In this document: positions 1 through 64,000 of the stretch, piece by piece
Layout of the letters: each line of letters starts with the position of its first letter
Numbering within the stretch: the first letter of the stretch is position 1
DNA from: Centroscyllium fabricii
Lineage: Eukaryota
Direction of reading: 5' to 3'
NCBI GenBank assembly: GCA_051313645.2
Contig: JBNRSN020000003.1
Location: 370,450,001 to 370,514,000 of the forward strand
DNA length: 64,000 nt
Program-made: the position numbers and the translations under genes
Notes under the pieces: model-generated
Database searches by the model: none
Told to the model about the DNA's origin: nothing
What the model saw: the letters and a program-made list of their open reading frames with translations, nothing else

Positions 1-1288
1 GTAGCAGTGACCACCGCACAGTCCTTGTGGAGACGAAACCCTGTCTTTACACTGAGGACACCCTCCATTGTGTTGTGTGGAACTGCCACTGTGCTAAATG
101 GGACAGATTCAGAACAGATCTAACAGCTCAAAACTCTGCATCCATGAGGTGCTGTGGGCCATCTGCAGCAGCAGAATTGTATTCCACCACAATCTGTAAC
201 CTCATGGCCTGGCATATCCCTCACTCTACCACTACCATCAAGCCAGGGGACCAACCCTGGTTCAATGAGGAGTGTAGAAGAGCATGCCAGGAGCAGTACC
301 AGGTGTACCTAAAACTGAGATGCCAAACTGGGGAAGGTGCAACACAAGACTACATGCATGCTAAACAGTGGAAGCAGCATGCTATAGACAGAGCTAAGCG
401 ATCCCACATTCATCGGATCAGATCAAAGATGCGGTCCTGCCACATCCAGTCGTGAATGGTGGTGGACCATTAAACAAGTAACAGGAGGAGGAGGCTCCAT
501 GTATATCCCCATCCTCAATGATGATTCATTGGTGGTTCAGGGGTAGAATTCTCGCCTGCCACGCGGGAGACCCGGGTTCGATTCCCGGCCAATGCAGAAT
601 TCTGCTGATGTATTTCTGTGAATGTTTTAAATTAAGCTGATTCCCTTAAACCTTGCACAAAAGCCACCGGCCTGTGGTTCTGAACACCTTATAACTGCTC
701 CTATCTGCTATGATTCTATGATGACGGCGCCCAGCACGTGAGTGTAACAAACAAGGCTGAAGCATTTGCAACTTTCTTCAGCCAGAAGTGCCAAGTGGAT
801 GATCCATATCATCCTCCTCATCAAGTCCCCACCATCACAGAAGCCAGTCTTCAGCCAATTCAGTTCACTCCACGTGATATCAAGAAACGGCTCAGCACAC
901 TGTATACAGCAAAGGCTATGGGCCCTGACAATATCCCGGCTATCATGCTGAGGACTTGTGCTCCAGAACTATCCGTGCCTTTAGCCAAGCTGTTCAGTAC
1001 AGCTACAACTCTGGCATCTATCTGACAATGTGGAAAACTGCCCAGCTATCTCCTGTCCACAAAAAGCAGGACAGATCCAATCCAGCCAAAAACCACCCCA
1101 TCAGTCTACTCTAAGTCATCAGCAAAGTGCTGGAAGATGTCATCGAAGTGCTGTCCAACGGCACTTACTCACCAATAACCTGCTCACTGATGCCCAGTTT
1201 GGGTTCCGCCAAGACCACTCGGCTCCAGACCTCATTACAGCCTTGGTCCAAACATGGACAAAGGAGCTAAATTCCAGAGGTGAGGTGA
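1..1288 (+). mobile_element. Decayed non-LTR retrotransposon (CR1/L2-group 'family A'), endonuclease-RT linker and start of RT; interrupted by the tRNA-derived insert; its 3' tail resumes at ~2088-2285
   Basis: Broken ORFs (KAMGPDNIP, QFGFRQDHSAPDL) are colinear with the longer copy at 23860-24912; tail 2088-2285 matches 25935-26085. Confidence 0.85.
526..596 (+). tRNA. tRNA-Gly(GCC) copy, probably retroposed (head of a SINE-like insert at 525-717)
   Basis: 71 nt matching vertebrate tRNA-Gly-GCC (GCATTGGTGGTTCAG...CTGCCAC...GGTTCGATTCCCGGCCAATGCA) with about 3 substitutions including G1>T; insert flanked by ATGATGA at 518-524 and 718-724. Confidence 0.85.
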
Positions 1289-1289
1289 A

Positions 1290-2087
1290 ACATCGAAGAT
1301 AGGAGCAGGAGTCGGCTATTCGGCCCCTCGAGCCTGCGTCGCATTTAATGAGATCATGGCTGATCATCCAAACCCAGTACCCTGTCCCTGCTTTCTCCCC
1401 ATATCCGTTGATCCCTTTAGCCTTAAGAAATATATCTATCTCCTTCTTGAATATATTTAATTAATTGGGCTCTACTGCCTTCTGTGGTAGAGAATTCCAC
1501 AGGTTCACCACTTTCTGGGGGAAGAAATTCCTCCTCATCTCTGTCCTAAATGGCTTACCCCTTATCCTTAGAGTGTGACCCCTGGTTCTGGACTCCCCTG
1601 CCATCTGGAACATCCTTCCTGCATCTAGTCTGTCTAGTCCTGTTAGAATTTTATAAGTTTCGATGAGATTCCCTCTCATTCTTCTAAACTCCAGTGAGTA
1701 TAAGCCCAATTGACCCAATCTCTCCTCATACGTCATTCCTGCCATCCCAGGTATCAGTCTGGTGAATCTTCACTGCACTCCCTCCAGGGCAAGAACATCC
1801 TTCCTTAGATAAGGCAATCAAAACTGCACACGATACTCAAGGGGTGGTCTCACCAAGGCCCTGTACAACTGCAGCAAGACATCCTTGCTCCTGTACTCGA
1901 ATTCTTTTGCTACAAAGGCCAACATACCATTTGCCTTCTTAATCACCTGCTGCACCTGCATGCTTTCCTTCAGTGACTGGTGCACAAGGACACCCAGGTC
2001 TCATTGCACTTCCCCTTCTCCCAATCTATTGCCATTCAGATAATAGTCTGCCTTTCTATTTTTGACACCAAAGTGGATAACCTCACT
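1290..2087 (-). mobile_element. CR1 (HER1-like) LINE, 5'-truncated 3' fragment
   Basis: ORF 1461-1745 YEERLGQLGLYSLEFRRMRG..RNFFPQKVVNLWNSLP is the CR1 ORF2 C-terminus, followed by a CR1 3' UTR. Confidence 0.9.
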
Positions 2088-2549
2088 GGGTCAAAATCCT
2101 GGAACTCCCTACCTCATCGTCGCTGGGTTAAAATCCTGGAACTCCCTACCTAACCGCACTGTGGGAGTACCTTCACCACACGGACTGCAGCGGTTCAAGA
2201 AGGCGGCTCACCACCACCTTCTCAAGGGCATCTAGGGATGGGCAATAAATGCTGGCCTTGCCAGCGACACCCACATCGCAGGCATGATTTTTTTTTAAAT
2301 AACGTGATAACACTAAAAGGAAATTCCAGGGCACTAGGTTAAAAATAAATCTCCAAATATGACAGCCTGCTAAGCAAGAGATGTTGGGTGATAGGCTGCC
2401 CAAAGAAATGAAGAAAAAGAGAGGGGGGCATAAATATTATGGAGAATCAGCCTCTGAATTAGAGGAGGGATTGAGTGAGAAATCGAAGTGAATGAGTGCC
2501 ACAGAGAGAAACAAAAAGGGAAGAATGAAGAGAGAGAGATGCAGAAGTG

Positions 2550-3185
2550 CGCCTCAATTTAGCCTCTCATCCGAACGATGGCACCTCCGACAGTGCAGCA
2601 CTCCCTCCATACTGCATTGGAGTGTCAGCCTAGATTACGTGCTTGAGTCTCTCGAGTGGTGCTTGAAGCCACGACCTTCTCACTCAGAGGTGAGGGCGCT
2701 GCCAGTAAGCCAGGGCTGACACCTGTGATAAAAGTGCTTTTGCTGACGATTTATTGATTTTGCGTTCTAGTGTATGTCATTCTCTGGGAGTAAAAGAGCA
2801 AAAGACTTGCATTTAAACAGCACCTTTTTGACGACCTCAGGAAACAATGTTTCCTTTAAACTGCGCGACTGCGCAGATGTCCAGGGGGCCCCACAAGGTT
2901 GGCTTGCTGGCTTTTAAACAGAAAAACAGTGGCCTATTCAAAATAACGTGCAGCCCCCCCCCACCCCAAAAAAAAAATGACAGGAAACATTGCTCTGGAC
3001 GTCCCAAGGCATTTCACAGCAAATCAAGTATTTTTTGAAGTGTAGTCACTGTTGGAATGCTGGAAAAAGCGGCTGCCAATTGGCGCACAGCAAGCTCCCA
3101 CAAACAGCAATGTGATAATGGCCAGAGAATCTGTTTCTAGTGATGTTGGTTGAGGGATAAATATTGGCCCCAGGACACCGGGGAC
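2550..3185 (-). mobile_element. Fragments of Deu-domain SINE (SacSINE1-like)
   Basis: 2550-2722 and ~2997-3185 are reverse-complement matches to the full copy at 20966-21432. Confidence 0.75.
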
Positions 3186-4324
3186 TGAGCCACAGCTGAC
3201 AGCTAGGGAGAGGGAGAGAAAAATTGCCTGTGTCTGTTTGCCCTCTAGCCTTGTGGATCAAGTGCATTAAAGCAATCGTGCAAAATCATTAAGTCATCGG
3301 CGAAGTCATGAACGTTGGTAACACGGCGCTGATCGGGATCAGGGGCAGAGAGAGGGGTGGATATTACTTTTCCAGTATTATTCTGCTGTTCTATTTCATT
3401 TGAATCGTGGTGAATTGCTCTTGATGCTCTGAATCGTGGCTGCCACTTTTGCAAGATTATCCACAATATTTCCCCCCCCCACCCCCCGGACAGAACTGTG
3501 TGAATCTTAGTGTTTGTGACATTGCTTCCGCCTCTCTCTCACTTTCTCCTGGGCACTATTCACTGCCGAATACATTTTGGAAGAGAAAATGCTGTTGTGG
3601 TTTTGCAGAGGTGATTTAGGTAACCATGGTGCAACACTGCAGTGCAGCCTCTTCCCCAATGCAGAAACTTGATTGCTGGCTCAGTAAATCTAGCATCAGC
3701 ACTGTGATTGCTCTTGCTTGGGACAGCAAGCCAGTTGTTACAAAGGTAGAGATAGTGAGTAATTCTGACACCCGTTGAGTGGAATGCAGGCAGATCGCCA
3801 ACTTCGTGCTGCCTGCACATTATAATGATTTCTGTGTGTAGCCAGCACTGTTCATTGGCTGCATGTATCAGCAGGGGGCCCAATATCGTTAGTAACTTGC
3901 ACTACTTAAAGCTAGCCTGCACATCTTAAAGGGGAGGTGCATTTTGGCTGTAGCAGGTGCTGAGGCTCGTTCTACAAGTGAATCTGACCTGGGAAAGAAT
4001 GAAGACTGGCTGGCCATGGGAGAAAGTGGGCCAGGTTTTCGGACGCTGCACTGGAAGGCGCGCTTGGACACTCGTTCTGCTGCAGAGGATTCAGATGAGG
4101 ACTTTGATGGGCCAAGTTACAGAAGAAGGCTGATGGATATACACACCAAAATGCTTGGTGCATTGGGAAGCCTGCCAGAAAGCCTGCGCTCAGCGTCAAG
4201 GAGCATGGAGGAGTCTGGCACCAACTTGACACAGGGCTTTGCGCAGAGTTTGCAGTCCATCCTTTCCAACATGGAGCTGATGGCCACCTCCATCAACACA
4301 CCTGTGGAGCCAACCATGATGCAG

Positions 4325-5851
4325 GTGACAAGTCCGATTGTGGTAATTACAGAGGAGTCCCCCTGCTGTCTGCCACAGGGAATGTCTTCGCAATAATCCT
4401 CAATCGCCTTCCCCCAGTGGCTGAAGAGCTCGGCCCAGAGTCGCGGATTCTGCCCACTAAAAGGCACAATGGCCATGATCTTCACCACACGTCAACTACA
4501 AGAGAAATGCAGGGAACAGCACCAACCGCTGTACATGACCTTCTTTGACCTCACAAAGGCCTTCGACACCATCAACCATGAGGGATTATGGAGTGTCCTC
4601 CTCAAATTTGGCTGCACTCAAAAGTTTGTCACCATCCTCCAGCTGCTTCACAACGACATGCAAACATTGATCCTGATGAGCGATCCACCACAGACCCAAT
4701 TCACGTACAGACCGGGGTCAAGCAAGGCTGTGTCATCGCACCAACGCTCTTCTCTATCTTCCTGGCTGTAATGCTCCATCTCACCCTCAGTAAGCTTCCC
4801 GCTGGAGTGGAGCGAATCTACAGAACAAATGGGAACCTGTTCAACTTCAGTTGCCTCCAGTCCAGATCCAAGCTCATCCCATCCTCTGTCATCGAATTAC
4901 AGTATTCAGGCGACACTTGTGTCTGCGCACTCCAAACCATCGTCAACACCTTCACCAAAGCATACGAGAGCTTGGGCCTTACACGAAACATCCGTAAGAC
5001 AAAGGTCCTCCACCAACCTACCCCTGCCACACAGTACTGCCCCCGATCATCAAAATCCACGACAAGGTCTTGGACACCGTGGACCACTTTCCGTACCTCG
5101 GGAGCCTACTGTCAACAAGGGCAGATGTCGATGATGAAGTTCAACATCGCCTTCAGTGTGCCAGTGCAGCCTTCGTTTGCTTGAGGAAGAGAGTGTTTGA
5201 AGACCAGGACCTCAAACTCAGCACCAAGCTTATGGTCTACAGAGCAGTAGTGATACCCGTCCTATATGCTTCAGAGGCATGGACCATGTACAGCAGGCAC
5301 CTCAAAGCACTGGAGCGGTTCCACCAACGCTGCCTCTGCAAGAGCCTGCAAATCCATTGGCATGATAGGCGCACCAACGTCAGCGTTCACGCTCAGGCCA
5401 ACATCCCCCAGCATCTAAGCTTTGACCACGCTCAATCAGCTCCGATGGACGGGTCACATCGTCTGCATGCCCGATATGAGACTCCCAAAACAAGCGCTCT
5501 ACTCGGAGCTCCGGCATGGCAAGAGAGCCCCAGGTGGGCAGAGGAAATGCTTCAAGCACTTCCTGAAAGCCTCCTTGAAAAAGTGTAACATCCCCACCGA
5601 CACCTGGCCCAAGATTGAGCATCCGGGAGGGCGGCGCCGAACAGCTTGAGTATCTTCGCCGGGAGCAAGCGCAAACAGCGGAAGGCACGCACGTCAACCC
5701 AAGCACCCCACCCACCCGCCCCTTCAACTACCGTCTGCCCCACCTGTGACAGAGACTGTCGGTCCCGCATTGGACTCATCAGTCACCTGAGAACTCATTT
5801 TTAGTGCGGAAGCAAATCATCCTCAGTTCCGATGGACTGCTGAAGAAGAAG
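4325..5851 (+). mobile_element. RTE-clade (BovB-like) LINE, 5'-truncated, frameshifted
   Basis: MIFTTRQLQEKCREQ..FFDLTKAFDT, GVKQGCVIAPTLF, QLRWTGHIVCMPDMRLPKQ; C-terminal CPTC..H motif; (GAA)n tail; host sequence resumes at ~5852. Confidence 0.9.
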
Positions 5852-6370
5852 GATGCGTCTGATGGCCGATGTCTCAGCTTCCATTGCAGCAGAAGCAGCA
5901 TCTACCCAACGTCTGACTGCTGCAGTGAAAGCTTAGACTGCTGCCATCATGGCTGTAGATACCAGTGTTCAAAGATGCTCCCAGGGTGTCACTGCAGTCC
6001 AGCAACCTGTTCTCCAACAGAGTACTAGGATTGCTGAGGTGCTACCCTAGGGGAGTGGGAGTGGCTCCATGGAGCTCGAAGCTGCTGTCCTCTCTCAGGA
6101 TGACAGCATTCGTCCTCCCACCCCTGCCACTCTGCCAGTGCCCTTGCTGTTGCCTGTCAGCCAGACAGCCCAGACTGCTGCCCCCCATGCCGAGATGGTG
6201 CTGTTGGCAGCCGGGCCTTCAAAGCCCAGAGCTGCTCGAGTTCATCCTCCAAGGCCACCTGCAGTTGCCTCCACTGTAAGTCAGCAGCCTTCCACCAGCC
6301 ATGCTGCAGACACTGGGGTAGCACCTCGTAGAAGCACTAGGACAGGCAAAGAAAAAAAGAAAGACGTATA

Positions 6371-6875
6371 CAGGTCCGGCACCGTTAATCTGGTAATCCG
6401 GAAACTTCAGTCGTCCGGAACGAGTCCGGCCGACTGGTCTGTGCATGCGCAAAATGGCTGCCACGCTTGGCTGCGCATGCCCGGGCCTCTCCCCACCTGC
6501 CAGACTGGTCTGTGCATGCGCAAAATGGCGGCCGCGCTTGGCTGTGCATGCCCGGGCCCCTCCCCAACTGCCTGATTGGTCTGCACATGCGCAAAATGGC
6601 CACCGCGCTTGGCTGCACATGCGCAAAATGGCCACCGCGCTTGACTGCGCATGCGTAAAATGGCCACCGTGCTTGGCTATGCATGCCCGGGCCTCTCCCC
6701 GAACGATTGATGCTTCGGCGACTGCATGTGCAGACCTTTCAAAATGGCCGCCAGCCTTCGGCGGCCATTTTGAATGGTCTGCGCATGCGCTCGCCGAAGC
6801 TTCAATCGTTCAGATTTTTCACTATTCTGGCACCGGCCTGGTCCCGCCGGTTCCGGATTAACAGTGTCGGACCTG
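6371..6875. mobile_element. Tc1/mariner-pogo (Tigger-like) MITE with internal GCATGCGCAAAATGGC repeats
   Basis: TIR CAGGTCCGGCACCGTTAATC / GATTAACAGTGTCGGACCTG; TA on both sides (6369-70, 6876-77). Confidence 0.85.
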
Positions 6876-7321
6876 TATTTATATAGTGCCTTTCACGCTC
6901 ACTGGACACAGAAGAGACACTAAGGGAATGCACAAGGGTGATTAAATCATGCCATATTGCATACAAAAATTAAGTTTTATACATTTGGATTGGAATGTGT
7001 ATTTTGTGTTGGCTTTTATTTTTGCATTGTGATGGTCAGTGCCAGAGGACAGGTAAGAAGTTGGTGAATGGGGAATTGTGTTTGAGGTAACTGGTTTTTC
7101 TCAAATTATTTGTTTACGTACTGCCCGGGCAGAAAGGAGCTGTCAAGGTTGCAGCCTCTCTTTCCCTTCCACCTCCTCCTCCTCCTCCGTCTCCTCCTGT
7201 GCAGCATGCAGCATACCACGACAAATCCTGCTCGGCCAAGTACTGTAGGGTTCCTCCAGAATGGTCCAGGCAGCAGAATCGTTGCTTCAGGATACCAGTG
7301 ATCTGCCCTGTCTGATTTCTT

Positions 7322-7716
7322 AGAAACATAGAAGATAGGAGCAGGAGTAGGCCATTCGGCCCTTCGAGCCTGCTCCGCCATTCAATGAGATCATGGCTGA
7401 TCATCCAAACCCAGCACCCTGTCCCTGCCTTGTCCCCATATCCCTCGATCCCTATCGAGCCTGCACCGACACATCCCACCCTATCCCCGTAACCCCACAT
7501 ATTCAATCCCCCTAACACTAAGGGTCAATTTATCATGGCCAATCAACCTAACCCGCATATCTTTCGACTGTGGGAGTAAACCGGAGCACCCGGAGGAAAC
7601 CCACGCAGACACAGGGAGAATGTGCAAACTCCACACAGATAGTACCCGAGGCTGGATTTGAACCCAGGTCTCCAGTGCTGTGAGGCAACAGTGCTAACCA
7701 CTATGCCACCGTGCCG
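7322..7716 (-). mobile_element. HE1-like V-SINE (tRNA head, V-domain, CR1 tail)
   Basis: On -: GCGGCACGGTGGCATAGTGGTTAGCAC..GTGTGGAGTTTGCACATTCTCC..GGGTTTCCTCCGGGTGCTCCGGTTT; tail shared with CR1; near-identical to 56162-56553. Confidence 0.85.
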
Positions 7717-9761
7717 CTTCTTGTGGCAGCATGGCTGCGCACATCCGCATGGGGTGCGGACCAGAGTCACGAGCCATGTCATCAGCAGATATCCCTTGCC
7801 CAGTAGCCACCCTTTGGTTTGCCGTGGTGGTTGAAATACAACTGGCACAGTGGGCTGCCACAGAATAAATGCATCATGACTGCTGCCAGGATACCGGGCA
7901 TTGACCTGCATGATGCGCTGCTTATGGTCATACACCAACTGCATGTTGAGGTAGTGGAATCCCTTTCGGTTCAGGTACATGGCAGAGTTGGCATGAGGTG
8001 CACCCAAAGCAATATGCGTGCAGTCAGTGACACCATGCACCATGGGGAAGCCTGCAATCCTTGCAAACCCTCGTGTTCACTCCGCCTGCTTCTCTCTGGC
8101 AAGAGGGAATGAGATGAAACTGTCTGTCGGCATAGACAGCCTCAGTGACCACTCTTATGCAGCAGTGCAGTGCAGACTGCGAGATGTTGCTTATATCTCC
8201 AGCAGCAGCCTAGAAGGAGCCAGATGCATAAAAATTATTCGCCACGGTCGCCTTCACAGCCAGTGGCGGTGCGGTTCTTGCCCTGCTCTGAGATTGGAGT
8301 TGGGGCTGCAGCAGCTGGTAGATTTCAGTGACGACCTGCTTGGAGAGGCACAGACGTCTCGAACATTTATCCTCGCTGAGGTTCAGGTAGGAGAATTGCT
8401 CCCTAAATACCCAGGATATGGCCTCCTGCTGAGTGCCCTTTCCCCCCCTCCTCTACCTCCCTCATCTAGCAACTTGTCCTGCTCTATGAGGCCTGATCAA
8501 TGCCAAGAGGAAGGTGGTCTGGTCCCACCGATTTGTGGAAGCAACTGGTTTGTGCAGAAGCCTTGAAGCCAGCAGAAATGTACTGTGGCAGCTGCCAAAC
8601 CAGTCCTTGTCAACTTTTAAAACTTTAAACAACTATGGAAAGCACCCAAAACTTATAGAATTGCAGCAACAGCCAGCAGAAATACTCCAGCAACTAACTT
8701 GCACGTAGTTGATGATCCCTTTAAATGGCGCCAATGGTGGTGGTCCTTCATGCTGCTTAACCTTGTGTTCAGCAATACGAGGTCAACAGAGGGTGTAGGC
8801 TGGAGCGTTGAGGTCCAAGATGGCAGCACTGAAGTCAAATCAGCATTGCGGACGTTGGGTGCGCTCACGCTAACCCCTTTACCAATATGGCGTCGGGCGC
8901 ACTTAACGTAAGAAATGTGGGCACGTGCCACGGATGCCATTTTGGAAGCTTAAAAAATGGGCACTACCAAGTCCAATCTCCCCCCCCCCCCCCCCCCCCC
9001 CCCCAGTACCGATTCCAACCTCCTTGGCACCTGGAAACATTTGGCCTGCTTCCAGGTCAAGCTGACTTAACCCCAGCCTTTTAAAAGCTGACCTGACCAC
9101 TTGGAAAAAGATAACAACAGAAAATGCTAGAAATACTCAGCAGGCCACTTGCAAAAGATCCTCATTTTAATTTTCAAAAAAAAGGAAAAGTAAAGTGAAA
9201 ATTGGATTTTCAGTTGACCAACTAGACCATCAGTTGCCACAAAATTGCCTCAACAGTGAGTCTCCCCCGTCCACCCCAGTTCACAGAGGTACAGTCAGTG
9301 CTGGCATTCTCCTTCCTCCCCACTCCAAAGCACTACTCCCAAATTCTACACCCTTCCTTCTTCCCACCTTTGTTGCCATCCATTTTCCCCTTCATTGCCA
9401 TTTATGCCCTTTCTCTCCTTCATTCCCCCTTCCCTAGCCCCTCCATTTTCCACCATCTACCTCGACTTCACTGCCATCATTCCCCCCTTTCACTCTCTTT
9501 CGTTTCCCTTTTCCTGCCCCCTTCAATCCTATCATCACTTCCCCTCTTCCCTGTCCCCTCAGCATCGCTCCGACCTGATTCTGGCCCCTGCACATTGAAG
9601 ATGGAGTTCCTATGAGAATTCCCTCCGTCAGTACTCAGTGGCTGGAATCACTTCCATTAGCAGCAGGACACACTTAGCAACGAGACTGAGGGGCGAGGGA
9701 GCTGAAACAGATTATCTGGTCATATAACAGCAGTATTTGCATCTGATAGACCGAGAGGTGT

Positions 9762-10527
9762 TGGCCCAGAAATTTGGATCAGAGGCTTCCCGTGTGTGCA
9801 AGCCTCCAACCTGCACTTACGTAGCGCGCCGGCCGTTGAGCTGTGGGCCCGCATGGAATTCCGATGCGGGGCCTTCCTCAACTGCCGACGCGCCGCGCTC
9901 CCGTATCCGAGCGGCGAGGATAGTGCAAAGAATTGCGCAGGATCACGTGGGCCATGGAGAGCCAATTGGAGCACAGAATGCTCCATTGATAAGTTTGACA
10001 GGAAAACCTGTCAAAAGTATGAAAGCTACAAGCCCCAAAATATCACTAAATCTTCAAATAATTTATTTTTTTAAATCACAGTTTTTAAAATAACTATCAA
10101 TTACATTAAATAACTATTTTAAACAATAATGTAAATTTTTGAAAAAATGAATTACAGTTTTGAACAGGGCTGAAAATGAACTTACCTTTCTTTAAAGTAT
10201 TTAAAAATAAAAAACCTGTGGAAAAAATGTTTTAATTTGAATTAATTCACCACTTATCTTCAGAAAACCAGTCTTTGCACATTAAAAAAGCAGCCGTAAC
10301 TTTTTCCATACTTACCCGGACACAGAATCTTATAAAAATCGGAAGTGCATTGCGCACGCGCTGCCACTCCCGCGCACGCATTCCGACCCCTGACCCCTTC
10401 CGTCAGGGGATCGGAAGTGCCGGTTTTGCGTGCATGCGCTGTGCATGCACGTTACCGGCACTTTGGATGGGCCTACGGGTGAGTACCCAGCGCGTACTCA
10501 TGCGTTGGGACCCGAATTTCTGGGCCA
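9762..10527 (+). mobile_element. Non-autonomous TIR element, family X copy 1
   Basis: TIR TGGCCCAGAAATT / AATTTCTGGGCCA; GC-rich arms, AT-rich core; homologous to copies at 18480, 21762, 30556 and 63831. Confidence 0.8.
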
Positions 10528-10820
10528 ATATCTTTCTGAGGCCACCTTACTGGTAACGGCCTTGCTGCTGGTGCCTTGAAAAGAAGCCCCCTTGTGGCAT
10601 ATCTGAAGCAGTTGCTTCTGTTAAGTTTTTCCTTGCACACAGGTTGCGCATAACTTCATCTAGTTTCATGGAGGAACCATTCATCGATATGCCGGGCTCT
10701 ACTTTTATACACGGCCACACGGATAGGGTCGCCAACTCTGGTTGGACACTTTCCTGGAGGTTTCATCAGATGACCTGTGGCTTCCAACTGCCCCTCCCCC
10801 CATATTTCTACCATTGGTCA

Positions 10821-12682
10821 CATAGAAACATAGAAGATAGGAGCACGAGTAGGCCATTCGACCCCTCGAGCCTTCTCCGCCATTCAATGAGATCATGGCT
10901 GATCATCCAAATTCAGTACCCTTTCCCTGCCTTCTCTCCATATCCCTTGATCCATATCCCTTGACCCCTTTAGCCTTAAGAAATATATCCAACTCCTTCT
11001 TGAATATGTTTAATGAATTGGCCTCCACAGCCTTCTGTGGTAGAGAATTCCACAGGTTCACCACTCTCTGGGTGAAGAAATTCCTCCTCATCTCTGTCCA
11101 AAATGGCTTACCCCTTATCCTTAGACTGTGACCCCTGGTTCTGGATTCCCTGGCCATCGGGAACATCCTTCCTGCATCTAGTCTGTCTAGCCCTTTTAGA
11201 ATTTTAAAAGTTTCAATGAGATCACCTCTCATTCTTCTAAACTCCAGCGAGTATAAGCCCAATCGACCCAATCTCTCCTCATACGTCATTCCTGTGTAGC
11301 CCAGTCAATCCGTTCCCAGTGATTTGAGGGGGCCCTGAGTTCATTAACTCTATCTAATATCTTTTTACGTAACCTTTCGTTAGTGAATCTTGGATCCTTT
11401 ATAACTACAATTCCAGTAAATTTGAATACAATGAGTAAACACTCTTCAGTCTTATACATTCAAGACTAAATATTAACCTCTACAACAATTAACACTCAGA
11501 AACTATTTTAACAATTAAAACAGTAACTTGTAAATTTTATTGCAAGGTAAAATAAACAACAGTCAAAGTAAACCTTAGCACATTTCTAACTTTCTGTCTT
11601 TAACCAAGAATTTAGAGTTACAGCATTCAGTTACCTTAATCTCTTTTCAGTCAATGGGTTAATCTCAAACTTACATTCACTGCAAATAACTTAGACTTTA
11701 CGTTACATCAATGAACTCACACACCTTGTGCCCATTAATATCAACTATACTCTAAGCCGGCAGATTGAATTTACAAAATGAAAAAGCGTAGCAGGCCTGT
11801 TGCGTTGCTTGCAGACTTTGTAAATCAAACTTAAGGGTTCTTCACTCTCATTAGAGCAATAAACAATCAATAGATCTTGGACCAGGAACAAACAATCAGC
11901 AGCTTGGCCTCTCACGAAGTGTTGAGTAAATCCAGCGTAGCCAGAGGAATTCTGAGCTGTCTCCAGGTCACTCAAAACGCTATCTGGTTATAGTGGTTCA
12001 TTCCTCTCAGGAATATTCTGAACTAAGCTACCGCCCCAAGCTCAACGAGTGTTTCGCAGCCTCAGTCAGCCCACATCACTGCTTAAACTCCGTTAACTAG
12101 TCGAACATCTTCTCACGAGTTATCTGTATTAAACTTTGGTTCAAAGCCCTCTATAATCTCGTTAAAGCATGTACCCAAGACCAGTTATGGCTCGAAGAAG
12201 TCCACTACTCTAAAATGGCTGACTAGCCTCGTGGTCTCTTCTCCTCCACTTCCCGCCTGAACTGCTAGTTTTGACTTGTCCCCTCCTTTGTTCAAAGTCC
12301 TCTTCTTTGCATCAGAGCCCGAGAGAACTTGGTGAGACTGTGTTAGCCTTCTCCTCTTCCCTCTCCCATCAGCACGACCAGTTTCTTTACTCCCGATTCC
12401 TAAGCCGCCATTTAGCAGCGGGCTCTCTTCTGGCTGGGCTGACGGTTAAACGGCCGTGTTTGAACACAGCTCGCGCCGTGCTCTTTTTGGGGTCATGTGA
12501 CCACACTTTGCAACCCCTGTTGTCTCAAAATGGGAACTGCAGCTCCCTCTGCTGTTTTAAAATCTGCAACTGCAGCTCTCTGCTGTTTGTGTTTCCAGCC
12601 TGTGCTATGGGACTCTCCCAGGGTCCTAAAGCCTGCCAGATTAACAGCCCAATAACTCACAGGGCTACACCTGCCATCCCAG
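10821..12682 (-). mobile_element. CR1 3' fragment (split by solo LTR at 11295-12669)
   Basis: ORF 10903-11289 is the CR1 ORF2 C-terminus; CATTCCTG|CCATCCCAG continuity across the LTR. Confidence 0.9.
11295..12669 (-). mobile_element. Long (1375 bp) solo LTR
   Basis: Termini TGTAGCCC...GGGCTACA (8-bp inverted); 4-bp TSD CCTG (11291-94, 12670-73); no internal ORF; orientation inferred from AATAAA on -. Confidence 0.75.
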
Positions 12683-14939
12683 CCAAACTTGTGGAAGGCG
12701 AACAGATTCTTCATTACCCGATTGAAGGAGTCCTGACTATTAGATAAACAGCCCCCGCCCCCTCACTTCCAATATTTTCATAACTAACATACAAAAGTGT
12801 TCAAAGAAAATTAAAAACAAAAAAATATTTTTAATGTCCCAATGATTTGACTCCCGGGTTGGCTCGCAGCAGTTGTCCTGGAGATTAGTCTGTAATTCTT
12901 GGAGACTCCAGGGTAATCCTGGAGCATTGGCAACCCCTCCCCACAGAGAGCAATGCCGCGGAGCTGGCTCCCGTGTGTACAGAAATGAACCTGGCTCTCT
13001 TGTCCCCGCAGGTCAATCACAGTGGCGCAAGAAAACTACTCGGCACTTGTTCTAAGTATTAAACAAGGCTTTAATCAACTGTTCTTCAACATGGAGATCT
13101 AGTTGTGTCCTTCACTAGTTCCTGTTGAAGAATGTCCTGAGCAAGCTGGGCCCAGGCCTGAGTATTTATACTCTCCCTGGACAGCGCTGTTAACTCACTC
13201 ACTCTGTGAGGACCCACCCTAGCCTGGGGGTCTGGGTTCTTACTTTAGGAGACTAAACACGTCGGTCAGTCTGTCACTTTCTCAGTAATACACAAAGTCA
13301 GATACTGTAAAATAATTAAAATTTATTAAAGTAATCCCAGTCCCGGTACTTCACTCTGAGAGACTCCTTGTGTTTGCACACAAGCCTAGCAACCCAGAAG
13401 TGCGTACCACTCGCTCTGAGACTGCAATTATTTATGCAATAGCTAAATGCAAAAAGACCTTGCAAAAAGATTAAATGTACATAAGCTCAACGAATAATTC
13501 TTAAAACCGAAAACAACCAATGGAGAAAACAATATATAGAGACAGTACAAAACCCAATTAAATGTCAACATCTTGTGTTGACTCCTCCTTATCTTGCAGC
13601 TGCAGCTTTGTTATGAGAAAGGGAGAGAGAGAAGGTCTCTATGTGCAGACAGTCTATCGCTATACTTTACCTCTTTGCTTCTAAACTTTTAACCCATGTC
13701 AAACTATAGTAAAGCAATCTAGAATTAGCCAAAGTTTATCAGCGCCACCAGCCAGTATTGTGGAAATGACTTTTGAAACATGAGTGACAAGATTCATGTC
13801 ACACAGTGTCACCTCTTTAGACTGTGGCGTGGAGCTAAAAGAGGGAGACTGGATCTGCACTGCTTATCATGTTACAAGATTATGTGATGTTAAACAAGGG
13901 CTGCGATAATGTCAGTGGATAGAAAAATATGGAAATTGTAACCTTTGTGCTTTTAAGAAAAATTGTTTACAATATTCACAGCTTGTCTACTGGCGTTGGA
14001 CACATATTCATGTCTGTTCTGGGATGAACTAGCTGTTTTCTTCAACTCTGCAGAATGCTCACTTTATTATGGACCCAGGTTTTGATAAAATTAAACAGTT
14101 GAAGGGCTTCCACAGTGTAACTTTTTTGACACTCTTATTTGTACATGACAGCATGGCAGAAAATCCCTGCTTGAGAGGTTGCAATTCTCCCAACCTCTTC
14201 AGTCAACTGGGGAGGAGGAGGAAATCCTGACACGTATGTCCAGTGTAGTCGACCTACGATTGCGCTGGCTCCTCACGTTTGCGTAGTCACAGCCAGCGCT
14301 CCATTATCCCATTTAATGTGTCCACGATACCATCGCAATAAGGGAGCCAGGCTTCTTTATCCTGAGGTGTGCAGTGGATAGGTTTCCCTGCATTGCCTGC
14401 ATTGTGATCCGTGGTGAAGCAAAGGCGTTCGGTGCTGGCCCCCAAGTAAGCTGCGCACAAAGCTCTCGCGATCTTGGTGTCGAGATGCTCAGGTTTTCAG
14501 ACGTGTAATTCAGAATTAACGGAGTATAGTGGGGATCCCCTAGTGCGAGCTGCTGTGACGTCAACAAGCTGTCCAAGCAGCCAATCAAAAATGCAGAATT
14601 TTCACAGACCGTGAATCAGGAAGTGAGTAAGCTCTTAAAATTCTAACATTTAAAAAATGTTTGAGAGAGCAAAGCAAAGAGTGGGTCTCTCATATGGCGA
14701 AAAGACAAACCTGAAATAAAGATTAATAAAAAATAAAAAAAATTCTTTGCCATTTTAATAAAAAAATTAATTTATAAATTTGACGCTGCACAAAATTAAA
14801 ATTCATTTTTCAGGCCCATAAGCTTTGTTTAGCAGTCAATACACTGTTAAAACCCCAGTTACACCGAACCCCTTTGGGTCTAACTGTTAGTGGGGTATTT
14901 CACTGTGTAAGAGCCAATGTTTTCGTCAGTTTTCCTAAT

Positions 14940-15170
14940 TTGGGGGCGGGGAGTGGGGGGCATGGGAGTTGTTGTCGGGAGGGGTAATGGGGGAGTGGGG
15001 GGACCGGGGGTTGGGAGAAGACTCGGGCGGGAGGGGGAGCGGGGGTCGGGAGGGGACGGGTTGGGAGGGGAGTGGGGGGGTGGGTGTCGGGAGAGGAGTG
15101 GGGGGATGGGGATCGGGAGGGCACGGGGAGGGGAGTGGGGGGACGGGGGTCGGGATGGGTAGCGGGGGAG
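14940..15170 (+). repeat. G-rich low-complexity tract inside a degenerate TIR-like element (~14490-15338)
   Basis: More than 20 runs of GGG or longer; downstream end AAATTCCAGGCCA resembles the family X terminus. Confidence 0.7.
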
Positions 15171-15904
15171 CGGGCGCTGCACAGCCTTTGGGGGAGCAGT
15201 GAACGACAGACTGCAACTTCAGGATTTCCACATTAGGCTGCGCATGCGCTAAATCCTGAAGTTGCCGGTCAGTTTCAAAGGCGGAATGGCGATGAACGCT
15301 GCCAGTTCGCCGTCATCGGGACCACAAATTCCAGGCCATTATGAAAGTGCCTTGAAAAGATCAGTGGGGAAAGTTGGTGGCGGCTGTGAGACTGAAGAAC
15401 ACTGTGGATCGGTGGTCAAGATACAAAAAGAAAGCTTTTCTAACAGTTGTGGCACAGACATGGTTCATCTTTTGCGGCAAGATGTGTTGTGATTATGTGA
15501 TTCTAAAATGTTTATGTGGGCACTCTGTGGAGATCCATGCAGCAGAGATTCTGTGTCAGTGGTGTCAGAGTTATGCAGAAACTGTCCCCAAGTCCAATGG
15601 TGTATGTAATGACTCATCAAATCTTATCTTTATACCAGAAGTATGGCAGAAAGTATACCACGTGTAATTTGAACCTAATCACTCGTTTAGTTATATTTTC
15701 ATCTGGACCGTTCTAGACACACAGGCTTGCCAACCCGGGTGTAAAACTGCTGCTGCGGATTGGCTGCCTGTTTTTAGAAGCCACACGGTTTTCATTTACG
15801 TTGAATTGCCAGGGCGGCAAGTTGAAAATCTACCCCCAAAGACTGTTTATTTTTTGGTCAGCCTGTTATCTGACACAGGCAGAAACGCTTCAACAAACAC
15901 TTCG

Positions 15905-16285
15905 AAACATATAAGATTGTGAGGGGGCTTGATTGGGTCGATGCGGTGAGGATGTTTCCACTGATGGGTGAGACTAGAACACGGGGTTATAATCTTAGAA
16001 TAAGGGGCTGCCCTTTCAAAACTGAGATGAGGAGAAACTTCTTCACTCAGAGGGTAGTAAATCTATGGAATTTGCTACCTCAGCAAGCTGTGGAAGCTGC
16101 GACATTAAATAAATTTAAAACGGAGTTAGACAGTTTCCAAGCTGATGAGGGAATAAGGGGTTACGGGGAGAGGGCAGGGAAGTGAACGTGAGTCTAAGTT
16201 CGGATCAGCCATGATCCTATTGAATGGTGGAGCATGTCCGAGGGGCCGTATGGCCGACTCCTGCTCCTACTTCTTATGTTATGTA
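15905..16285 (+). mobile_element. CR1 3' fragment with short-type 3' UTR
   Basis: ORF 15919-16185 is the CR1 ORF2 end; UTR lacks the 120-nt module. Confidence 0.9.
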
Positions 16286-16564
16286 ACTTGTCTAGGAGTC
16301 TCCAAATTAATCTACGCAGAAATCCACATAAGTCGTGTTTCTGTTTGGCTGATTAGGAGGGCGCACGCGCTCCACAGAGGAACACGCCTCGCTTAGCTGA
16401 GTCCCGGCAATTTAAGCGCAGTTTTGCCAGTGCGTAGACACCTCCAAGTGTTCCTCACAGAGATACTGCTAGAGTTTAATCCGCTCAAACCATGCAACTT
16501 AATAGGATAGAGCAGCCTACTGTTACCTGGTCAAAACAACCATATCAACAGGACAAAAAGGATA

Positions 16565-16945
16565 GAAAGACGTGCATTTCTATAGCGCCTTTAACGGCCT
16601 AATGATGTCCCAAAGCGCTTCACAGCCAATTGAGTACTTTTGAAGTGTTGTAATCTAGGTAACGTGGCAGCCAATTTGCGCACAGCAAGCTTCCACAAAC
16701 AGCAATGTGATCATGACCAGATAATCTGTTTTAGTGATGGTAAAATATTGGCCAGGACATTCTCCTGCTCTTCTTTGAAACAGTGCCATGGGATCTTTTA
16801 TATCCACCTGCAAGAGCAGACGAGGCCTCCATTGAAAGTTTTATCCAAAAGACGGCACCTCCGACAGTGCAGCACTCCCTCAGCACTGCACTGGCGTGTC
16901 GGCCTAGATTTTTGTCATCAAGTTTCAGGTGTGGGGCGTGAGTTA
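16565..16945 (-). mobile_element. Deu-domain SINE (SacSINE1-like)
   Basis: Reverse-complement match to 20966-21432. Confidence 0.75.
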
Positions 16946-17429
16946 GAGACAGGAGGATTATCTTATGCCGAGTGTGAGGAATCCCACTCTCCAGGGCCCC
17001 TTTATGTACCTGTCTGGCTGGCCAGTTGTCAAGTGATCTGCAGTACTGCCGCCCCACCTGCTTTGTTTTTCGGCTTTCCAAGTTCACTGCAGAAGGTCCA
17101 GATCGCCCTTCACCTGGCATGCCGGCACACAGAGATCTCACTTGCCTATGTCACAAACAGGTTGGTGAATGCCCCTCTGTACCTCCATTCCCCCCCTCCT
17201 AGATTACAGAAGATGTCTAGTGGGGATATGGAAGATGTTTCCCGTTCTGGTTTGAATTTAAACAGCCAACATTTTTTTGGAACTCTGTCCAAGTTCAAAC
17301 CCGAATGGAAACTTTTCACCTGAACCTTCATTAAACCATTAGATCAAGGAAAAATTCAGTTCCTAGACTCAAAGCGGGTTCAGAGCACCAACAGCAACAT
17401 CCTGTGCGCAGATGCTCAAAGTCCGCACA

Positions 17430-17900
17430 CACGGCACAGAAGGAGGCCATTCGGCCCATCGAGTCCGTGCCAGCTCTCAGTAGAGCAATCCAGTCAGTCC
17501 CATTCCCCCGCTCTGTCCCCGTAGCCCTGCAAGTTTATTTGCCTCAAGTGCCTATCCTGTCTCCCATTGAAAACATTGAGTATGTCCGCTTCCACCACTT
17601 CCGTCGGCAGCGAGTTCCAGGTCGTCACCACTTGCTGTGTTAAAAAGGTTTTCCCTCACATTCCCCCTTGTATCTCGTGCCCTAAACTTTAAATCTGTGT
17701 CCCCTCGTCAACTCGTGGGAACAGCCTTTCCCCATCTAGCCTATCCAAACCCGTCATAATCTTGTACACCTCGATCAAATCACCCCTCAACCTCCTTTGC
17801 TCTAATGAAAACAAATCCAGCTTCTCCAACCTGTCCTTGTAGCTAAAATCCCCCATCCCCAGAACCATTCTGTTAAATCTCCTCTGCACCCTCTCAAGTG
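17430..17900 (-). mobile_element. CR1 3' fragment
   Basis: ORF 17689-17889 QRRFNRMVLGMGDFSYKDRLEKL..RRLRGDLIEVYKIM. Confidence 0.85.
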
Positions 17901-18479
17901 CCTTGGACTGTTTTAACTTCTGGAAATTTTGACAATCTCACCGTAGAAAGGATCTTGGTATGATTGGTATTAAAATGCTATTGTTTAGTTAAGTGCAGCT
18001 TTTAAGGGGTTAAATTCATATGATGTCAGAGCAGGGAAATGTAGATTAGGATTTAGACAAGGCATTTGAACCAGAGCGCTCTCGACAGTGAAAGATAGTT
18101 CACACACCCTCGTGATCATACACATCTATTGTTGAGATGACCTTATTCATACAAATTCAGCAAGGGTACTTACCAGGAGAGTTCTGGTTATAATCTACTC
18201 CTCTGGTAAGGTTTCTGATTATTATGGTCGGGCTTTACTGGCGAATCACCGAATGGGGAAGAAGGCAGGGGGACAACCCATCCACATCCTCTAACAAAAA
18301 GAAAAAAAACCCACAATCAACGTCAGTCAGGGTGGGCTGCTGAGATAAAGGCAAGGAAGCCCTTGGTAGTTTATTGTAAGACTAGTGCTGACTAGGCCCA
18401 TGTAAGTCTTGGCCTGTTGCAATGCCAGGCTGACCGAAGCAAGTGTTAAGTTAGCCTTGTAACTCGCGGCATTGTTTAT

Positions 18480-20000
18480 TGGCCCAGAAATTCCGGTGGC
18501 CCAGAAATTCCGGTCGCCCCGGGTGAGTCCACGCTGGGTACTCACCCGTAGGCCCATCCGAAGTGCCAGTTTCATGCATGCGCGCAAAACCGGCACTTCC
18601 GATCGATCCCCTGACAGAAGGGGTCAGGGGTCGGTACGCGTGTGCGTGTGCGGCAGCGCGTGGGCAATGCACTTCCGATTTTCTTTACAGGTCTGTGTGT
18701 GGGTAAGTATGGAGAAAGATACGGCTGCTTTTTTCATGCGCAAAGACCCCTTTTCAGAAGGTAAGTGGTGAATTAATTCAATTTAAAAAAAAAAATTCCA
18801 CAGATTTTTAAGTTTTAAATACTTTAAAGAAAGGTAAGTTTATTTTTAGCCCTGTAATGCCCTAGTTTCACTGGAGGCTAAGTATGCCAAGTATCCCAAG
18901 AATCGTCCAGAATTGAAATCTTGGCGATTCTTGGTGATTCTGCATGAAATGCGAAAAATACTTGGTTGAATCTTGGCGATTCTTGGTGAATTCTTGGCGA
19001 TTCTGGACAAGGTTACGAATCTATCACGAATTATTTTACGAATGAGGTACGAATCACTCACGAATCCACCACGAATTGCAAGAATTAATTAAGAATCCAC
19101 TACGAACTCCACGAATTAGTTACGAATTCTACGAATTAGCTACGAATTATCTACGAATGGCATTCGTAGTGCATTCGTAGTGCATTCGTGGACATTCGTG
19201 GACAATCGTGGTGCATTCGTGGTGCATTCGTGGTGCATTCTTGATTTTGAAAAAATGAAGAATGCCCAAGAATAGTCAAGAATGCACCACGAATCCACTA
19301 CGAATCAGTTACGAACGGTAAGAAAGGGTCACGAACGGTAAGAATGGGTCACGAATTGTTTACGAATCTATCACGAATTGAAAATTCGTGAACCCTCCTA
19401 CGAATTTTTTTGACAAACAAAAACTTTCCTTAAAAGTAAAAGAACTCCCGCGAACTACCGCGAACTCTACGATTGCGCTACGAATCCACTACGAATCTAC
19501 TACGAATCCACTACGAATTGCAAGAATGACCCACGAATCGGCCAAATTTAAAAATCGGCACGATTCGGGAATTCGTAGCCTCCAGTGAAACTAGGGCATA
19601 AAAAAACTTTCATTATTTTTTTCAAATTTTTTAATTTTTGTTTAAAACAGCTAATTTATGTCATTGATAGTTATTTTAAAAAATATGTTTTTTAAAAAAA
19701 TTATTTGAAAATTTACTGAGGTTTTGGGGCTTGTAGTATTCATAAATTTGACAGCTCTTCCTGTCAAACTTATGAATGGAGCATTCTGTGCTCCAATTGG
19801 CTCCCCGTGGCCCACGTGATCCCGCGCAATATCTCGCACTAACTGCGCCGCTCGGATACGGGAGCGCGGCGTGCCGGCACTTCAGGAAGGCCCCGCATCG
19901 GAATGCCATGCGGTGGCACAGCTCAGCGGCCGGCGCAGTAGGTAAGTGTAGGTTGGAGGCTTACACTCGCGGGAAGCCTGCAACCTGAATTTCTGGGCCA
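18480..20000 (-). mobile_element. Family X TIR element copy 2 (duplicated terminal 17-mer; nested Harbinger MITE)
   Basis: TGGCCCAGAAATTCCGG twice at 18480-18513; AATTTCTGGGCCA at 19988-20000; TTAT on both flanks. Confidence 0.8.
18858..19598. mobile_element. PIF/Harbinger MITE filled with ACGAAT/AAGAAT motif arrays
   Basis: Perfect 23-bp TIR TGCCCTAGTTTCACTGGAGGCTA; TSD TAA (18855-57, 19599-601). Confidence 0.9.
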
Positions 20001-20090
20001 TTATTTTCCTTATTTGTGATGAGGAGCTTGCACATGGCTGAAGTAAGTGAGGTTTGACTATAACTCTCACTCTATATGTTACACCAGCAA

Positions 20091-20445
20091 AGTTAATGTT
20101 TCAGGTCTGTGACCCTTCGTCAGAACTGGTAAAAGTTGGAGATGTAACAGGTTTTAAGCAGGTGCAGAGGCAGGGAAAGAGGGGGTGGTGGGGGGAGGGG
20201 AGGAAGGAACTAAAGGCATAGTCTGTGCTAGGATTGAACTTGGGGGAGATTAAATGTTGCAAATGAGGATGGCAGAATCATCAACAGCTGCCGCCTGAAA
20301 AATGGTTATAGTCTGAAATTGTTGAACTCAATGTTGAGTCCAGAAGGTTGTAAGGTGCCTCATCGAAAGATGAGGAGCTGTTCCTCGAGCTTACGTTGAG
20401 TTTCATTGGAACAATGTGAGAGGCCGAGGACAGAAAGGTCTACAT
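20091..20445 (-). mobile_element. Penelope-like element 3' end (GIY-YIG C-terminus plus minimal hammerhead)
   Basis: DLSVLGLSHCSNETQRKLEEQLLIFR*GTLQPSGLNIEFNNF on -; CTGACGA-AGGGTC-ACA-GACCT-GAAA at 20091-20130. Confidence 0.8.
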
Positions 20446-20965
20446 GTTCACTTACTTCCTGTAAAGTGAAGCAGCTTAACAATTGGCCTCCACTCACCGA
20501 AGTGTTACAGTCCACTCGCTGAGTGGTTGGTAGGTATGTGAGGGCATGGCCTAACGACACAGTATCCAGTTCACATTGCAAGGGGGTACTATTTTATACC
20601 CTGTGGTTACACAGTCATACCGATTGTGTAATAACAGGCACATTCCTAAAGGCAACCAAGGCGCAGGAATACAATTATGGGCGTGACCAACACCAAAAGG
20701 ATATCTAAAGCTGATCTGTAATATGCACCCCCCCCCCCCCTCGACATCAGGTGAAGATCTTTGCAGGCCTACAGTACCCTGTTGTCCAGCGTCACCAAGC
20801 AACCATTTATATCTGGTGCTTCATTCATAGTGTGGACACACTTCCAAATGGTGTGCTTGCTGCCTGAGCAAATGAGAAATGTGGTGACAGATTTCCTTCC
20901 CCAACTCCTCTGAAGTGTGTGTTCCACCTTGCCACACTTCCCAAATCCTGTGCTGGCCCTAGTCA

Positions 20966-21432
20966 TGTCAGCTGTGGCTCAGTGGGTAGCCCCCTCGCCT
21001 CTGAGTCAGACGGTTGTGGGTTCAAGTCCCACTCCAGAGACTTGAGCACATAAAGCCAGGCTGACACTCCTAGTGCAGTACTGAGGGAGTGCTGCACTTG
21101 TCGGAGGTGCCATCTTTCGGATGAGACGTTAAACCGAGGCCCCATCTGCTCTCTCAGGTGGATGTAAAAGATCCCACGGCACTATTTTGAAGAAGAGCAG
21201 GGGAGTTCTCCCCGGTGTCCTGGACAGAATTTATCCCTCAACCAACATAACAAAAACAGATTATCTGATCATTGTCACCTTGCTGTTTGTGGGAGCTTGC
21301 TGTGTGCAAATTGGCTGCCGTGTTTCCCACATTACAACAGTGACTACACTTCAAAAAGTACTTCATTGGCTGTAAAGCGCTTTGAGACGTCCAGTGGTCG
21401 TGAAAGGCGCTATATAAATGCGGGTCTGTCTT
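20966..21432 (+). mobile_element. Full-length Deu-domain SINE (SacSINE1-like)
   Basis: tRNA head with A box (TGGCTCAGTGG) and B box (GGTTCAAGTCC); Deu core GGGAGTGCTGCAC..GGAGGTGCC.TCTTTCGGATGAGACGTTAAACCGAGG; L2-type tail. Confidence 0.85.
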
Positions 21433-21761
21433 CCTTAATTACTATTTTGTGAAATTACGGAGAAACAAATGTAATTTAGCAGCACTTTCCCAACTATGCA
21501 TATCATTCTATTCCAGCGAGTCAGGGTTTCAGTGTTACCTGTATTTTGTTGTTAGCTAACAAGGGCATGCAGTGCCTGGAGTACTGCCGATAACTACAGG
21601 CTGCTAATAAGTTGTCTGCTGATTTCAATTTGCGTCTCTATTGCAAAGACAGCATCATCACAGGTCGGTTCCCATGTTAATTAGTGCTCAACATAATCTT
21701 GTCCGATTGATATTCATGATGGCTGCTGTGGCTTAGAGAAAAGTTACATTCTGAAAAATAA

Positions 21762-22518
21762 TGGCCCAGATATTCCAATCGCAAGCCTTCCGCCCACGGG
21801 AGGCCTGCGATCTGGAAACCTCTGTGCCCTGACCTGAGGGCTCCCGGGAGGCGTAGAGTTCCACTGCTGGGCCTCTTCACACTACCGGTGCGCATGGCCC
21901 ACGTATCCCAGAGGCGCAGGCGGTTCACAGTGTCCCTGGGATCACGTGGGCCATGGGGAGCCAATCAGAGAAGGAAATCCCCTTCATACATTTGACAGGA
22001 AGACCTGCAAAATATATGAATGGAGATCACCCCCAAAACATAGTAGAACTTTAAATACATTTTTAAAAAATCACATTTTTAAAATGACTTGAAAGTCCAA
22101 TAAATTAACTATTTTAAACAAAACTTAAAATTTTTGAAAAAAATAACGTTTTTTACGGGGTTAAAAATAAACTTTTTTACAAAGTATTTTTAAATGATAA
22201 ATCAGTGGGGCGAAAAAAATAGTTTTTGTTGCTTTTTTCAACTCTAATCCTGGTAAAAGCAGGCCTTACACCTGCTTTTACCAGGCGCAAGAATTGTAAG
22301 TGTTTTCTGCAGGCGGAGGCTCTCCAAAAAGCGGAACTCTCCGACCGCAGAAGCCCTGCTCCCGGGCAGGCGGAGGATCTGTCCAGAGCTTTCTTGACAG
22401 ATCGGAAATGCCAGTTTCCAGCGCATGTGCAGTGCAGGCCTAAAACCGACACTTCCGATGTCCTTACGGGTGAGTACACAGCGCGTACCCACCCATAGGG
22501 ATCGGAATATCTGGCCCA
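21762..22518 (+). mobile_element. Family X TIR element copy 3 (divergent subfamily)
   Basis: TGGCCCAGATATTCC / GGAATATCTGGCCCA; same internal layout. Confidence 0.75.
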
Positions 22519-23009
22519 ATAGATTGCGACACAACTCAAACATTTTTAGATACTTTTGTACCTCTTTCTTTCAGTTGGTGCCTTGTGCTTTTTTTAAGCG
22601 GGGAAGAGTCGACAGGTCTGAACTGTGTTGATATGTTCATTGGCTACTGTGTGTATTGGGCAGCAATGGATCAATACAAATGGAGTGCAATCTTCTCTGG
22701 TACCTCAGTTAGTAAATGCACGGTCCCAGTGTGGGGCACAATGCCATTCCCAGTCCGTGCTGAGTCAACTAATCTCAGTCAAGGTAGCGAGAATTTTTAA
22801 AAATTAACTTCGGCAACCCCTGGTCCAGGGAACGGGAGAAATCGGAAAGGGCTCCCACTTGTAATTGCTACCCGCTGGTTTTTGCTGTTAAGTGTGGCTG
22901 AGCGGATGTCAAGTCAGGATAGAATTAGGCTCAGAAGCGATGCTCCCAGGAACAACTGGCTTACTTACACTCGGGGCGTAGGAGACCATGAAATTACCAG
23001 ATTGCGGTA

Positions 23010-26000
23010 AAAACCCATCTGGTTCACTAATGTCCTTTAGGGAAGGAAATCTGCCGTCCTTACCCAGTCTGACCCTATGTGTGACTCCAGACCCACAGCA
23101 ATGTGGTTGACTCTCAACTGTCCTCTGAAATGGTCTACCAAGCCACTCAGTTGTAACAAACCACTATGTAAAATAATCATAAGAATAAAACTGGACGGAC
23201 CACCCGGCATCAATCTAGGCAGCGGATTCGGACATGCCAAAGGCACACCCAGCCCACTCGACCCTGCAAAGTCCTCTTCACTAACATCTGGGGACTTATG
23301 CCAAAATTGGGAGAGCTGTCTCACAGACTAGTCAAGCAACAGCCTGACATAGTCACACTCACAGAATCATACCTTTCAGCCAACGTCCCAGACTCTTCCA
23401 TCACCATCCCTGGGTATGTCCTATCCCACCGACAGACCCACCAGAGGTGGCGGCACAGTGGTATACAGTCGGGAGGGAGTAGCGCTGGGAGTCCTCAACA
23501 TTGACTCTGGACTCCATGATATCTCATGGCATCAGGTGAAACATGGGCGAGGAAACCTCCTGCTGATTACCACCTACCCTCAGCTGATGAATCAGTACTT
23601 CTCCTTGTTGAACACCACTTGGAAGAAGCACTGAGAGTAGTAATGGCACAGAATGTACTCTGGGTGGGGGACTTCAATGTCCATCACCAAGAGTGGCTCG
23701 GTAACACCACTACTGACCGAGCTGGCCGAATCTTGAAGGATATAACTGCCAGTCTGGGTCTGCGGCAGGTGGTGAGAGAACCAACACGAGGGAAAAACCT
23801 ACTTGACCTCGTCCTCACCAATCTACCTGTCACAGATGCATCTGTCCATGATAGCATTGGTAGCAGTGACACCGCGCAGTCCTTGTGGAGACAAAGTCCC
23901 GTCTTCACACTGAGGCCACCCTCCACCGTGTTGTGTGGCACTACCACCGTGCTAAATGGGATAGATTCAGAACAGATCTAGCAGCTAAAAACTGGGCATC
24001 CATGAGCTGCTGTGAGCCATCAGCAGCAGCAGAATTGTGTTCCACCACAATCTGTAACCTCATGGCCCGGCATATCTCTCACTCTACCATTACCATCAAG
24101 CCAGGGGACCAATCCTAGTTCAATAAGGAGTGTAGAAGAGCATGCCAAGAGCAGCACCAGGCGTACCTAAAAATGAGGTGCCAACCTGGGGAAAGTACAA
24201 CAAGGGATTACATGAATGCTAAACAGCGGAAGCAGCATGCTATGGAGAGGGCTAAGTGATCCCACAATCAATGGATCAAATCAAAGCTCTGCAGTCCTGT
24301 CACATCCAGCCATGAATGGTGGTGGACCATTAAACAACTAATGGGAGGAGGAGGCTCCACGAACATCCCCCCATCCTCAATGATGACGGAGCCTAGCATG
24401 TGAGTGTAAAAAGCAAGGCTGAAGTGTTTGCAGCCATCTTCAGCCAGAAATGCCGAGTGGATGATCGATCTCGGCCTCCTCTTGAGCTTCCCACTATCAT
24501 TCCACGTGATATCAAGAAACGGCTGCGCGCACTGGATACAGCAACGGCTATGGGCCCTGACAACACCCCAGCTATCATGCTGAAGGCTTGTGCTCCAGAA
24601 CTAGCCGCGCCTCTAGCCAAGCTGTTCCAGTACAGTTACAACACTGGCATCTACCCGACAAAGTAGAAAATTCGTCCTGTCTACAAAACGTAGGACACTC
24701 CAATCTGGCCAATTACTGCCCCATCTGTCTACTCTCCATCATCAGCAGAGTGATGGAAGGTGTCATCAACAGTGCTAACAAGCGGCACTTACTCACTAAT
24801 AACCTGCTCACCGACCCTCAGTTTGGGTTCCGCCAAGACCACTCGGCTCCTGACCTCATTACAGCCTTGGTCCAAACATGGACAAAGGAGCTGAATTCCA
24901 GAGGTGAGGTGAGAATGACTGCCCTTGACATCAAGGCAGCATTTGACCAAGCATGGCACCAAGGAGCCCTAGTAAAACTGAAGTCAGTGTGAATCAGGGG
25001 GGAAAACTCTCCACTGGCTGGAGTCATACCGAGCACAAAGGAAGATGGTTGTGGTGGTTGAAGGTCAATCATCACAGCCCCAGGACATCAGTGCAGGAGT
25101 TCCTCAGGGCAGTGTCCTAGGCCCAACCATCTTCAGCTCCTTCATCAATGACCTTCCCTCCATCATAAGGTCAGAAGTGGGGAAGTTTGCTGATGATTGC
25201 AGTGTTCAGTTCCATCCACAACTCCTCAGATAATTAAACAGTTCATGCCCAAATGCAGCAAGACCTGGATGACATTCAAGCTTGGGCTGATAAGTGGCAG
25301 GTAACATTTGCGCCACACAAGTGCCAGGCACTGACTATCTCCAACAAGCAAGAGTCTAACCACGGCCCCTTGACATTCAACGGCATTACCATCATCAAAT
25401 CCACCACCATCAACATCCTGGGGGTCACCATCAACATGCTGGGGGTCATCGTTAACCAGAAATTTTACTGGACCAACCACATAAATACGATGGCTAAAGG
25501 AGCACGTCAGAGGCTGGGTATTCTGCAGCGAGTGTCTCACCTCCTGACTCCCCAAAGCTTTTGCACAATCTACAAGGATCAAGTCAGGATTGTGATGGAA
25601 TACTCTCCACTTGCCTGGATGAGTGCAGCTCCAACAACACTCAAGAAGCTTGACACCATCCAGAACAAAGCAGCCCGTTTGATTGGCACCCCATCCACCA
25701 CCTTAAACATTCACTCCCTCCACCACCGGCGTTCAGTGGCTGCAGTGTGTACCATCTACAAGATGCACTGCAGCAACTCGCCAAGGCTTCTTCGGCAGCA
25801 CCTCCCAAACCCGCGACCTCTTCCACCTAGAAGGAAAAGGGTAGCAGGCGCATGCGAACACCATCACCTGCAATTCCCCTCCAAATCACACACCATCCTG
25901 ACTTGAAAGTATATCGCCGATCATTCATCATCGCTGGGTCAAAATCCTGGCACTCCCTACCAAACAGCACTGTGGGAGTACCTTCACCTCACGGACTGCA

Positions 26001-26090
26001 GCGGTTCAAGAAGGCGGCTCACCACCACCTTCTCCAGGGCAATTAGGGATGGGCAATAAATGTTGACCTTGCCAGTGACGCCCACAGCCT
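23010..26090 (+). mobile_element. Near full-length decayed LINE family A (AP endonuclease + RT)
   Basis: QQPDIVTLTESYL, RGGGTVVY, WVGDFNVHH, LLDLVLTN, LDIKAAFD, GVPQGSVLGP, FADD; many stops and frameshifts. Confidence 0.9.
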
Positions 26091-27616
26091 TTTAATTATT
26101 AACAAAAAACAAATTTTCACTTTTGGTGGGGGTGGAAAACTGGCAAAACGCATCGGCCGCTCATTTATTCGCCTTGCACGATTGCCCTTTAAGGCCATAT
26201 GACGGGCTGCCCATCAGCTTCTGCCAGTTTCCTGCCCTCACACAAAGTGAGAATTAATCCTTCACCGCGCTGCGGTTTACACTTGATAAATGGTAACCTG
26301 CAGGAGGTACCGACTCAACATGCACGAAGGAAAAGACCCGGATTGCGAGTCTCCTTCAGTGAGCCATTCCAAACTAGGGCAAAACATTTGCACTGAACGA
26401 TTTAAAATTTGACTTTGGAAGTGCAACACTGCCTCCTGGTGACCAAAAATTGTACTACCTGATTAAATATTCCAGATTTTATGCATCAGAAGTAAAAGTG
26501 ATTTTGCCCCATATAGTACTCTCGAGTGAGAGTGGAAATGTTGTTGCATTCCTTCTTTTCAGGCAGATTCAAGTGACCTGCAGCCCTGGAGTCTGCGACC
26601 TTCTAATCAGAACAGAAACCTGCTTTAGCTTCGCCCCTCTGGAATTCTCTTTGTAACTTCTCCTCCCAGCTTTAACAGGCTCCTTCAAAGCCTATCTTTG
26701 CAACTGAGCTTTCAGTCTGCCCTCTGACCTCTTCTGCTACTTGGTGTTTGTCTATTCTCTGCTGTGTGGAGGCCTTAAAGACTCCAGAAAAATGACACTT
26801 TTTTGTCGCTCGAGACCGCTTCTTGTTCATAATGAGATGAACGGTGAAGACCCAAAACCATGGCGCAAGATGCCTTTAAGAAGACAAGAGTCAAGGAGAA
26901 CACACAGTAAATTCATAAGTGGAGCTTAGGTGACCCCAAGATTGGGCTTTGGAAGCTTTTAAGTTTGAGCAGCAAGGAAAGACTAAGGGAGGGAAGGAGT
27001 TACATGGTTGTGGTATCGTGGGAAAGAATACATGCACTTTTATTTAGTTTAGGGAACATTTTAATTAGGTAGATTCCAATTTTTGTTTTAATTGTTCATG
27101 GGATGTAAAGAGACTGGCAAAGCCACATTTATTGCCCTGTGGGAGGCTACGGTCTCCCGCGTAAAGAAAGTCAACACAGCGAGCTACAAGAAATAGGTCT
27201 TTACTCCAACTCCCACAATACAGTACTGAATTCGTAAAGCCCGCGAACCTGTGATGACTCACGGGTTGGTCACCTGCTGGAACCTGATTGGCTTTCCTTC
27301 TCTCAGGAGCAGGCAAGTCTGAACATGCCTTATTCCGCTCAGCTTGCAACTGCCTTGCTTGGGGAGGGGAATACAGCAGTTAAAAGGGGATTATACAGGT
27401 TTATCTCCGTACACACAGTGCTTCCCCAATGTGGCAACGCCACATCCCATCCTTCGTTGCCCTGAGAAAGTTAACCACCGCAGTCCTTGTAGTGATGGTG
27501 CTCCTACAATTGTGTTCGATAGGGAATTGCCGGATACTGCCCCAGTGAAGATGAATGGATGCCGATATTTGTCCAAATCGGGGTGCTGTGTGTGGACTGG
27601 GAGGAAATCACAGTGA

Positions 27617-29245
27617 CCGGGCAGGGGATGGCGATGGGGAAATGCGAGTACTCGTCAATGACGTTTAAAAAGTACACGTTTCGGTTGGACGAGGGGAGGG
27701 GCCCTTTAAAATCGACGCTGAGTCGCTCAAAGGGGCGGGTGGCCTTGATCAGGTGTGTCTGGTCCGGCCGAAAGAAGTGCGGCTTGCACTCTGCACAGAC
27801 TCGGCAGTTCTTGGTCATGGTCTTGACCTCCTCAATGGAGTAGGGGAGGTTGTGGGACTTAATGAAATGGACCAACCTGCTGACTCCCGGGTGGCAGAGG
27901 TCGTTGTGCAGGGTCTGGAGACGGTCCACTTGTGCGCTGGCACATGTACCGCGGGACAGGGCATCTGGGGGTTCGTTGAATTTCCCGGGCCGGTACAAGA
28001 TATCATAATTGAAAGCAGAGAGCTCAATTCTCCACCTCAATATCTTGTCATTCTTGATTTTACCCCACTCTTGGTTGTTGAACATGAACGCGTCTGAGCG
28101 TTGGTCAGTCAGCAGGGTAAATTGTTTGCCGGCCAGGTAGTGCTTCCAGTGTCGCACTGCTTCAACAATGGCCTGGGCCTCCTTCTCAACGGAAGAGTGT
28201 CGGGTCTCGGGGCCCTGGAGGGTGCGCGAGAAGAAGGCCACGGGTCTGCCCGCCTGGTTAAGGGTGGCGGCCAGGGCAAAGTCGGACGCATCGTTCTCTA
28301 CCTGGAACGGAATGGACTCGTCCACAGCATGCATCGTGGCCTTTGCAATATCCTGTTTTATGCCGCAGAAGGCCGTGCGGGCCTCTGCCGACAGGGGAAA
28401 GGAGGTTGATTTGAGTAGTGGGCGGGCTTTGTCTGCGTAATTGGGGACCCACTGGGCATAATAAGAAAAGAACCCCAGGCACCTTTTCAGGGCCTTGAGG
28501 GAGTGGGGGAAGGGGAGCTCCAGGAGGGGGTGCATGCGGTCTGGGTCGGGACCGATGACCCCATTCTCCACAACACTGCCGAGGATGGCGAGGCGGGTTG
28601 TCCTGAACACACATTTTTCCGTGTTATAGGTCAGGTTCAGATTTTTGGCGGTGTGGAGAAATTTCTGGAGGTTGGTGTCGTGGTCCTGCTGGTCGTGGCC
28701 GCAGATGGTCACATTATCAAGATACGGAAAGGTGGCCCGCAGTCTGTACTGATCAACCATTCGGTCCATCTCCCTTTGGAAGACCGAGACCCCGTTGGTG
28801 ACACCAAACGGAACCCTGAGGAAGTGATAGAGGTGGCCGTCTCCCTCGAAAGCAGTATAGTGGCGGTCCTCTGAGCGGATTGGGACCTGGTGGTACGCAG
28901 ACTTCAGATCGATGGTCGAGAAGACCCGATACTGGGCGATCTAGTTCACCATATCCGCTATGCGGGGGAGGGGATACGCATCTAGCTGCGTAAACCGGTT
29001 AATGGTCTGACTGTAGTCCACGACCATCCAGTGCTTGGCTCCGGTCTTCACAACTACTACCTGTGCCCTCCAGGGGCTATTACTGGCCTCGATGAACCCT
29101 TCCTTCAGGAGCCACTTCACCTCAGACTTGATGAAGTCCCTGTCCCCGGTACTGTGGCGCCTACCTTTGGTGGCGACGGGCTTGCAGTCCGGGGTGAGGT
29201 TGGCGAAGAGTGAGGGAGGGGCGACCTTAAGGGTCAAGAGACCGC
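27617..29245 (-). mobile_element. Ty3/Gypsy pol fragment (RT-RNaseH-integrase N-half), inverted relative to the rest of the element
   Basis: SPWRAQVVVV..VDYSQTIN..YPLPRI, YLDN, DASDFALAA, EKEAQA, HPG..CRVC, DFKGP. Confidence 0.9.
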
Positions 29246-30347
29246 AGGGCATCGCTACCAGCAGGACTACCAGCTATAACCCCCGGGGGAACGGACAGGT
29301 GGAGAGGGAGAACGCCACCATCTGGAAGGCCATCCTGTTAGCTCTACGGTCTAAAGGGCTCCCAGTCTCCCGCTGGCAGGACGTCCACCCCGAAGCGCTC
29401 CACTCCATTCGGTCACTTTTATGTACGGCCACTAACGCCACCCCTCACGAGCGACTCTTTGCCTTCCCTAGGAAGTCGGCTTCAGGGACCTCGCTGCCGT
29501 CATGGTTATCGTCCCCAGGACGCGTCCTGCTCCGGAAGCACGTGAGGGGCCATAAGTCGGAACCCCTGGTCGAACGGGTCCACCTCCTGCATGCCAACCC
29601 CCAGTACGCTTACGTGGCGTACCCTGACGGGAGGGAGGATACGGTGTCCATCAAGGACCTGGCACCCACGGGCGCCCCCAAGACCAGTACGACCCATCAG
29701 CCCGCACCCCCCCCCCCCTGCCTACCGCCACCTTTGGGGCACCAGCACCATGGTATGCCGCTTCCCACGAGGCACCAGCGCCACGGTACGCCCACGCAGC
29801 ACCTGCAGGCAGCACGGTATGGCCCCCTAATCTACGCAACCGCCAGCCGGATGACGAATGGGAGAGCACGCCCCTGATTGTTACCGCAAGGGGCCAAGCA
29901 TCAGATCAAACGCCCTCGCCGACTCCGATGTCGCCGACTCCACCGCCAACGGTGCGCCCGCCGACTCCACCACCAGCGGTGCGCCGCTCGACGAGGCAGA
30001 CCAGGCCGCCCGACAGACTTAACCTTTAATGATTGCATTGTATTCGCCCCGCCGGACTTTGTTTTTTAACAAGGGTTGAATGTGGTAAACCACTTTGTAT
30101 ATATATCTGTATCATATCCATGGCCTGTAACATTGTATATAGTTCTGTGTGTACTGCTTGTCTGGGCATGCCCATGCTGACCCCGCCTGTGACACCTACT
30201 CCCAGGACAGGTATAAAGGTGACTGTCTCCCTCCCCCCATTCATTCCGGGAGCAGTCGACTAGCTGGTGCATGCCCAACCTTTAGCAAATAAAAGCCTTT
30301 TATTCACCTCGTAACTTCTCGTCTCCGAGGTCATTGATACGGTATCA
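29246..30347 (+). mobile_element. Same Gypsy: integrase C-half, PPT and 3' LTR (30081-30347)
   Basis: TTSYNPRGNGQVERENATIWK; PPT-like AACAAGGGTTGAA; LTR TGTGG..TATCA with TATAAA and AATAAA. Confidence 0.85.
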
Positions 30348-30555
30348 CTTATATTTTAGAGTTTGAAACTGCGTAAGTGAACTGTGATGAGTTAGAATCA
30401 TCATTATTTAATTGTATTTTACTTCTGAGAGTGAAAACAGCCAGTATCTATACAGCCAGTCCGCAGCTAAATAAAATGCACAAAATGTCACCAACAGAGC
30501 AAAAAACTTCTCACAGAAAAGTTCAGTTAAAATGTGTAAGAGGGCAGCGCTAGAA

Positions 30556-31302
30556 TGGCCCAGAAATTCGGGTCAGTGCAAGCCTCCAACCTGCACTTAC
30601 CTAGCGCGCCGACCGTTGGCTGTGGGCCTGCATGGAATTCCGATGCGGGGCCTTCCTGAACTGCCGGCGCGCCGTGCCCCCGGATCCCAGCGGCGCAGTT
30701 AGTGCGAGGGATCGCACGGGATCACGTGGGCTACGGAGAGCCAATCGGAGCTCAGAATGCTCCATTTATCAGTTTGACAGGAAGACCTGTCAAACTTATG
30801 AATACTACAACCCCAAAACCACAGTAAATCTTCAAATAAATTTTAAAAAAAACATCACATTTTTAAAAATAACTATCAATCACATAAATTAGCTATTTTA
30901 AACAAATTTAAATTTTTGAAAAAAATAATTAAAATTTTTAACGGGGCTAAAAATCAACTTACCTTTCTTTACAGTACAGGGTATTTAAAAATAAAAAAAC
31001 TGGAATTTTTTTTTAATTGAATTAATTCACCAGTTACCTTCTGAAAAGAGGTCTTTGCGCTTGAAAATTGGAACTGTATCTTTCTCCATACTTACCCGCA
31101 CACAGACCTATAAACAAAAATCACGAGTGCATTGCGCACGCGCTGCCGCGATGCGTTCCAACCCCTGACCCCTTCTGTCAGGGGATCGGAAGTGCTGGTT
31201 TCGTGCGCATGCGTTGTGCATGCACGAAACTGACACTTCGGATGGGCCTACAGGTGAGAACCCAACACGGACTCAGGCGTTGGGAGCGGAATTTCTGGGC
31301 TG
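30556..31302 (+). mobile_element. Family X TIR element copy 4, flanked by ~144-bp direct repeats
   Basis: TGGCCCAGAAATTC / GAATTTCTGGGC; 30413-30556 is similar to 31304-31447. Confidence 0.8.
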
Positions 31303-32311
31303 ATGTATTTTACTTCTGAGAATGAAAACAGCTGGAATCTATGCAGCCAGTCCGCAGCTAAATAAAATACACAAAATGCCACCAACAGAGCAAAAAACTT
31401 CTCCTGGAAAAATTCAGTTAAAATATCTGAGAGGGCAGTGCAAGAATATATTTTGCTGCGTCTTTTGTGATCAATACTGTCGAGCTGATTTTTTTCTTTT
31501 TCCTCTTGGTTTAATCTGGCCTGTTCATCATTGTCAGCTGTCTGTGCGAGCTAGCGGAGACGATGGCCTGGTGATAACATTTTCTGCAGTGTGGTTGTGT
31601 CATTTATTCTCGTGGAAATGTTGGTCAAGGACATCCGAAGTTGTGCAACTCCCCTCCCTGCGGGATAGTCAAGTGACAGATAATAGCTATTCATGTATAA
31701 TCTGGCGCCCAAAGACATTGAAAGAAAATGGACACGTCACAATAAAAATAGTTCTGTCAAAAATTCAGTCCTTTAAGAAGCTGTGTTTTGCATAATATGA
31801 GTGTTTATCTTGATTAGCCTATAATGATTGGATTTATGGAAAATAGTGTATTGTAATCAGTGGGTCTTTTCACATAAGTTAGCAATGATTTGTTTGGCGG
31901 GTCACCTATTTTAATGTTTGAACTGAATGCCTCCCAGCCAGTATTAACCTATATAAACCTTTTCCCTTGCATAATAATTCCGAGCTCCCTTTATCTAATA
32001 ATAGCTGTTACACAGCCTCTTGCAGGTTTTGTGACGAGAAAGTGGAAACAGAGAGCTGGTCAAATGAGAGCAGAAAAACTAATCAGCCCTGCATCCGTTT
32101 GTCCCAGTCGCTCTTTGAAGACCATTGGGGCTTTCAGGATAGCCAATGGCATCGTCTCTGGTCGCTGCTTTCAAGCAGCTTTCTCAGAGCCTATCAGCGA
32201 CTACTTCCTGTTGGCCATTCAGTTAGAATACCTGAGATGTATAGTTGATTTACTTGTGTTTAAAGGGGTTGTGATGGTGTTGTAGTTGTCTAGAAAGAAT
32301 TGGAAAGAAAG

Positions 32312-32880
32312 ACAGACTTGCATTTATATAGCACCTTTCATCACATCAGGATGTCCCAAAGTGCTTTGCAGCCAATCAAGTCCTTTTTGAAGTGCGGTAG
32401 CTAATTTGCCAACAGACAGCAATGTGATTATGACTAGATAATCTGTTTTTAGGTGTTCATTGAGGGATAAATATTGTCCAGGACATCAGGGAGAACTCCC
32501 CTCCTCTTCTTCAAAATAGTACCATGGGATCTTTTGCGTCTATCTGAAAGAGGAAAACAAAACTTTGGTTTAATGTCTCATCAGAAAGACGGCACCTCCG
32601 ACGGTGCAGCACTCCCTCAGTACTGCACTGGCGTGTCGGCCTTGCTTATGTGCTCAAGTCTCTGAAGTGGGGCTTGAACCCTCTTTTTTTCTTACACAGC
32701 GATTTGGGAATGCAGTGCCTGAAGCAGATTCAATAGTAACTCTCAAAATCGCATTGGATATACACTTGCAATGGAGTAATTTGCTGGGCTATGGGGAGAG
32801 AGCAGGGGGGAGTGGAACTAATTGGAGAGCTCTTTCAAAGAACCGGTGCCGAATGGCCTCCTTCTGTGCTGTATGATTCT
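32312..32880. mobile_element. Deu-SINE (-, ~32312-32680) followed by old CR1 3' fragment (+)
   Basis: Matches to other copies in the window. Confidence 0.7.
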
Positions 32881-33711
32881 GTGGATGCCACCTGAATTTA
32901 ATAGTACATTCATCAGCCATTCATCTTTAACAGACCGAGCAGGAGGAGTTTTATTTGACAAATGGCAGGTGTGAGGCTTTAGCAGAGAATAAGTGGCCTC
33001 TAGTTTGAGAGCAAGACCATCCTTCACTGTATAACAATGCTCCTGTGTATCTTTACTGAACAAACATGTCACTAAAACATGAGCAAGATTGGCTGTTTTA
33101 TGGCAAAACATCACGGATGACTTATAGGTGAGGTGATTAACAAATTGATCATCGTTAACCTAACAACCTCGGCTCACCCATTCTCATTGAATTGATCCTG
33201 GCAAGATGAAGCCAAGTGAAGCCTCCTGTGGTGTCGAAGGAGGCAGCCGCTCCCTTGGGGGCCTTTAAAAAAATAAAAAAATAAAAATTTCAGAAGAATT
33301 CGGATTCATATACTTAATTTCAACCCATTTCTGGCAGTTTTTGAATTTAAATTTTTTATATTAGTGACAGAACCAAGCTGAAGAAGTTGCTGAGGACGAT
33401 GATGAGGGAACCGTATTCTTATTCGTACAGTTACAGTCCTAGTCGCCCGTCGGATTATTGCTGTGGAACTGATTCAACTGGAAGGCGCTGTGCTATGTGT
33501 TCCCACCGCCAATGTTCCCCCTCATTTTTTTTCTTTTGAGGATGCGGTCCCCTTAACGGGCTGCACGGCCCATTCAAAATTTCACACTTGCGCAAAATGT
33601 CCCGTTGAAAAGCCGGTGATCGGCCTGCGCGGGTCATCCAGACAGCTGTGCGACCGCACAACTTACTGGAAACATTGCCCCTCATCCCTTTGCTCCCAGT
33701 CCAGCAACTCA

Positions 33712-34300
33712 TAAGAACATACGAAACAATAAGAACATAAGAAATAGGAGCAGGAGTCGGCCAATCGGCCCCTCGAGCCTGCTCCGCCATTCAACAAGAT
33801 CATGGCTGATCTGGTCCTAACCTCAAATCTACTTTCACTCTCCATCCCACCCGAACCCATGTGATCTCCTGGGTAGGCGAAAAACCAGATTAAAAACCCA
33901 GTGGCCAATTTGGGAGAAAAAATCTGGGCAATTCCTCTCCGACCCATCTAGGCGATCGAAAACTGGTCCAGGAGATCACATGGCCGATCTGAACCTAGCC
34001 TCACGTCCACTTACCTGCCCGCTCACCATAACCCCTAATTCCCTTTCCTTCCAGGGAATAGGAGCAGGAGTCGGCCATTTAGCCCCTCGAGCCTGCTCCG
34101 CTATTTAATGAGATCATGGCTGATCTGATCTTGGGCTCAGCTTCCTTTCCCTGCCCGCTCCCCATAACCCTTCACTCCCTTATTGTTCAAAAATCTGTCT
34201 ATCTCCAAAAGACCCAGCCTCCACAGCTCTCTGGGGCAGGGAATTCCACAGATTTACACCCCTCCTGAGAGAAGACATTCCTGCTCATCTCAGTTTTAAA
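33712..34300 (-). mobile_element. Two adjacent CR1 3' ends; the first carries the structured UTR module (33857-33983)
   Basis: CR1 tail TAGGAGCAGGAGTCGGCC at ~33746 and ~34059. Confidence 0.85.
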
Positions 34301-34666
34301 TGGGCAACCTCCTCGATTTTAAAATTCTCATCCTTGTTTCCAAATCCCTCTGCATCCCTGTAACCTCCTCCCGCCCTACAACCTTCCGAGATCTCAGCGC
34401 TCCTCCAATTCTGGCCTCTTGCTCATCCCTGATTATAATCGCTCCACCATTGGCAGCCGTGCCTTCAGCTGGCTGGGCCCTAAGCTCTGTAATTCCCTCC
34501 CTCAACCTTTCCGCCTCTCTACTTCTCTCTCTTCCTTTAAGGCGCTCCTTAAAATCTACCTCATTGACCAGGTTTTTTGGTCACCTGTCCTAGTATATCT
34601 CTTTATGTGGTTCGATGTCAAATTTTGTCTGATAACGCTCCTGTGAAGCGCCTTGTGACATTTTAC
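34300..34666 (+). mobile_element. L2-like LINE 3' end (continues 39103-39140 after the Gypsy insertion)
   Basis: FKILILV.., RSTIGSRAFSWLGPKLCNSLP..SFKALLKIYL; tail GCTATATAAATGAAAGTTGTTGTTG. Confidence 0.75.
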
Positions 34667-37600
34667 TGTAGCGGACCGCCGGCTGGCGAATCCGCCTCGG
34701 GAGTACTGCGGGGCATAGCCCCGCCCACCGGGTGACGCAATGACGTCACCATGTCTCTCGGCGTGATGAGGTCAGAGGCGAGCGGGCAGTTTAAAAGAGC
34801 CTGCTCCTCGTGGCTCACTCTCTTTCTCATGTAGTACTGTTCAATAAAGTAGTGTTAACTGTCTATCTCCGGCTCCTGCATGGTCCTTGGGTCCTGTAAG
34901 CGCTACAGTGGTGACCCCGTCTTGGAACGTCTTCCAAGAAGAAAACAGCAGCTCAACAGGACTTAAGCCAAGCAGCCTCAGGACAATTAAAAAAAAACAC
35001 AACCAGCAACAATGTCTACCAGAAACCAGCCTTCCCGTCAGCAAGGACATGGCCAGAACCCCGGGCACCGACTAACTTTACCGGAGTTCTGGGAGCAACG
35101 CCCGGCAGCGTGGTTTATGTGCATTGAGACCAGCTGCCGCACCCATGGCATCCAGGGGGACGACCGCTACGACCTAGTCTTCTCGGCCCTACTGCAGTCG
35201 ACGATCGACCGGATGTGGTCGAAGCTACAGCGCGCGCCCGCAACAGGCAGGTACGACTTCATTAAGGCCGCGCTACTTAAAAAATTCACCCCCACCCAGT
35301 TCGAGCGCGACTGCCAACTCCTCAACCTCCCCGAACTCGGGGACGCAGACCCATCTGACCTTTGGGGCCAGATGCAAGCGCTGACCACGGACCCCGCCTC
35401 CCTGTTCCACGCCATTTTCCTCCTTAAGCTGCCCCCCTCCATCAACCTTCAGCAACCGGAGCGGGGACAAGCTAGCCGAGGAAGCCGACAGGCTCATGGC
35501 GGCCGAGCGCACCCGCTCCGCCACGTGCGACCTCACCGCCGCGGCAGTCGAGCCCGCCCACTCGCCCCCCAGGTCCAAGCCCACGCCTGAACCCAGGCCC
35601 CCGCGCCCTCCCAAACAACCGCGTGCCGCGAGCACCGGTTGGCGCTACTACCACGCGCGGTTCGGCACCAAAGCGCACCGCTGCGTCCTGCCCTGCACGT
35701 TCAAGCCACAGCCCAGCCCAGCCCCCACCATGTCCGTAGGCCACACCGGAGCCCTGCTCTACGTCACGGACAGGGGCACGGGTCTCCGGTTTCTCTGCGA
35801 CACAGGCGCACAACACAGCATCGTGCCAGCCTCCCCCGCAGAAGCCAAAAAAGGTACCCGGGGCCCGCCCCTCGCGGCGGCCAATGGCTCCGACATTAAA
35901 ACATACGGGACCCGCAGGCTAACCATCCAGCTTGCTGGCCACACGTATGAATGGGAGTTCGTCACAGCCCAGGTCACGTCACCCCTCCTCGGGGCAGACT
36001 TCCTGTGCGCACACGGCCTCCTGGTCGACATGACCCGGCGCCGCCTGGTCGACATCAAAAATATGTCGCCCATCCCATGCTCCACGGGGCCGGCACTCCT
36101 GGCCCACGCGGCGGCACGATGCCGCGCCCGGAACTCCGACGCGTACAGTGCGCTCCTCTCAGAGTTCCCAGCACTGACCAACCCCACCTTTACCGCCCGA
36201 ACGGCCAAACACGGGGTGGAACATTTCATTCTCAACACCGGCCCTCCTGTACACGCCCACGCCCGCAGGCTGGACCTGGCCAAGCTGGAGATTGCGCGCG
36301 CTGAGTTCGGCACCATGGAGCAACTCGGCATAATCTGCCGCTCCAGCAGCCCCTGGGCCTCTCCCCTCCACATCGCCCCCAAGCCGGGCGGGGGTTGGCG
36401 CCCCTGCGGAGACTACCGCTGCCTCAATAACGCCACTACCCCGGATAGGTACCCCGTACCCCACATCCAGGATTTCTCCGCCAGACTAGCGGGCTGCACG
36501 GTCTTCTCCAAGATCGACCTGGTACGTGGCTACCACCAGGTCCCGGTGCACCCGGCGGATGTCCCTAAGACAGCCGTGATAACCCCCTTTGGCCTGTTCG
36601 AGTTCCTGAGGATGCCCTTTGGGCTCAAAAACGCGGCCCAGGCCTTCCAGCGCCTAATGGACTCAGTCCTACGGGACTTGCAGTTCATCTTCGTCTACCT
36701 AGACGACATCCTCATGGCCAGCACCTCCCCCCCAGGAGCACCTCCTGCATCTCAGGACCCTGTTCCAGCGCCTGGTCGAACACGGCCTTATATTAAGCCC
36801 CTCCAAATGCAAATTCGGCCTGGAAATCATAGACTTCCTGGGCCACCGCATTTCCAAAACCGGGGCCATACCCCTGCCCTCCAAAGTGCAGGCAATCCAG
36901 GAATTCCCCCGCCCGCACACCGTCAAGGGCCTGCAGGAGTTCCTCGGGATGGTTAATTTTTATAACCGCTTCATCCCAGGAGCAGCCGCTCTCATGGCTC
37001 CCCTATACCAGGCCACACGCGGGCAGTCCGGCAAAGCCGCTGTCGAGTGGACGGCCGACGCCGCCACCGCGTTCACCGCAACCAAGACCGCCCTAGCCAA
37101 CGCCACCCTCCTAGCCCATCCCAGGCCCAACGCCAGAGTGGCCCTCACCACTGACACCTCCGACCACGCTGTCGGGGCCGTTTTCGAACAGTGGGCGGAC
37201 AACTCTTGGCAGCCCCTGGCCTTTTTCATCCGGCACCTGCGGCCACCGGAGGTCAAGTACAGCGCCTTCGACAGGGAGCTCCTCGCTCTCTACCTCGCTG
37301 TGCGCCATTTTCGTTTCCTCCTGGAGGGCCGTCATTTCACAGCTTTCGTGGATCATAAGCCGCTGACGTTTGCGATGGCTAAGATCTCCGAACCCTGGTC
37401 AGCCAGGCAGCAGCGCCAGCTTGCAGCCGTGTCGGAATTCACTACCGACATCCAGCACATCTCCGGCCGCGACAACGTGGTCGCTGACTGCCTGTCACGT
37501 CCCACCATCAACGCCGCCCAAATGGCGGTGGATTACGCCAAGCTGGCAGCAGACCAGCGGGCGGACCCAGACCTGCGCGCCCCGGCAGAAAACCTCCCGG

Positions 37601-39098
37601 GCCTACGCTTGGCCAACATCCCCCACGGCCCCGCGGCCACCGTAGTGTGCTGCGACGTCTCATTGCAGCAGCCCAGGCCCGTCGTCCCCCACGCATGGAG
37701 GCGGCGCATCTTTGAGACCCTCCATGGCCTGTCCCACCCCGGCACCCGCGCCTCCATCAAGCTCATTTCGGCCCGTTTTGTGTGGCGCGGCCTTCGTAAA
37801 GACGTCCGCGCCTGGACCAATGCCTGCATCGCTTGCCAGCGGGCCAAAGTGCATAAGCACGTCAAAGCCCCGCTGGAAACGTTTACCGTACCAGCCAGGC
37901 GCTTCAACCACGTCCACGTCGATCTCGTTGGACCGCTGCCGCCGTCCCGGGGCCACACCCATTTAATGACCATGGTGGATCGCAACACTCGCTGGCCAGA
38001 AGCAGTCCCTCTGGCCGCAACCAACACCACGGACTTAGCCAGGGCGTTCATCGCAACTTGGGTCGCCCGTTTCGGCGTGCCCACCGACATCACGTCGGAC
38101 AGAGGTCCCCAATTCACGTCCGCACTATGGGCGGCCATCGCCCGCAACCTCGGGGTGACCCTGCACAAAACCACCGCGTACCACCCACAGGCGAAGGGGC
38201 TGTGCGAAAGGTTCCACCGCTCCATGAAAGCCTCCCTGCGGGCCAGCCTGGAAGACGCATCGTGGACAGACCGCCTACCGTGGGTACTGCTCGGACTCCG
38301 CTCGGTGGCCAAAGAGGACTTGCATGCCTCAGCAGCGGAACTCGTCTACGGCCAGACATTAAGAGTGCCGGGCGAGTTTCTCGCCGAATCAAACGCCACC
38401 TGGTCGGCCGACCAGTTCCTCAAAGACTTTGCCAACCCGGCACGAGCTTTCACCCCCTTACCGGTGACCCGGCACGGGGAGCCGGTGGCACATGTACCGG
38501 ACAACATCCAGCAAGCCAAGTACGTGTTCGTCCACCATGACGCTCATCGCACACCTCTACGGCCACCCTACGACGGCCCTTATAGAGTGCTTCGGGTGGG
38601 ACCTAAAGCTTTCGATCTACAGCTGGGCAACCGAACGGAAACGGTATCAATCGACCGGCTGAAACCGCTGCACATGATAGCGGGCGACGCGACGGTCCCC
38701 GCCCAACCACCTCAACGCGGACGCCCTCCCGCACCACCACCCGCCCACACTCCACCGCAGCACCAGGAGCAATGCACGACCCGTGCCAGCCGCACCATAA
38801 GGCCACCACGACGCCTCGTGTAGACTTTTTCCCTCGGACGGATTCTGGGGGGAGCTGTGTAGCGGACCGCCGGCTGGCGAATCCGCCTCGGGAGTACTGC
38901 GGGGCATAGCCCCGCCCACCGGGTGACGCGATGACGTCACCATGTCTCTCGGCGTGATGAGGTCAGAGGCGAGCGGGCAATTTAAAAGAGCCTGCTCCTC
39001 GTGGCTCACTCTCTTTCTCATGTAGTACTGTTCAATAAAGTGATGTTAACTGTCTCTCTCCGGCTCCTGCGTGGTCCTTGTGTCCTGTAAGCGCTACA
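34667..39098 (+). mobile_element. Complete Ty3/Gypsy provirus, CsRn1-like clade (gag-pro-RT-RH-IN with two frameshifts)
   Basis: 241-bp LTRs 34667-34907 and 38858-39098 (TG..CA, about 7 mismatches by eye); TSD TTAC; PBS TGGTGACCCCG complementary to the tRNA-Trp 3' end; PPT; gag YHARFG..C..PC; protease DTGA; YLDD; HHCC, DDE and GPY integrase. Confidence 0.95.
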
Positions 39099-39280
39099 TT
39101 ACTATGTTAAAGGTGCTATATAAATGAAAGTTGTTGTTGTGATACCGTCATATAATATCTGGAGCTTGGAGTCAAAAACTGGTTAAATTTGCAGATGATA
39201 CAGAGTTAATGAAGGTCGTAGACTGCAAAGCTGAACAGGATAAGATACGTTAAAGGCTTATATATATATATTTATATATA

Positions 39281-39809
39281 CAGGAAACTCTTTGGTATCC
39301 GGGACCGGCGTGTTGCCGGTTGATCAAAAATTCCAGATGACAGAGAGGGTTATCTGCCGAGGCTATTTTAAACAAAGAAAAATTTAAAAATCAAGAAATG
39401 TGCGGTATACAGTAATTGGGTACTCACCTACAGAATGTTGTGTTAAATGGATGGTGGAAGATGCTTGATTAAGTGCAGTACTGCCAGTTGAGGGTAATGC
39501 AATGCAATGACTACCAGCAGCATGGGAGACACACTGTGCCCCTGTAAAATGGCGGATCAGACGAGACTATCAGCAGCGCAGGAGAGCCAGACTCCTCTTA
39601 CGGGGTTTTGAGGTGTTCCGACTTCCGACAGCACCAAGAAGCTGAGTAGTGGCAGTTTGGAGAACTACCCCCACTGACTAACTCGGCCACCACAGGGGAC
39701 TCGGACTCGGCAACATTTCTGGTTATTGAGGTGTTGTTTTCAGATGAGAATTTTGCCGGTTAATAGAGAATTCCGGATATTTAGGTGCCGTTTAAACAAG
39801 AGTTTCCTG
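39281..39809. mobile_element. Tigger/pogo-like MITE inserted in a (TA)n microsatellite
   Basis: TIR CAGGAAACTCT / AGAGTTTCCTG with TA on both sides. Confidence 0.8.
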
Positions 39810-40439
39810 TATATATATTTATTTCTACAAATATATATATATATATATATATATAGTGTGAATGCCACTGGTGCTCTGAATTAACACCATTTATGGTGTG
39901 GGACCAGGCTCCAGCACTGGAGACAGCACATAGGTCTGCCTCTAATGTCAGCTTTGCAATACAAGTACAAAATCGACAGTAATGCGGTATTTCTTAATGA
40001 CTGGGTTGAATAATTCTGAAGAAAAATTATTGCAGATGACTTGGAATCTTGCTGCATTGCATGTATTCCAGCTAATAAGATCTGCTCTAGAAACTGACTT
40101 GGATGATGGAAATGAAATACTTTAGCCCATGTCTCGCGTCCATGACACAATTGCTATTACCAAAAATCTATTGAAACCACTCTTGTATACAGAGAATCCG
40201 AAGATATAAGATAGCTTGAATTCTGGCATTGTTACAGAAAATGTTTTCACAGAAAGTGTCTTTATTCTGGACTGCTTTCCCTCAGTACTAATTTCAACAC
40301 ACACACATCCACTCACCTAGACCCTCACACCCATGGAGATTTCATCGGTGAAGATTGTAGGCTACTCTAATGTGTAGCTACCTCTTTGAACATTGATCCC
40401 TGGACCACCTTGGTGGTGTGCTTGGAAAAATGAAGGAAT

Positions 40440-43400
40440 GACCCAGTAACCAGGGGGGGAGGTTTCAAGAGAGAAAATAACGACAGGGGAGAAGGAAATA
40501 GAGCAGGGTTTCAGTGGGGAATCTGAAAATCGAAGTGTGTAGGAGGACACAGAATGTATGAAGATAAAGGTATAGTCGTAAAAGGGGCAAAAACAGGAAT
40601 AAAGTGTAGTAAAACACATGTGAAAGTGCTTTATTTGAATGCACGTAGTATTCGTAATAAGATAGATGAATTGACGGTACAATTAAGCACGTATAGGTAT
40701 GATATTGTGGCCATTACAGAAACATGGCTGCAAGGTGATCAGGACTGGGAGTTAAACATAGAGGGTTACTTGACCATCAGAAAAGACAGACAGGAAAGAA
40801 AAGGAGGTGGGGTGGCCTTGTTAATAAAGGATGGAATAACTTAAAATGCAGCCAAGAGAGTTTTTTGAAGCAATATGTTGGGTCACCTACAAGGGGGGGG
40901 GGCGGTACTAGACCTAATACTTGGGAACGAAGACGGGCAGATAGAGGAGGTAACAGTGGGGGAGCACTTCGGGGATAGCGACCACAATTCAGTTAGTTTC
41001 AAGATTGTAATGGAGAAGGATAAAAATGGACCAGGGGTAAAAGTACTAAACTGGGGGAAGGCGGATTTCATTAAAATTAGGCGCGATGTAGCCGCAGTAG
41101 ACTGGGGCCATCTTCTCAGAGGAAGATCTGCATCAGAGCAGTGGGAGGCCTTCAGAGGGAAGGTCGGGAAGATACAGGAGGAACATGTTCCTGCTAAAAT
41201 CAAGGGCGGGGGAGGTAAACAAAGGGAATCTTGGATGTCTAGGGATATATGTAAATTAATGAAGAAAAAAAGGGGGGCCTTCAATGAATATAAACGGCTA
41301 AAAACCGAGGAGGCGCTAGGGGAGTATAAGAAGTATAGGGGGGAATTAAAGAAGGAGATAAGAAAAGCCAAGAGGGGTCATGAGATTGCAATGGCCGGCA
41401 AAATCAAGGATAACCCTAAGGCATTTTCCAGTTATATAAAAAACAAAAGGATCACGAGGGAAAGAGTGGGGCCCATTAAGGACGATAGCGGAAAGCTGTG
41501 CGTTGAGCCCGAGGCGGTGGGGGAGGTACTAAACGAATTTTTCTCTTCAGTATTCACAAGAGAGAGGGACGGAACCGACATCGTAATCGGACAGAGTGTA
41601 GGGGGGGTAATTGAGGATATTACCATTACAAGGGAAGAAGTACTAGAAATCTTGGGAAGCTTAAAGGTAGACAAATCACCAGGGCCGGACGCGATGTTCC
41701 CCAGGCTGCTGTTCGAGGCCAGGGAAGAGCTTGCGGGCCCCCTGTCTCAAATTTTCAGGTCCTCTCTCGCGTCAGGGGATGTACCCGAGGACTGGAGAAC
41801 GGCTAATGTAGTACCCCTGTTTAAAAAGGGTAGTAGGGACAAACCGGGTAACTATAGGCCAATCAGTCTTACATCTGTAGTGGGGAAAGTAATGGAAAAA
41901 ATTCTGAGGGACAAAATCAGTCTGCATTTGGAAAAGCAGGGTCTGATAAGGGATAGTCAACATGGCTTCGTCAAAGGTAAGTCGTGCCTAACTAATCTCT
42001 TGGAATTTTTTGAAGAGGTAACAAAGAGGGTGGATGAAGGGAGTACGGTTGACGTGGTGTATATGGACTTCAGCAAGGCTTTTGATAAAGTCCCACATAG
42101 GAGACTAATAACAAAGGTTAAAGCACATGGGATACAGGGCAACTTGGCACAGTGGATTCAAAATTGGCTGGGGGATAGGAGACAAAGGGTAATGGTAGAG
42201 GGCTGCTTCTGTGACTGGAAACCAGTAACCAGCGGTGTCCCCCAAGGATCGGTTTTGGGACCCTTACTGTTTCTAGTATACATCAATGATTTGGACATGG
42301 GAGTAGTGGGTACGATCAGCAAATTTGCTGATGATACGAAAATTGGAAGGGTGGTAAATAACGATGAAGATAGTAAAAGGCTCCAGGAAGATATAAATGT
42401 AATGGTTAGTTGGGCAGAAAAATGGCAAATGGAGTTCAACCCAGAGAAATGCGAGGTCATACAATTCGGCAGACCAAATGGGGTAAGGGAATATACCATG
42501 AACAAAAAAACGTTAGGTAGGACCGAGGAACAGAGGGACCTTGGGGTACAGGTGCACAGCTCCCTGAAGGTTGCTGGACACGTAAACAAGGTGGTTAAGA
42601 AGGCATACGGAATTCTGGCCTTTATTAACCAGGGCATAGTATACAAAAGTAGGGAGGTAATGTTAAACTTGTATAACACGCTGGTGAGACCTCAGCTGGA
42701 GTACTGTGTGCAGTTCTGGTCACCGCACTTCAGGAAGGATGTGGTTGCCCTGGAGAGGGTGCAGAGAAGGTTTACCAGGATGATACCTGGTCTGGGGGAC
42801 TTATGCTACGAGGAAAGGCTGGACAGGCTGGGGTTGTTTGCCTTGGAGAAGAGAAGATTGAGGGGTGACATGATCGAGGTATACAGGATCATGAGAGGAC
42901 ACGATAGGGTGGATAAAGGGGCATTGTTTCCCTTGGTGGGAGAGTCAAGTACTAGGGGACATAGATTCAAGATTAGGGGGGGGAGGTTTAGGGGGGAGGT
43001 AAGGAGAAATTTCTTTACTCAGAGGGTGGTGGAAGTGTGGAACTCCCTGCCTGTAAGGGTGGTGGAGGCAGAAACCATCGCAACATTTAAAAAATATTTG
43101 GACCAGCACATGAAGGACCGTAACATACAGGGTTATGGGCCAGGTGCGGGCAAATGGGGTTAGTATAGTGAGGAGTTTCCTGGGCCGGTGCGGACTGGAT
43201 GGGCCGAATGGCCTTTATCCGCACTGTAAAGTTTCTATGATTCTATGATTCTATGAACTGCAATAGAAAGGAAGGATATTGGGTCAAAGGATCAGGATAG
43301 TGAAACAGCTTGGGTACAGATAGAGAATAATAAGGGGAAAAAAACACTAGTGGGTGTAATCTATAGACCTCCAAATAGCTGTGACTCTGTTGGTCAAAAC

Positions 43401-46104
43401 ATAAATCAGCAAATAGTTGAAGCATGTAATAAGGGAACAGCTGTAATCATGGGGGACTTTAACTTTCATATTAACTGGGCAAATCAAACTGGGCAGGGTA
43501 GACTAGAGGAAGAGTTTATAGAGTGTATTAGGGATGGGTTCTTAGAACAGTATGTAACTGAACCGACTAGGGGGGAGGCAATCTTGGATCTGGTCCTGTG
43601 TAATGAAGCAGGATTAATTAAAAATGTCATAGTTAGGGACCCTCTTGGAACGAGTGACCATAATATGGTTGAATTCCATATTCAATTAGAGGGGGAGCAA
43701 ATTGAAACTCAAACCAGGGTACTTAGTCTAAACAAGGGAGATTATGAAGGTATGAGAACAGAATTGATTAAAGTAGATTGGGATAACAGACTAAAGAATA
43801 AGACGGTACATGAGCAGTGGTGTACTTTTAAGGAGTTAGTGTACAACTTTCAAGAAAAATACATTCCACTGAAGAAAAAAAGGGGTAAAGGAAAGGACAG
43901 CCAACCATGGCTAAGTAAAGTAATAAAGGATAGTATTCAGCTAAAGGCAAGGGCATATAAGGTAGCCAGATACAGTGGGATGACAGAAGATTGGGAAGCA
44001 TTTAAAAGTCAGCAAAAAATAACAAAGAGATTAATTAAGAAGGGGAAAATAGATTATGAAAGTAAATTAGCGAAAAATATAAAAACTGATAGCAAGAGTT
44101 TTTATAGTTATATAAAAAGAAAAAGGGTGGCTAAGGTGAATGTTGGTCCATTGGAGGATGAGACTGGGAATTTGTTGGTGGGGAACATGGAGATGGCAAA
44201 AGCATTAAACAAATATTTTGTATCAGTCTTTACTGTAGAAGACATTAAAAATATTCCAACGCTGGATAAACAGGGGGCTATAGTAATGGAGGAGCTAAGC
44301 ACTATTAAGATCACTAAGGAGATGGTATTAGGTAAATTAATGGGACTTAAGGCGGATAAATCCCCTGGGCCTGATGGATTACATCCTAGGGTCTTGAGAG
44401 AAATAGTGGTGGGGATTGTAGATGCATTGGTGATAATTTTCCAAAACTCCCTGGAGTCAGGAAGGGTCCCGGTGGATTGGAAAATGGCTAATGTAACACC
44501 TATATTTAAAAAGGGAAGTAGACAGAAGGCTGGTAACTATAGACCGGTTAGTCTAACATCTGTGGTGGGTAAAATGTTGGAGACCATTATTAAAGAAACA
44601 CTGACGGGGCATTTGGATAAACATAACTTAATCGGACAGAGTCAGCATGGTTTTACGAAGGGGAAGACATGTTTGAATAATTTGCTCGAATTCTTTGAGG
44701 AAGTAACATCTCTGGTGGATAAAGGGGAACTGGTGGATGTGGTATACTTGGACTTCCAAAAGGCTTTTGACAAGGTGCCACATAAGAGACTATTGCTTAA
44801 GATAAAAAATCACGGGATTGGGGGTAATATATTAGCATGGGTAGAAGATTGGCTTTCAAACAGGAAGCAGAGAGTTGGGATAAATGGTTCATACTCGGGA
44901 TGGCAATCGGTGACTAGTGGTGTTCCGCAGGGGTCGGTGCTGGGACCCCAGCTGTTTACAATCTATATAAATGATTTGGAGGAGGGGACTAAGTGTAATA
45001 TATCAAAGTTCGCAGATGACACAAAAATGGGAGGAAAAGCAGGGAGTGAGGAGGACAGAAAAAGCCAGCAAAAGGATATAGATAAGCTAGGTGAGTGGGC
45101 AGCGATTTGGCAGATGAAATTTAATACTGGTAAATGTGAAGTTATACATTTTGGGAAAAAAAATCATAGAGCAAGTTATTTTCTAGATGGGGAGGAGCTG
45201 CGTGGTAATACAACGCAAAGGGACTTGGGGGTACTATTGCATGAATCACAAAAAGTTAGTATGCAGGTGCAGCAAGTGATTAGGAAGGCCAATGGATAGG
45301 GGGATAGAGTATAAAAGCAGGGAGGTTTTGCTGCAGTTGTATACAGTATTGGTGAGACCGCATTTGGAATACTGTGTGCAGTTTTGGTGTCCATACTTAA
45401 GAAAGGATGTACTTGCTCTGGAGGCAGTGCAGAGAAGGTTTACACGGTTAATTCCAGGGATGAGGGGGTTGACATATGAGGAAAGGTTAAGTAGGTTGGG
45501 ACTTTACTCATTAGAGTTCAGAAGAATGAGAGGCGATCTTATTGAAACGTATAAGATCGTGAGGGGCCTTGATCGGGTGGATGCGCTAAAGATGTTTCCA
45601 ATGATCGGGGAGACCAGAACTTGGGGGCATAGTCTTAGAATAAGGGGGGGCTCTTTTAAAACTGAGATGAGGAGAAACTTCTTCACTCAGAGGGTGGTTA
45701 ATCTATGGAATTCACTGCCTCAGGGAGCTGTGGAAGCGGGAACATTAAATAAATTTAAAACGGAAATAGACTTTTTTAGCAGACAAGGGAATTAGGGGTT
45801 ACGGGGAGCGGGCAGGGAAGTGGACCTGAGCTATTGATAGTATAGTAAGACCTGAGTGATCTCCTGGACAAGTTTCGATCGCCTAGATTGGGGTCGGAGA
45901 GGAATTTCCTGGATTTTTTTCCCAAATTGGTCCTGGGTTTTTATCCGGTTTTTCGCCTCTCCCAGGAGATCACATGGTTTTTTGGGTGGGATGAAGGGTG
46001 ATAGTGGGAAGAAGGTTAGGGTAGGATCAGCCATGATCTTATTGAATGGCGGAGAGGGCTCGAGGGGCCGGTTGGCCTACTCCTGCTCCTATTTCTTATG
46101 TATG
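40440..46104 (+). mobile_element. CR1 LINE with nearly complete ORF2 (host), interrupted by a second CR1; long-type 3' UTR
   Basis: ORF 40554-40841 (YLNARSI..ITETWL) joins in frame to 43260-45296 when the insert is removed; RT motifs; small deletion at ~45296. Confidence 0.95.
40842..43255 (+). mobile_element. Young 5'-truncated CR1 (subfamily B) nested in the host CR1
   Basis: 762-aa open frame with RT; (TTCTATGA)n tail; AACT duplicated at 40838-41 and 43256-59. Confidence 0.95.
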
Positions 46105-46127
46105 TAACCCTGAGTGGGACTGGAAAC

Positions 46128-46569
46128 ATTGACCATTCTGCAAACCATGGCCATGTATTGACCATTCTGCAGACCATGGCCATGCATTGACCATTATATA
46201 GCCCATGGCCATGTATTGACCATTCTGCAGACCATGGCCATGTATTGACCATTCTGCAGACCATGGGCATGTATTGACCATTCTGTAGATCATAGCCATG
46301 TATTGACCATTCTGCAGACCATGGCCATGTATTGACCATTCTGCAGACCATGGCCATGTATTGACCATTCTGCAGACCATGGCCATGCATTGACCATTCT
46401 GCAGACCATGGCCATGTATTGACCATTCTGCAGACCATGGCCATGTATTGACCATTCTGCAGACCATGGCCATGTATTGACCATTCTGCAGACCATGGCC
46501 ATGTATTGACCATTCTGCAGACCATGGCCATGTATTGACCATTCTGCAGACCATGGCTATGTATTGACC
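46128..46569. repeat. Minisatellite, 29-bp unit x ~15
   Basis: Unit ATTGACCATTCTGCAGACCATGGCCATGT, head-to-tail, no spacers. Confidence 0.95.
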
Positions 46570-46814
46570 GTGCCTCCTGGTTGTCAACTCAGCACTGCTG
46601 TGCAACTGCAAGGCCAATCCTCATGAAAGATTAAATCATATTTTCTCATCCATCAATCAAATTGCTGTGGTTACCATTAACATTAGCAAGATGCATTTTT
46701 ATGAATTTCCACAACTTGATAAATCAATGTATTGTGACTTGGTTTGCTCCTCATCTTGTGAATTATTTCAGTTTTTTCTCCACAACTGATGGAAGTTTTT
46801 GTTCCGGTTTCTAG

Positions 46815-47033
46815 AATGTTCTGTTCATGCCCAACGTATTGGAATACCTGACATGTAACGATGAAGAAGACGATCTCCAGAAGATTCTAATGATCCCTGC
46901 GTCTCAGAAGATGAGGCTAAATGGTTACCGGGCAGTTGCCTGTAACACCACCACCGAAGTGCGGAAGGAGCATTTTCAGGAACTCGCCGATGAACTTAAA
47001 AGCCAAGTGGACATCCAGAAAATTGTGGACAAG
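46815..47033 (+). CDS. ABCA2: ABCA2 coding exon (extracellular domain 1), phase 0-0, 219 nt
   Basis: ctag| ... |gtgatc; LEYLTC..LQKILMIPASQKMRLNGYRAVAC..LKSQVDIQKI resembles human ABCA2 LEQLTC..LGRILTVPESQKGALQGYRDAVC..LRNQLDVAKV; in phase with the next exon. Confidence 0.85.
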
Positions 47034-47479
47034 GTGATCTGATCTTGGAGAAAAAAATCAACATTTTATTTTTACTTTGTAGAACCCTCCTGCTCATTCT
47101 AATGATTTCCCAGTGTGGGAGAGCTGGGCCTCTTGATACGTGCCTTTCCACCTCATCATTCCATGTTGGTTGTTCTCATCCTTCAGATGAGTCCCAACTA
47201 ATCAAACTTGCACAACTGGGGGAAGATGCATTTGGTTGTCATCAAGGTGTCTGGCTCCAGCATGAGAGGTCAGGAAGCTCTGATGTATTGACAGATGCTC
47301 ATACCGAATTTACTTAGCGTGATGTCGCATAACCGCAGTGTCCCCGAATCACTTGCTATATAACTGAACGAAGGATGGCACCATGGAAGGGGTGGGGTGA
47401 TTTTCCTAGGTTGCACTGCCAGTGGGAAGACTCGTCCGCCAGCTGTGCATGTTGGGAAGTACATTGTGCCATAAATCAC

Positions 47480-48030
47480 TGGTTAGGCCATGGCTGGAGT
47501 ATTCTGTCCAATTCTGGGCACCACACTTTAGTAAGGATGTCAAGGCCTTGGAGAGGGTGCAGGCGAGATTTACCAGAATGGTATCAGGGATGAGGGACTT
47601 CGGTTATGTGGAGAGACTGGAGAAGCTGGGATTGTGCTGTTTAGAGCAGAGAAGGTTAAGGGGAATTTAATAGAGAGGTTTTAAAATGAGGGGTTTTGAT
47701 CGAGTGGATGGGGAGAAACAGGTTCCTGTAGCAGGAGGGTCAGTTATCAGATGGCACACACTTACGATAATTGGCAAATGAACCAGAGGGGAGATGAGAA
47801 ATTGTTTTACGCAGCAAGTTGTTAAGATGAGCATTGCATTGCGTGAAAGGGCGCGAAAGCAGATTCAATAATAACTTTCAAAAGTAAATTGGACAAATAC
47901 TTGAAGGAGGAAAATTGCAGGGCTACGGGGAGAGAGCTGGGGAGTGGGTCTAATTGGTCAGTTCTTTCAAGAGCCTGCACAGTCATGATGGGCCGAATGG
48001 CCTCCTTCTGTGCTGTGATATTCTATAATA
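47480..48030 (+). mobile_element. Old CR1 3' fragment
   Basis: SLVRPWLEYSVQFWAPHFSKDVKALERVQ. Confidence 0.85.
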
Positions 48031-49574
48031 GAGACGCCAGCGAGGCCCCAGAGCCACGATTCCCCAGACAAGCCGATTTAAAGATGCTCCTTAAGCCACT
48101 GCAGGATGGTGCTGAACAGAGCGGAAGCCTGTCTGCCGAATGACAGGAGGAAATTGGTGGAAAATCTCAACAGGATGCCTTCCTCCACCTGCTGATAGCC
48201 TGCTGCCGCGGAACGCTATTGGCAGGGTTGTTAAAGTGCATCCAGCACACACTTTCATTTAAAAAAAATAGCCTCCTGTTGAATTATTTAATAAAATAGC
48301 CTGAAGCATACAGAGATGAGATGTGGTTTGAGGGAATAAATGGCTGCCATGGTGGCAGACAATTGAACACCATGTTGATGGGAACATTTAATTGAAGGGA
48401 ATGTGGCACTGATTTGATTCCTTATATGTTCACACAGTGGGTTTATAGGGACAATCGTTTGGCAATCAATGCCACTTTTTTATATCACAGTAACAGATAA
48501 TTGAGTGCCTAAAACAGATTAAACATTTGATTGAGCAGTTCCAAGGAGCTCATTGGGGCAATAGGAAGAGGACTTCAGTTTTGGGGCTTTAAAGGGTCAC
48601 ATTGGGTTCATCGCATTTAACATCTCAAGTGGTTCCCTTAAAGAACTGATGCATTTCATTTGATTTTTCTCTTCCCATTTCCTTGCCTCTCCTGGCTGAT
48701 TGGCGCTGGGTTGTACGCCGATGGATGCTGGTTGCCTCAGCCAAGTGTTCACGGGTCAACCTTGACATTGGACCAAATCTGGCATGGAGCCGGGCCTCTG
48801 ACGGCGTGCGCCGTGAGTTAGACTTTTTCCTGCACCCTTCAGCTCAAATTCTTTTCCACCATAACTTGAGGGAAGTGCGGGCGGCTAACGGCCCAGCGAG
48901 GACAACGGGGAATCTGGAACCTTAGTGAACAGCGGGAGCAAGCAATGAAATGTAAGGATTGAGAAAGAAACAGAGGAACGATGGAGAAGGAGGGGGAATT
49001 TCAGTCAAATCAGGGACAGAAAGAAATAGAGGGGGAAAGAAAGATTGGATTAAGAGGGAGAGAACAAAAACCAAAGGAAAAGCAAGGACAAAATGGCTGG
49101 ATTGAAGAGTGGATTGGACACTAAATTAGATAATTATTGTGCTTATATTGACTCTTTAATTTTAAATGCAAACATAGGATTAAAATAGACACATATTTAC
49201 CCTGTTCAAGGACACAAGTTGGAGAGATGTGGATGTAAGGTGGAATGGATATTTTTCATATGATTAGGCATTGAGAAGTCGTTTGACAAAAAGGAAATAT
49301 TGATTGGATTCGCAAGATTTTGATTTCTGGTAGTGTACCTTGCCCATGCTCACGGTCAATGGTAGATTGCTCATAATTCAACCAAGTCCCAAATGGTGAC
49401 CGTCGATCTTGTGGCATTTTAGTAAGCACCTGACATTGGGGAATTTGAAAAAAGCCAATACATTTCAATATACAGAAATGGAAGAGCATTGGCCAACCAA
49501 CCTGAAACATCAAATGAGATTCCCATTGACTCTTAGCATCACCTTGTGGCTGATCCTTGTGTTATTTTAGTGCA

Positions 49575-49870
49575 TTATCTCAGGATACAGGATAGGACAT
49601 TTAGGACTGAGATGAGGAGAAATTGCTTCACTCAGAGGGTGGTGAACCTGTGGAATTCTCTACCACACAAGGCTGTGGAGGCCAAGTCACTGAATATATT
49701 TAAGAAGGAAATAGATAGATTTCTAGACACAAAAGGCACCAAGGGGTCTGGGGAGAGAGGGGGAATATGGTATTGAGATAGAGGATCAGCCATGATCATA
49801 TTGAATGGCGGAGTGGGTTCGAAGGGTCGAATGGCTGACTCCTGCTCTTATTTTTGTGTTTCTATTATGA
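49575..49870 (+). mobile_element. CR1 3' fragment
   Basis: EMRRNCFTQRVVNLWNSLP plus UTR. Confidence 0.85.
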
Positions 49871-49961
49871 GTAACTGTACCAACAACAACTTGTATTTAT
49901 ATACCACGCTGAATATAACCTACTGGTACCGCTGTATAACTCTTTCCTTTCCCCTGTGCAG

Positions 49962-50278
49962 CTCAAGTTGAATGAGGTGAACAGCACAGCCGTACAGCAT
50001 CACCTTCAGGCCTTGCTGGAAGACCTCATTGAGGTGGAAAAGATTCTGAAAGATGTGGATGCCTTATCAGGACTTGCCCGACTGCTCCCAAAGGGGGCCT
50101 GTGTGGGCAAAAGCCCACCCGCCGCTGCCAATAGTACCAGCTGGAGCGGCAACTTCACTGCTGCCAATGCCACCTCGGAGGAGGAAGAGGAGCCCGAGAA
50201 GGAGAATCCTCACACCCAGTTTTCAGCCTTTGTCCAGCTCTGGGCTGGCCTTCAGCCAATCCTCTGTGGGAATAACAG
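49962..50278 (+). CDS. ABCA2: ABCA2 coding exon, phase 0-2, 317 nt
   Basis: Polypyrimidine-cag| ... |gtaaaa; LQALLEDL..KILKDVDALSGLARLLPKGAC and SAFVQLWAGLQPILCGNNR are characteristic of ABCA2. Confidence 0.95.
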
Positions 50279-50538
50279 GTAAAACTTCAAGCCGACATGA
50301 TCCTGGTATTGTGGTGAGAAATTGATACAAGACCGACCTTCAGACCAATTTTTGACTTTATCGCTCACTAGTTCATTCATGGACCAAATTACATATCCCA
50401 CTGTCCCTCGCTCAGCATGCATCTCTTCAGAGTTGGCTTTCAATTCATCTTATCGCAGAGACACAGTTGATTAATTTGCAGGTCAGCACTGGCTTTAAGC
50501 ACAATCTCCTCCCATTTCCCTTTGTACACTCTGTACTA

Positions 50539-51213
50539 CAGGTTGAGCACCGTTATTTCAGCACGGGTGGGACTAGGCCCGGGCCAGTATACCGAAAAAA
50601 ATGGAAGAATGAAGCCGGCCAGTGCGCATGCGCGCACCATTCAAAATGGCCGCGCGCATGCACACAACATTGGAACTGGCCGCCGGAAGTTTTGATCACC
50701 TGCAGTGTAGCTGCAGCCGCCCAGAACCCGCCGTGCAAAGATCTCTAGGCTCGGCTTACCAGGCAGACAGGGTGGGTCTCTCCCCCCACCCCACCCCGGC
50801 ACACAACCATAAATTGAGGCCCAGGCTGCAGGCCCAGCACAGCACTAACAAGTTAGTAGAGCCCGGTCCCGGGTAGCACTGAGGGAGTGAGGCCAGAGCG
50901 AGCGGCAGATCCTTACCGTTCGGCGGCGCGCGAATGAGGAGGCAAAGGTCGGTCCAGCCTCCGGCGGCTGTTTTTGAATGATCTGCGCATGCGCTCGCCG
51001 TTCGGTGGCGCATGCGCAGATCATTCAAAACTTCCGGTGGCCGTTTGAATGATCTGCGCATGCGCTCGACGTTCGGCGGCGCATGCGCAGATCATTCACC
51101 AAAGCATCGATCGCGGTAGCCATTTTGCGCATGCGCAGGACAGTCAGGGCAATTTTTGGCGGACGACCGAAGTTGCTGGCTTTTCGGTTACCGGATTAAC
51201 GGTGCTCAACCTG
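50539..51213. mobile_element. Tigger/pogo-like MITE related to 6371-6875
   Basis: TIR CAGGTTGAGCACCGTTA / TAACGGTGCTCAACCTG; TA TSD; GCGCATGCGC repeats. Confidence 0.85.
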
Positions 51214-51782
51214 TACTGACACTTTCAGTCCTGTGTTCTGACATGAGATAAAATCCATTATTTCCATTATTGTATTTTGTAAAGCAACTGTTTTTCTAAG
51301 AAAATATCCACTCATAATATAGAAGAAGCAGGGGGGGGTTTTAGCTTTCAGCCAGGGGAGGATTAGAAGTTCACGTTACTGTTTCTTTATTTCCCTCTCA
51401 ACTCATTTGGATTCTTGTGGCATGAACCTTCTGTGGGTGAGAGGGCAGACTGCAGACCTCCTCTCTGGCAGTGGGATTCCAGAACAGACTGCTAGGAGGT
51501 ACATAAAATCAGTTTGTGATGACCTTCCCTCTGTGCAGAAATACGTGGCATCTGCTTGCCGCCTCTCCACTGCAGTTTTAGTTCGATCAGCAAACTCATC
51601 GCATGGAAAGGTAGTGAAGTAAACCCACTCCCTCCCACTTGTTGCCGAGTCTGTTGGGGTTCTAGCTGTCTGTGCCACACCTATATTCTTCACCTTTGGA
51701 GAAAATGTCAGGAAAGCATGCCCCCTTCTTCCTCTCCACCCCTTTCCTGGTAGGGTGCTTTTAAAAATGTATTACAGAGCAT

Positions 51783-54700
51783 GGGGGCGATTTTCACCAG
51801 ATACTTTTGGTGCTAATGAGCCTCTGAGGTGGCCAAGGTGGGGTCTAAAGTAGCAAAGCTGGTGTAGCCAGCGTTTAGCGCAAGACGCCATCTTGGTAAA
51901 GGAGTTGAAGTGCGCACTAGGAACAGCAATCCGGAGGATCATTAAGGGGCCAATTGACAATTAAATTGCCTGCTAGCGCTCATTAAAGATTCTGCATGCC
52001 ATATCGGTAAGTAGCACTTCAAATAACAACCTCTCCCAGCAGCGACCAGCTGAACAGGTGTAAACAAGTCGTTGCTGAGGATTTTGAGTGCTTCTTAAAG
52101 CCACGCTCAGCTTTCACTGTTCACTTGCTGCTGGAGATCGACTGGCTGCACTGCGTTTGAAGAGGACTTTTGAGACACATCGGGAGACTTTCTGGGACAT
52201 TTTGTCAAGACTTCACCAACACACTCTCAGCATTTTTCCAAGTATTTTTTTTAGGACTTCAACTAAAAAGCGTGAGTGCTGAGCTACTCCACCTTATTGG
52301 ACACCTTATAGGAGTCACGAGGAGAAAGGGAGTGCTTGGTCATGGGCACCTTGCTAGGGGTCCCCCGAGGAATAGGCGGAGGAGATTGAGGCCAGGCAGA
52401 GCAGCAGCAACTGCTGTAGCAGTGACAGAGAGTAGGGGCAGGGGGGAAGGAAGGCTGTCAGCAGGAGGTCCTGTCCACCCAAGGTATTCAGAGAGCACGA
52501 CTCCTACATTCACATGACCCAACACCAGTGCACGAGGAGGCTGCTCTTTACTAAGGAGGTCATCTCAGAGTTCTGTGGCCTCGTGGAATGAAGACTCGGA
52601 CCTCACAGCACAGCCAGGATTGCATTGCCTGTGGCAGTCAAGGCCACCAGAGCACTTAATTTTTATGCGACTGGAACCTTTTAACTTGCTGGCACAGGTG
52701 ATATCAGGCACATATCACAATCCTCTGAGCACTTCTGGATAAGAGAGGACTCTGAGGCTCTTTACACTCTGAGCAATGACCCTATTGCCAAAGAAGACCA
52801 GAGACAGAGAGCTCCAGGATTTGACAGGATTGCGGGATTCCCCATGGTCCAGGGAGCCATTGGCTGTACACATGTGGCCATGCGAGCACCTCATTTAAAC
52901 TCGGAGGTATTCAGGTAGAGGAAAGGATACCATTCCCTCAATGTGCAGCTTGTCTGCGACCACCTGCAGCGCATCATGCAGGAGAATGCCTGCTATCCCG
53001 GGAACTACCATGATGCATCTACAATGAGACAGTCTTCTGTCCCAGAGATCTTTGAGCCCCAACGCAATGTGCATGGCTGGCTACTAGGTGACAAGGGATA
53101 CCCTCTGATGCCGTGGCTCATCACTCTCCTGAGAAACTCCTGGACACCAGCTGAGCACTCATACAATGAGAGCCACTCAGACACCAGGAATATCATTGAG
53201 CAGACTATTGGGGTCCTCGAGTAGCAGTTTAGATGTCAGGAGGTGCCCTGTAGTACTCTGCCGAGCAGGTGTCTACATTAGTGGTGATTGCCAATCCATG
53301 CAAGCTGTAGTGACTGTAGTGGAAGCTGCGACCTCGGTCACCAGACGCTGCAAGATGTCGGGCTCCGCAGTTCACTGGCTGACATTGCCCAGCCTCTCCA
53401 CGCTGGAGAGGATGGGTTCCAGACTCTGCGTCCATGCCACAAACCAAGGTGGAGAAGTACTCCTCCATCCCCCTAGACACTATCCAAAGGCTTTCAGGCA
53501 AGCTCTCCATTGCACCAAGCATTTGGTGGGTCGCACCGGTCCGACTTCTTCTGAGGCTGGTTCCTGCGAGATCCTCATTGACTCCTCTGCAGCAGAACTA
53601 GTATGCGACCTTACCCCAGGAACGGTGGCCCCTGTGGTGTCCCTTCCACCCAGCGTGGCTGGTGCCCGGTGTGTTCCACTGCGAGAATCACTTTTCTAAC
53701 CTGGCCTCGAAGTTACGTATGATGCCGGTCTCTGAGCCGGTGCCTGCGACTGTGGTCGCCGTTGACGCAGTGCATTCTTCTTCCCTACTCTCCTCCTCCT
53801 CCTCTTCCTCCAGTGGCGCGAGGTAGCTGTTGCTCAACTTGCATTTGCTCCAGGGGGGGCCAGGTGGATCTTGCACCTGGAAGCCTGCAGTGATGATGCT
53901 GGAAGGGTTAGCGTGCAGTGCACGTGGCCACTATAGGAAGATGGGTGTGATGAGACCATATGGAGCTTGGGAATGAGGATAGCTTTAGGGGAAATTAGGG
54001 ATCAGGAATAGTTGTGCATCTGTAAGGAAGCTGGAGTGGCCACATACCTCTAGGTGATATACCCCTTGCTCTGCCTTTGACCACAGCATCTCCCACTCTC
54101 CTCCCGATCATCACAACCAACACTGCCTCCTCAAGGGGAGTGATATCATGCAGTCGTGGTTGTCCTCTCTGGGTCAGGTCCTGCTGCCACCTGTTATGTG
54201 CTACTTTTTCCTGGAAGAGAAAGTTGGGTGATTGTGAATTGAGTGTAGGGACAGGTGTGTGTGATGCCTCACATGGTTGAAGACCTGCGAGATGTGTCTG
54301 AGGTGTGAGTAGTGCCTGTGAAGGATGCGATAGTGTGGGGTGTGTGAATGTCAGTGTATAGTTAGATGGTGGATGAAGTGTGTTGAGGTTGTGGTGGTGC
54401 AGTTATTGAGAATTGTGCTCGTGAGATGGGATCTTACTTTGATTATTCGTGTCAAATCATTAAATTTCTTGTGGCACTGGCACCATGTCCTGGGGCGATT
54501 TCGTCCCATGTGCGCCACATTAGTGGCCTCTGCGGCCTCCTCCCCTCCTGCGGGTAGAGGACATCGTTCCTCCTCTCTACCTCCCCTACTCGGACCTTCA
54601 GTACCACATCGGAGAGCCTGTGCCCCCTCGCTTGCTCCTTGTGACTTCCAGCCGTTACACTCCACACCTTCAGTGGAAGTGGGTGAGAGGAGCACACATA

Positions 54701-54885
54701 TACAGCTCCAGGAAAGTTGCATCTAATCAGCACTTGAGTGTTAAACCTGCAGTTGTCGGTTTTAGCGCCTGCCAGCATATCATGATAATCATCAATTAGC
54801 CTGTAAATTGAGTGCTGAATCCAGACTTTCAAACAGGCATTTCTTATTAGCACAGCACCCATTTAGTGCCAGTTTTCACCCCCCA
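51783..54885 (+). mobile_element. Decayed PIF/Harbinger transposon (transposase + at ~52480-53290; convergent Myb/SANT-like ORF remnant on -)
   Basis: GAIGCTHVAM..RKGYHSLNVQLVCD..YPGNYHDA..WLLGDKGYPL..HSDTRNIIEQTIGVL; RTWCQCHKKFNDL on -; G-rich termini. Confidence 0.85.
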
Positions 54886-55234
54886 TATGTTCTCAAATAT
54901 GCTGCAATGTATTATAGTTGCCTTCTAGGCCTTTTCAGTCACCAGGCCTTTATGTGGCACTGCTTGCCATTCAATCGCACCGTCATACCAACCTGAAACA
55001 GGAAACCTGTGAATGTAAGTTTTCTTGTTCCTCGAACAGAGAGACTAAAGTATTTTTCGCTGTGATCTTTGCTGATATCTTCTGTGCCCCATTTAATTTT
55101 TCTGATGCTTTTTACTTGCATGCAATTTATCGTATAATTCTACACCCTGTCACAAATTTGGGTCTGCTGTGGATATCTCCTCGGCGGGTACGGGGGTCTC
55201 AGCTGCTCCCATAAACAGTCTTTTTTAAATTAAC

Positions 55235-55927
55235 TTATGGGATGTGGGTGTCGCTGGCAAGGCCAGCATTTATTGCCCATTCCCAATTGCCCTTGAGAAG
55301 GTGGTGGTGAGCCGCCTTCTTGAACTGCTGCAGTCCGTGTGGTGAAGGTACTCCCACAGTGCTGTTAGGTAGGGAGTTCCAGGATTTTGACCCACTGACG
55401 ATGAAGGATCGGCGATATACTTCTGAGTCAGGATGGTGTGTGACTTGGAGGAGAACTTGGAGGTGGTGGTGTTCCTATGCGCCTGCTGCCCTTGTCCTTC
55501 TAGGTGGAAGAGGTTGCGGGTTTGGGAGGTGCTGCCGAAGAAGCCTTGGCGAGTTGCTGCAGTGCATCTTGTAGATGGTACACACTGCAGCCACGGTACA
55601 CCAGTGGTGGAGGGAGTGAATGTTTAAGGTGTTGTTTGGGGTGCCAATCAAACGGGTTGTTTTGTCCTGGATGGTGTCGAGCTTCTTGAATGTTGTTGGA
55701 GCTGCACTCATCCAGGCTAGTGGAGAGTATTCCATCACACTCCTGACTTGTGCCTTGTAGATGGTGGAAAGGCTTTGGGGAGTCAGGAGGTGAGACACTC
55801 GCCCCAGAATACCCAGCCTCTGACCTGCTCTTGTTGCCACAGTATTTATGTGGCTGGTCCAGTTAAGTTTCTGGTCAATGGTGACCCCCAGGATGTTGAT
55901 GGTGCGGGATTCGGGGATGGTAATGCC
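55235..55927 (-). mobile_element. LINE family A 3' fragment
   Basis: ORF 55475-55840 matches the C-terminal part of 25253-25906; same tail. Confidence 0.9.
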
Positions 55928-56161
55928 TACCTTTCATGGGGGTTGACCCCCACTGCCCTATATCTATACTTGTGTGGTATCGGGATCCAGGAGCATAACA
56001 ATGCCTCCGTGTCTTACACACACCTGCTTCAATCTCTCCCAGGTCTGACTTGGTCAACACAAGGGGAGGCAAAGTTTGGTTCGAATTGTAGACTACAATA
56101 GGTAAAGCATAACCGCACAAAGAGTTTGATGAGATTTGCTTTACAAGCAATACAAAAAATA

Positions 56162-56553
56162 AAGAACATAGAAACATAGGAGCAGGAGTAGGCCATTCGG
56201 CCCTTCGAGCCTGCTCCGCCATTCAATGAGATCATGGCTGATCATCCAAACCCAGTACCCTGTCCCTGCCTTGTCCCCACATCCCTTGATCCCTGTCGAG
56301 CCTGCACCGACACCCTATCCCCGTAACCCCACATATTTAATCCCCCTAACACTAAGGGTCAATTTATCATGGCCAATCAACCCAACCCGCACATCTTTGG
56401 ACTGTGGGAGGAAACCGGAGCACCCGGAGGAAACCCACGCAGACACGGGGAGAATGTGCAAACTCCACACAGATAGTACCCGAGGCTGGATTTGAACCCG
56501 GGTCTCCAGTGCTGTAAGGCAACAGTGCTAACCACTATGCCACCGTGCCGCCC
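56162..56553 (-). mobile_element. HE1-like V-SINE, full length
   Basis: Near-identical to 7322-7716. Confidence 0.9.
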
Positions 56554-57314
56554 TATCTACTGAAGTGGGTGAAGAATACGCAAGTTCTTCACCCACTTCA
56601 GTAGATTGACTTGCTCAGCTTATGAGACCACTCTCTCTGCGCCCTCTCCAACTGCCTGGGATAGATGTGCTGTCTGCTGCTTCCTGATTGACATTTTTGG
56701 TGTCTGTGTTCTCATTTTTAAAAGCCTTTCTCACAGAGCAATAGAAATCTTTCTGAATAATCAAATGTGGCTAACGAATTGATTGGTCTTGAAGTGAAAC
56801 AACTTTCCATCTTACATATTAAATATAATTTGTCTGCCTATGGATTCATAAGCACTGTGGGGCTGACTTGAGAATTTAACCCCTTTTAGGTAAGGTTTTG
56901 CTCAAAACATTTTGACATAGCTCATATCCAAGGAAAAAATTGCCAAAGAATCCCAAACTCTGACACACCATTTGCTGTATTTTCTCATCATTAGAACAAG
57001 ATTACACTTGTAATTCGGGAACATGTACTTGGAATAACATTCTGATAAAATATGTTTTCACCTCTTTTATCTAGTTTGAGTCTGTGGAGTTTGGCCAGCA
57101 ATAGATATAATCTATGGAACCTGCTCATTCTAGGGTCCGACTACAGATCCATTTGTTCTCTATTTGGACACCTGTGGTCCTGAAGTTGTTTGCGATGCTC
57201 AGAGATCGCCCTTGGTTATAAACTAAAACATTCTGTTTTAACTGGTGGCTTTAAAACAAATCTGAATTTTGTCAGAATTTTTCCCAGAACTCATTTACTG
57301 AAATAAGTACTCCA

Positions 57315-57541
57315 TGAAGTAATAAAGACTTACTATGCTCTTGATTGAATATAAAGCAAGGCTTTATTCGACTTCTAACACAACATAAAGAGAGCTAGTC
57401 AGCAGTCACTGGCTTCCTGGTTTCAGATTGTCTCTTACCAAGGTGGGCTCATGCCCGAGTATTTATACTCCCCGGTTGGCGCCCTCAGCTGGCCGACCAG
57501 TAACTCTTCCTAATTTATTTCTGCAGTCGTGTTTTATGACA
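57315..57541 (-). mobile_element. Short solo LTR (227 bp)
   Basis: TG..CA ends; 5-bp TSD CTCCA (57310-14, 57542-46); TATAAATA then AATAAA on -. Confidence 0.75.
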
Positions 57542-57645
57542 CTCCAGAAATAATTTTAATTATGGTTATTAATGATGGTGTTGCTTCTTTCCTCACGCTG
57601 GCAGTTGTGCATTATCTCACTTATTTTTCTCTCTCTTTTCTCCAG

Positions 57646-57805
57646 AACGATTGAGCCTGAGGCATTGAAGCAGGGAAACATGAGCTCGCTGGGCTTCACC
57701 AGCAAGGAGCAACGCAACCTCGGACTACTGGTGCACCTCATGACCACTAATCCCAAAATCCTTTATTCGCCAGTCGGAACAGAGGTGGACAAAGTCATAG
57801 AAAAG
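57646..57805 (+). CDS. ABCA2: ABCA2 coding exon, phase 2-0, 160 nt
   Basis: tccag| ... |gtcaga; [42 protein letters not shown] is nearly identical to human ABCA2 as I recall it. Confidence 0.97.
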
Positions 57806-57973
57806 GTCAGAGCCCAGCAAAGCCACCAACTACAGCTTCATGAAACCAAACCCCCCCCCCCATGTCTTGCATCTATTCTAAGTTCTCTCAGTTGGCAGAA
57901 AGAATGGTTCAAACTGTATACTTGGCCGTAACTGGTGCACTGTGCTCGAGGAGTGCCAATCATAAATACTTAT

Positions 57974-58100
57974 GTAAGAAGTCACACAACACCAGGTTAT
58001 AGTCCAACAGTTTTATTTGAAATCACAAGCTTTTGGAGCGCTGCTCCTTCGTCAGGTGAATTGAAGAGATGCACATAGGCACAGCATATATAGTCAGAGA
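57974..58100 (-). mobile_element. Penelope-like terminus with degenerate minimal hammerhead
   Basis: On -: TCAC-CTGACGA-AGGAGC-AGC-GCTCC-AAAA-GCTT-GTGA (core GAAA mutated). Confidence 0.65.
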
Positions 58101-58347
58101 ACACTGCTAGATGATTGCAGGTTATTTTTCTCACTGCCCTTTATCACACCTTGGCAGAAAGATAATCACAGCACTCAAAGGTGTGAATGGTGTCCAAACA
58201 GGTCAGTCAGGAAAACATTACATCAAAGAACAGTGAGGTGGGGTCACAAGAGGTCAAATGTTGCAGTGCTGGGGTCGGCATGAAAAACATGGCTTCTAGT
58301 TTGTTTTTTGTTTTTCATTATAAATGTGCTGCATGTTGAACATGCGA

Positions 58348-59829
58348 CTCCCCCACCGCCTCGGGCTCGACGCACAGCTTTCTGCTATCGTCCTCAATGG
58401 GCCCCACTCTTTCCCTCGTGATCCTTTTGTTTTTTATATAACTGTAAAATGCCTTAGGGTTATCCTTGATTTTGCCGGCCATTGCAATCTCGTGACCCCT
58501 CTTGGCTTTTCTTATCTCCTTCTTTAATTCCCCCCTATACTTCTTATACTCCCCTAGCGCCTCCTCAGTTTTTAGCCGTTTATATTCATTGAAGGCCCCC
58601 CTTTTTTTCTTCTTTAATTTACATATATCCCTAGACATCCAAGGTTCCCTTTGTTTACCTCCCCCGCCCTTGATTTTTGCAGGAACATGTTCCTCCTGTA
58701 TCTTCCCGACCTTCCCTCTGAAGGCCTCCCACTGCTCTGATGCAGATCTTCCTCTGAGAAGATGGCCCCAGTCTACTGCGGCTACATCGCGCCTGATTTT
58801 AATGAAATCCGCCTTCCCCCAGTTTAGTACTTTTACCCCTGGTCCATTTTTATCCTTCTCTATTACAATCTTGAAACTAACTGAATTGTGGTCGCTATCC
58901 CCGAAGTGCTCCCCCACTGTTACCTCCTCTATCTGCCCGTCTTCGTTCCCAAGTATTAGGTCTAGTACCGCCCCCCCCCCCTTGTAGGTGACCCAACATA
59001 TTGCTTCAAAAAACTCTCCTGGCTGCATTTTAAGAATGCTGAACCTTCCGTGCCCCTCACACTCTGACAATCCCAGTTGATGTTGGGGAAATTAAAGTCC
59101 CCTAATATTATTACTTTGTTATTTTCGCTTATCTTCGTGATTTGCTCACATATCTTACCCTCCATCTCCCCATTACTGTTTGGTGGTCTATAATATACTC
59201 CCAGTAAGGTGCCCCCCCCCTTTTTATTTTTTACCTCCACCCATAGTGCCTCGTTTGAGGAATCATCCATTAGGTCGACCCGCCTGATGGCTGTGATTGA
59301 ATCCTTAATCAGTATCGCTACCCCCCCTCCCCTTTTTCCCTCGTCTCTGTCCCGCCTGAAAATTCTATACCCCGGAATATTTAGCTGCCATTCCTGCCCC
59401 TCCTTCAGCCACGTCTCCGTGATAGCTACTATATCATATTCCCATGTGTCAACCAATACCTTTAACTCATCCACCTTGTTAGTCAGACTCCTTGCGTTAA
59501 AATATATACCTTTCATTCTCTGACCTAATACTACCTTGTTTTGCTGTCTAGTCTGCTTTCCTTTATTAGGTTGTATTCCCCTACCCTTTATGCCTTCACT
59601 CTGGGTCCCCTCCCCCTGCCAATTTAGTTTAAACCCACCCCAACCCGACTATCAAACCTTCCCGCAAGGATATTGGTCCCATTCCGGTTCAGGTGCAACC
59701 CGTCCGGCATGTACAGGTTCCACTTACCCCAGAAGCAAGACCAATTGTCCAAAAAGCTGAACCCCTCCTTCCTACACCAACTTTTTAGCCACGAATTAAG
59801 CTGCTCTATCTTACGGTTCCTATACTCGA
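58348..59829 (-). mobile_element. CR1 subfamily B 5' portion (ORF1 esterase C-terminus plus ORF2 endonuclease)
   Basis: DGLHLNRNGTNILA (SGNH-type ORF1); YFNARSL..ITETWL..GDFN; 58348-59032 almost identical to the reverse complement of 40842-41525. Confidence 0.92.
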
Positions 59830-61360
59830 TATATCCAAGGATTCTCTGGGAAGCGAGGAACGAAATCGCAGAGCCACTGACCTCTATCTTTAGTTCCTCG
59901 CTATCCTCGGGGATAGTCCCTGAGGACTGGAGAGAGGCGAATGTGGTTCCCATATTTAAAAAGGGGAGCAGGGACGTGCCAGGGAACTACAGACCAGTCA
60001 GCCTTACCTCGGTGGTCGGAAAGGTGATGGAAATGGTCCTGAGGGACAGGATCTACAACCATCTAGAAAGGGGCAAATTAATCAGGAGCAGTCAGCACGG
60101 ATTCGTTAAGGGCAAATCGTGCCTGACCAACCTGATAGAATTCTTTGAAGAGGTGACCAAGTGTGTAGACGAGGGAAAGGCAGTTGATGTCATATATATG
60201 GACTTCAGCAAGGCGTTCGACAAGGTCCCGCACGGTCGACTCATGAAGAAAGTAAGGAGTTGCGGGGTAAACAACGAAGTGGTGGGATGGATTGAGAACT
60301 GGCTGGCTCAGAGGAAGCAGAGGGTAGTGGTAGAGGGCCAATACTCGGGTTGGAGACCGGTCACCAGTGGGGTACCACAGGGGTCGGTGTTGGGGCCACT
60401 ACTATTTGTAATCTTTATCAATGACTTGGAGGAGGGGACTGAGGGGTGGGTCAGCAAATTTGCGGATGACACAAAGATCGGGGGAGTAGTGGATGAGGAG
60501 GAAGGAAGTAGCAAGATTCAGAGGGATATAGATAGGATGCAGAGCTGGGCTGAAGAATGGCAAATGGAGTTCAACACGGGGAAATGCGAGGTGATGCACT
60601 TCGGTAGGGCAAATAGGAAGAGGGAATATAGGGTCAACGGCAGGGTCCTGAGTGAAGCAGAGGAACAAAGGGATCTGGGAGTATATGTACACAGATCATT
60701 GAAGGCTGCCACCCAGGTGGACAAGGCAGTAAAGAAGGCCTATGGTGTATTGGCCTTCATCAACAGGGGAATAGAGTTTATGAACCGGGAGGTCATGCTA
60801 CAGCTGTACAGGTCACTGGTGAGACCACACTTGGAGTACTGTATGCAGTTCTGGGCACCGTACTACAGGAGGGATGTGGAGGCGCTGGAGAGGGTGCAGA
60901 GGAGATTCACCAGATGCTGCCGGGAATGGGGGGAAAGTCGTACGAGGAGAGTTTGAGGGAGCTGGGACTCTTCTCCCTGGAATGGAGAAGGAAGAGGGGG
61001 GACTTAATAGAGATGTTTAAAATGATGAAGGGGATCGATAGAGTAAACGTGCAGAGACTGTTTCCCCGGGTGGGAAGAACGATAACAAGAGGGCACGAGC
61101 ACGAGCACAAGATTCAAGGAAGAAGATTCAGAAGTGATGGCAGGGGTAAGTTCTTTACGCAGAGAGTGGTCGGGGAATGGAATAGGCTACCATCTGAAAT
61201 AGTGGATGTGGACAGTCTGGGTGCTTTTAAAAGGATGATAGATAGGTACATGGAGGGGAAGGAAGAGTAGGGGGGACAGAAAAAAATCAGAGACGGACTA
61301 AGCGCGGCACTACATTGAGGGCCCAAGGGCCTGTACAGTGCTGTATGTTCTATGTTCTAT
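59830..61360 (+). mobile_element. CR1 subfamily C 3' portion (RT to tail)
   Basis: IYPRILWEARNEIAEPL..FADDTK..; (TATGTTC)n tail. Confidence 0.92.
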
Positions 61361-62500
61361 AGAAAGGAACTTTTTCCCTTAGTAGAGGGGTCAATAACCA
61401 GGGGGCATAGTTTCAAGGTAAGGGGCAGGAGGTTTAGTGGGGATCTAAGGAAGAACTTTTTCACCCAGAGGGTGTTTGGAAAATGGAACTCACTGCCTGA
61501 AAGGGTGGTAGAGGCAGGAACCCTCACAACATTCAAGAAGCATTTGGATGAGCACTTGAGATGCCATAGCATAAAAGGCTACGGACCAAGTGCAGAAAAA
61601 TGGGATTAGAATAGACAGGGCTTGATGGCTGGCGTGGACACGATGGGCCGAAGGGCCTCTTTCTGTGCTGTATTACTCTATGACTCTAAGAGCAGGGAAG
61701 ATCTCCCTGGTGTCCTGGCCAATATCTATCCCTCAATCAACATCACTAAAACAGATTGTCTGATCATTATCTTGTTGCAGTTTGTGGGACCGGACTACAC
61801 AAATTGACGACCGCATTTCCTACATTACAACAGCAACTACAATTCAAAAGTACTTAATTGGCAGTAAAGGGGTTTGGGACGTCACGAGGATGTGAAAGGT
61901 GCTATATACATAAGAACATAAGAAATAGGAGCAGGAGTAGGCCAATCGGCCCCTCGAGCCTGCTCTGCCACCCAACAAGATCATGGCTGATCTGATCCTA
62001 ACCTCAAATCTATTTTCACTCTCCATCCCCCCCAAACCCATGTGATCACCCGGGAGAGGCGAAAAAACAGATAAAAAACTCAGTGGCCAATTTGGGAGAA
62101 AAAATCTGGGAAATTCCTCTCCGACCCATCTAGACGATCGAAAACTGGTCCAGGAGATCACATGGCCGAGCTGAACCTAGCCTCATGTCCACTTACCTGC
62201 CCACTCACCATAACCCCTAATTCCCTTTATTTCCAGGAAACTGTCTATCTCTGTTTTAAATTTATTCAATGTAGTAGCTTCCACAGCTCTCTGGGGCAGC
62301 AAATTCCACAGCCCCACCACCCTCTGAGTGAAGAAGTTTCTCCTCATCTCAGTTTTGAAATGGCAGCCCCTTATTTTAAGATTATGCCCCCTAGTCCTAG
62401 TTTCACCCACCATTGGGAACATCATCACCGCATCCACCCGATCAAGCCCTCTCACAATCTTATATGTTTCAATAAGATCGCCTCTCATTCTTCTGAACTA
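61361..62500. mobile_element. CR1 3' fragment (+, to ~61687), Deu-SINE tail (+) and nested CR1 3' fragment (-, 61909-62488) carrying the UTR module
   Basis: ORFs 61352-61609 and 62183-62488; SINE tail GCTATATA|TATAAATGCA split by the insertion. Confidence 0.85.
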
Positions 62501-62769
62501 TAAATGCAACAGATACAGACATGAGGTGAGGAAATCCCCCAGTAGTGGAGCGCTAAGTTCCAAAGTCACCTTGCATGTCCAATCCATGCTACACTTAGCA
62601 CATCATTTCTCAAAGTGCTCATAATGCATCCCAAAATGTTATTTTCTGGAAGAAATCCAACTTAAATGATACAGTTTAAAAAAAATCAATGCATTGACAT
62701 TGGATATTAAAAAGTTATACCCTCCTTTGATAAAATAGCCTTGGATTCCACGCTCTGCGTTTCTCTTAT

Positions 62770-63640
62770 TCCTGGCTGACGGGCTGGAGGGTATTTTCTG
62801 CAGGATTTTCTGCCCTTCCTCCTGCAGCACTTTGTACAGGAGGCCTCGCTGGTTCCAGGGAACGTAGGACTTCACAACCAGCGACGCTTCGTCCAGCCGC
62901 AGGCGGTGATGTAGTCCAGGGCCGTGAGGTAGTGGTTCCCAGCCAGCATTCGCACCAGGCCCCGGCCGCACATGGCCTTGACGCAGCTCCCGGGGTGCGG
63001 CAGCTCGTGCTCCAAGATGGCCTGGAAGTCCTCGAGGGCCCGCGTGTGGTGGCCGGCGTGGAGGTGGCAGAAGCCGCACAGCACCAGGATGGTGTTGTGG
63101 TAGGTGGTCCGATCGGAAGTGAGCAGGCACTGGCACAGCAGGAGGGAGCCCCCGGCGTCGCCCGGCAGCAGCTTGCAGTTGGCCAGGCGGATCCGCAGGT
63201 CGCGTCGGGCCTCGGGCTCCATGTTGAGCACCAAGCCGAGCGCTTCCAGGACAGGCTGGAGGAGGTCGGCTCCGCCGTCAGATCTCAGCTCGGCAGCGCA
63301 CCACCTCCTTGTACTTGGCAAACTGGGCCTCGATGAACCGCTTGGCCTGATTGACCATGACGCCAGCGCTGAAGAACTGCTTGAAGTGTTTCCTAGCGAG
63401 ACCCGGGCAGCTCTTGAAGGCCGAGGCAAGGTCGTGAATCACCTCCCTCAGGCGGTTGCCCATGGCGAAGTGGGCGGCGGCCCGGCCAATGAGGAGCCAA
63501 GCCTTCTCCTCAGACTCGGGCTCGGCGGCCAGGCGCGCCAACAGCTCGAGCCCCGTGCTGCACTTTGCCGCACTTTCCGCAAACCGCCGCTCTCCCAGCA
63601 GGCGCATGGCGCACGCCCGATATGCGCTGATGTCGGGCTG
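62770..63640 (-). pseudogene. TTC34: TTC34-like TPR-protein coding fragment with two frameshifts, antisense within the ABCA2 intron
   Basis: Three overlapping frames join into a helical TPR-type protein: WLLIGRAAAHF..DLASAF.. / YHNTILVLCGFCHLHAG..ALEDFQAILEH..CVKAMCGRGLVRML..LTALDYIT / KSYVPWNQRGLL; gene name from recall, not from a search. Confidence 0.7.
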
Positions 63641-63754
63641 CCACTGATCGGCGCCAATCGCGGGACGAGCCGTCGGCGTGCATCCCTCAGTGCTATTGCC
63701 GGACCTGGCCACTGCGCAGGCACCGGGAGGCGCAACTCGGGTCATGTCCCGGTT

Positions 63755-63830
63755 GGGCAAGCGCGATTTTCTTTTGCTTGCCCGACGGCGCATTTTGCTT
63801 GCCCCGGGCAAGCGGTTTTGTCGCGCCCTG
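63755..63830 (-). mobile_element. Putative hAT-type transposon terminus
   Basis: Begins CAGGGCGCGACAAAA at 63830 on -; four subterminal GCTTGCCC/GGGCAAGC repeats in both orientations. Confidence 0.5.
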
Positions 63831-64000
63831 TTATTTTTAAAAATGAGATGTTTAAAAAATATATATTTTTAGGTTTATTGTGGTTTTGGGGCTGTGGTAT
63901 TCATAAGTTTGACAGGTCTTCCTGTCAAACTTATGAATGGAGCATTCTTTGCTCCGATTGGGTCCCCGCGGACCACGTGATCCCGCGGGAAACTTCGCAC
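63831..64000 (-). mobile_element. Family X TIR element copy 5 (partial, runs off the window)
   Basis: Matches ~19670-19840; perfect 18-bp palindrome arms at 63899-63938. Confidence 0.85.

Follow-up and report, generated by a model that had tools for sequence, protein, structure and literature searches.

The window analysed here, a stretch of 64,000 nucleotides, is repeat-rich animal DNA. A 5'-truncated LINE spans positions 43257-46105 and carries a cassette between its ORF2 and its 3' tail. This LINE and the related elements of the window are composed as follows.

43257..45795, plus strand: 5'-truncated CR1 ORF2 of copy A, with an endonuclease remnant and reverse transcriptase (Pfam, protein similarity)
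45856..45973, plus strand: cassette copy A, a predicted three-way junction (sequence, similarity search, folding)
45974..46024, plus strand: purine-rich linker within the optional module, poorly conserved (34/51 between copies A and C)
46025..46105, plus strand: conserved 3' tail, common to cassette-less LINEs and two SINEs (similarity search)
33857..33983, minus strand: cassette copy B, in a CR1 3'-end fragment of ~330 nt (about 33710-34045)
62038..62165, minus strand: cassette copy C, in a CR1 3'-end fragment of ~600 nt (about 61909-62503)
15904..16290, plus strand: copy D, the closest cassette-less CR1 relative, with a single copy of a 25-nt repeat
about 7320-7720, minus strand: SINE 1, with the LINE tail, cassette-less
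about 56160-56555, minus strand: SINE 2, with the LINE tail, cassette-less

The ORF2 of copy A occupies two frames (43257-45299 and 45280-45795, stop codon at 45793-45795) and matched the Pfam families RVT_1 (E 3.8e-31) and Exo_endo_phos_2 (E 1.1e-10). Its best named relatives among the best 120 matches are found in rays and catshark (55-63% identity), ahead of elements from birds and turtles. The 3' tail ends in short TTCTTATG-type repeats without poly(A). Judged by the Pfam domains, the named protein matches and the repeat tail, the host element can be classified as a CR1-clade LINE. The two SINEs are presumably HE1-type V-SINEs, and the names HER1 and HE1 are our assumption for the LINE and SINE copies of the window. 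A HER1 LINE/HE1 V-SINE pair of sharks and rays is tabulated (PMC3747384). From the ray and catshark protein matches and from the tail that the LINE has in common with two SINEs, the DNA likely comes from a cartilaginous fish. The HER1/HE1 and UnaL2/ZfL2 tails (PMC3747384, PMC4176376, PMC1636434) are similar to the tail found here in that a structured 3' tail with short terminal repeats is common to a LINE and a SINE, whereas the cassette of the window is optional and lies upstream of the shared tail.

Several other repeats surround these elements. Three CR1 fragments (at 43257, at 34045 on the minus strand and at 61353) abut with their start on the repeat tail of a further CR1; such head-to-tail junctions suggest that insertion or template jumping took place at CR1 tails. 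The stretch 40869-43256 (plus strand) belongs to a second CR1 family, which has a tail of another type and an ORF2 open over 764 codons; the 3' UTR of this element has one 9-nt and one 14-nt word in common with the flank and the cassette of copy A, probably by chance. Just 3' of copy A, at 46128-46569, a 29-bp unit is repeated 15.2 times (94% matches), and a cluster of short tandem arrays of 10-31 bp, including a palindromic stretch (19228-19292), is found at 18961-19521. ORFs with protease, reverse transcriptase, RNase H and integrase in gypsy-like order are located at 35385-38823 (plus strand) and 27504-28940 (minus strand), with no match to the cassette covariance model near them in the window. 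The sole Rfam match in the window at gathering score is a tRNA within repeat DNA (526-596, plus strand, 54.1 bits), which we take to be a tRNA-Gly pseudogene.

An earlier note on this DNA had described the cassette as a block of approximately 120 nt that is present in three CR1 3' ends and lacking from others. Both observations were reproduced. All three copies are oriented in CR1 sense, and copies B and C are 88.5% and 86.9% identical to copy A (similarity search, window); the fragment harboring copy B is fused to the tail of a cassette-less CR1. The shared 3' tail gave ten matches in the window, three with the cassette and seven without (1365, 7402, 10904, 16202, 34125, 49782 and 56243), two of the latter being SINEs and not LINEs. 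A covariance model built from the three copies detected no fourth cassette in the window, the next non-self match reaching 22.8 bits versus 132-153 bits. The Rfam search (ribozymes, snoRNA, SECIS and others) gave no match at gathering score over the cassette (best E 7.5). An identity as H/ACA RNA, SECIS element or ribozyme was dropped, since Rfam gives no support for it. Cassette patterns matched once in viral contigs, seven times in bacterial genomes and not at all in metagenomes, and none of the matches fits the covariance model (best score 15.1 bits over these eight loci plus L009 and L013, with L010-L012 left out). The shared-tail pattern had no match in viral contigs or in genome contigs. 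Searches with the C-terminal part of ORF2 yielded four, one and no loci, of which only L013 includes a 3' UTR, short and cassette-less. This CR1 3' end (L013, 546-1145, short UTR and repeat tail) lies on a 1.3-kb contig of a bacterial assembly and is likely vertebrate contamination. The cassette is real, conserved and optional, and it is probably structured; its sequence itself is probably already contained in repeat libraries, within a CR1 entry.

The length of about 120 nt holds for the cassette, but the optional unit is larger (~180-190 nt) and consists of cassette plus linker. In copies B and C, the cassette and a purine-rich linker of ~50 nt are located between 25-nt direct repeats.

33979..34003, minus strand: left 25-nt direct repeat of copy B (right repeat 33801-33825, spacing 178)
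62161..62185, minus strand: left 25-nt direct repeat of copy C (right repeat 61982-62006, spacing 179)

The repeats of a pair are 21/25 alike in both B and C (counted by eye), which confirms the duplicated flanks reported for the minus-strand cassettes, and in copy D one repeat copy leads straight into the tail. The deviating flanks of copy A were also seen: its left flank looks replaced and its closing stem is shorter. In an unrooted tree of nine ORF2-end fragments, copies A, C and D (83-85% alike) are split from the other ends with a support of 94, while the order within this group has a support of 69; over this ORF2 end, copy D is 84-85% identical to A and C. With this grouping, a single gain in the A/C/D ancestor and a later loss via the direct repeats fits as well as exchange, so that the modular gain and exchange among CR1 lineages put forward in the note are not favored by it. 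The module was likely lost by deletion between its two 25-nt repeats, and it is not needed for mobility.

Two explanations without a function of the RNA have to be considered at this point. According to the first, the cassette is a passenger, a fold-back insert from template switching that has recently spread between lineages, its identity reflecting recent exchange and not selection. The direct-repeat flanks would fit this origin, as would the closing stem, which resembles the tail start and its inverse, the replaced left flank of copy A and the lack of the cassette in its closest relative D; evidence bearing on its conservation is given below. The second, insertion of a MITE (a short DNA element with inverted repeats) into a CR1 master, would agree with the perfect 16-bp terminal inverted repeat of copy B. 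However, there is no target duplication at the arms and no free-standing copy in the window, and the loose ends listed beside the cassette in other organisms are CR1 flanks, making this origin highly improbable.

Folding z-scores for cassettes A, B and C were -4.7, -5.8 and -4.1, with none of 200 shuffles each scoring as well. The RNAalifold consensus is a three-way junction formed by the closing stem P1, the side hairpin P2 and an arm (P3, loop, P4, loop, P5), and the same consensus was recovered from a 354-column alignment that included the flanks. The predicted parts are, in the numbering of copy A:

45856..45867, plus strand: P1 closing stem, 5' arm, pairing with 45962-45973; 12 bp in A, 16 bp in the B/C type
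45876..45896, plus strand: P2 side hairpin, 45876-45880 with 45892-45896, with a variable loop
45897..45902, plus strand: P3 lower stem, 5' arm, pairing with 45956-45961 in the consensus fold
45903..45908, plus strand: lower internal loop, 5' strand AAUUUC, facing UUUUUCG at 45949-45955; invariant between A and C
45909..45913, plus strand: P4 middle stem, 5' arm, pairing with 45944-45948; includes the compensatory pair 45911/45946
45914..45943, plus strand: upper ENE-like domain, with U7 at 45914-45920, P5 at 45921-45924/45934-45937, U5 at 45938-45942 and a bulged A at 45943

The helices named in the note are thus returned by the consensus, but not every stem is intact in every copy: copy B disrupts the GAGAGG/CCUCUC stem and copy C has four private stem changes. 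The private changes in both probably arose after insertion. The five pairs of P2 never vary, while variants in its loop are found at 45885, 45888 and 45889 in other organisms. As to the U-rich internal loop, the claim stands for the upper loop; the arm contains two such loops and not one. A pseudoknot between the junction strand and the terminal loop was rejected, since the required bases differ between the lineages (45870, 45931).

Most of the folding signal is supplied by the closing stem. The arm alone (65-68 nt) folds weakly (z -2.45, -0.66 and -1.87 for A, B and C), with the antisense strand doing no worse. The short helices flanking the upper loop belong to the consensus fold, whereas single-sequence folds of the whole UTR prefer rivals: P3-P5 do not exceed a probability of 0.08 in any copy, and the minimum is lower than the ENE fold by 2.8 (A), 2.4 (B) and 4.7 (C) kcal/mol under a model that counts no triple-helix energy. 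For a transcript ended at the cassette, the arm probability is 0.97 (A), 0.01 (B) and 0.73 (C). Competing folds predicted to be as stable or more so in the full UTR might point to a fold switch, in which the pyrimidine-rich strands pair with each other's flanks or with nearby purine-rich strands and thereby gate the 3' tail. The competing fold differs from copy to copy, however, while the arm fold is the consensus, and the linker is poorly conserved, with a complementarity to the arm no better than that of shuffles (p 0.13, 0.94 and 0.83); moreover, the compensatory pair sits in P4 of the arm fold. A fold switch is accordingly a poor candidate, which we judge quite unlikely. The linker was also rejected as a third strand or switch partner, as its complementarity to the arm is not above shuffles and a conserved A-run is lacking.

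Copies A and C are identical at 106/118 cassette positions, including all 26 positions of the U-loops. Codon positions 1 and 2 of ORF2 (169/190) and the 3' tail (61/68) were compared in the same way, as were third positions (70/95), fourfold sites (19/29), the linker (34/51) and the UTR preceding the cassette (40/60). Since the left flank of copy A looks replaced, codon sites are the fairer yardstick; the cassette is more conserved than fourfold sites (p = 0.0026) and third positions (p = 0.0032) and not distinguishable from positions 1 and 2 (p = 0.85). Differences between the lineages, counted as columns in which B equals C but is unlike A, are found in 3/64 stem columns (all of them pair-keeping), in 1/26 U-loop columns (an inserted C, one more three-way column being left out), in 6/28 columns of other loops and in 15/51 linker columns (stems versus other loops, p = 0.02). 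For these counts the P2 3' arm was set one base off, which leaves them unchanged because both bases are invariant. The non-U loops also differ from the rest of the cassette (6/28 versus 4/90, p = 0.011; 5/90 with the three-way column). This clustering argues against the passenger explanation, as do the linker, which belongs to the same module and has diverged like neutral DNA, and the presence of both cassette lineages in four organisms. The comparison covers two lineages, so these counts weaken a recent exchange of the core rather than exclude it, and we regard the passenger explanation as improbable. As far as sequence comparison goes, conservation above neutral sites is stronger evidence than covariation.

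Covariation concerns a single pair, 45911/45946, which is G-C in copy A and A-U in copies B and C and is one of 37 pairs. It is not significant, as 170 of 500 shuffles of the three sequences reach one such pair, and the compensatory change is one evolutionary event. A search matched 22 sequencing runs from 11 studies, 20 of which hold the stretch or part of it, and in the four runs compared both forms recur. In these four, 45911 is A in 30, 67, 23 and 65% of the depth and 45946 is T in 60, 78, 39 and 53%, percentages that are unphased and in which part of the T could be due to CpG decay. In run X10, two contigs cover 45911 with depths of 18 and 9.01, and the sums imply A and T on the first and G and C on the second, so that the A-U and G-C pairs both likely occur as haplotypes in a second organism. 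The covariation claimed in the note was therefore upheld as far as the pair itself is concerned but amounts to one event. Similarly, the reading of the middle stem of copy A as CUGGAU/AUCCGG is right with respect to the compensatory pair, while the U at 45910 is nearly private to this copy (C in 95-100% of the depth in all four runs); T at 45931 is nearly private to copy A as well.

The cassette is covered in all four runs examined, which represent four organisms. Run X15, whose RNA nature is a guess, does not count here as evidence of transcription. Variants listed for these organisms are located in the junction strand, the P2 loop, the terminal loop, at 45910 and at the compensatory pair. 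The cassette-less join of 45830 to 46024 is likewise present in contigs of all four runs, with 5-9 letters in between in the examples listed. In run X1, the summed depth was 1.2-3.9 million for the cassette and 12-15 million for the shared tail; depth is not copy number, and the run data are contigs showing neither strand nor RNA ends, but the lower cassette depth is in line with a minority subfamily. One loose end in run X10 carries an A-rich linker with AATAAA, which is absent from the window copies.

The arm shares several features with elements for nuclear expression (ENEs) on paper. Uridine runs are present on both strands of the upper loop (U7/U5 in A, U6CU/U5-6 in B and C), and the predicted order of the domain is stem, U-run, 4-bp stem, loop, U5, bulged A and stem, the stem below the bulged A starting with A-U followed by G-C. 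U facing U cannot come from simple inverted duplication. A four-U ENE descriptor, written after the cassette had been seen, matched twice in the window, at the upper loops of A and B, and missed C; the background was 0.11 matches on average over 100 shuffled windows and 8/5000 shuffled cassettes. The lower loop, with only three U on its 5' strand, fails this descriptor. KSHV PAN RNA is known to be polyadenylated.

The PAN ENE consists of U5 opposite U5, followed by AU and a G-C stem (PMC10855403, Table S1), and G-C pairs beside the ENE loop were reported to be essential (PMC12501189). The upper 3' strand of copy A reads GG, U5, AU, CC as in PAN, and both cassette loops have U5 followed by a bulge of 1-2 nt, with C-G pairs closing above. 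In contrast to PAN, the 5' strands of the cassette are longer (U7 or U6CU) or U-poor, and the pairs under the upper loop begin with A-U instead of a G-C run. Double ENEs (dENEs) are described from plant and fungal transposons, the type being the rice hAT element TWIFB1 (PMC7583470, PMC13541005); their upper domain resembles PAN and gives most of the stabilisation (PMC7583470), and an adenosine triad and a pocket are further dENE features (PMC13541005). In TWIFB1, the upper domain combines a 4-bp top stem with U5 and one bulged A, and there is a middle stem of ~10 bp and a second loop of U4/U5 (PMC10855403). The cassette is similar in its two internal loops split by a short helix, the 4 bp of its top stem, its upper 3' strand with U5 and one bulged A (sequences compared by eye) and its site in the 3' UTR of an intronless mobile-element RNA. 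It differs in its host, a vertebrate non-LTR element, in its middle stem (5-6 bp versus about 10), in the lower 5' strand (AAUUUC versus U4), in CG instead of AA after the lower U5, in the three-way junction with a closing stem of 12-16 bp and in the lack of poly(A) in inserted copies. An interrupted lower stem of the TWIFB1 type was not seen, P3 being a plain 6-bp stem; alternatively, AA-UU pairing in the lower loop would make CG a bulge in the lower stem. With respect to the triad, no A-rich bulge of the TWIFB1 kind follows the lower U5, one bulged A and the AA of the 5' strand being present. Of the other known systems, the Arabidopsis LTR retrotransposon Evade (PMC12501189) is similar in its four U-tracts as internal loops, in their position between ORF and end and in a proposed increase in mobility, but is of the LTR type, bears a poly(A) tail and has a tested function. 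The ENE+A elements of MALAT1 and MEN-beta are vertebrate, with a U-rich loop near the 3' end; the cassette lacks a downstream genomic A-rich tract and a tRNA-like structure or processing signal, and the assignment to this class was rejected. The cassette may be said to resemble an ENE, while membership in the dENE class is tentative; triad and pocket were not identified. The proposal of an ENE-like optional 3' UTR module, made in the earlier note, is supported by the upper-loop layout, the second loop and the conservation of stems and U-loops, more strongly than argued there, but an encoded poly(A) or A-rich third strand is missing, which is the main difficulty and was not raised in the note.

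In the 3' UTRs of the three window copies, no poly(A), no AATAAA or ATTAAA and no A5 run was found. The cassette lies about 130 nt from the element end, and the nearest downstream polyadenylation signal follows after 542 nt (A) and 793 nt (B), with none in ~2 kb for C. A poly(A)-binding function would hence depend on read-through and host polyadenylation. UnaL2 is reverse-transcribed from its terminal repeat onwards (PMC1636434), and CR1-clade elements are of the stringent type (PMC4176376), so that inserted copies would bear no sign of a poly(A) further downstream. The best reading, for and against which we see the case as evenly balanced, is that the cassette is a double-ENE-like clamp that would hold the poly(A) tails of CR1 read-through transcripts. 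CR1 transcripts would run past the element end and receive poly(A) at a downstream host signal. The tail would loop back into the upper loop, forming about five U.A-U triples, and might enter the lower loop more weakly with about three, and the two stacked U-rich loops would clamp it in a triple helix and slow decay. Reverse transcription would still start at the internal terminal repeats, which would explain why inserted copies have no poly(A). A precedent for ENE-driven mobility is an LTR element (PMC12501189). The recruitment of reverse transcriptase, one of the roles suggested in the note, is unlikely to be the core job, because LINEs and SINEs that have this tail but no cassette spread as well.

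A selected RNA structure could also act without poly(A): ORF1p/ORF2p or a U-binding host protein might bind it and promote particle assembly, export or translation, the U-loops serving as protein sites or flexible U-U hinges. The conservation data fit this equally well, no third strand is present in cis, and the junction, the side hairpin and the closing stem of 12-16 bp are as conserved as the loops and are absent from the PAN and TWIFB1 sequences; the UnaL2 tail, moreover, needs a U-U-containing hinge (PMC1636434). On the other hand, the ENE-like layout of U5 and bulged A is left unexplained, and the cassette-less ends are the majority (7/10), so recognition by the reverse transcriptase does not need the cassette. 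A protein site appears to us a less likely alternative. Returning to the clamp, the full proposal is that a vertebrate non-LTR element whose copies never carry poly(A) harbors a working two-loop ENE on a three-way junction, which captures read-through poly(A), protects the RNA and presents the internal tail to the reverse transcriptase, being an optional module that selection has maintained in several cartilaginous fishes. This proposal is tentative, and we would place it somewhat below an even chance.

Transposon ENEs have been placed in plant, fungal and slime-mould elements and in stickleback retroviruses (PMC7583470) and mostly occur in LTR elements (PMC12501189); the available text of the latter article does not mention LINE, non-LTR, fish or vertebrate. 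No literature on an ENE or triple helix in CR1, non-LTR elements, sharks or fish was found by title or abstract start, a search with most subscription papers outside its scope. A supplementary list of about 200 elements reportedly accompanies the work of Tycowski in 2016 and may bear on novelty. The cassette would appear to be an ENE-like element of a kind already known in a setting, CR1, that seems new.

Without poly(A) binding, the cassette would remain a conserved RNA structure in a LINE, with no Rfam family. Its thousands of copies and the natural forms with and without it lend themselves to comparison. A short vertebrate element with a double loop could act as an RNA stabiliser. A working ENE in CR1, if true, would extend the class to stringent LINEs and would mean that CR1 RNA is polyadenylated even though inserted copies lack poly(A); the 3' end of CR1 RNA thereby becomes directly testable.

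Follow-up and report, generated by a model that had tools for sequence, protein, structure and literature searches.

A TTC34 exon fragment behind a hAT-like transposon end in a shark genome: probable relic of a multicopy Pack-type family

Plant Pack-MULE and Pack-TYPE elements transduplicate GC-rich gene fragments, which are later amplified. Has a transposon done the same with part of the gene TTC34 in a shark? Here, we focus on a 64,000-nucleotide stretch of DNA from Centroscyllium fabricii (the window), in which an initial annotation had noticed a frameshifted TTC34-like segment beside a transposon-like terminus and had proposed exon capture and multicopy amplification. The window copy is probably a dead, one-ended member of a multicopy, non-autonomous Pack-hAT family that carries a TTC34 exon; as in the plant elements, a GC-rich fragment would have been captured and then amplified, unlike them in an animal host. 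Related organisms were compared using contigs from four of 21 runs (X1, X2, X5 and X8), aligned to 62450–63900 at a likeness of at least 80%; X1 and X2 represent organism A and X8 represents organism C.

A genomic copy of part of a TTC34 exon

The TTC34-like identity of the fragment is confirmed by protein search and by tblastn. Its middle frame is 88% identical to TTC34 of the sawshark Pristiophorus japonicus (E 4e-69), and the tblastn match at 63637–62720 on the minus strand corresponds to amino acids 243–543 of the 1073 of sawshark TTC34, with 246 + 159 bits; 50 of 50 shuffled sequences scored at most 22.7 bits. When X is placed at the breaks, the exon piece is 80% identical to sawshark TTC34 over 308 alignment columns, 74% identical to TTC34 of Heptranchias and 54–73% identical to that of eleven other cartilaginous fish. 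A tree pairs the window copy with sawshark TTC34 at a support of 83/91, which is below the accepted support threshold, and gives the window copy an end branch of 0.19 versus 0.086 for the sawshark. Its closeness to sawshark makes a squalomorph the probable host. The sawshark protein (P0004) contains a tandem duplication of approximately 24 residues, at about amino acids 213–250, that is missing in other sharks; a shared duplication near amino acid 225 in the window copy was ruled out by alignment.

The pseudogenised 3′ part of the TTC34 exon occupies 62720–63687 (minus strand), as delimited by tblastn, alignment and contigs of organisms A and C that cease to match near 63687. The boundary of TTC34 homology falls at about 63684–63688, where a high-copy terminal segment starts, and weak homology reaches about 63684 if a third frameshift (63634) is permitted. 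At 968 bp, with a GC content of 65% and an observed/expected CpG ratio of 0.80, the exon part agrees with the CpG-rich coding segment of about 0.9 kb that had been described. The same description spoke of a TPR coding segment, which holds as far as the TTC34 identity goes but not for the pieces themselves. Pfam was searched with 105 of the 135 long frames of the window and with the three TTC34 frame pieces; at E ≤ 0.001 these three pieces matched neither TPR nor any other family, and the TPR label therefore derives from the parent gene.

The other limit of the exon part is a native exon boundary. Two skate genomic open reading frames (P0042 and P0143) cover amino acids 16–556 of skate TTC34 with at most nine gap residues and stop one residue past the K-E that closes the match of the window, where the window reads GG/GTATAA. 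From the extent of these frames, the native exon measures about 1.6 kb and ends at this GG/GTATAA; the donor at 62719 coincides with the single-exon ends in skate. The splice donor and the AT-rich DNA that follows it (62511–62719, minus strand) are taken to be where the next TTC34 intron begins, on the basis of the skate frame ends, contig collinearity and a GC content of 36% past the donor versus 65% in the exon part. A 1039-nt contig of organism C (X8 record 31) is collinear with the window from 63634 to 62634, 86 bases beyond the exon, and a contig of organism A spans 62521–62656 in the intron part. The cargo comprises the 3′ 60% of the large TTC34 coding exon, the splice donor and the start of the intron, at least 1.17 kb, and both tblastn and alignment find the first 210 or so codons of the exon and every other TTC34 exon missing from the 64-kb window.

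No poly(A) was found next to the fragment, as had been reported. The accompanying observation that introns are absent is correct for the 968 coding bases but uninformative on its own, because the native exon is a single exon of about 1.6 kb. With its donor and intron DNA retained and no poly(A), the cargo is a copy of genomic DNA and not a retroduplicate, and its 968 bp of exon and about 200 bp after the donor lie within the 100–5000 bp of internal non-TE host sequence that a Pack-TIR carries. The intronic portion of the cargo includes a short repeat (62559–62660) for which organisms A and C both show depths in the thousands.

The element end and its insertion site

Next to the exon lies the terminal segment of a high-copy, hAT-like DNA transposon (63688–63830, minus strand), with CAGGG at 63830 and its outer end facing right, as recognised from contig ends, motifs and a related end in two metagenome contigs. 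It contains four GGGCAAG subterminal motifs in both orientations (63755+, 63783−, 63804− and 63806+). In organism A, 233 contigs of X1 and 235 of X2 match to exactly 63830 and then diverge, the flanks past this point (median 255 letters) agreeing at 0.33 and 0.32. The CAGGG end is a genuine mobile-element terminus, with the subterminal repeats ascribed to it at the outset; it does adjoin the exon, and the distance of about 120 bp first given becomes a segment of about 143 bp. Summed depth at 63675–63830, which is not a copy number, amounts to tens to hundreds of thousands in organism A and about a thousand or more in organism B, and is zero at 63724–63821 in organism C (X8, about 55 in 100 of the run covered). 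One organism-A contig (X2) returns from 63833 to 63684 with 34 letters between, which suggests tandem or nested terminal segments.

We take the CAGGG terminus to resemble the ends of fish hAT elements, and this resemblance, together with a five-letter motif, makes hAT the likely superfamily. The terminal motif of hAT elements is YARNG, to which CAGGG at 63830 conforms, and both this motif and a high copy number are shared with vertebrate non-autonomous hAT families in the portions of PMC3014272 drawn on here. The vertebrate hAT terminal inverted repeats (TIRs) in those portions match the 63830 end for the first five or six letters at most; uptake of extra DNA is described there for hobo_AC. 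A related CAGGG end with GGGCAAG motifs occurs beside two different flanks in the metagenome contigs L001 (1307–1518) and L002 (1–205). Their background is eukaryote-like, and in L002 the end follows a few telomere-like TTAGGG-type units. Pattern scans for an autonomous partner with a hAT DDE transposase led to these two short contigs (1.5 kb), which carry the end but not its interior and link no transposase to it; the same terminus pattern gave no match in viral contigs and 26 in bacterial contigs that score as chance.

On its outer side the end abuts the right part of an interrupted family-X MITE (63831–64000, plus strand), which is 81–86% identical to three other copies and corresponds to nhmmer model positions 443–612. 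Family X is presumably Harbinger-like. The initial annotation had described the terminus as joined to a MITE arm; the junction falls instead at position 443 of a model of about 740 positions, within the MITE, and in four further copies of family X, whose inverted ends are GGCCCAGAAATT-like, the sequence continues upstream past it. The letters at 63831–63838 (plus strand; TTATTTTT) are the presumed right-hand copy of the 8-bp target-site duplication expected of hAT elements, the same letters following GATAG in three intact family-X copies; a left junction matching them was not found in the window. Another family-X copy (18497–19967) is split by an insert of about 745 bases (18856–19601), with an observed/expected CpG ratio of 1.49 in 19001–20000, and decayed Harbinger-type transposase pieces (Pfam DDE_Tnp_4) at 7546–8076 and 52919–53221 are possible partners of family X.

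To the left, the plus strand carries three ABCA2 exons in the expected order, at about 46836–47036, 49962–50278 and 57646–57805, which are 76–95% identical to bamboo-shark ABCA2. The last of these, located by homology search, has a GT donor; the following exon was not found before 64000, and four queries detected none in 1–46800. The TTC34 fragment very likely lies antisense in an ABCA2 intron, as originally stated, provided that the gene continues past 64000.

Since the outer end faces right, the interval from 57806 to 62510, on the left, is where the partner end and the left half of the MITE are expected. The initial annotation had called the second terminus not visible in the window; it should lie in this interval and not past the window edge, and it was not found there. 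Neither were the left 440 or so bases of the MITE, sought with nhmmer in 57806–63830. Across the whole window, a 15-mer with three mismatches gave one match, the known end, and no credible candidate emerged from motif lists, blastn-short or nhmmer; nine plus-strand CAGGG occurrences in 57808–62720 do not resemble the end. The candidate ACTTGCCCG at 50072 lies within an ABCA2 exon and was discarded as chance. A stack of LINE and SINE pieces (58348–62510, no strand assigned), identified by Pfam reverse transcriptase and endonuclease matches and by self-BLAST, cuts the cargo on the left. The Pack-TIR definition given in PMC8277862, cited here and below from part of the paper, calls for ends of the same element on both sides; the window copy has only the 63830 end. 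The second end is lost or unrecognisable, and the window copy is classed as a one-ended relic working like a Pack-TIR rather than as a complete one.

Shared deletions, related copies and decay

Two frameshifts, at about 63300 and 62895, had been reported initially; both are real, at 63287 and 62901, and a third had been missed. At the third (63634–63635, minus strand), 2 bases are missing relative to three contigs each of X1 and X2, and the upstream frame matches TTC34 only past the shift. Contig comparison shows 5 bases missing at 63287–63288 and 7 at 62901–62902 (both minus strand), each deletion being common to most organism-A copies. The intact form at 63287 accounts for 0 of a depth of 89.4 in X1, 16.8 of 181.6 in X2 and 23.6 of 23.6 in X8; the corresponding values at 62901 are 19.2 of 57.2, 28.4 of 85 and 23.6 of 23.6. 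As both deletions are common to most organism-A copies and occur beside the intact form, they are not assembly errors and predate the spread of the copies.

How many such copies exist can be gauged from 40 of 216 variant sites and 32 of 26,247 contig pieces, with contig counts that are raised by overlapping contig ends. At the listed sites in 62884–63514, organism A has up to seven (X1) or 11 (X2) contigs each, and at 63552 and 63572 it has 21–30. Organism B has three to five contigs at several sites. Organism C (X8) has one contig per site at the listed differing sites in 62793–63572, and it holds the 5 + 7 bases missing in the window. The exon–terminus join at 63687 is bridged in organism A by X2 record 14 (63505–63802; 38 changed letters and 18 gap letters) and X1 record 8 (63576–63748), each with more than 31 letters on either side; both are about 12–13% different from the window, and low-depth organism-A contigs in general are about 9–13% different. 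At many sites the letter of the window occurs in no organism-A contig, so that organism A represents a different species or does not contain this particular copy. Among the 32 of 26,247 pieces listed, no contig runs from cargo through terminus to flank.

Several copies with the same chimeric join, the mark of a multicopy element, are present in organism A, as seen in the two bridging contigs listed and the shared deletions, and these data support a multicopy TTC34 cargo in this related organism, in many diverged pieces. Both proposals of the initial annotation, capture by a DNA transposon and amplification, are supported by the comparison: the terminus is real, the join recurs in other copies, diverged copies with the same deletions occur in organism A, and a single intact TTC34 contig occurs in organism C, which has no depth over the terminus. 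A Pack-TIR calls for a parent locus free of the TE, so as to exclude segmental duplication; a candidate for this locus in X1 and X2 is a 960-nt contig that departs from the window at 63687 and continues with 807 unlike letters.

Two further features of the contigs were recorded. A second organism-C contig (X8 record 32) matches 62634–62783, the last 63 bases of the exon and the start of the intron, and is frameshifted by a 1-base insertion; with 1090 unlike letters upstream and no terminus, it is another partial TTC34 copy, unexplained by the capture model. At 63528–63600, in organism A only, the contigs peak at 21–30 with a depth of 500–1100, lower at 63514 and 63634; this is perhaps a higher-copy derivative that keeps only 70–100 exon bases.

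At 34 of the 40 listed sites, most of organism A and organism C have another letter than the window, and 16 of these 34 are CpG transitions. Non-synonymous changes make up 23 of 32 coding changes (72%), compared with an expectation of 75% under random change and 65% when only CpG transitions are considered; drawn from the best-supported 40 of 216 variant sites, these figures are indicative. At the listed sites the copy is shown to decay without protein constraint, mainly via CpG loss, which is consistent with methylation. No match to fragment or fusion proteins was found among 34 candidates of 72–230 amino acids. Phmmer, run with a frame that includes terminus-derived residues, gave seven matches, all from query residue 54 or later; of the four inspected, three are TTC34-like and one is unrelated. 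The copy is most likely without function at present. The idea of the initial annotation that it could yield antisense or small RNAs against the parent gene finds no support; the decay resembles that of dead, methylated DNA.

Origin of the element and comparison with known systems

The join between genomic TTC34 DNA and a real element end lies 143 bp in from the terminus, and an account of how this came about can be proposed. The cargo would have entered where the element was broken internally, copied during template switching or gap repair, a route suggested because the cargo lies directly against the inner side of the end and the join carries no TIR. The routes of capture described in PMC8277862 are FoSTeST or gap filling. 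A founder then lost 5 + 7 bases and subsequently multiplied, an order that follows from the sharing of both deletions by most copies; this is seen in organism A and would extend to the present genome. Transposase acting in trans may have driven the amplification. The end sits at an AT-rich site in the family-X MITE of the ABCA2 intron, where the element would have arrived by transposition, and later LINE insertions or a deletion could have taken the other end together with the left half of the MITE.

A different history, in which exon and terminus were joined once and the copies then arose through segmental or tandem duplication, or by riding along with another element, is unlikely. The join might have arisen when a duplicate TTC34 exon, or the DNA beside it, received an element insertion that was followed by an internal deletion. 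Such a history would suit a window with no second end or target duplication, the lack among listed contigs of any with cargo plus a different flank, and those organism-A contigs (records 1, 3 and 9) that have 4–7 times the depth of their neighbours and few differences, as near-identical recent duplicates would. However, the copy ends exactly at the terminal base and there meets the interior of an unrelated MITE in an ABCA2 intron, and the 64 kb hold no further TTC34 exon; a plain insertion would set the outer end of the TIR against the exon, which abuts the inside instead; and the divergence of the low-depth organism-A contigs means that many copies are old. One-off gap filling, whereby a resident element was broken, patched with TTC34 DNA and immobile afterwards, is the commonest route in animals and the one behind most single-copy Pack-TIRs (PMC8277862), but the 5- and 7-bp deletions and the join are common to many diverged organism-A copies, and gap filling mostly copies nearby DNA, of which the window holds no other TTC34 exon; we regard it as quite improbable.

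Least credible of all, to much the same degree, are a true gene and an RNA intermediate. The initial annotation had itself raised a true TTC34 gene with frameshifts due to assembly error, and a gene or remnant nested in ABCA2 would account for the real exon end, donor and intron DNA and for the 93% DNA identity to the intact organism-C contig (72 changed letters in about 1000). It is rejected on the recurrence of two deletions in the independent runs X1 and X2 beside the intact form; the first 210 or so codons of the exon and all other exons are missing, the substitutions are neutral-like and the branch is long relative to that of the sawshark. As for a retrocopy or an RNA-templated patch from TTC34 mRNA, 968 coding bases without an intron would be expected of it, yet these bases belong to one native exon and are followed by the donor and intron DNA, not by the next exon, and by no poly(A); the retained donor and intron contradict spliced mRNA and leave unspliced pre-mRNA as the only possible template.

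If the window copy is a relic of a Pack-hAT family, how does that family compare with published ones? Tan et al. 2021 (PMC8277862) report, in the parts cited here, 370 Pack-TIRs in 100 animal genomes, of which 208 are hAT, with a median cargo of 224 bp. Only four multicopy cases (1.4%) are given there among animal reference-genome Pack-TIRs, and the row for elephant shark, the only cartilaginous fish, has 0 Pack-TIRs. Multicopy Pack-TIRs are reported there to favour GC-rich DNA, with hAT acting as carrier more often than any other superfamily. Pack-hAT-N8_XT of Xenopus tropicalis, with 291 bp of CAPSL (PMC8277862), resembles the present element in that host gene DNA lies in a non-autonomous TIR element, with a hAT-like end, GC-rich cargo made up of an exon and flanking intron, several copies and a position in another gene's intron. 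It differs in having three loci, whereas contig counts here suggest more copies, in a shark lineage, and only one end survives here. Against the short median cargo of the published Pack-TIRs, the cargo here, in which 968 bases are coding, measures at least 1.17 kb. Ssk-FB4 of Drosophila melanogaster (PMC8277862) is likewise gene DNA, introns included, that a TIR element picked up and mobilised more than once; there, as far as the source is cited, the cargo is a nearly whole gene, young, expressed and translated, in contrast to the window copy, which holds part of one exon, bears three frameshifts and decays neutrally.

Capture and amplification form a known process that is seldom multicopy in animals, and the cargo here is larger and apparently more amplified than in published animal cases. 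That the transposon moved the exon to tens of loci, far above the few copies of published animal Pack-TIRs, is a tentative proposition, somewhat less probable than not. The wider proposal, that in one shark lineage a hAT family made the exon a kilobase interspersed repeat that occupies tens of loci and falls into deletion sub-families, and that silencing spreads from it to the parent TTC34 exon via small RNAs or double-stranded RNA, is a long shot. Were it true, silenced CpG-rich copies, including antisense ones in transcribed introns, would affect the parent TTC34; small-RNA cross-talk is reported for maize in the part cited of bioRxiv 10.1101/777037. A literature search, separate from Repbase and Dfam, found no title on a TTC34-bearing element, and the family may already be catalogued in repeat libraries. 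Coding cargo of a kilobase that shares founder deletions across many diverged copies would demonstrate plant-style capture and amplification in shark genomes, and such a family would be datable and usable to test how capture happens. Such copies can also mislead the annotation of TTC34 and exon-capture phylogenetics.

The surrounding DNA of the window is rich in LINE, LTR and Harbinger-type remains, as judged by Pfam. A LINE at 58321–61360 flips strand near 59900. The 687 bases at 58348–59034 are 98% identical, in inverted orientation, to 40840–41525, whereas similarity in the adjoining LINE parts is only about 69%; we interpret the pair as a recent conversion or local copy between LINEs 17 kb apart. 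A near-complete Gypsy-type LTR element at 34667–39098 has 241-bp LTRs that are 97% identical and long open frames for protease, reverse transcriptase, RNase H and integrase, and a second, older piece lies at 27507–28940.
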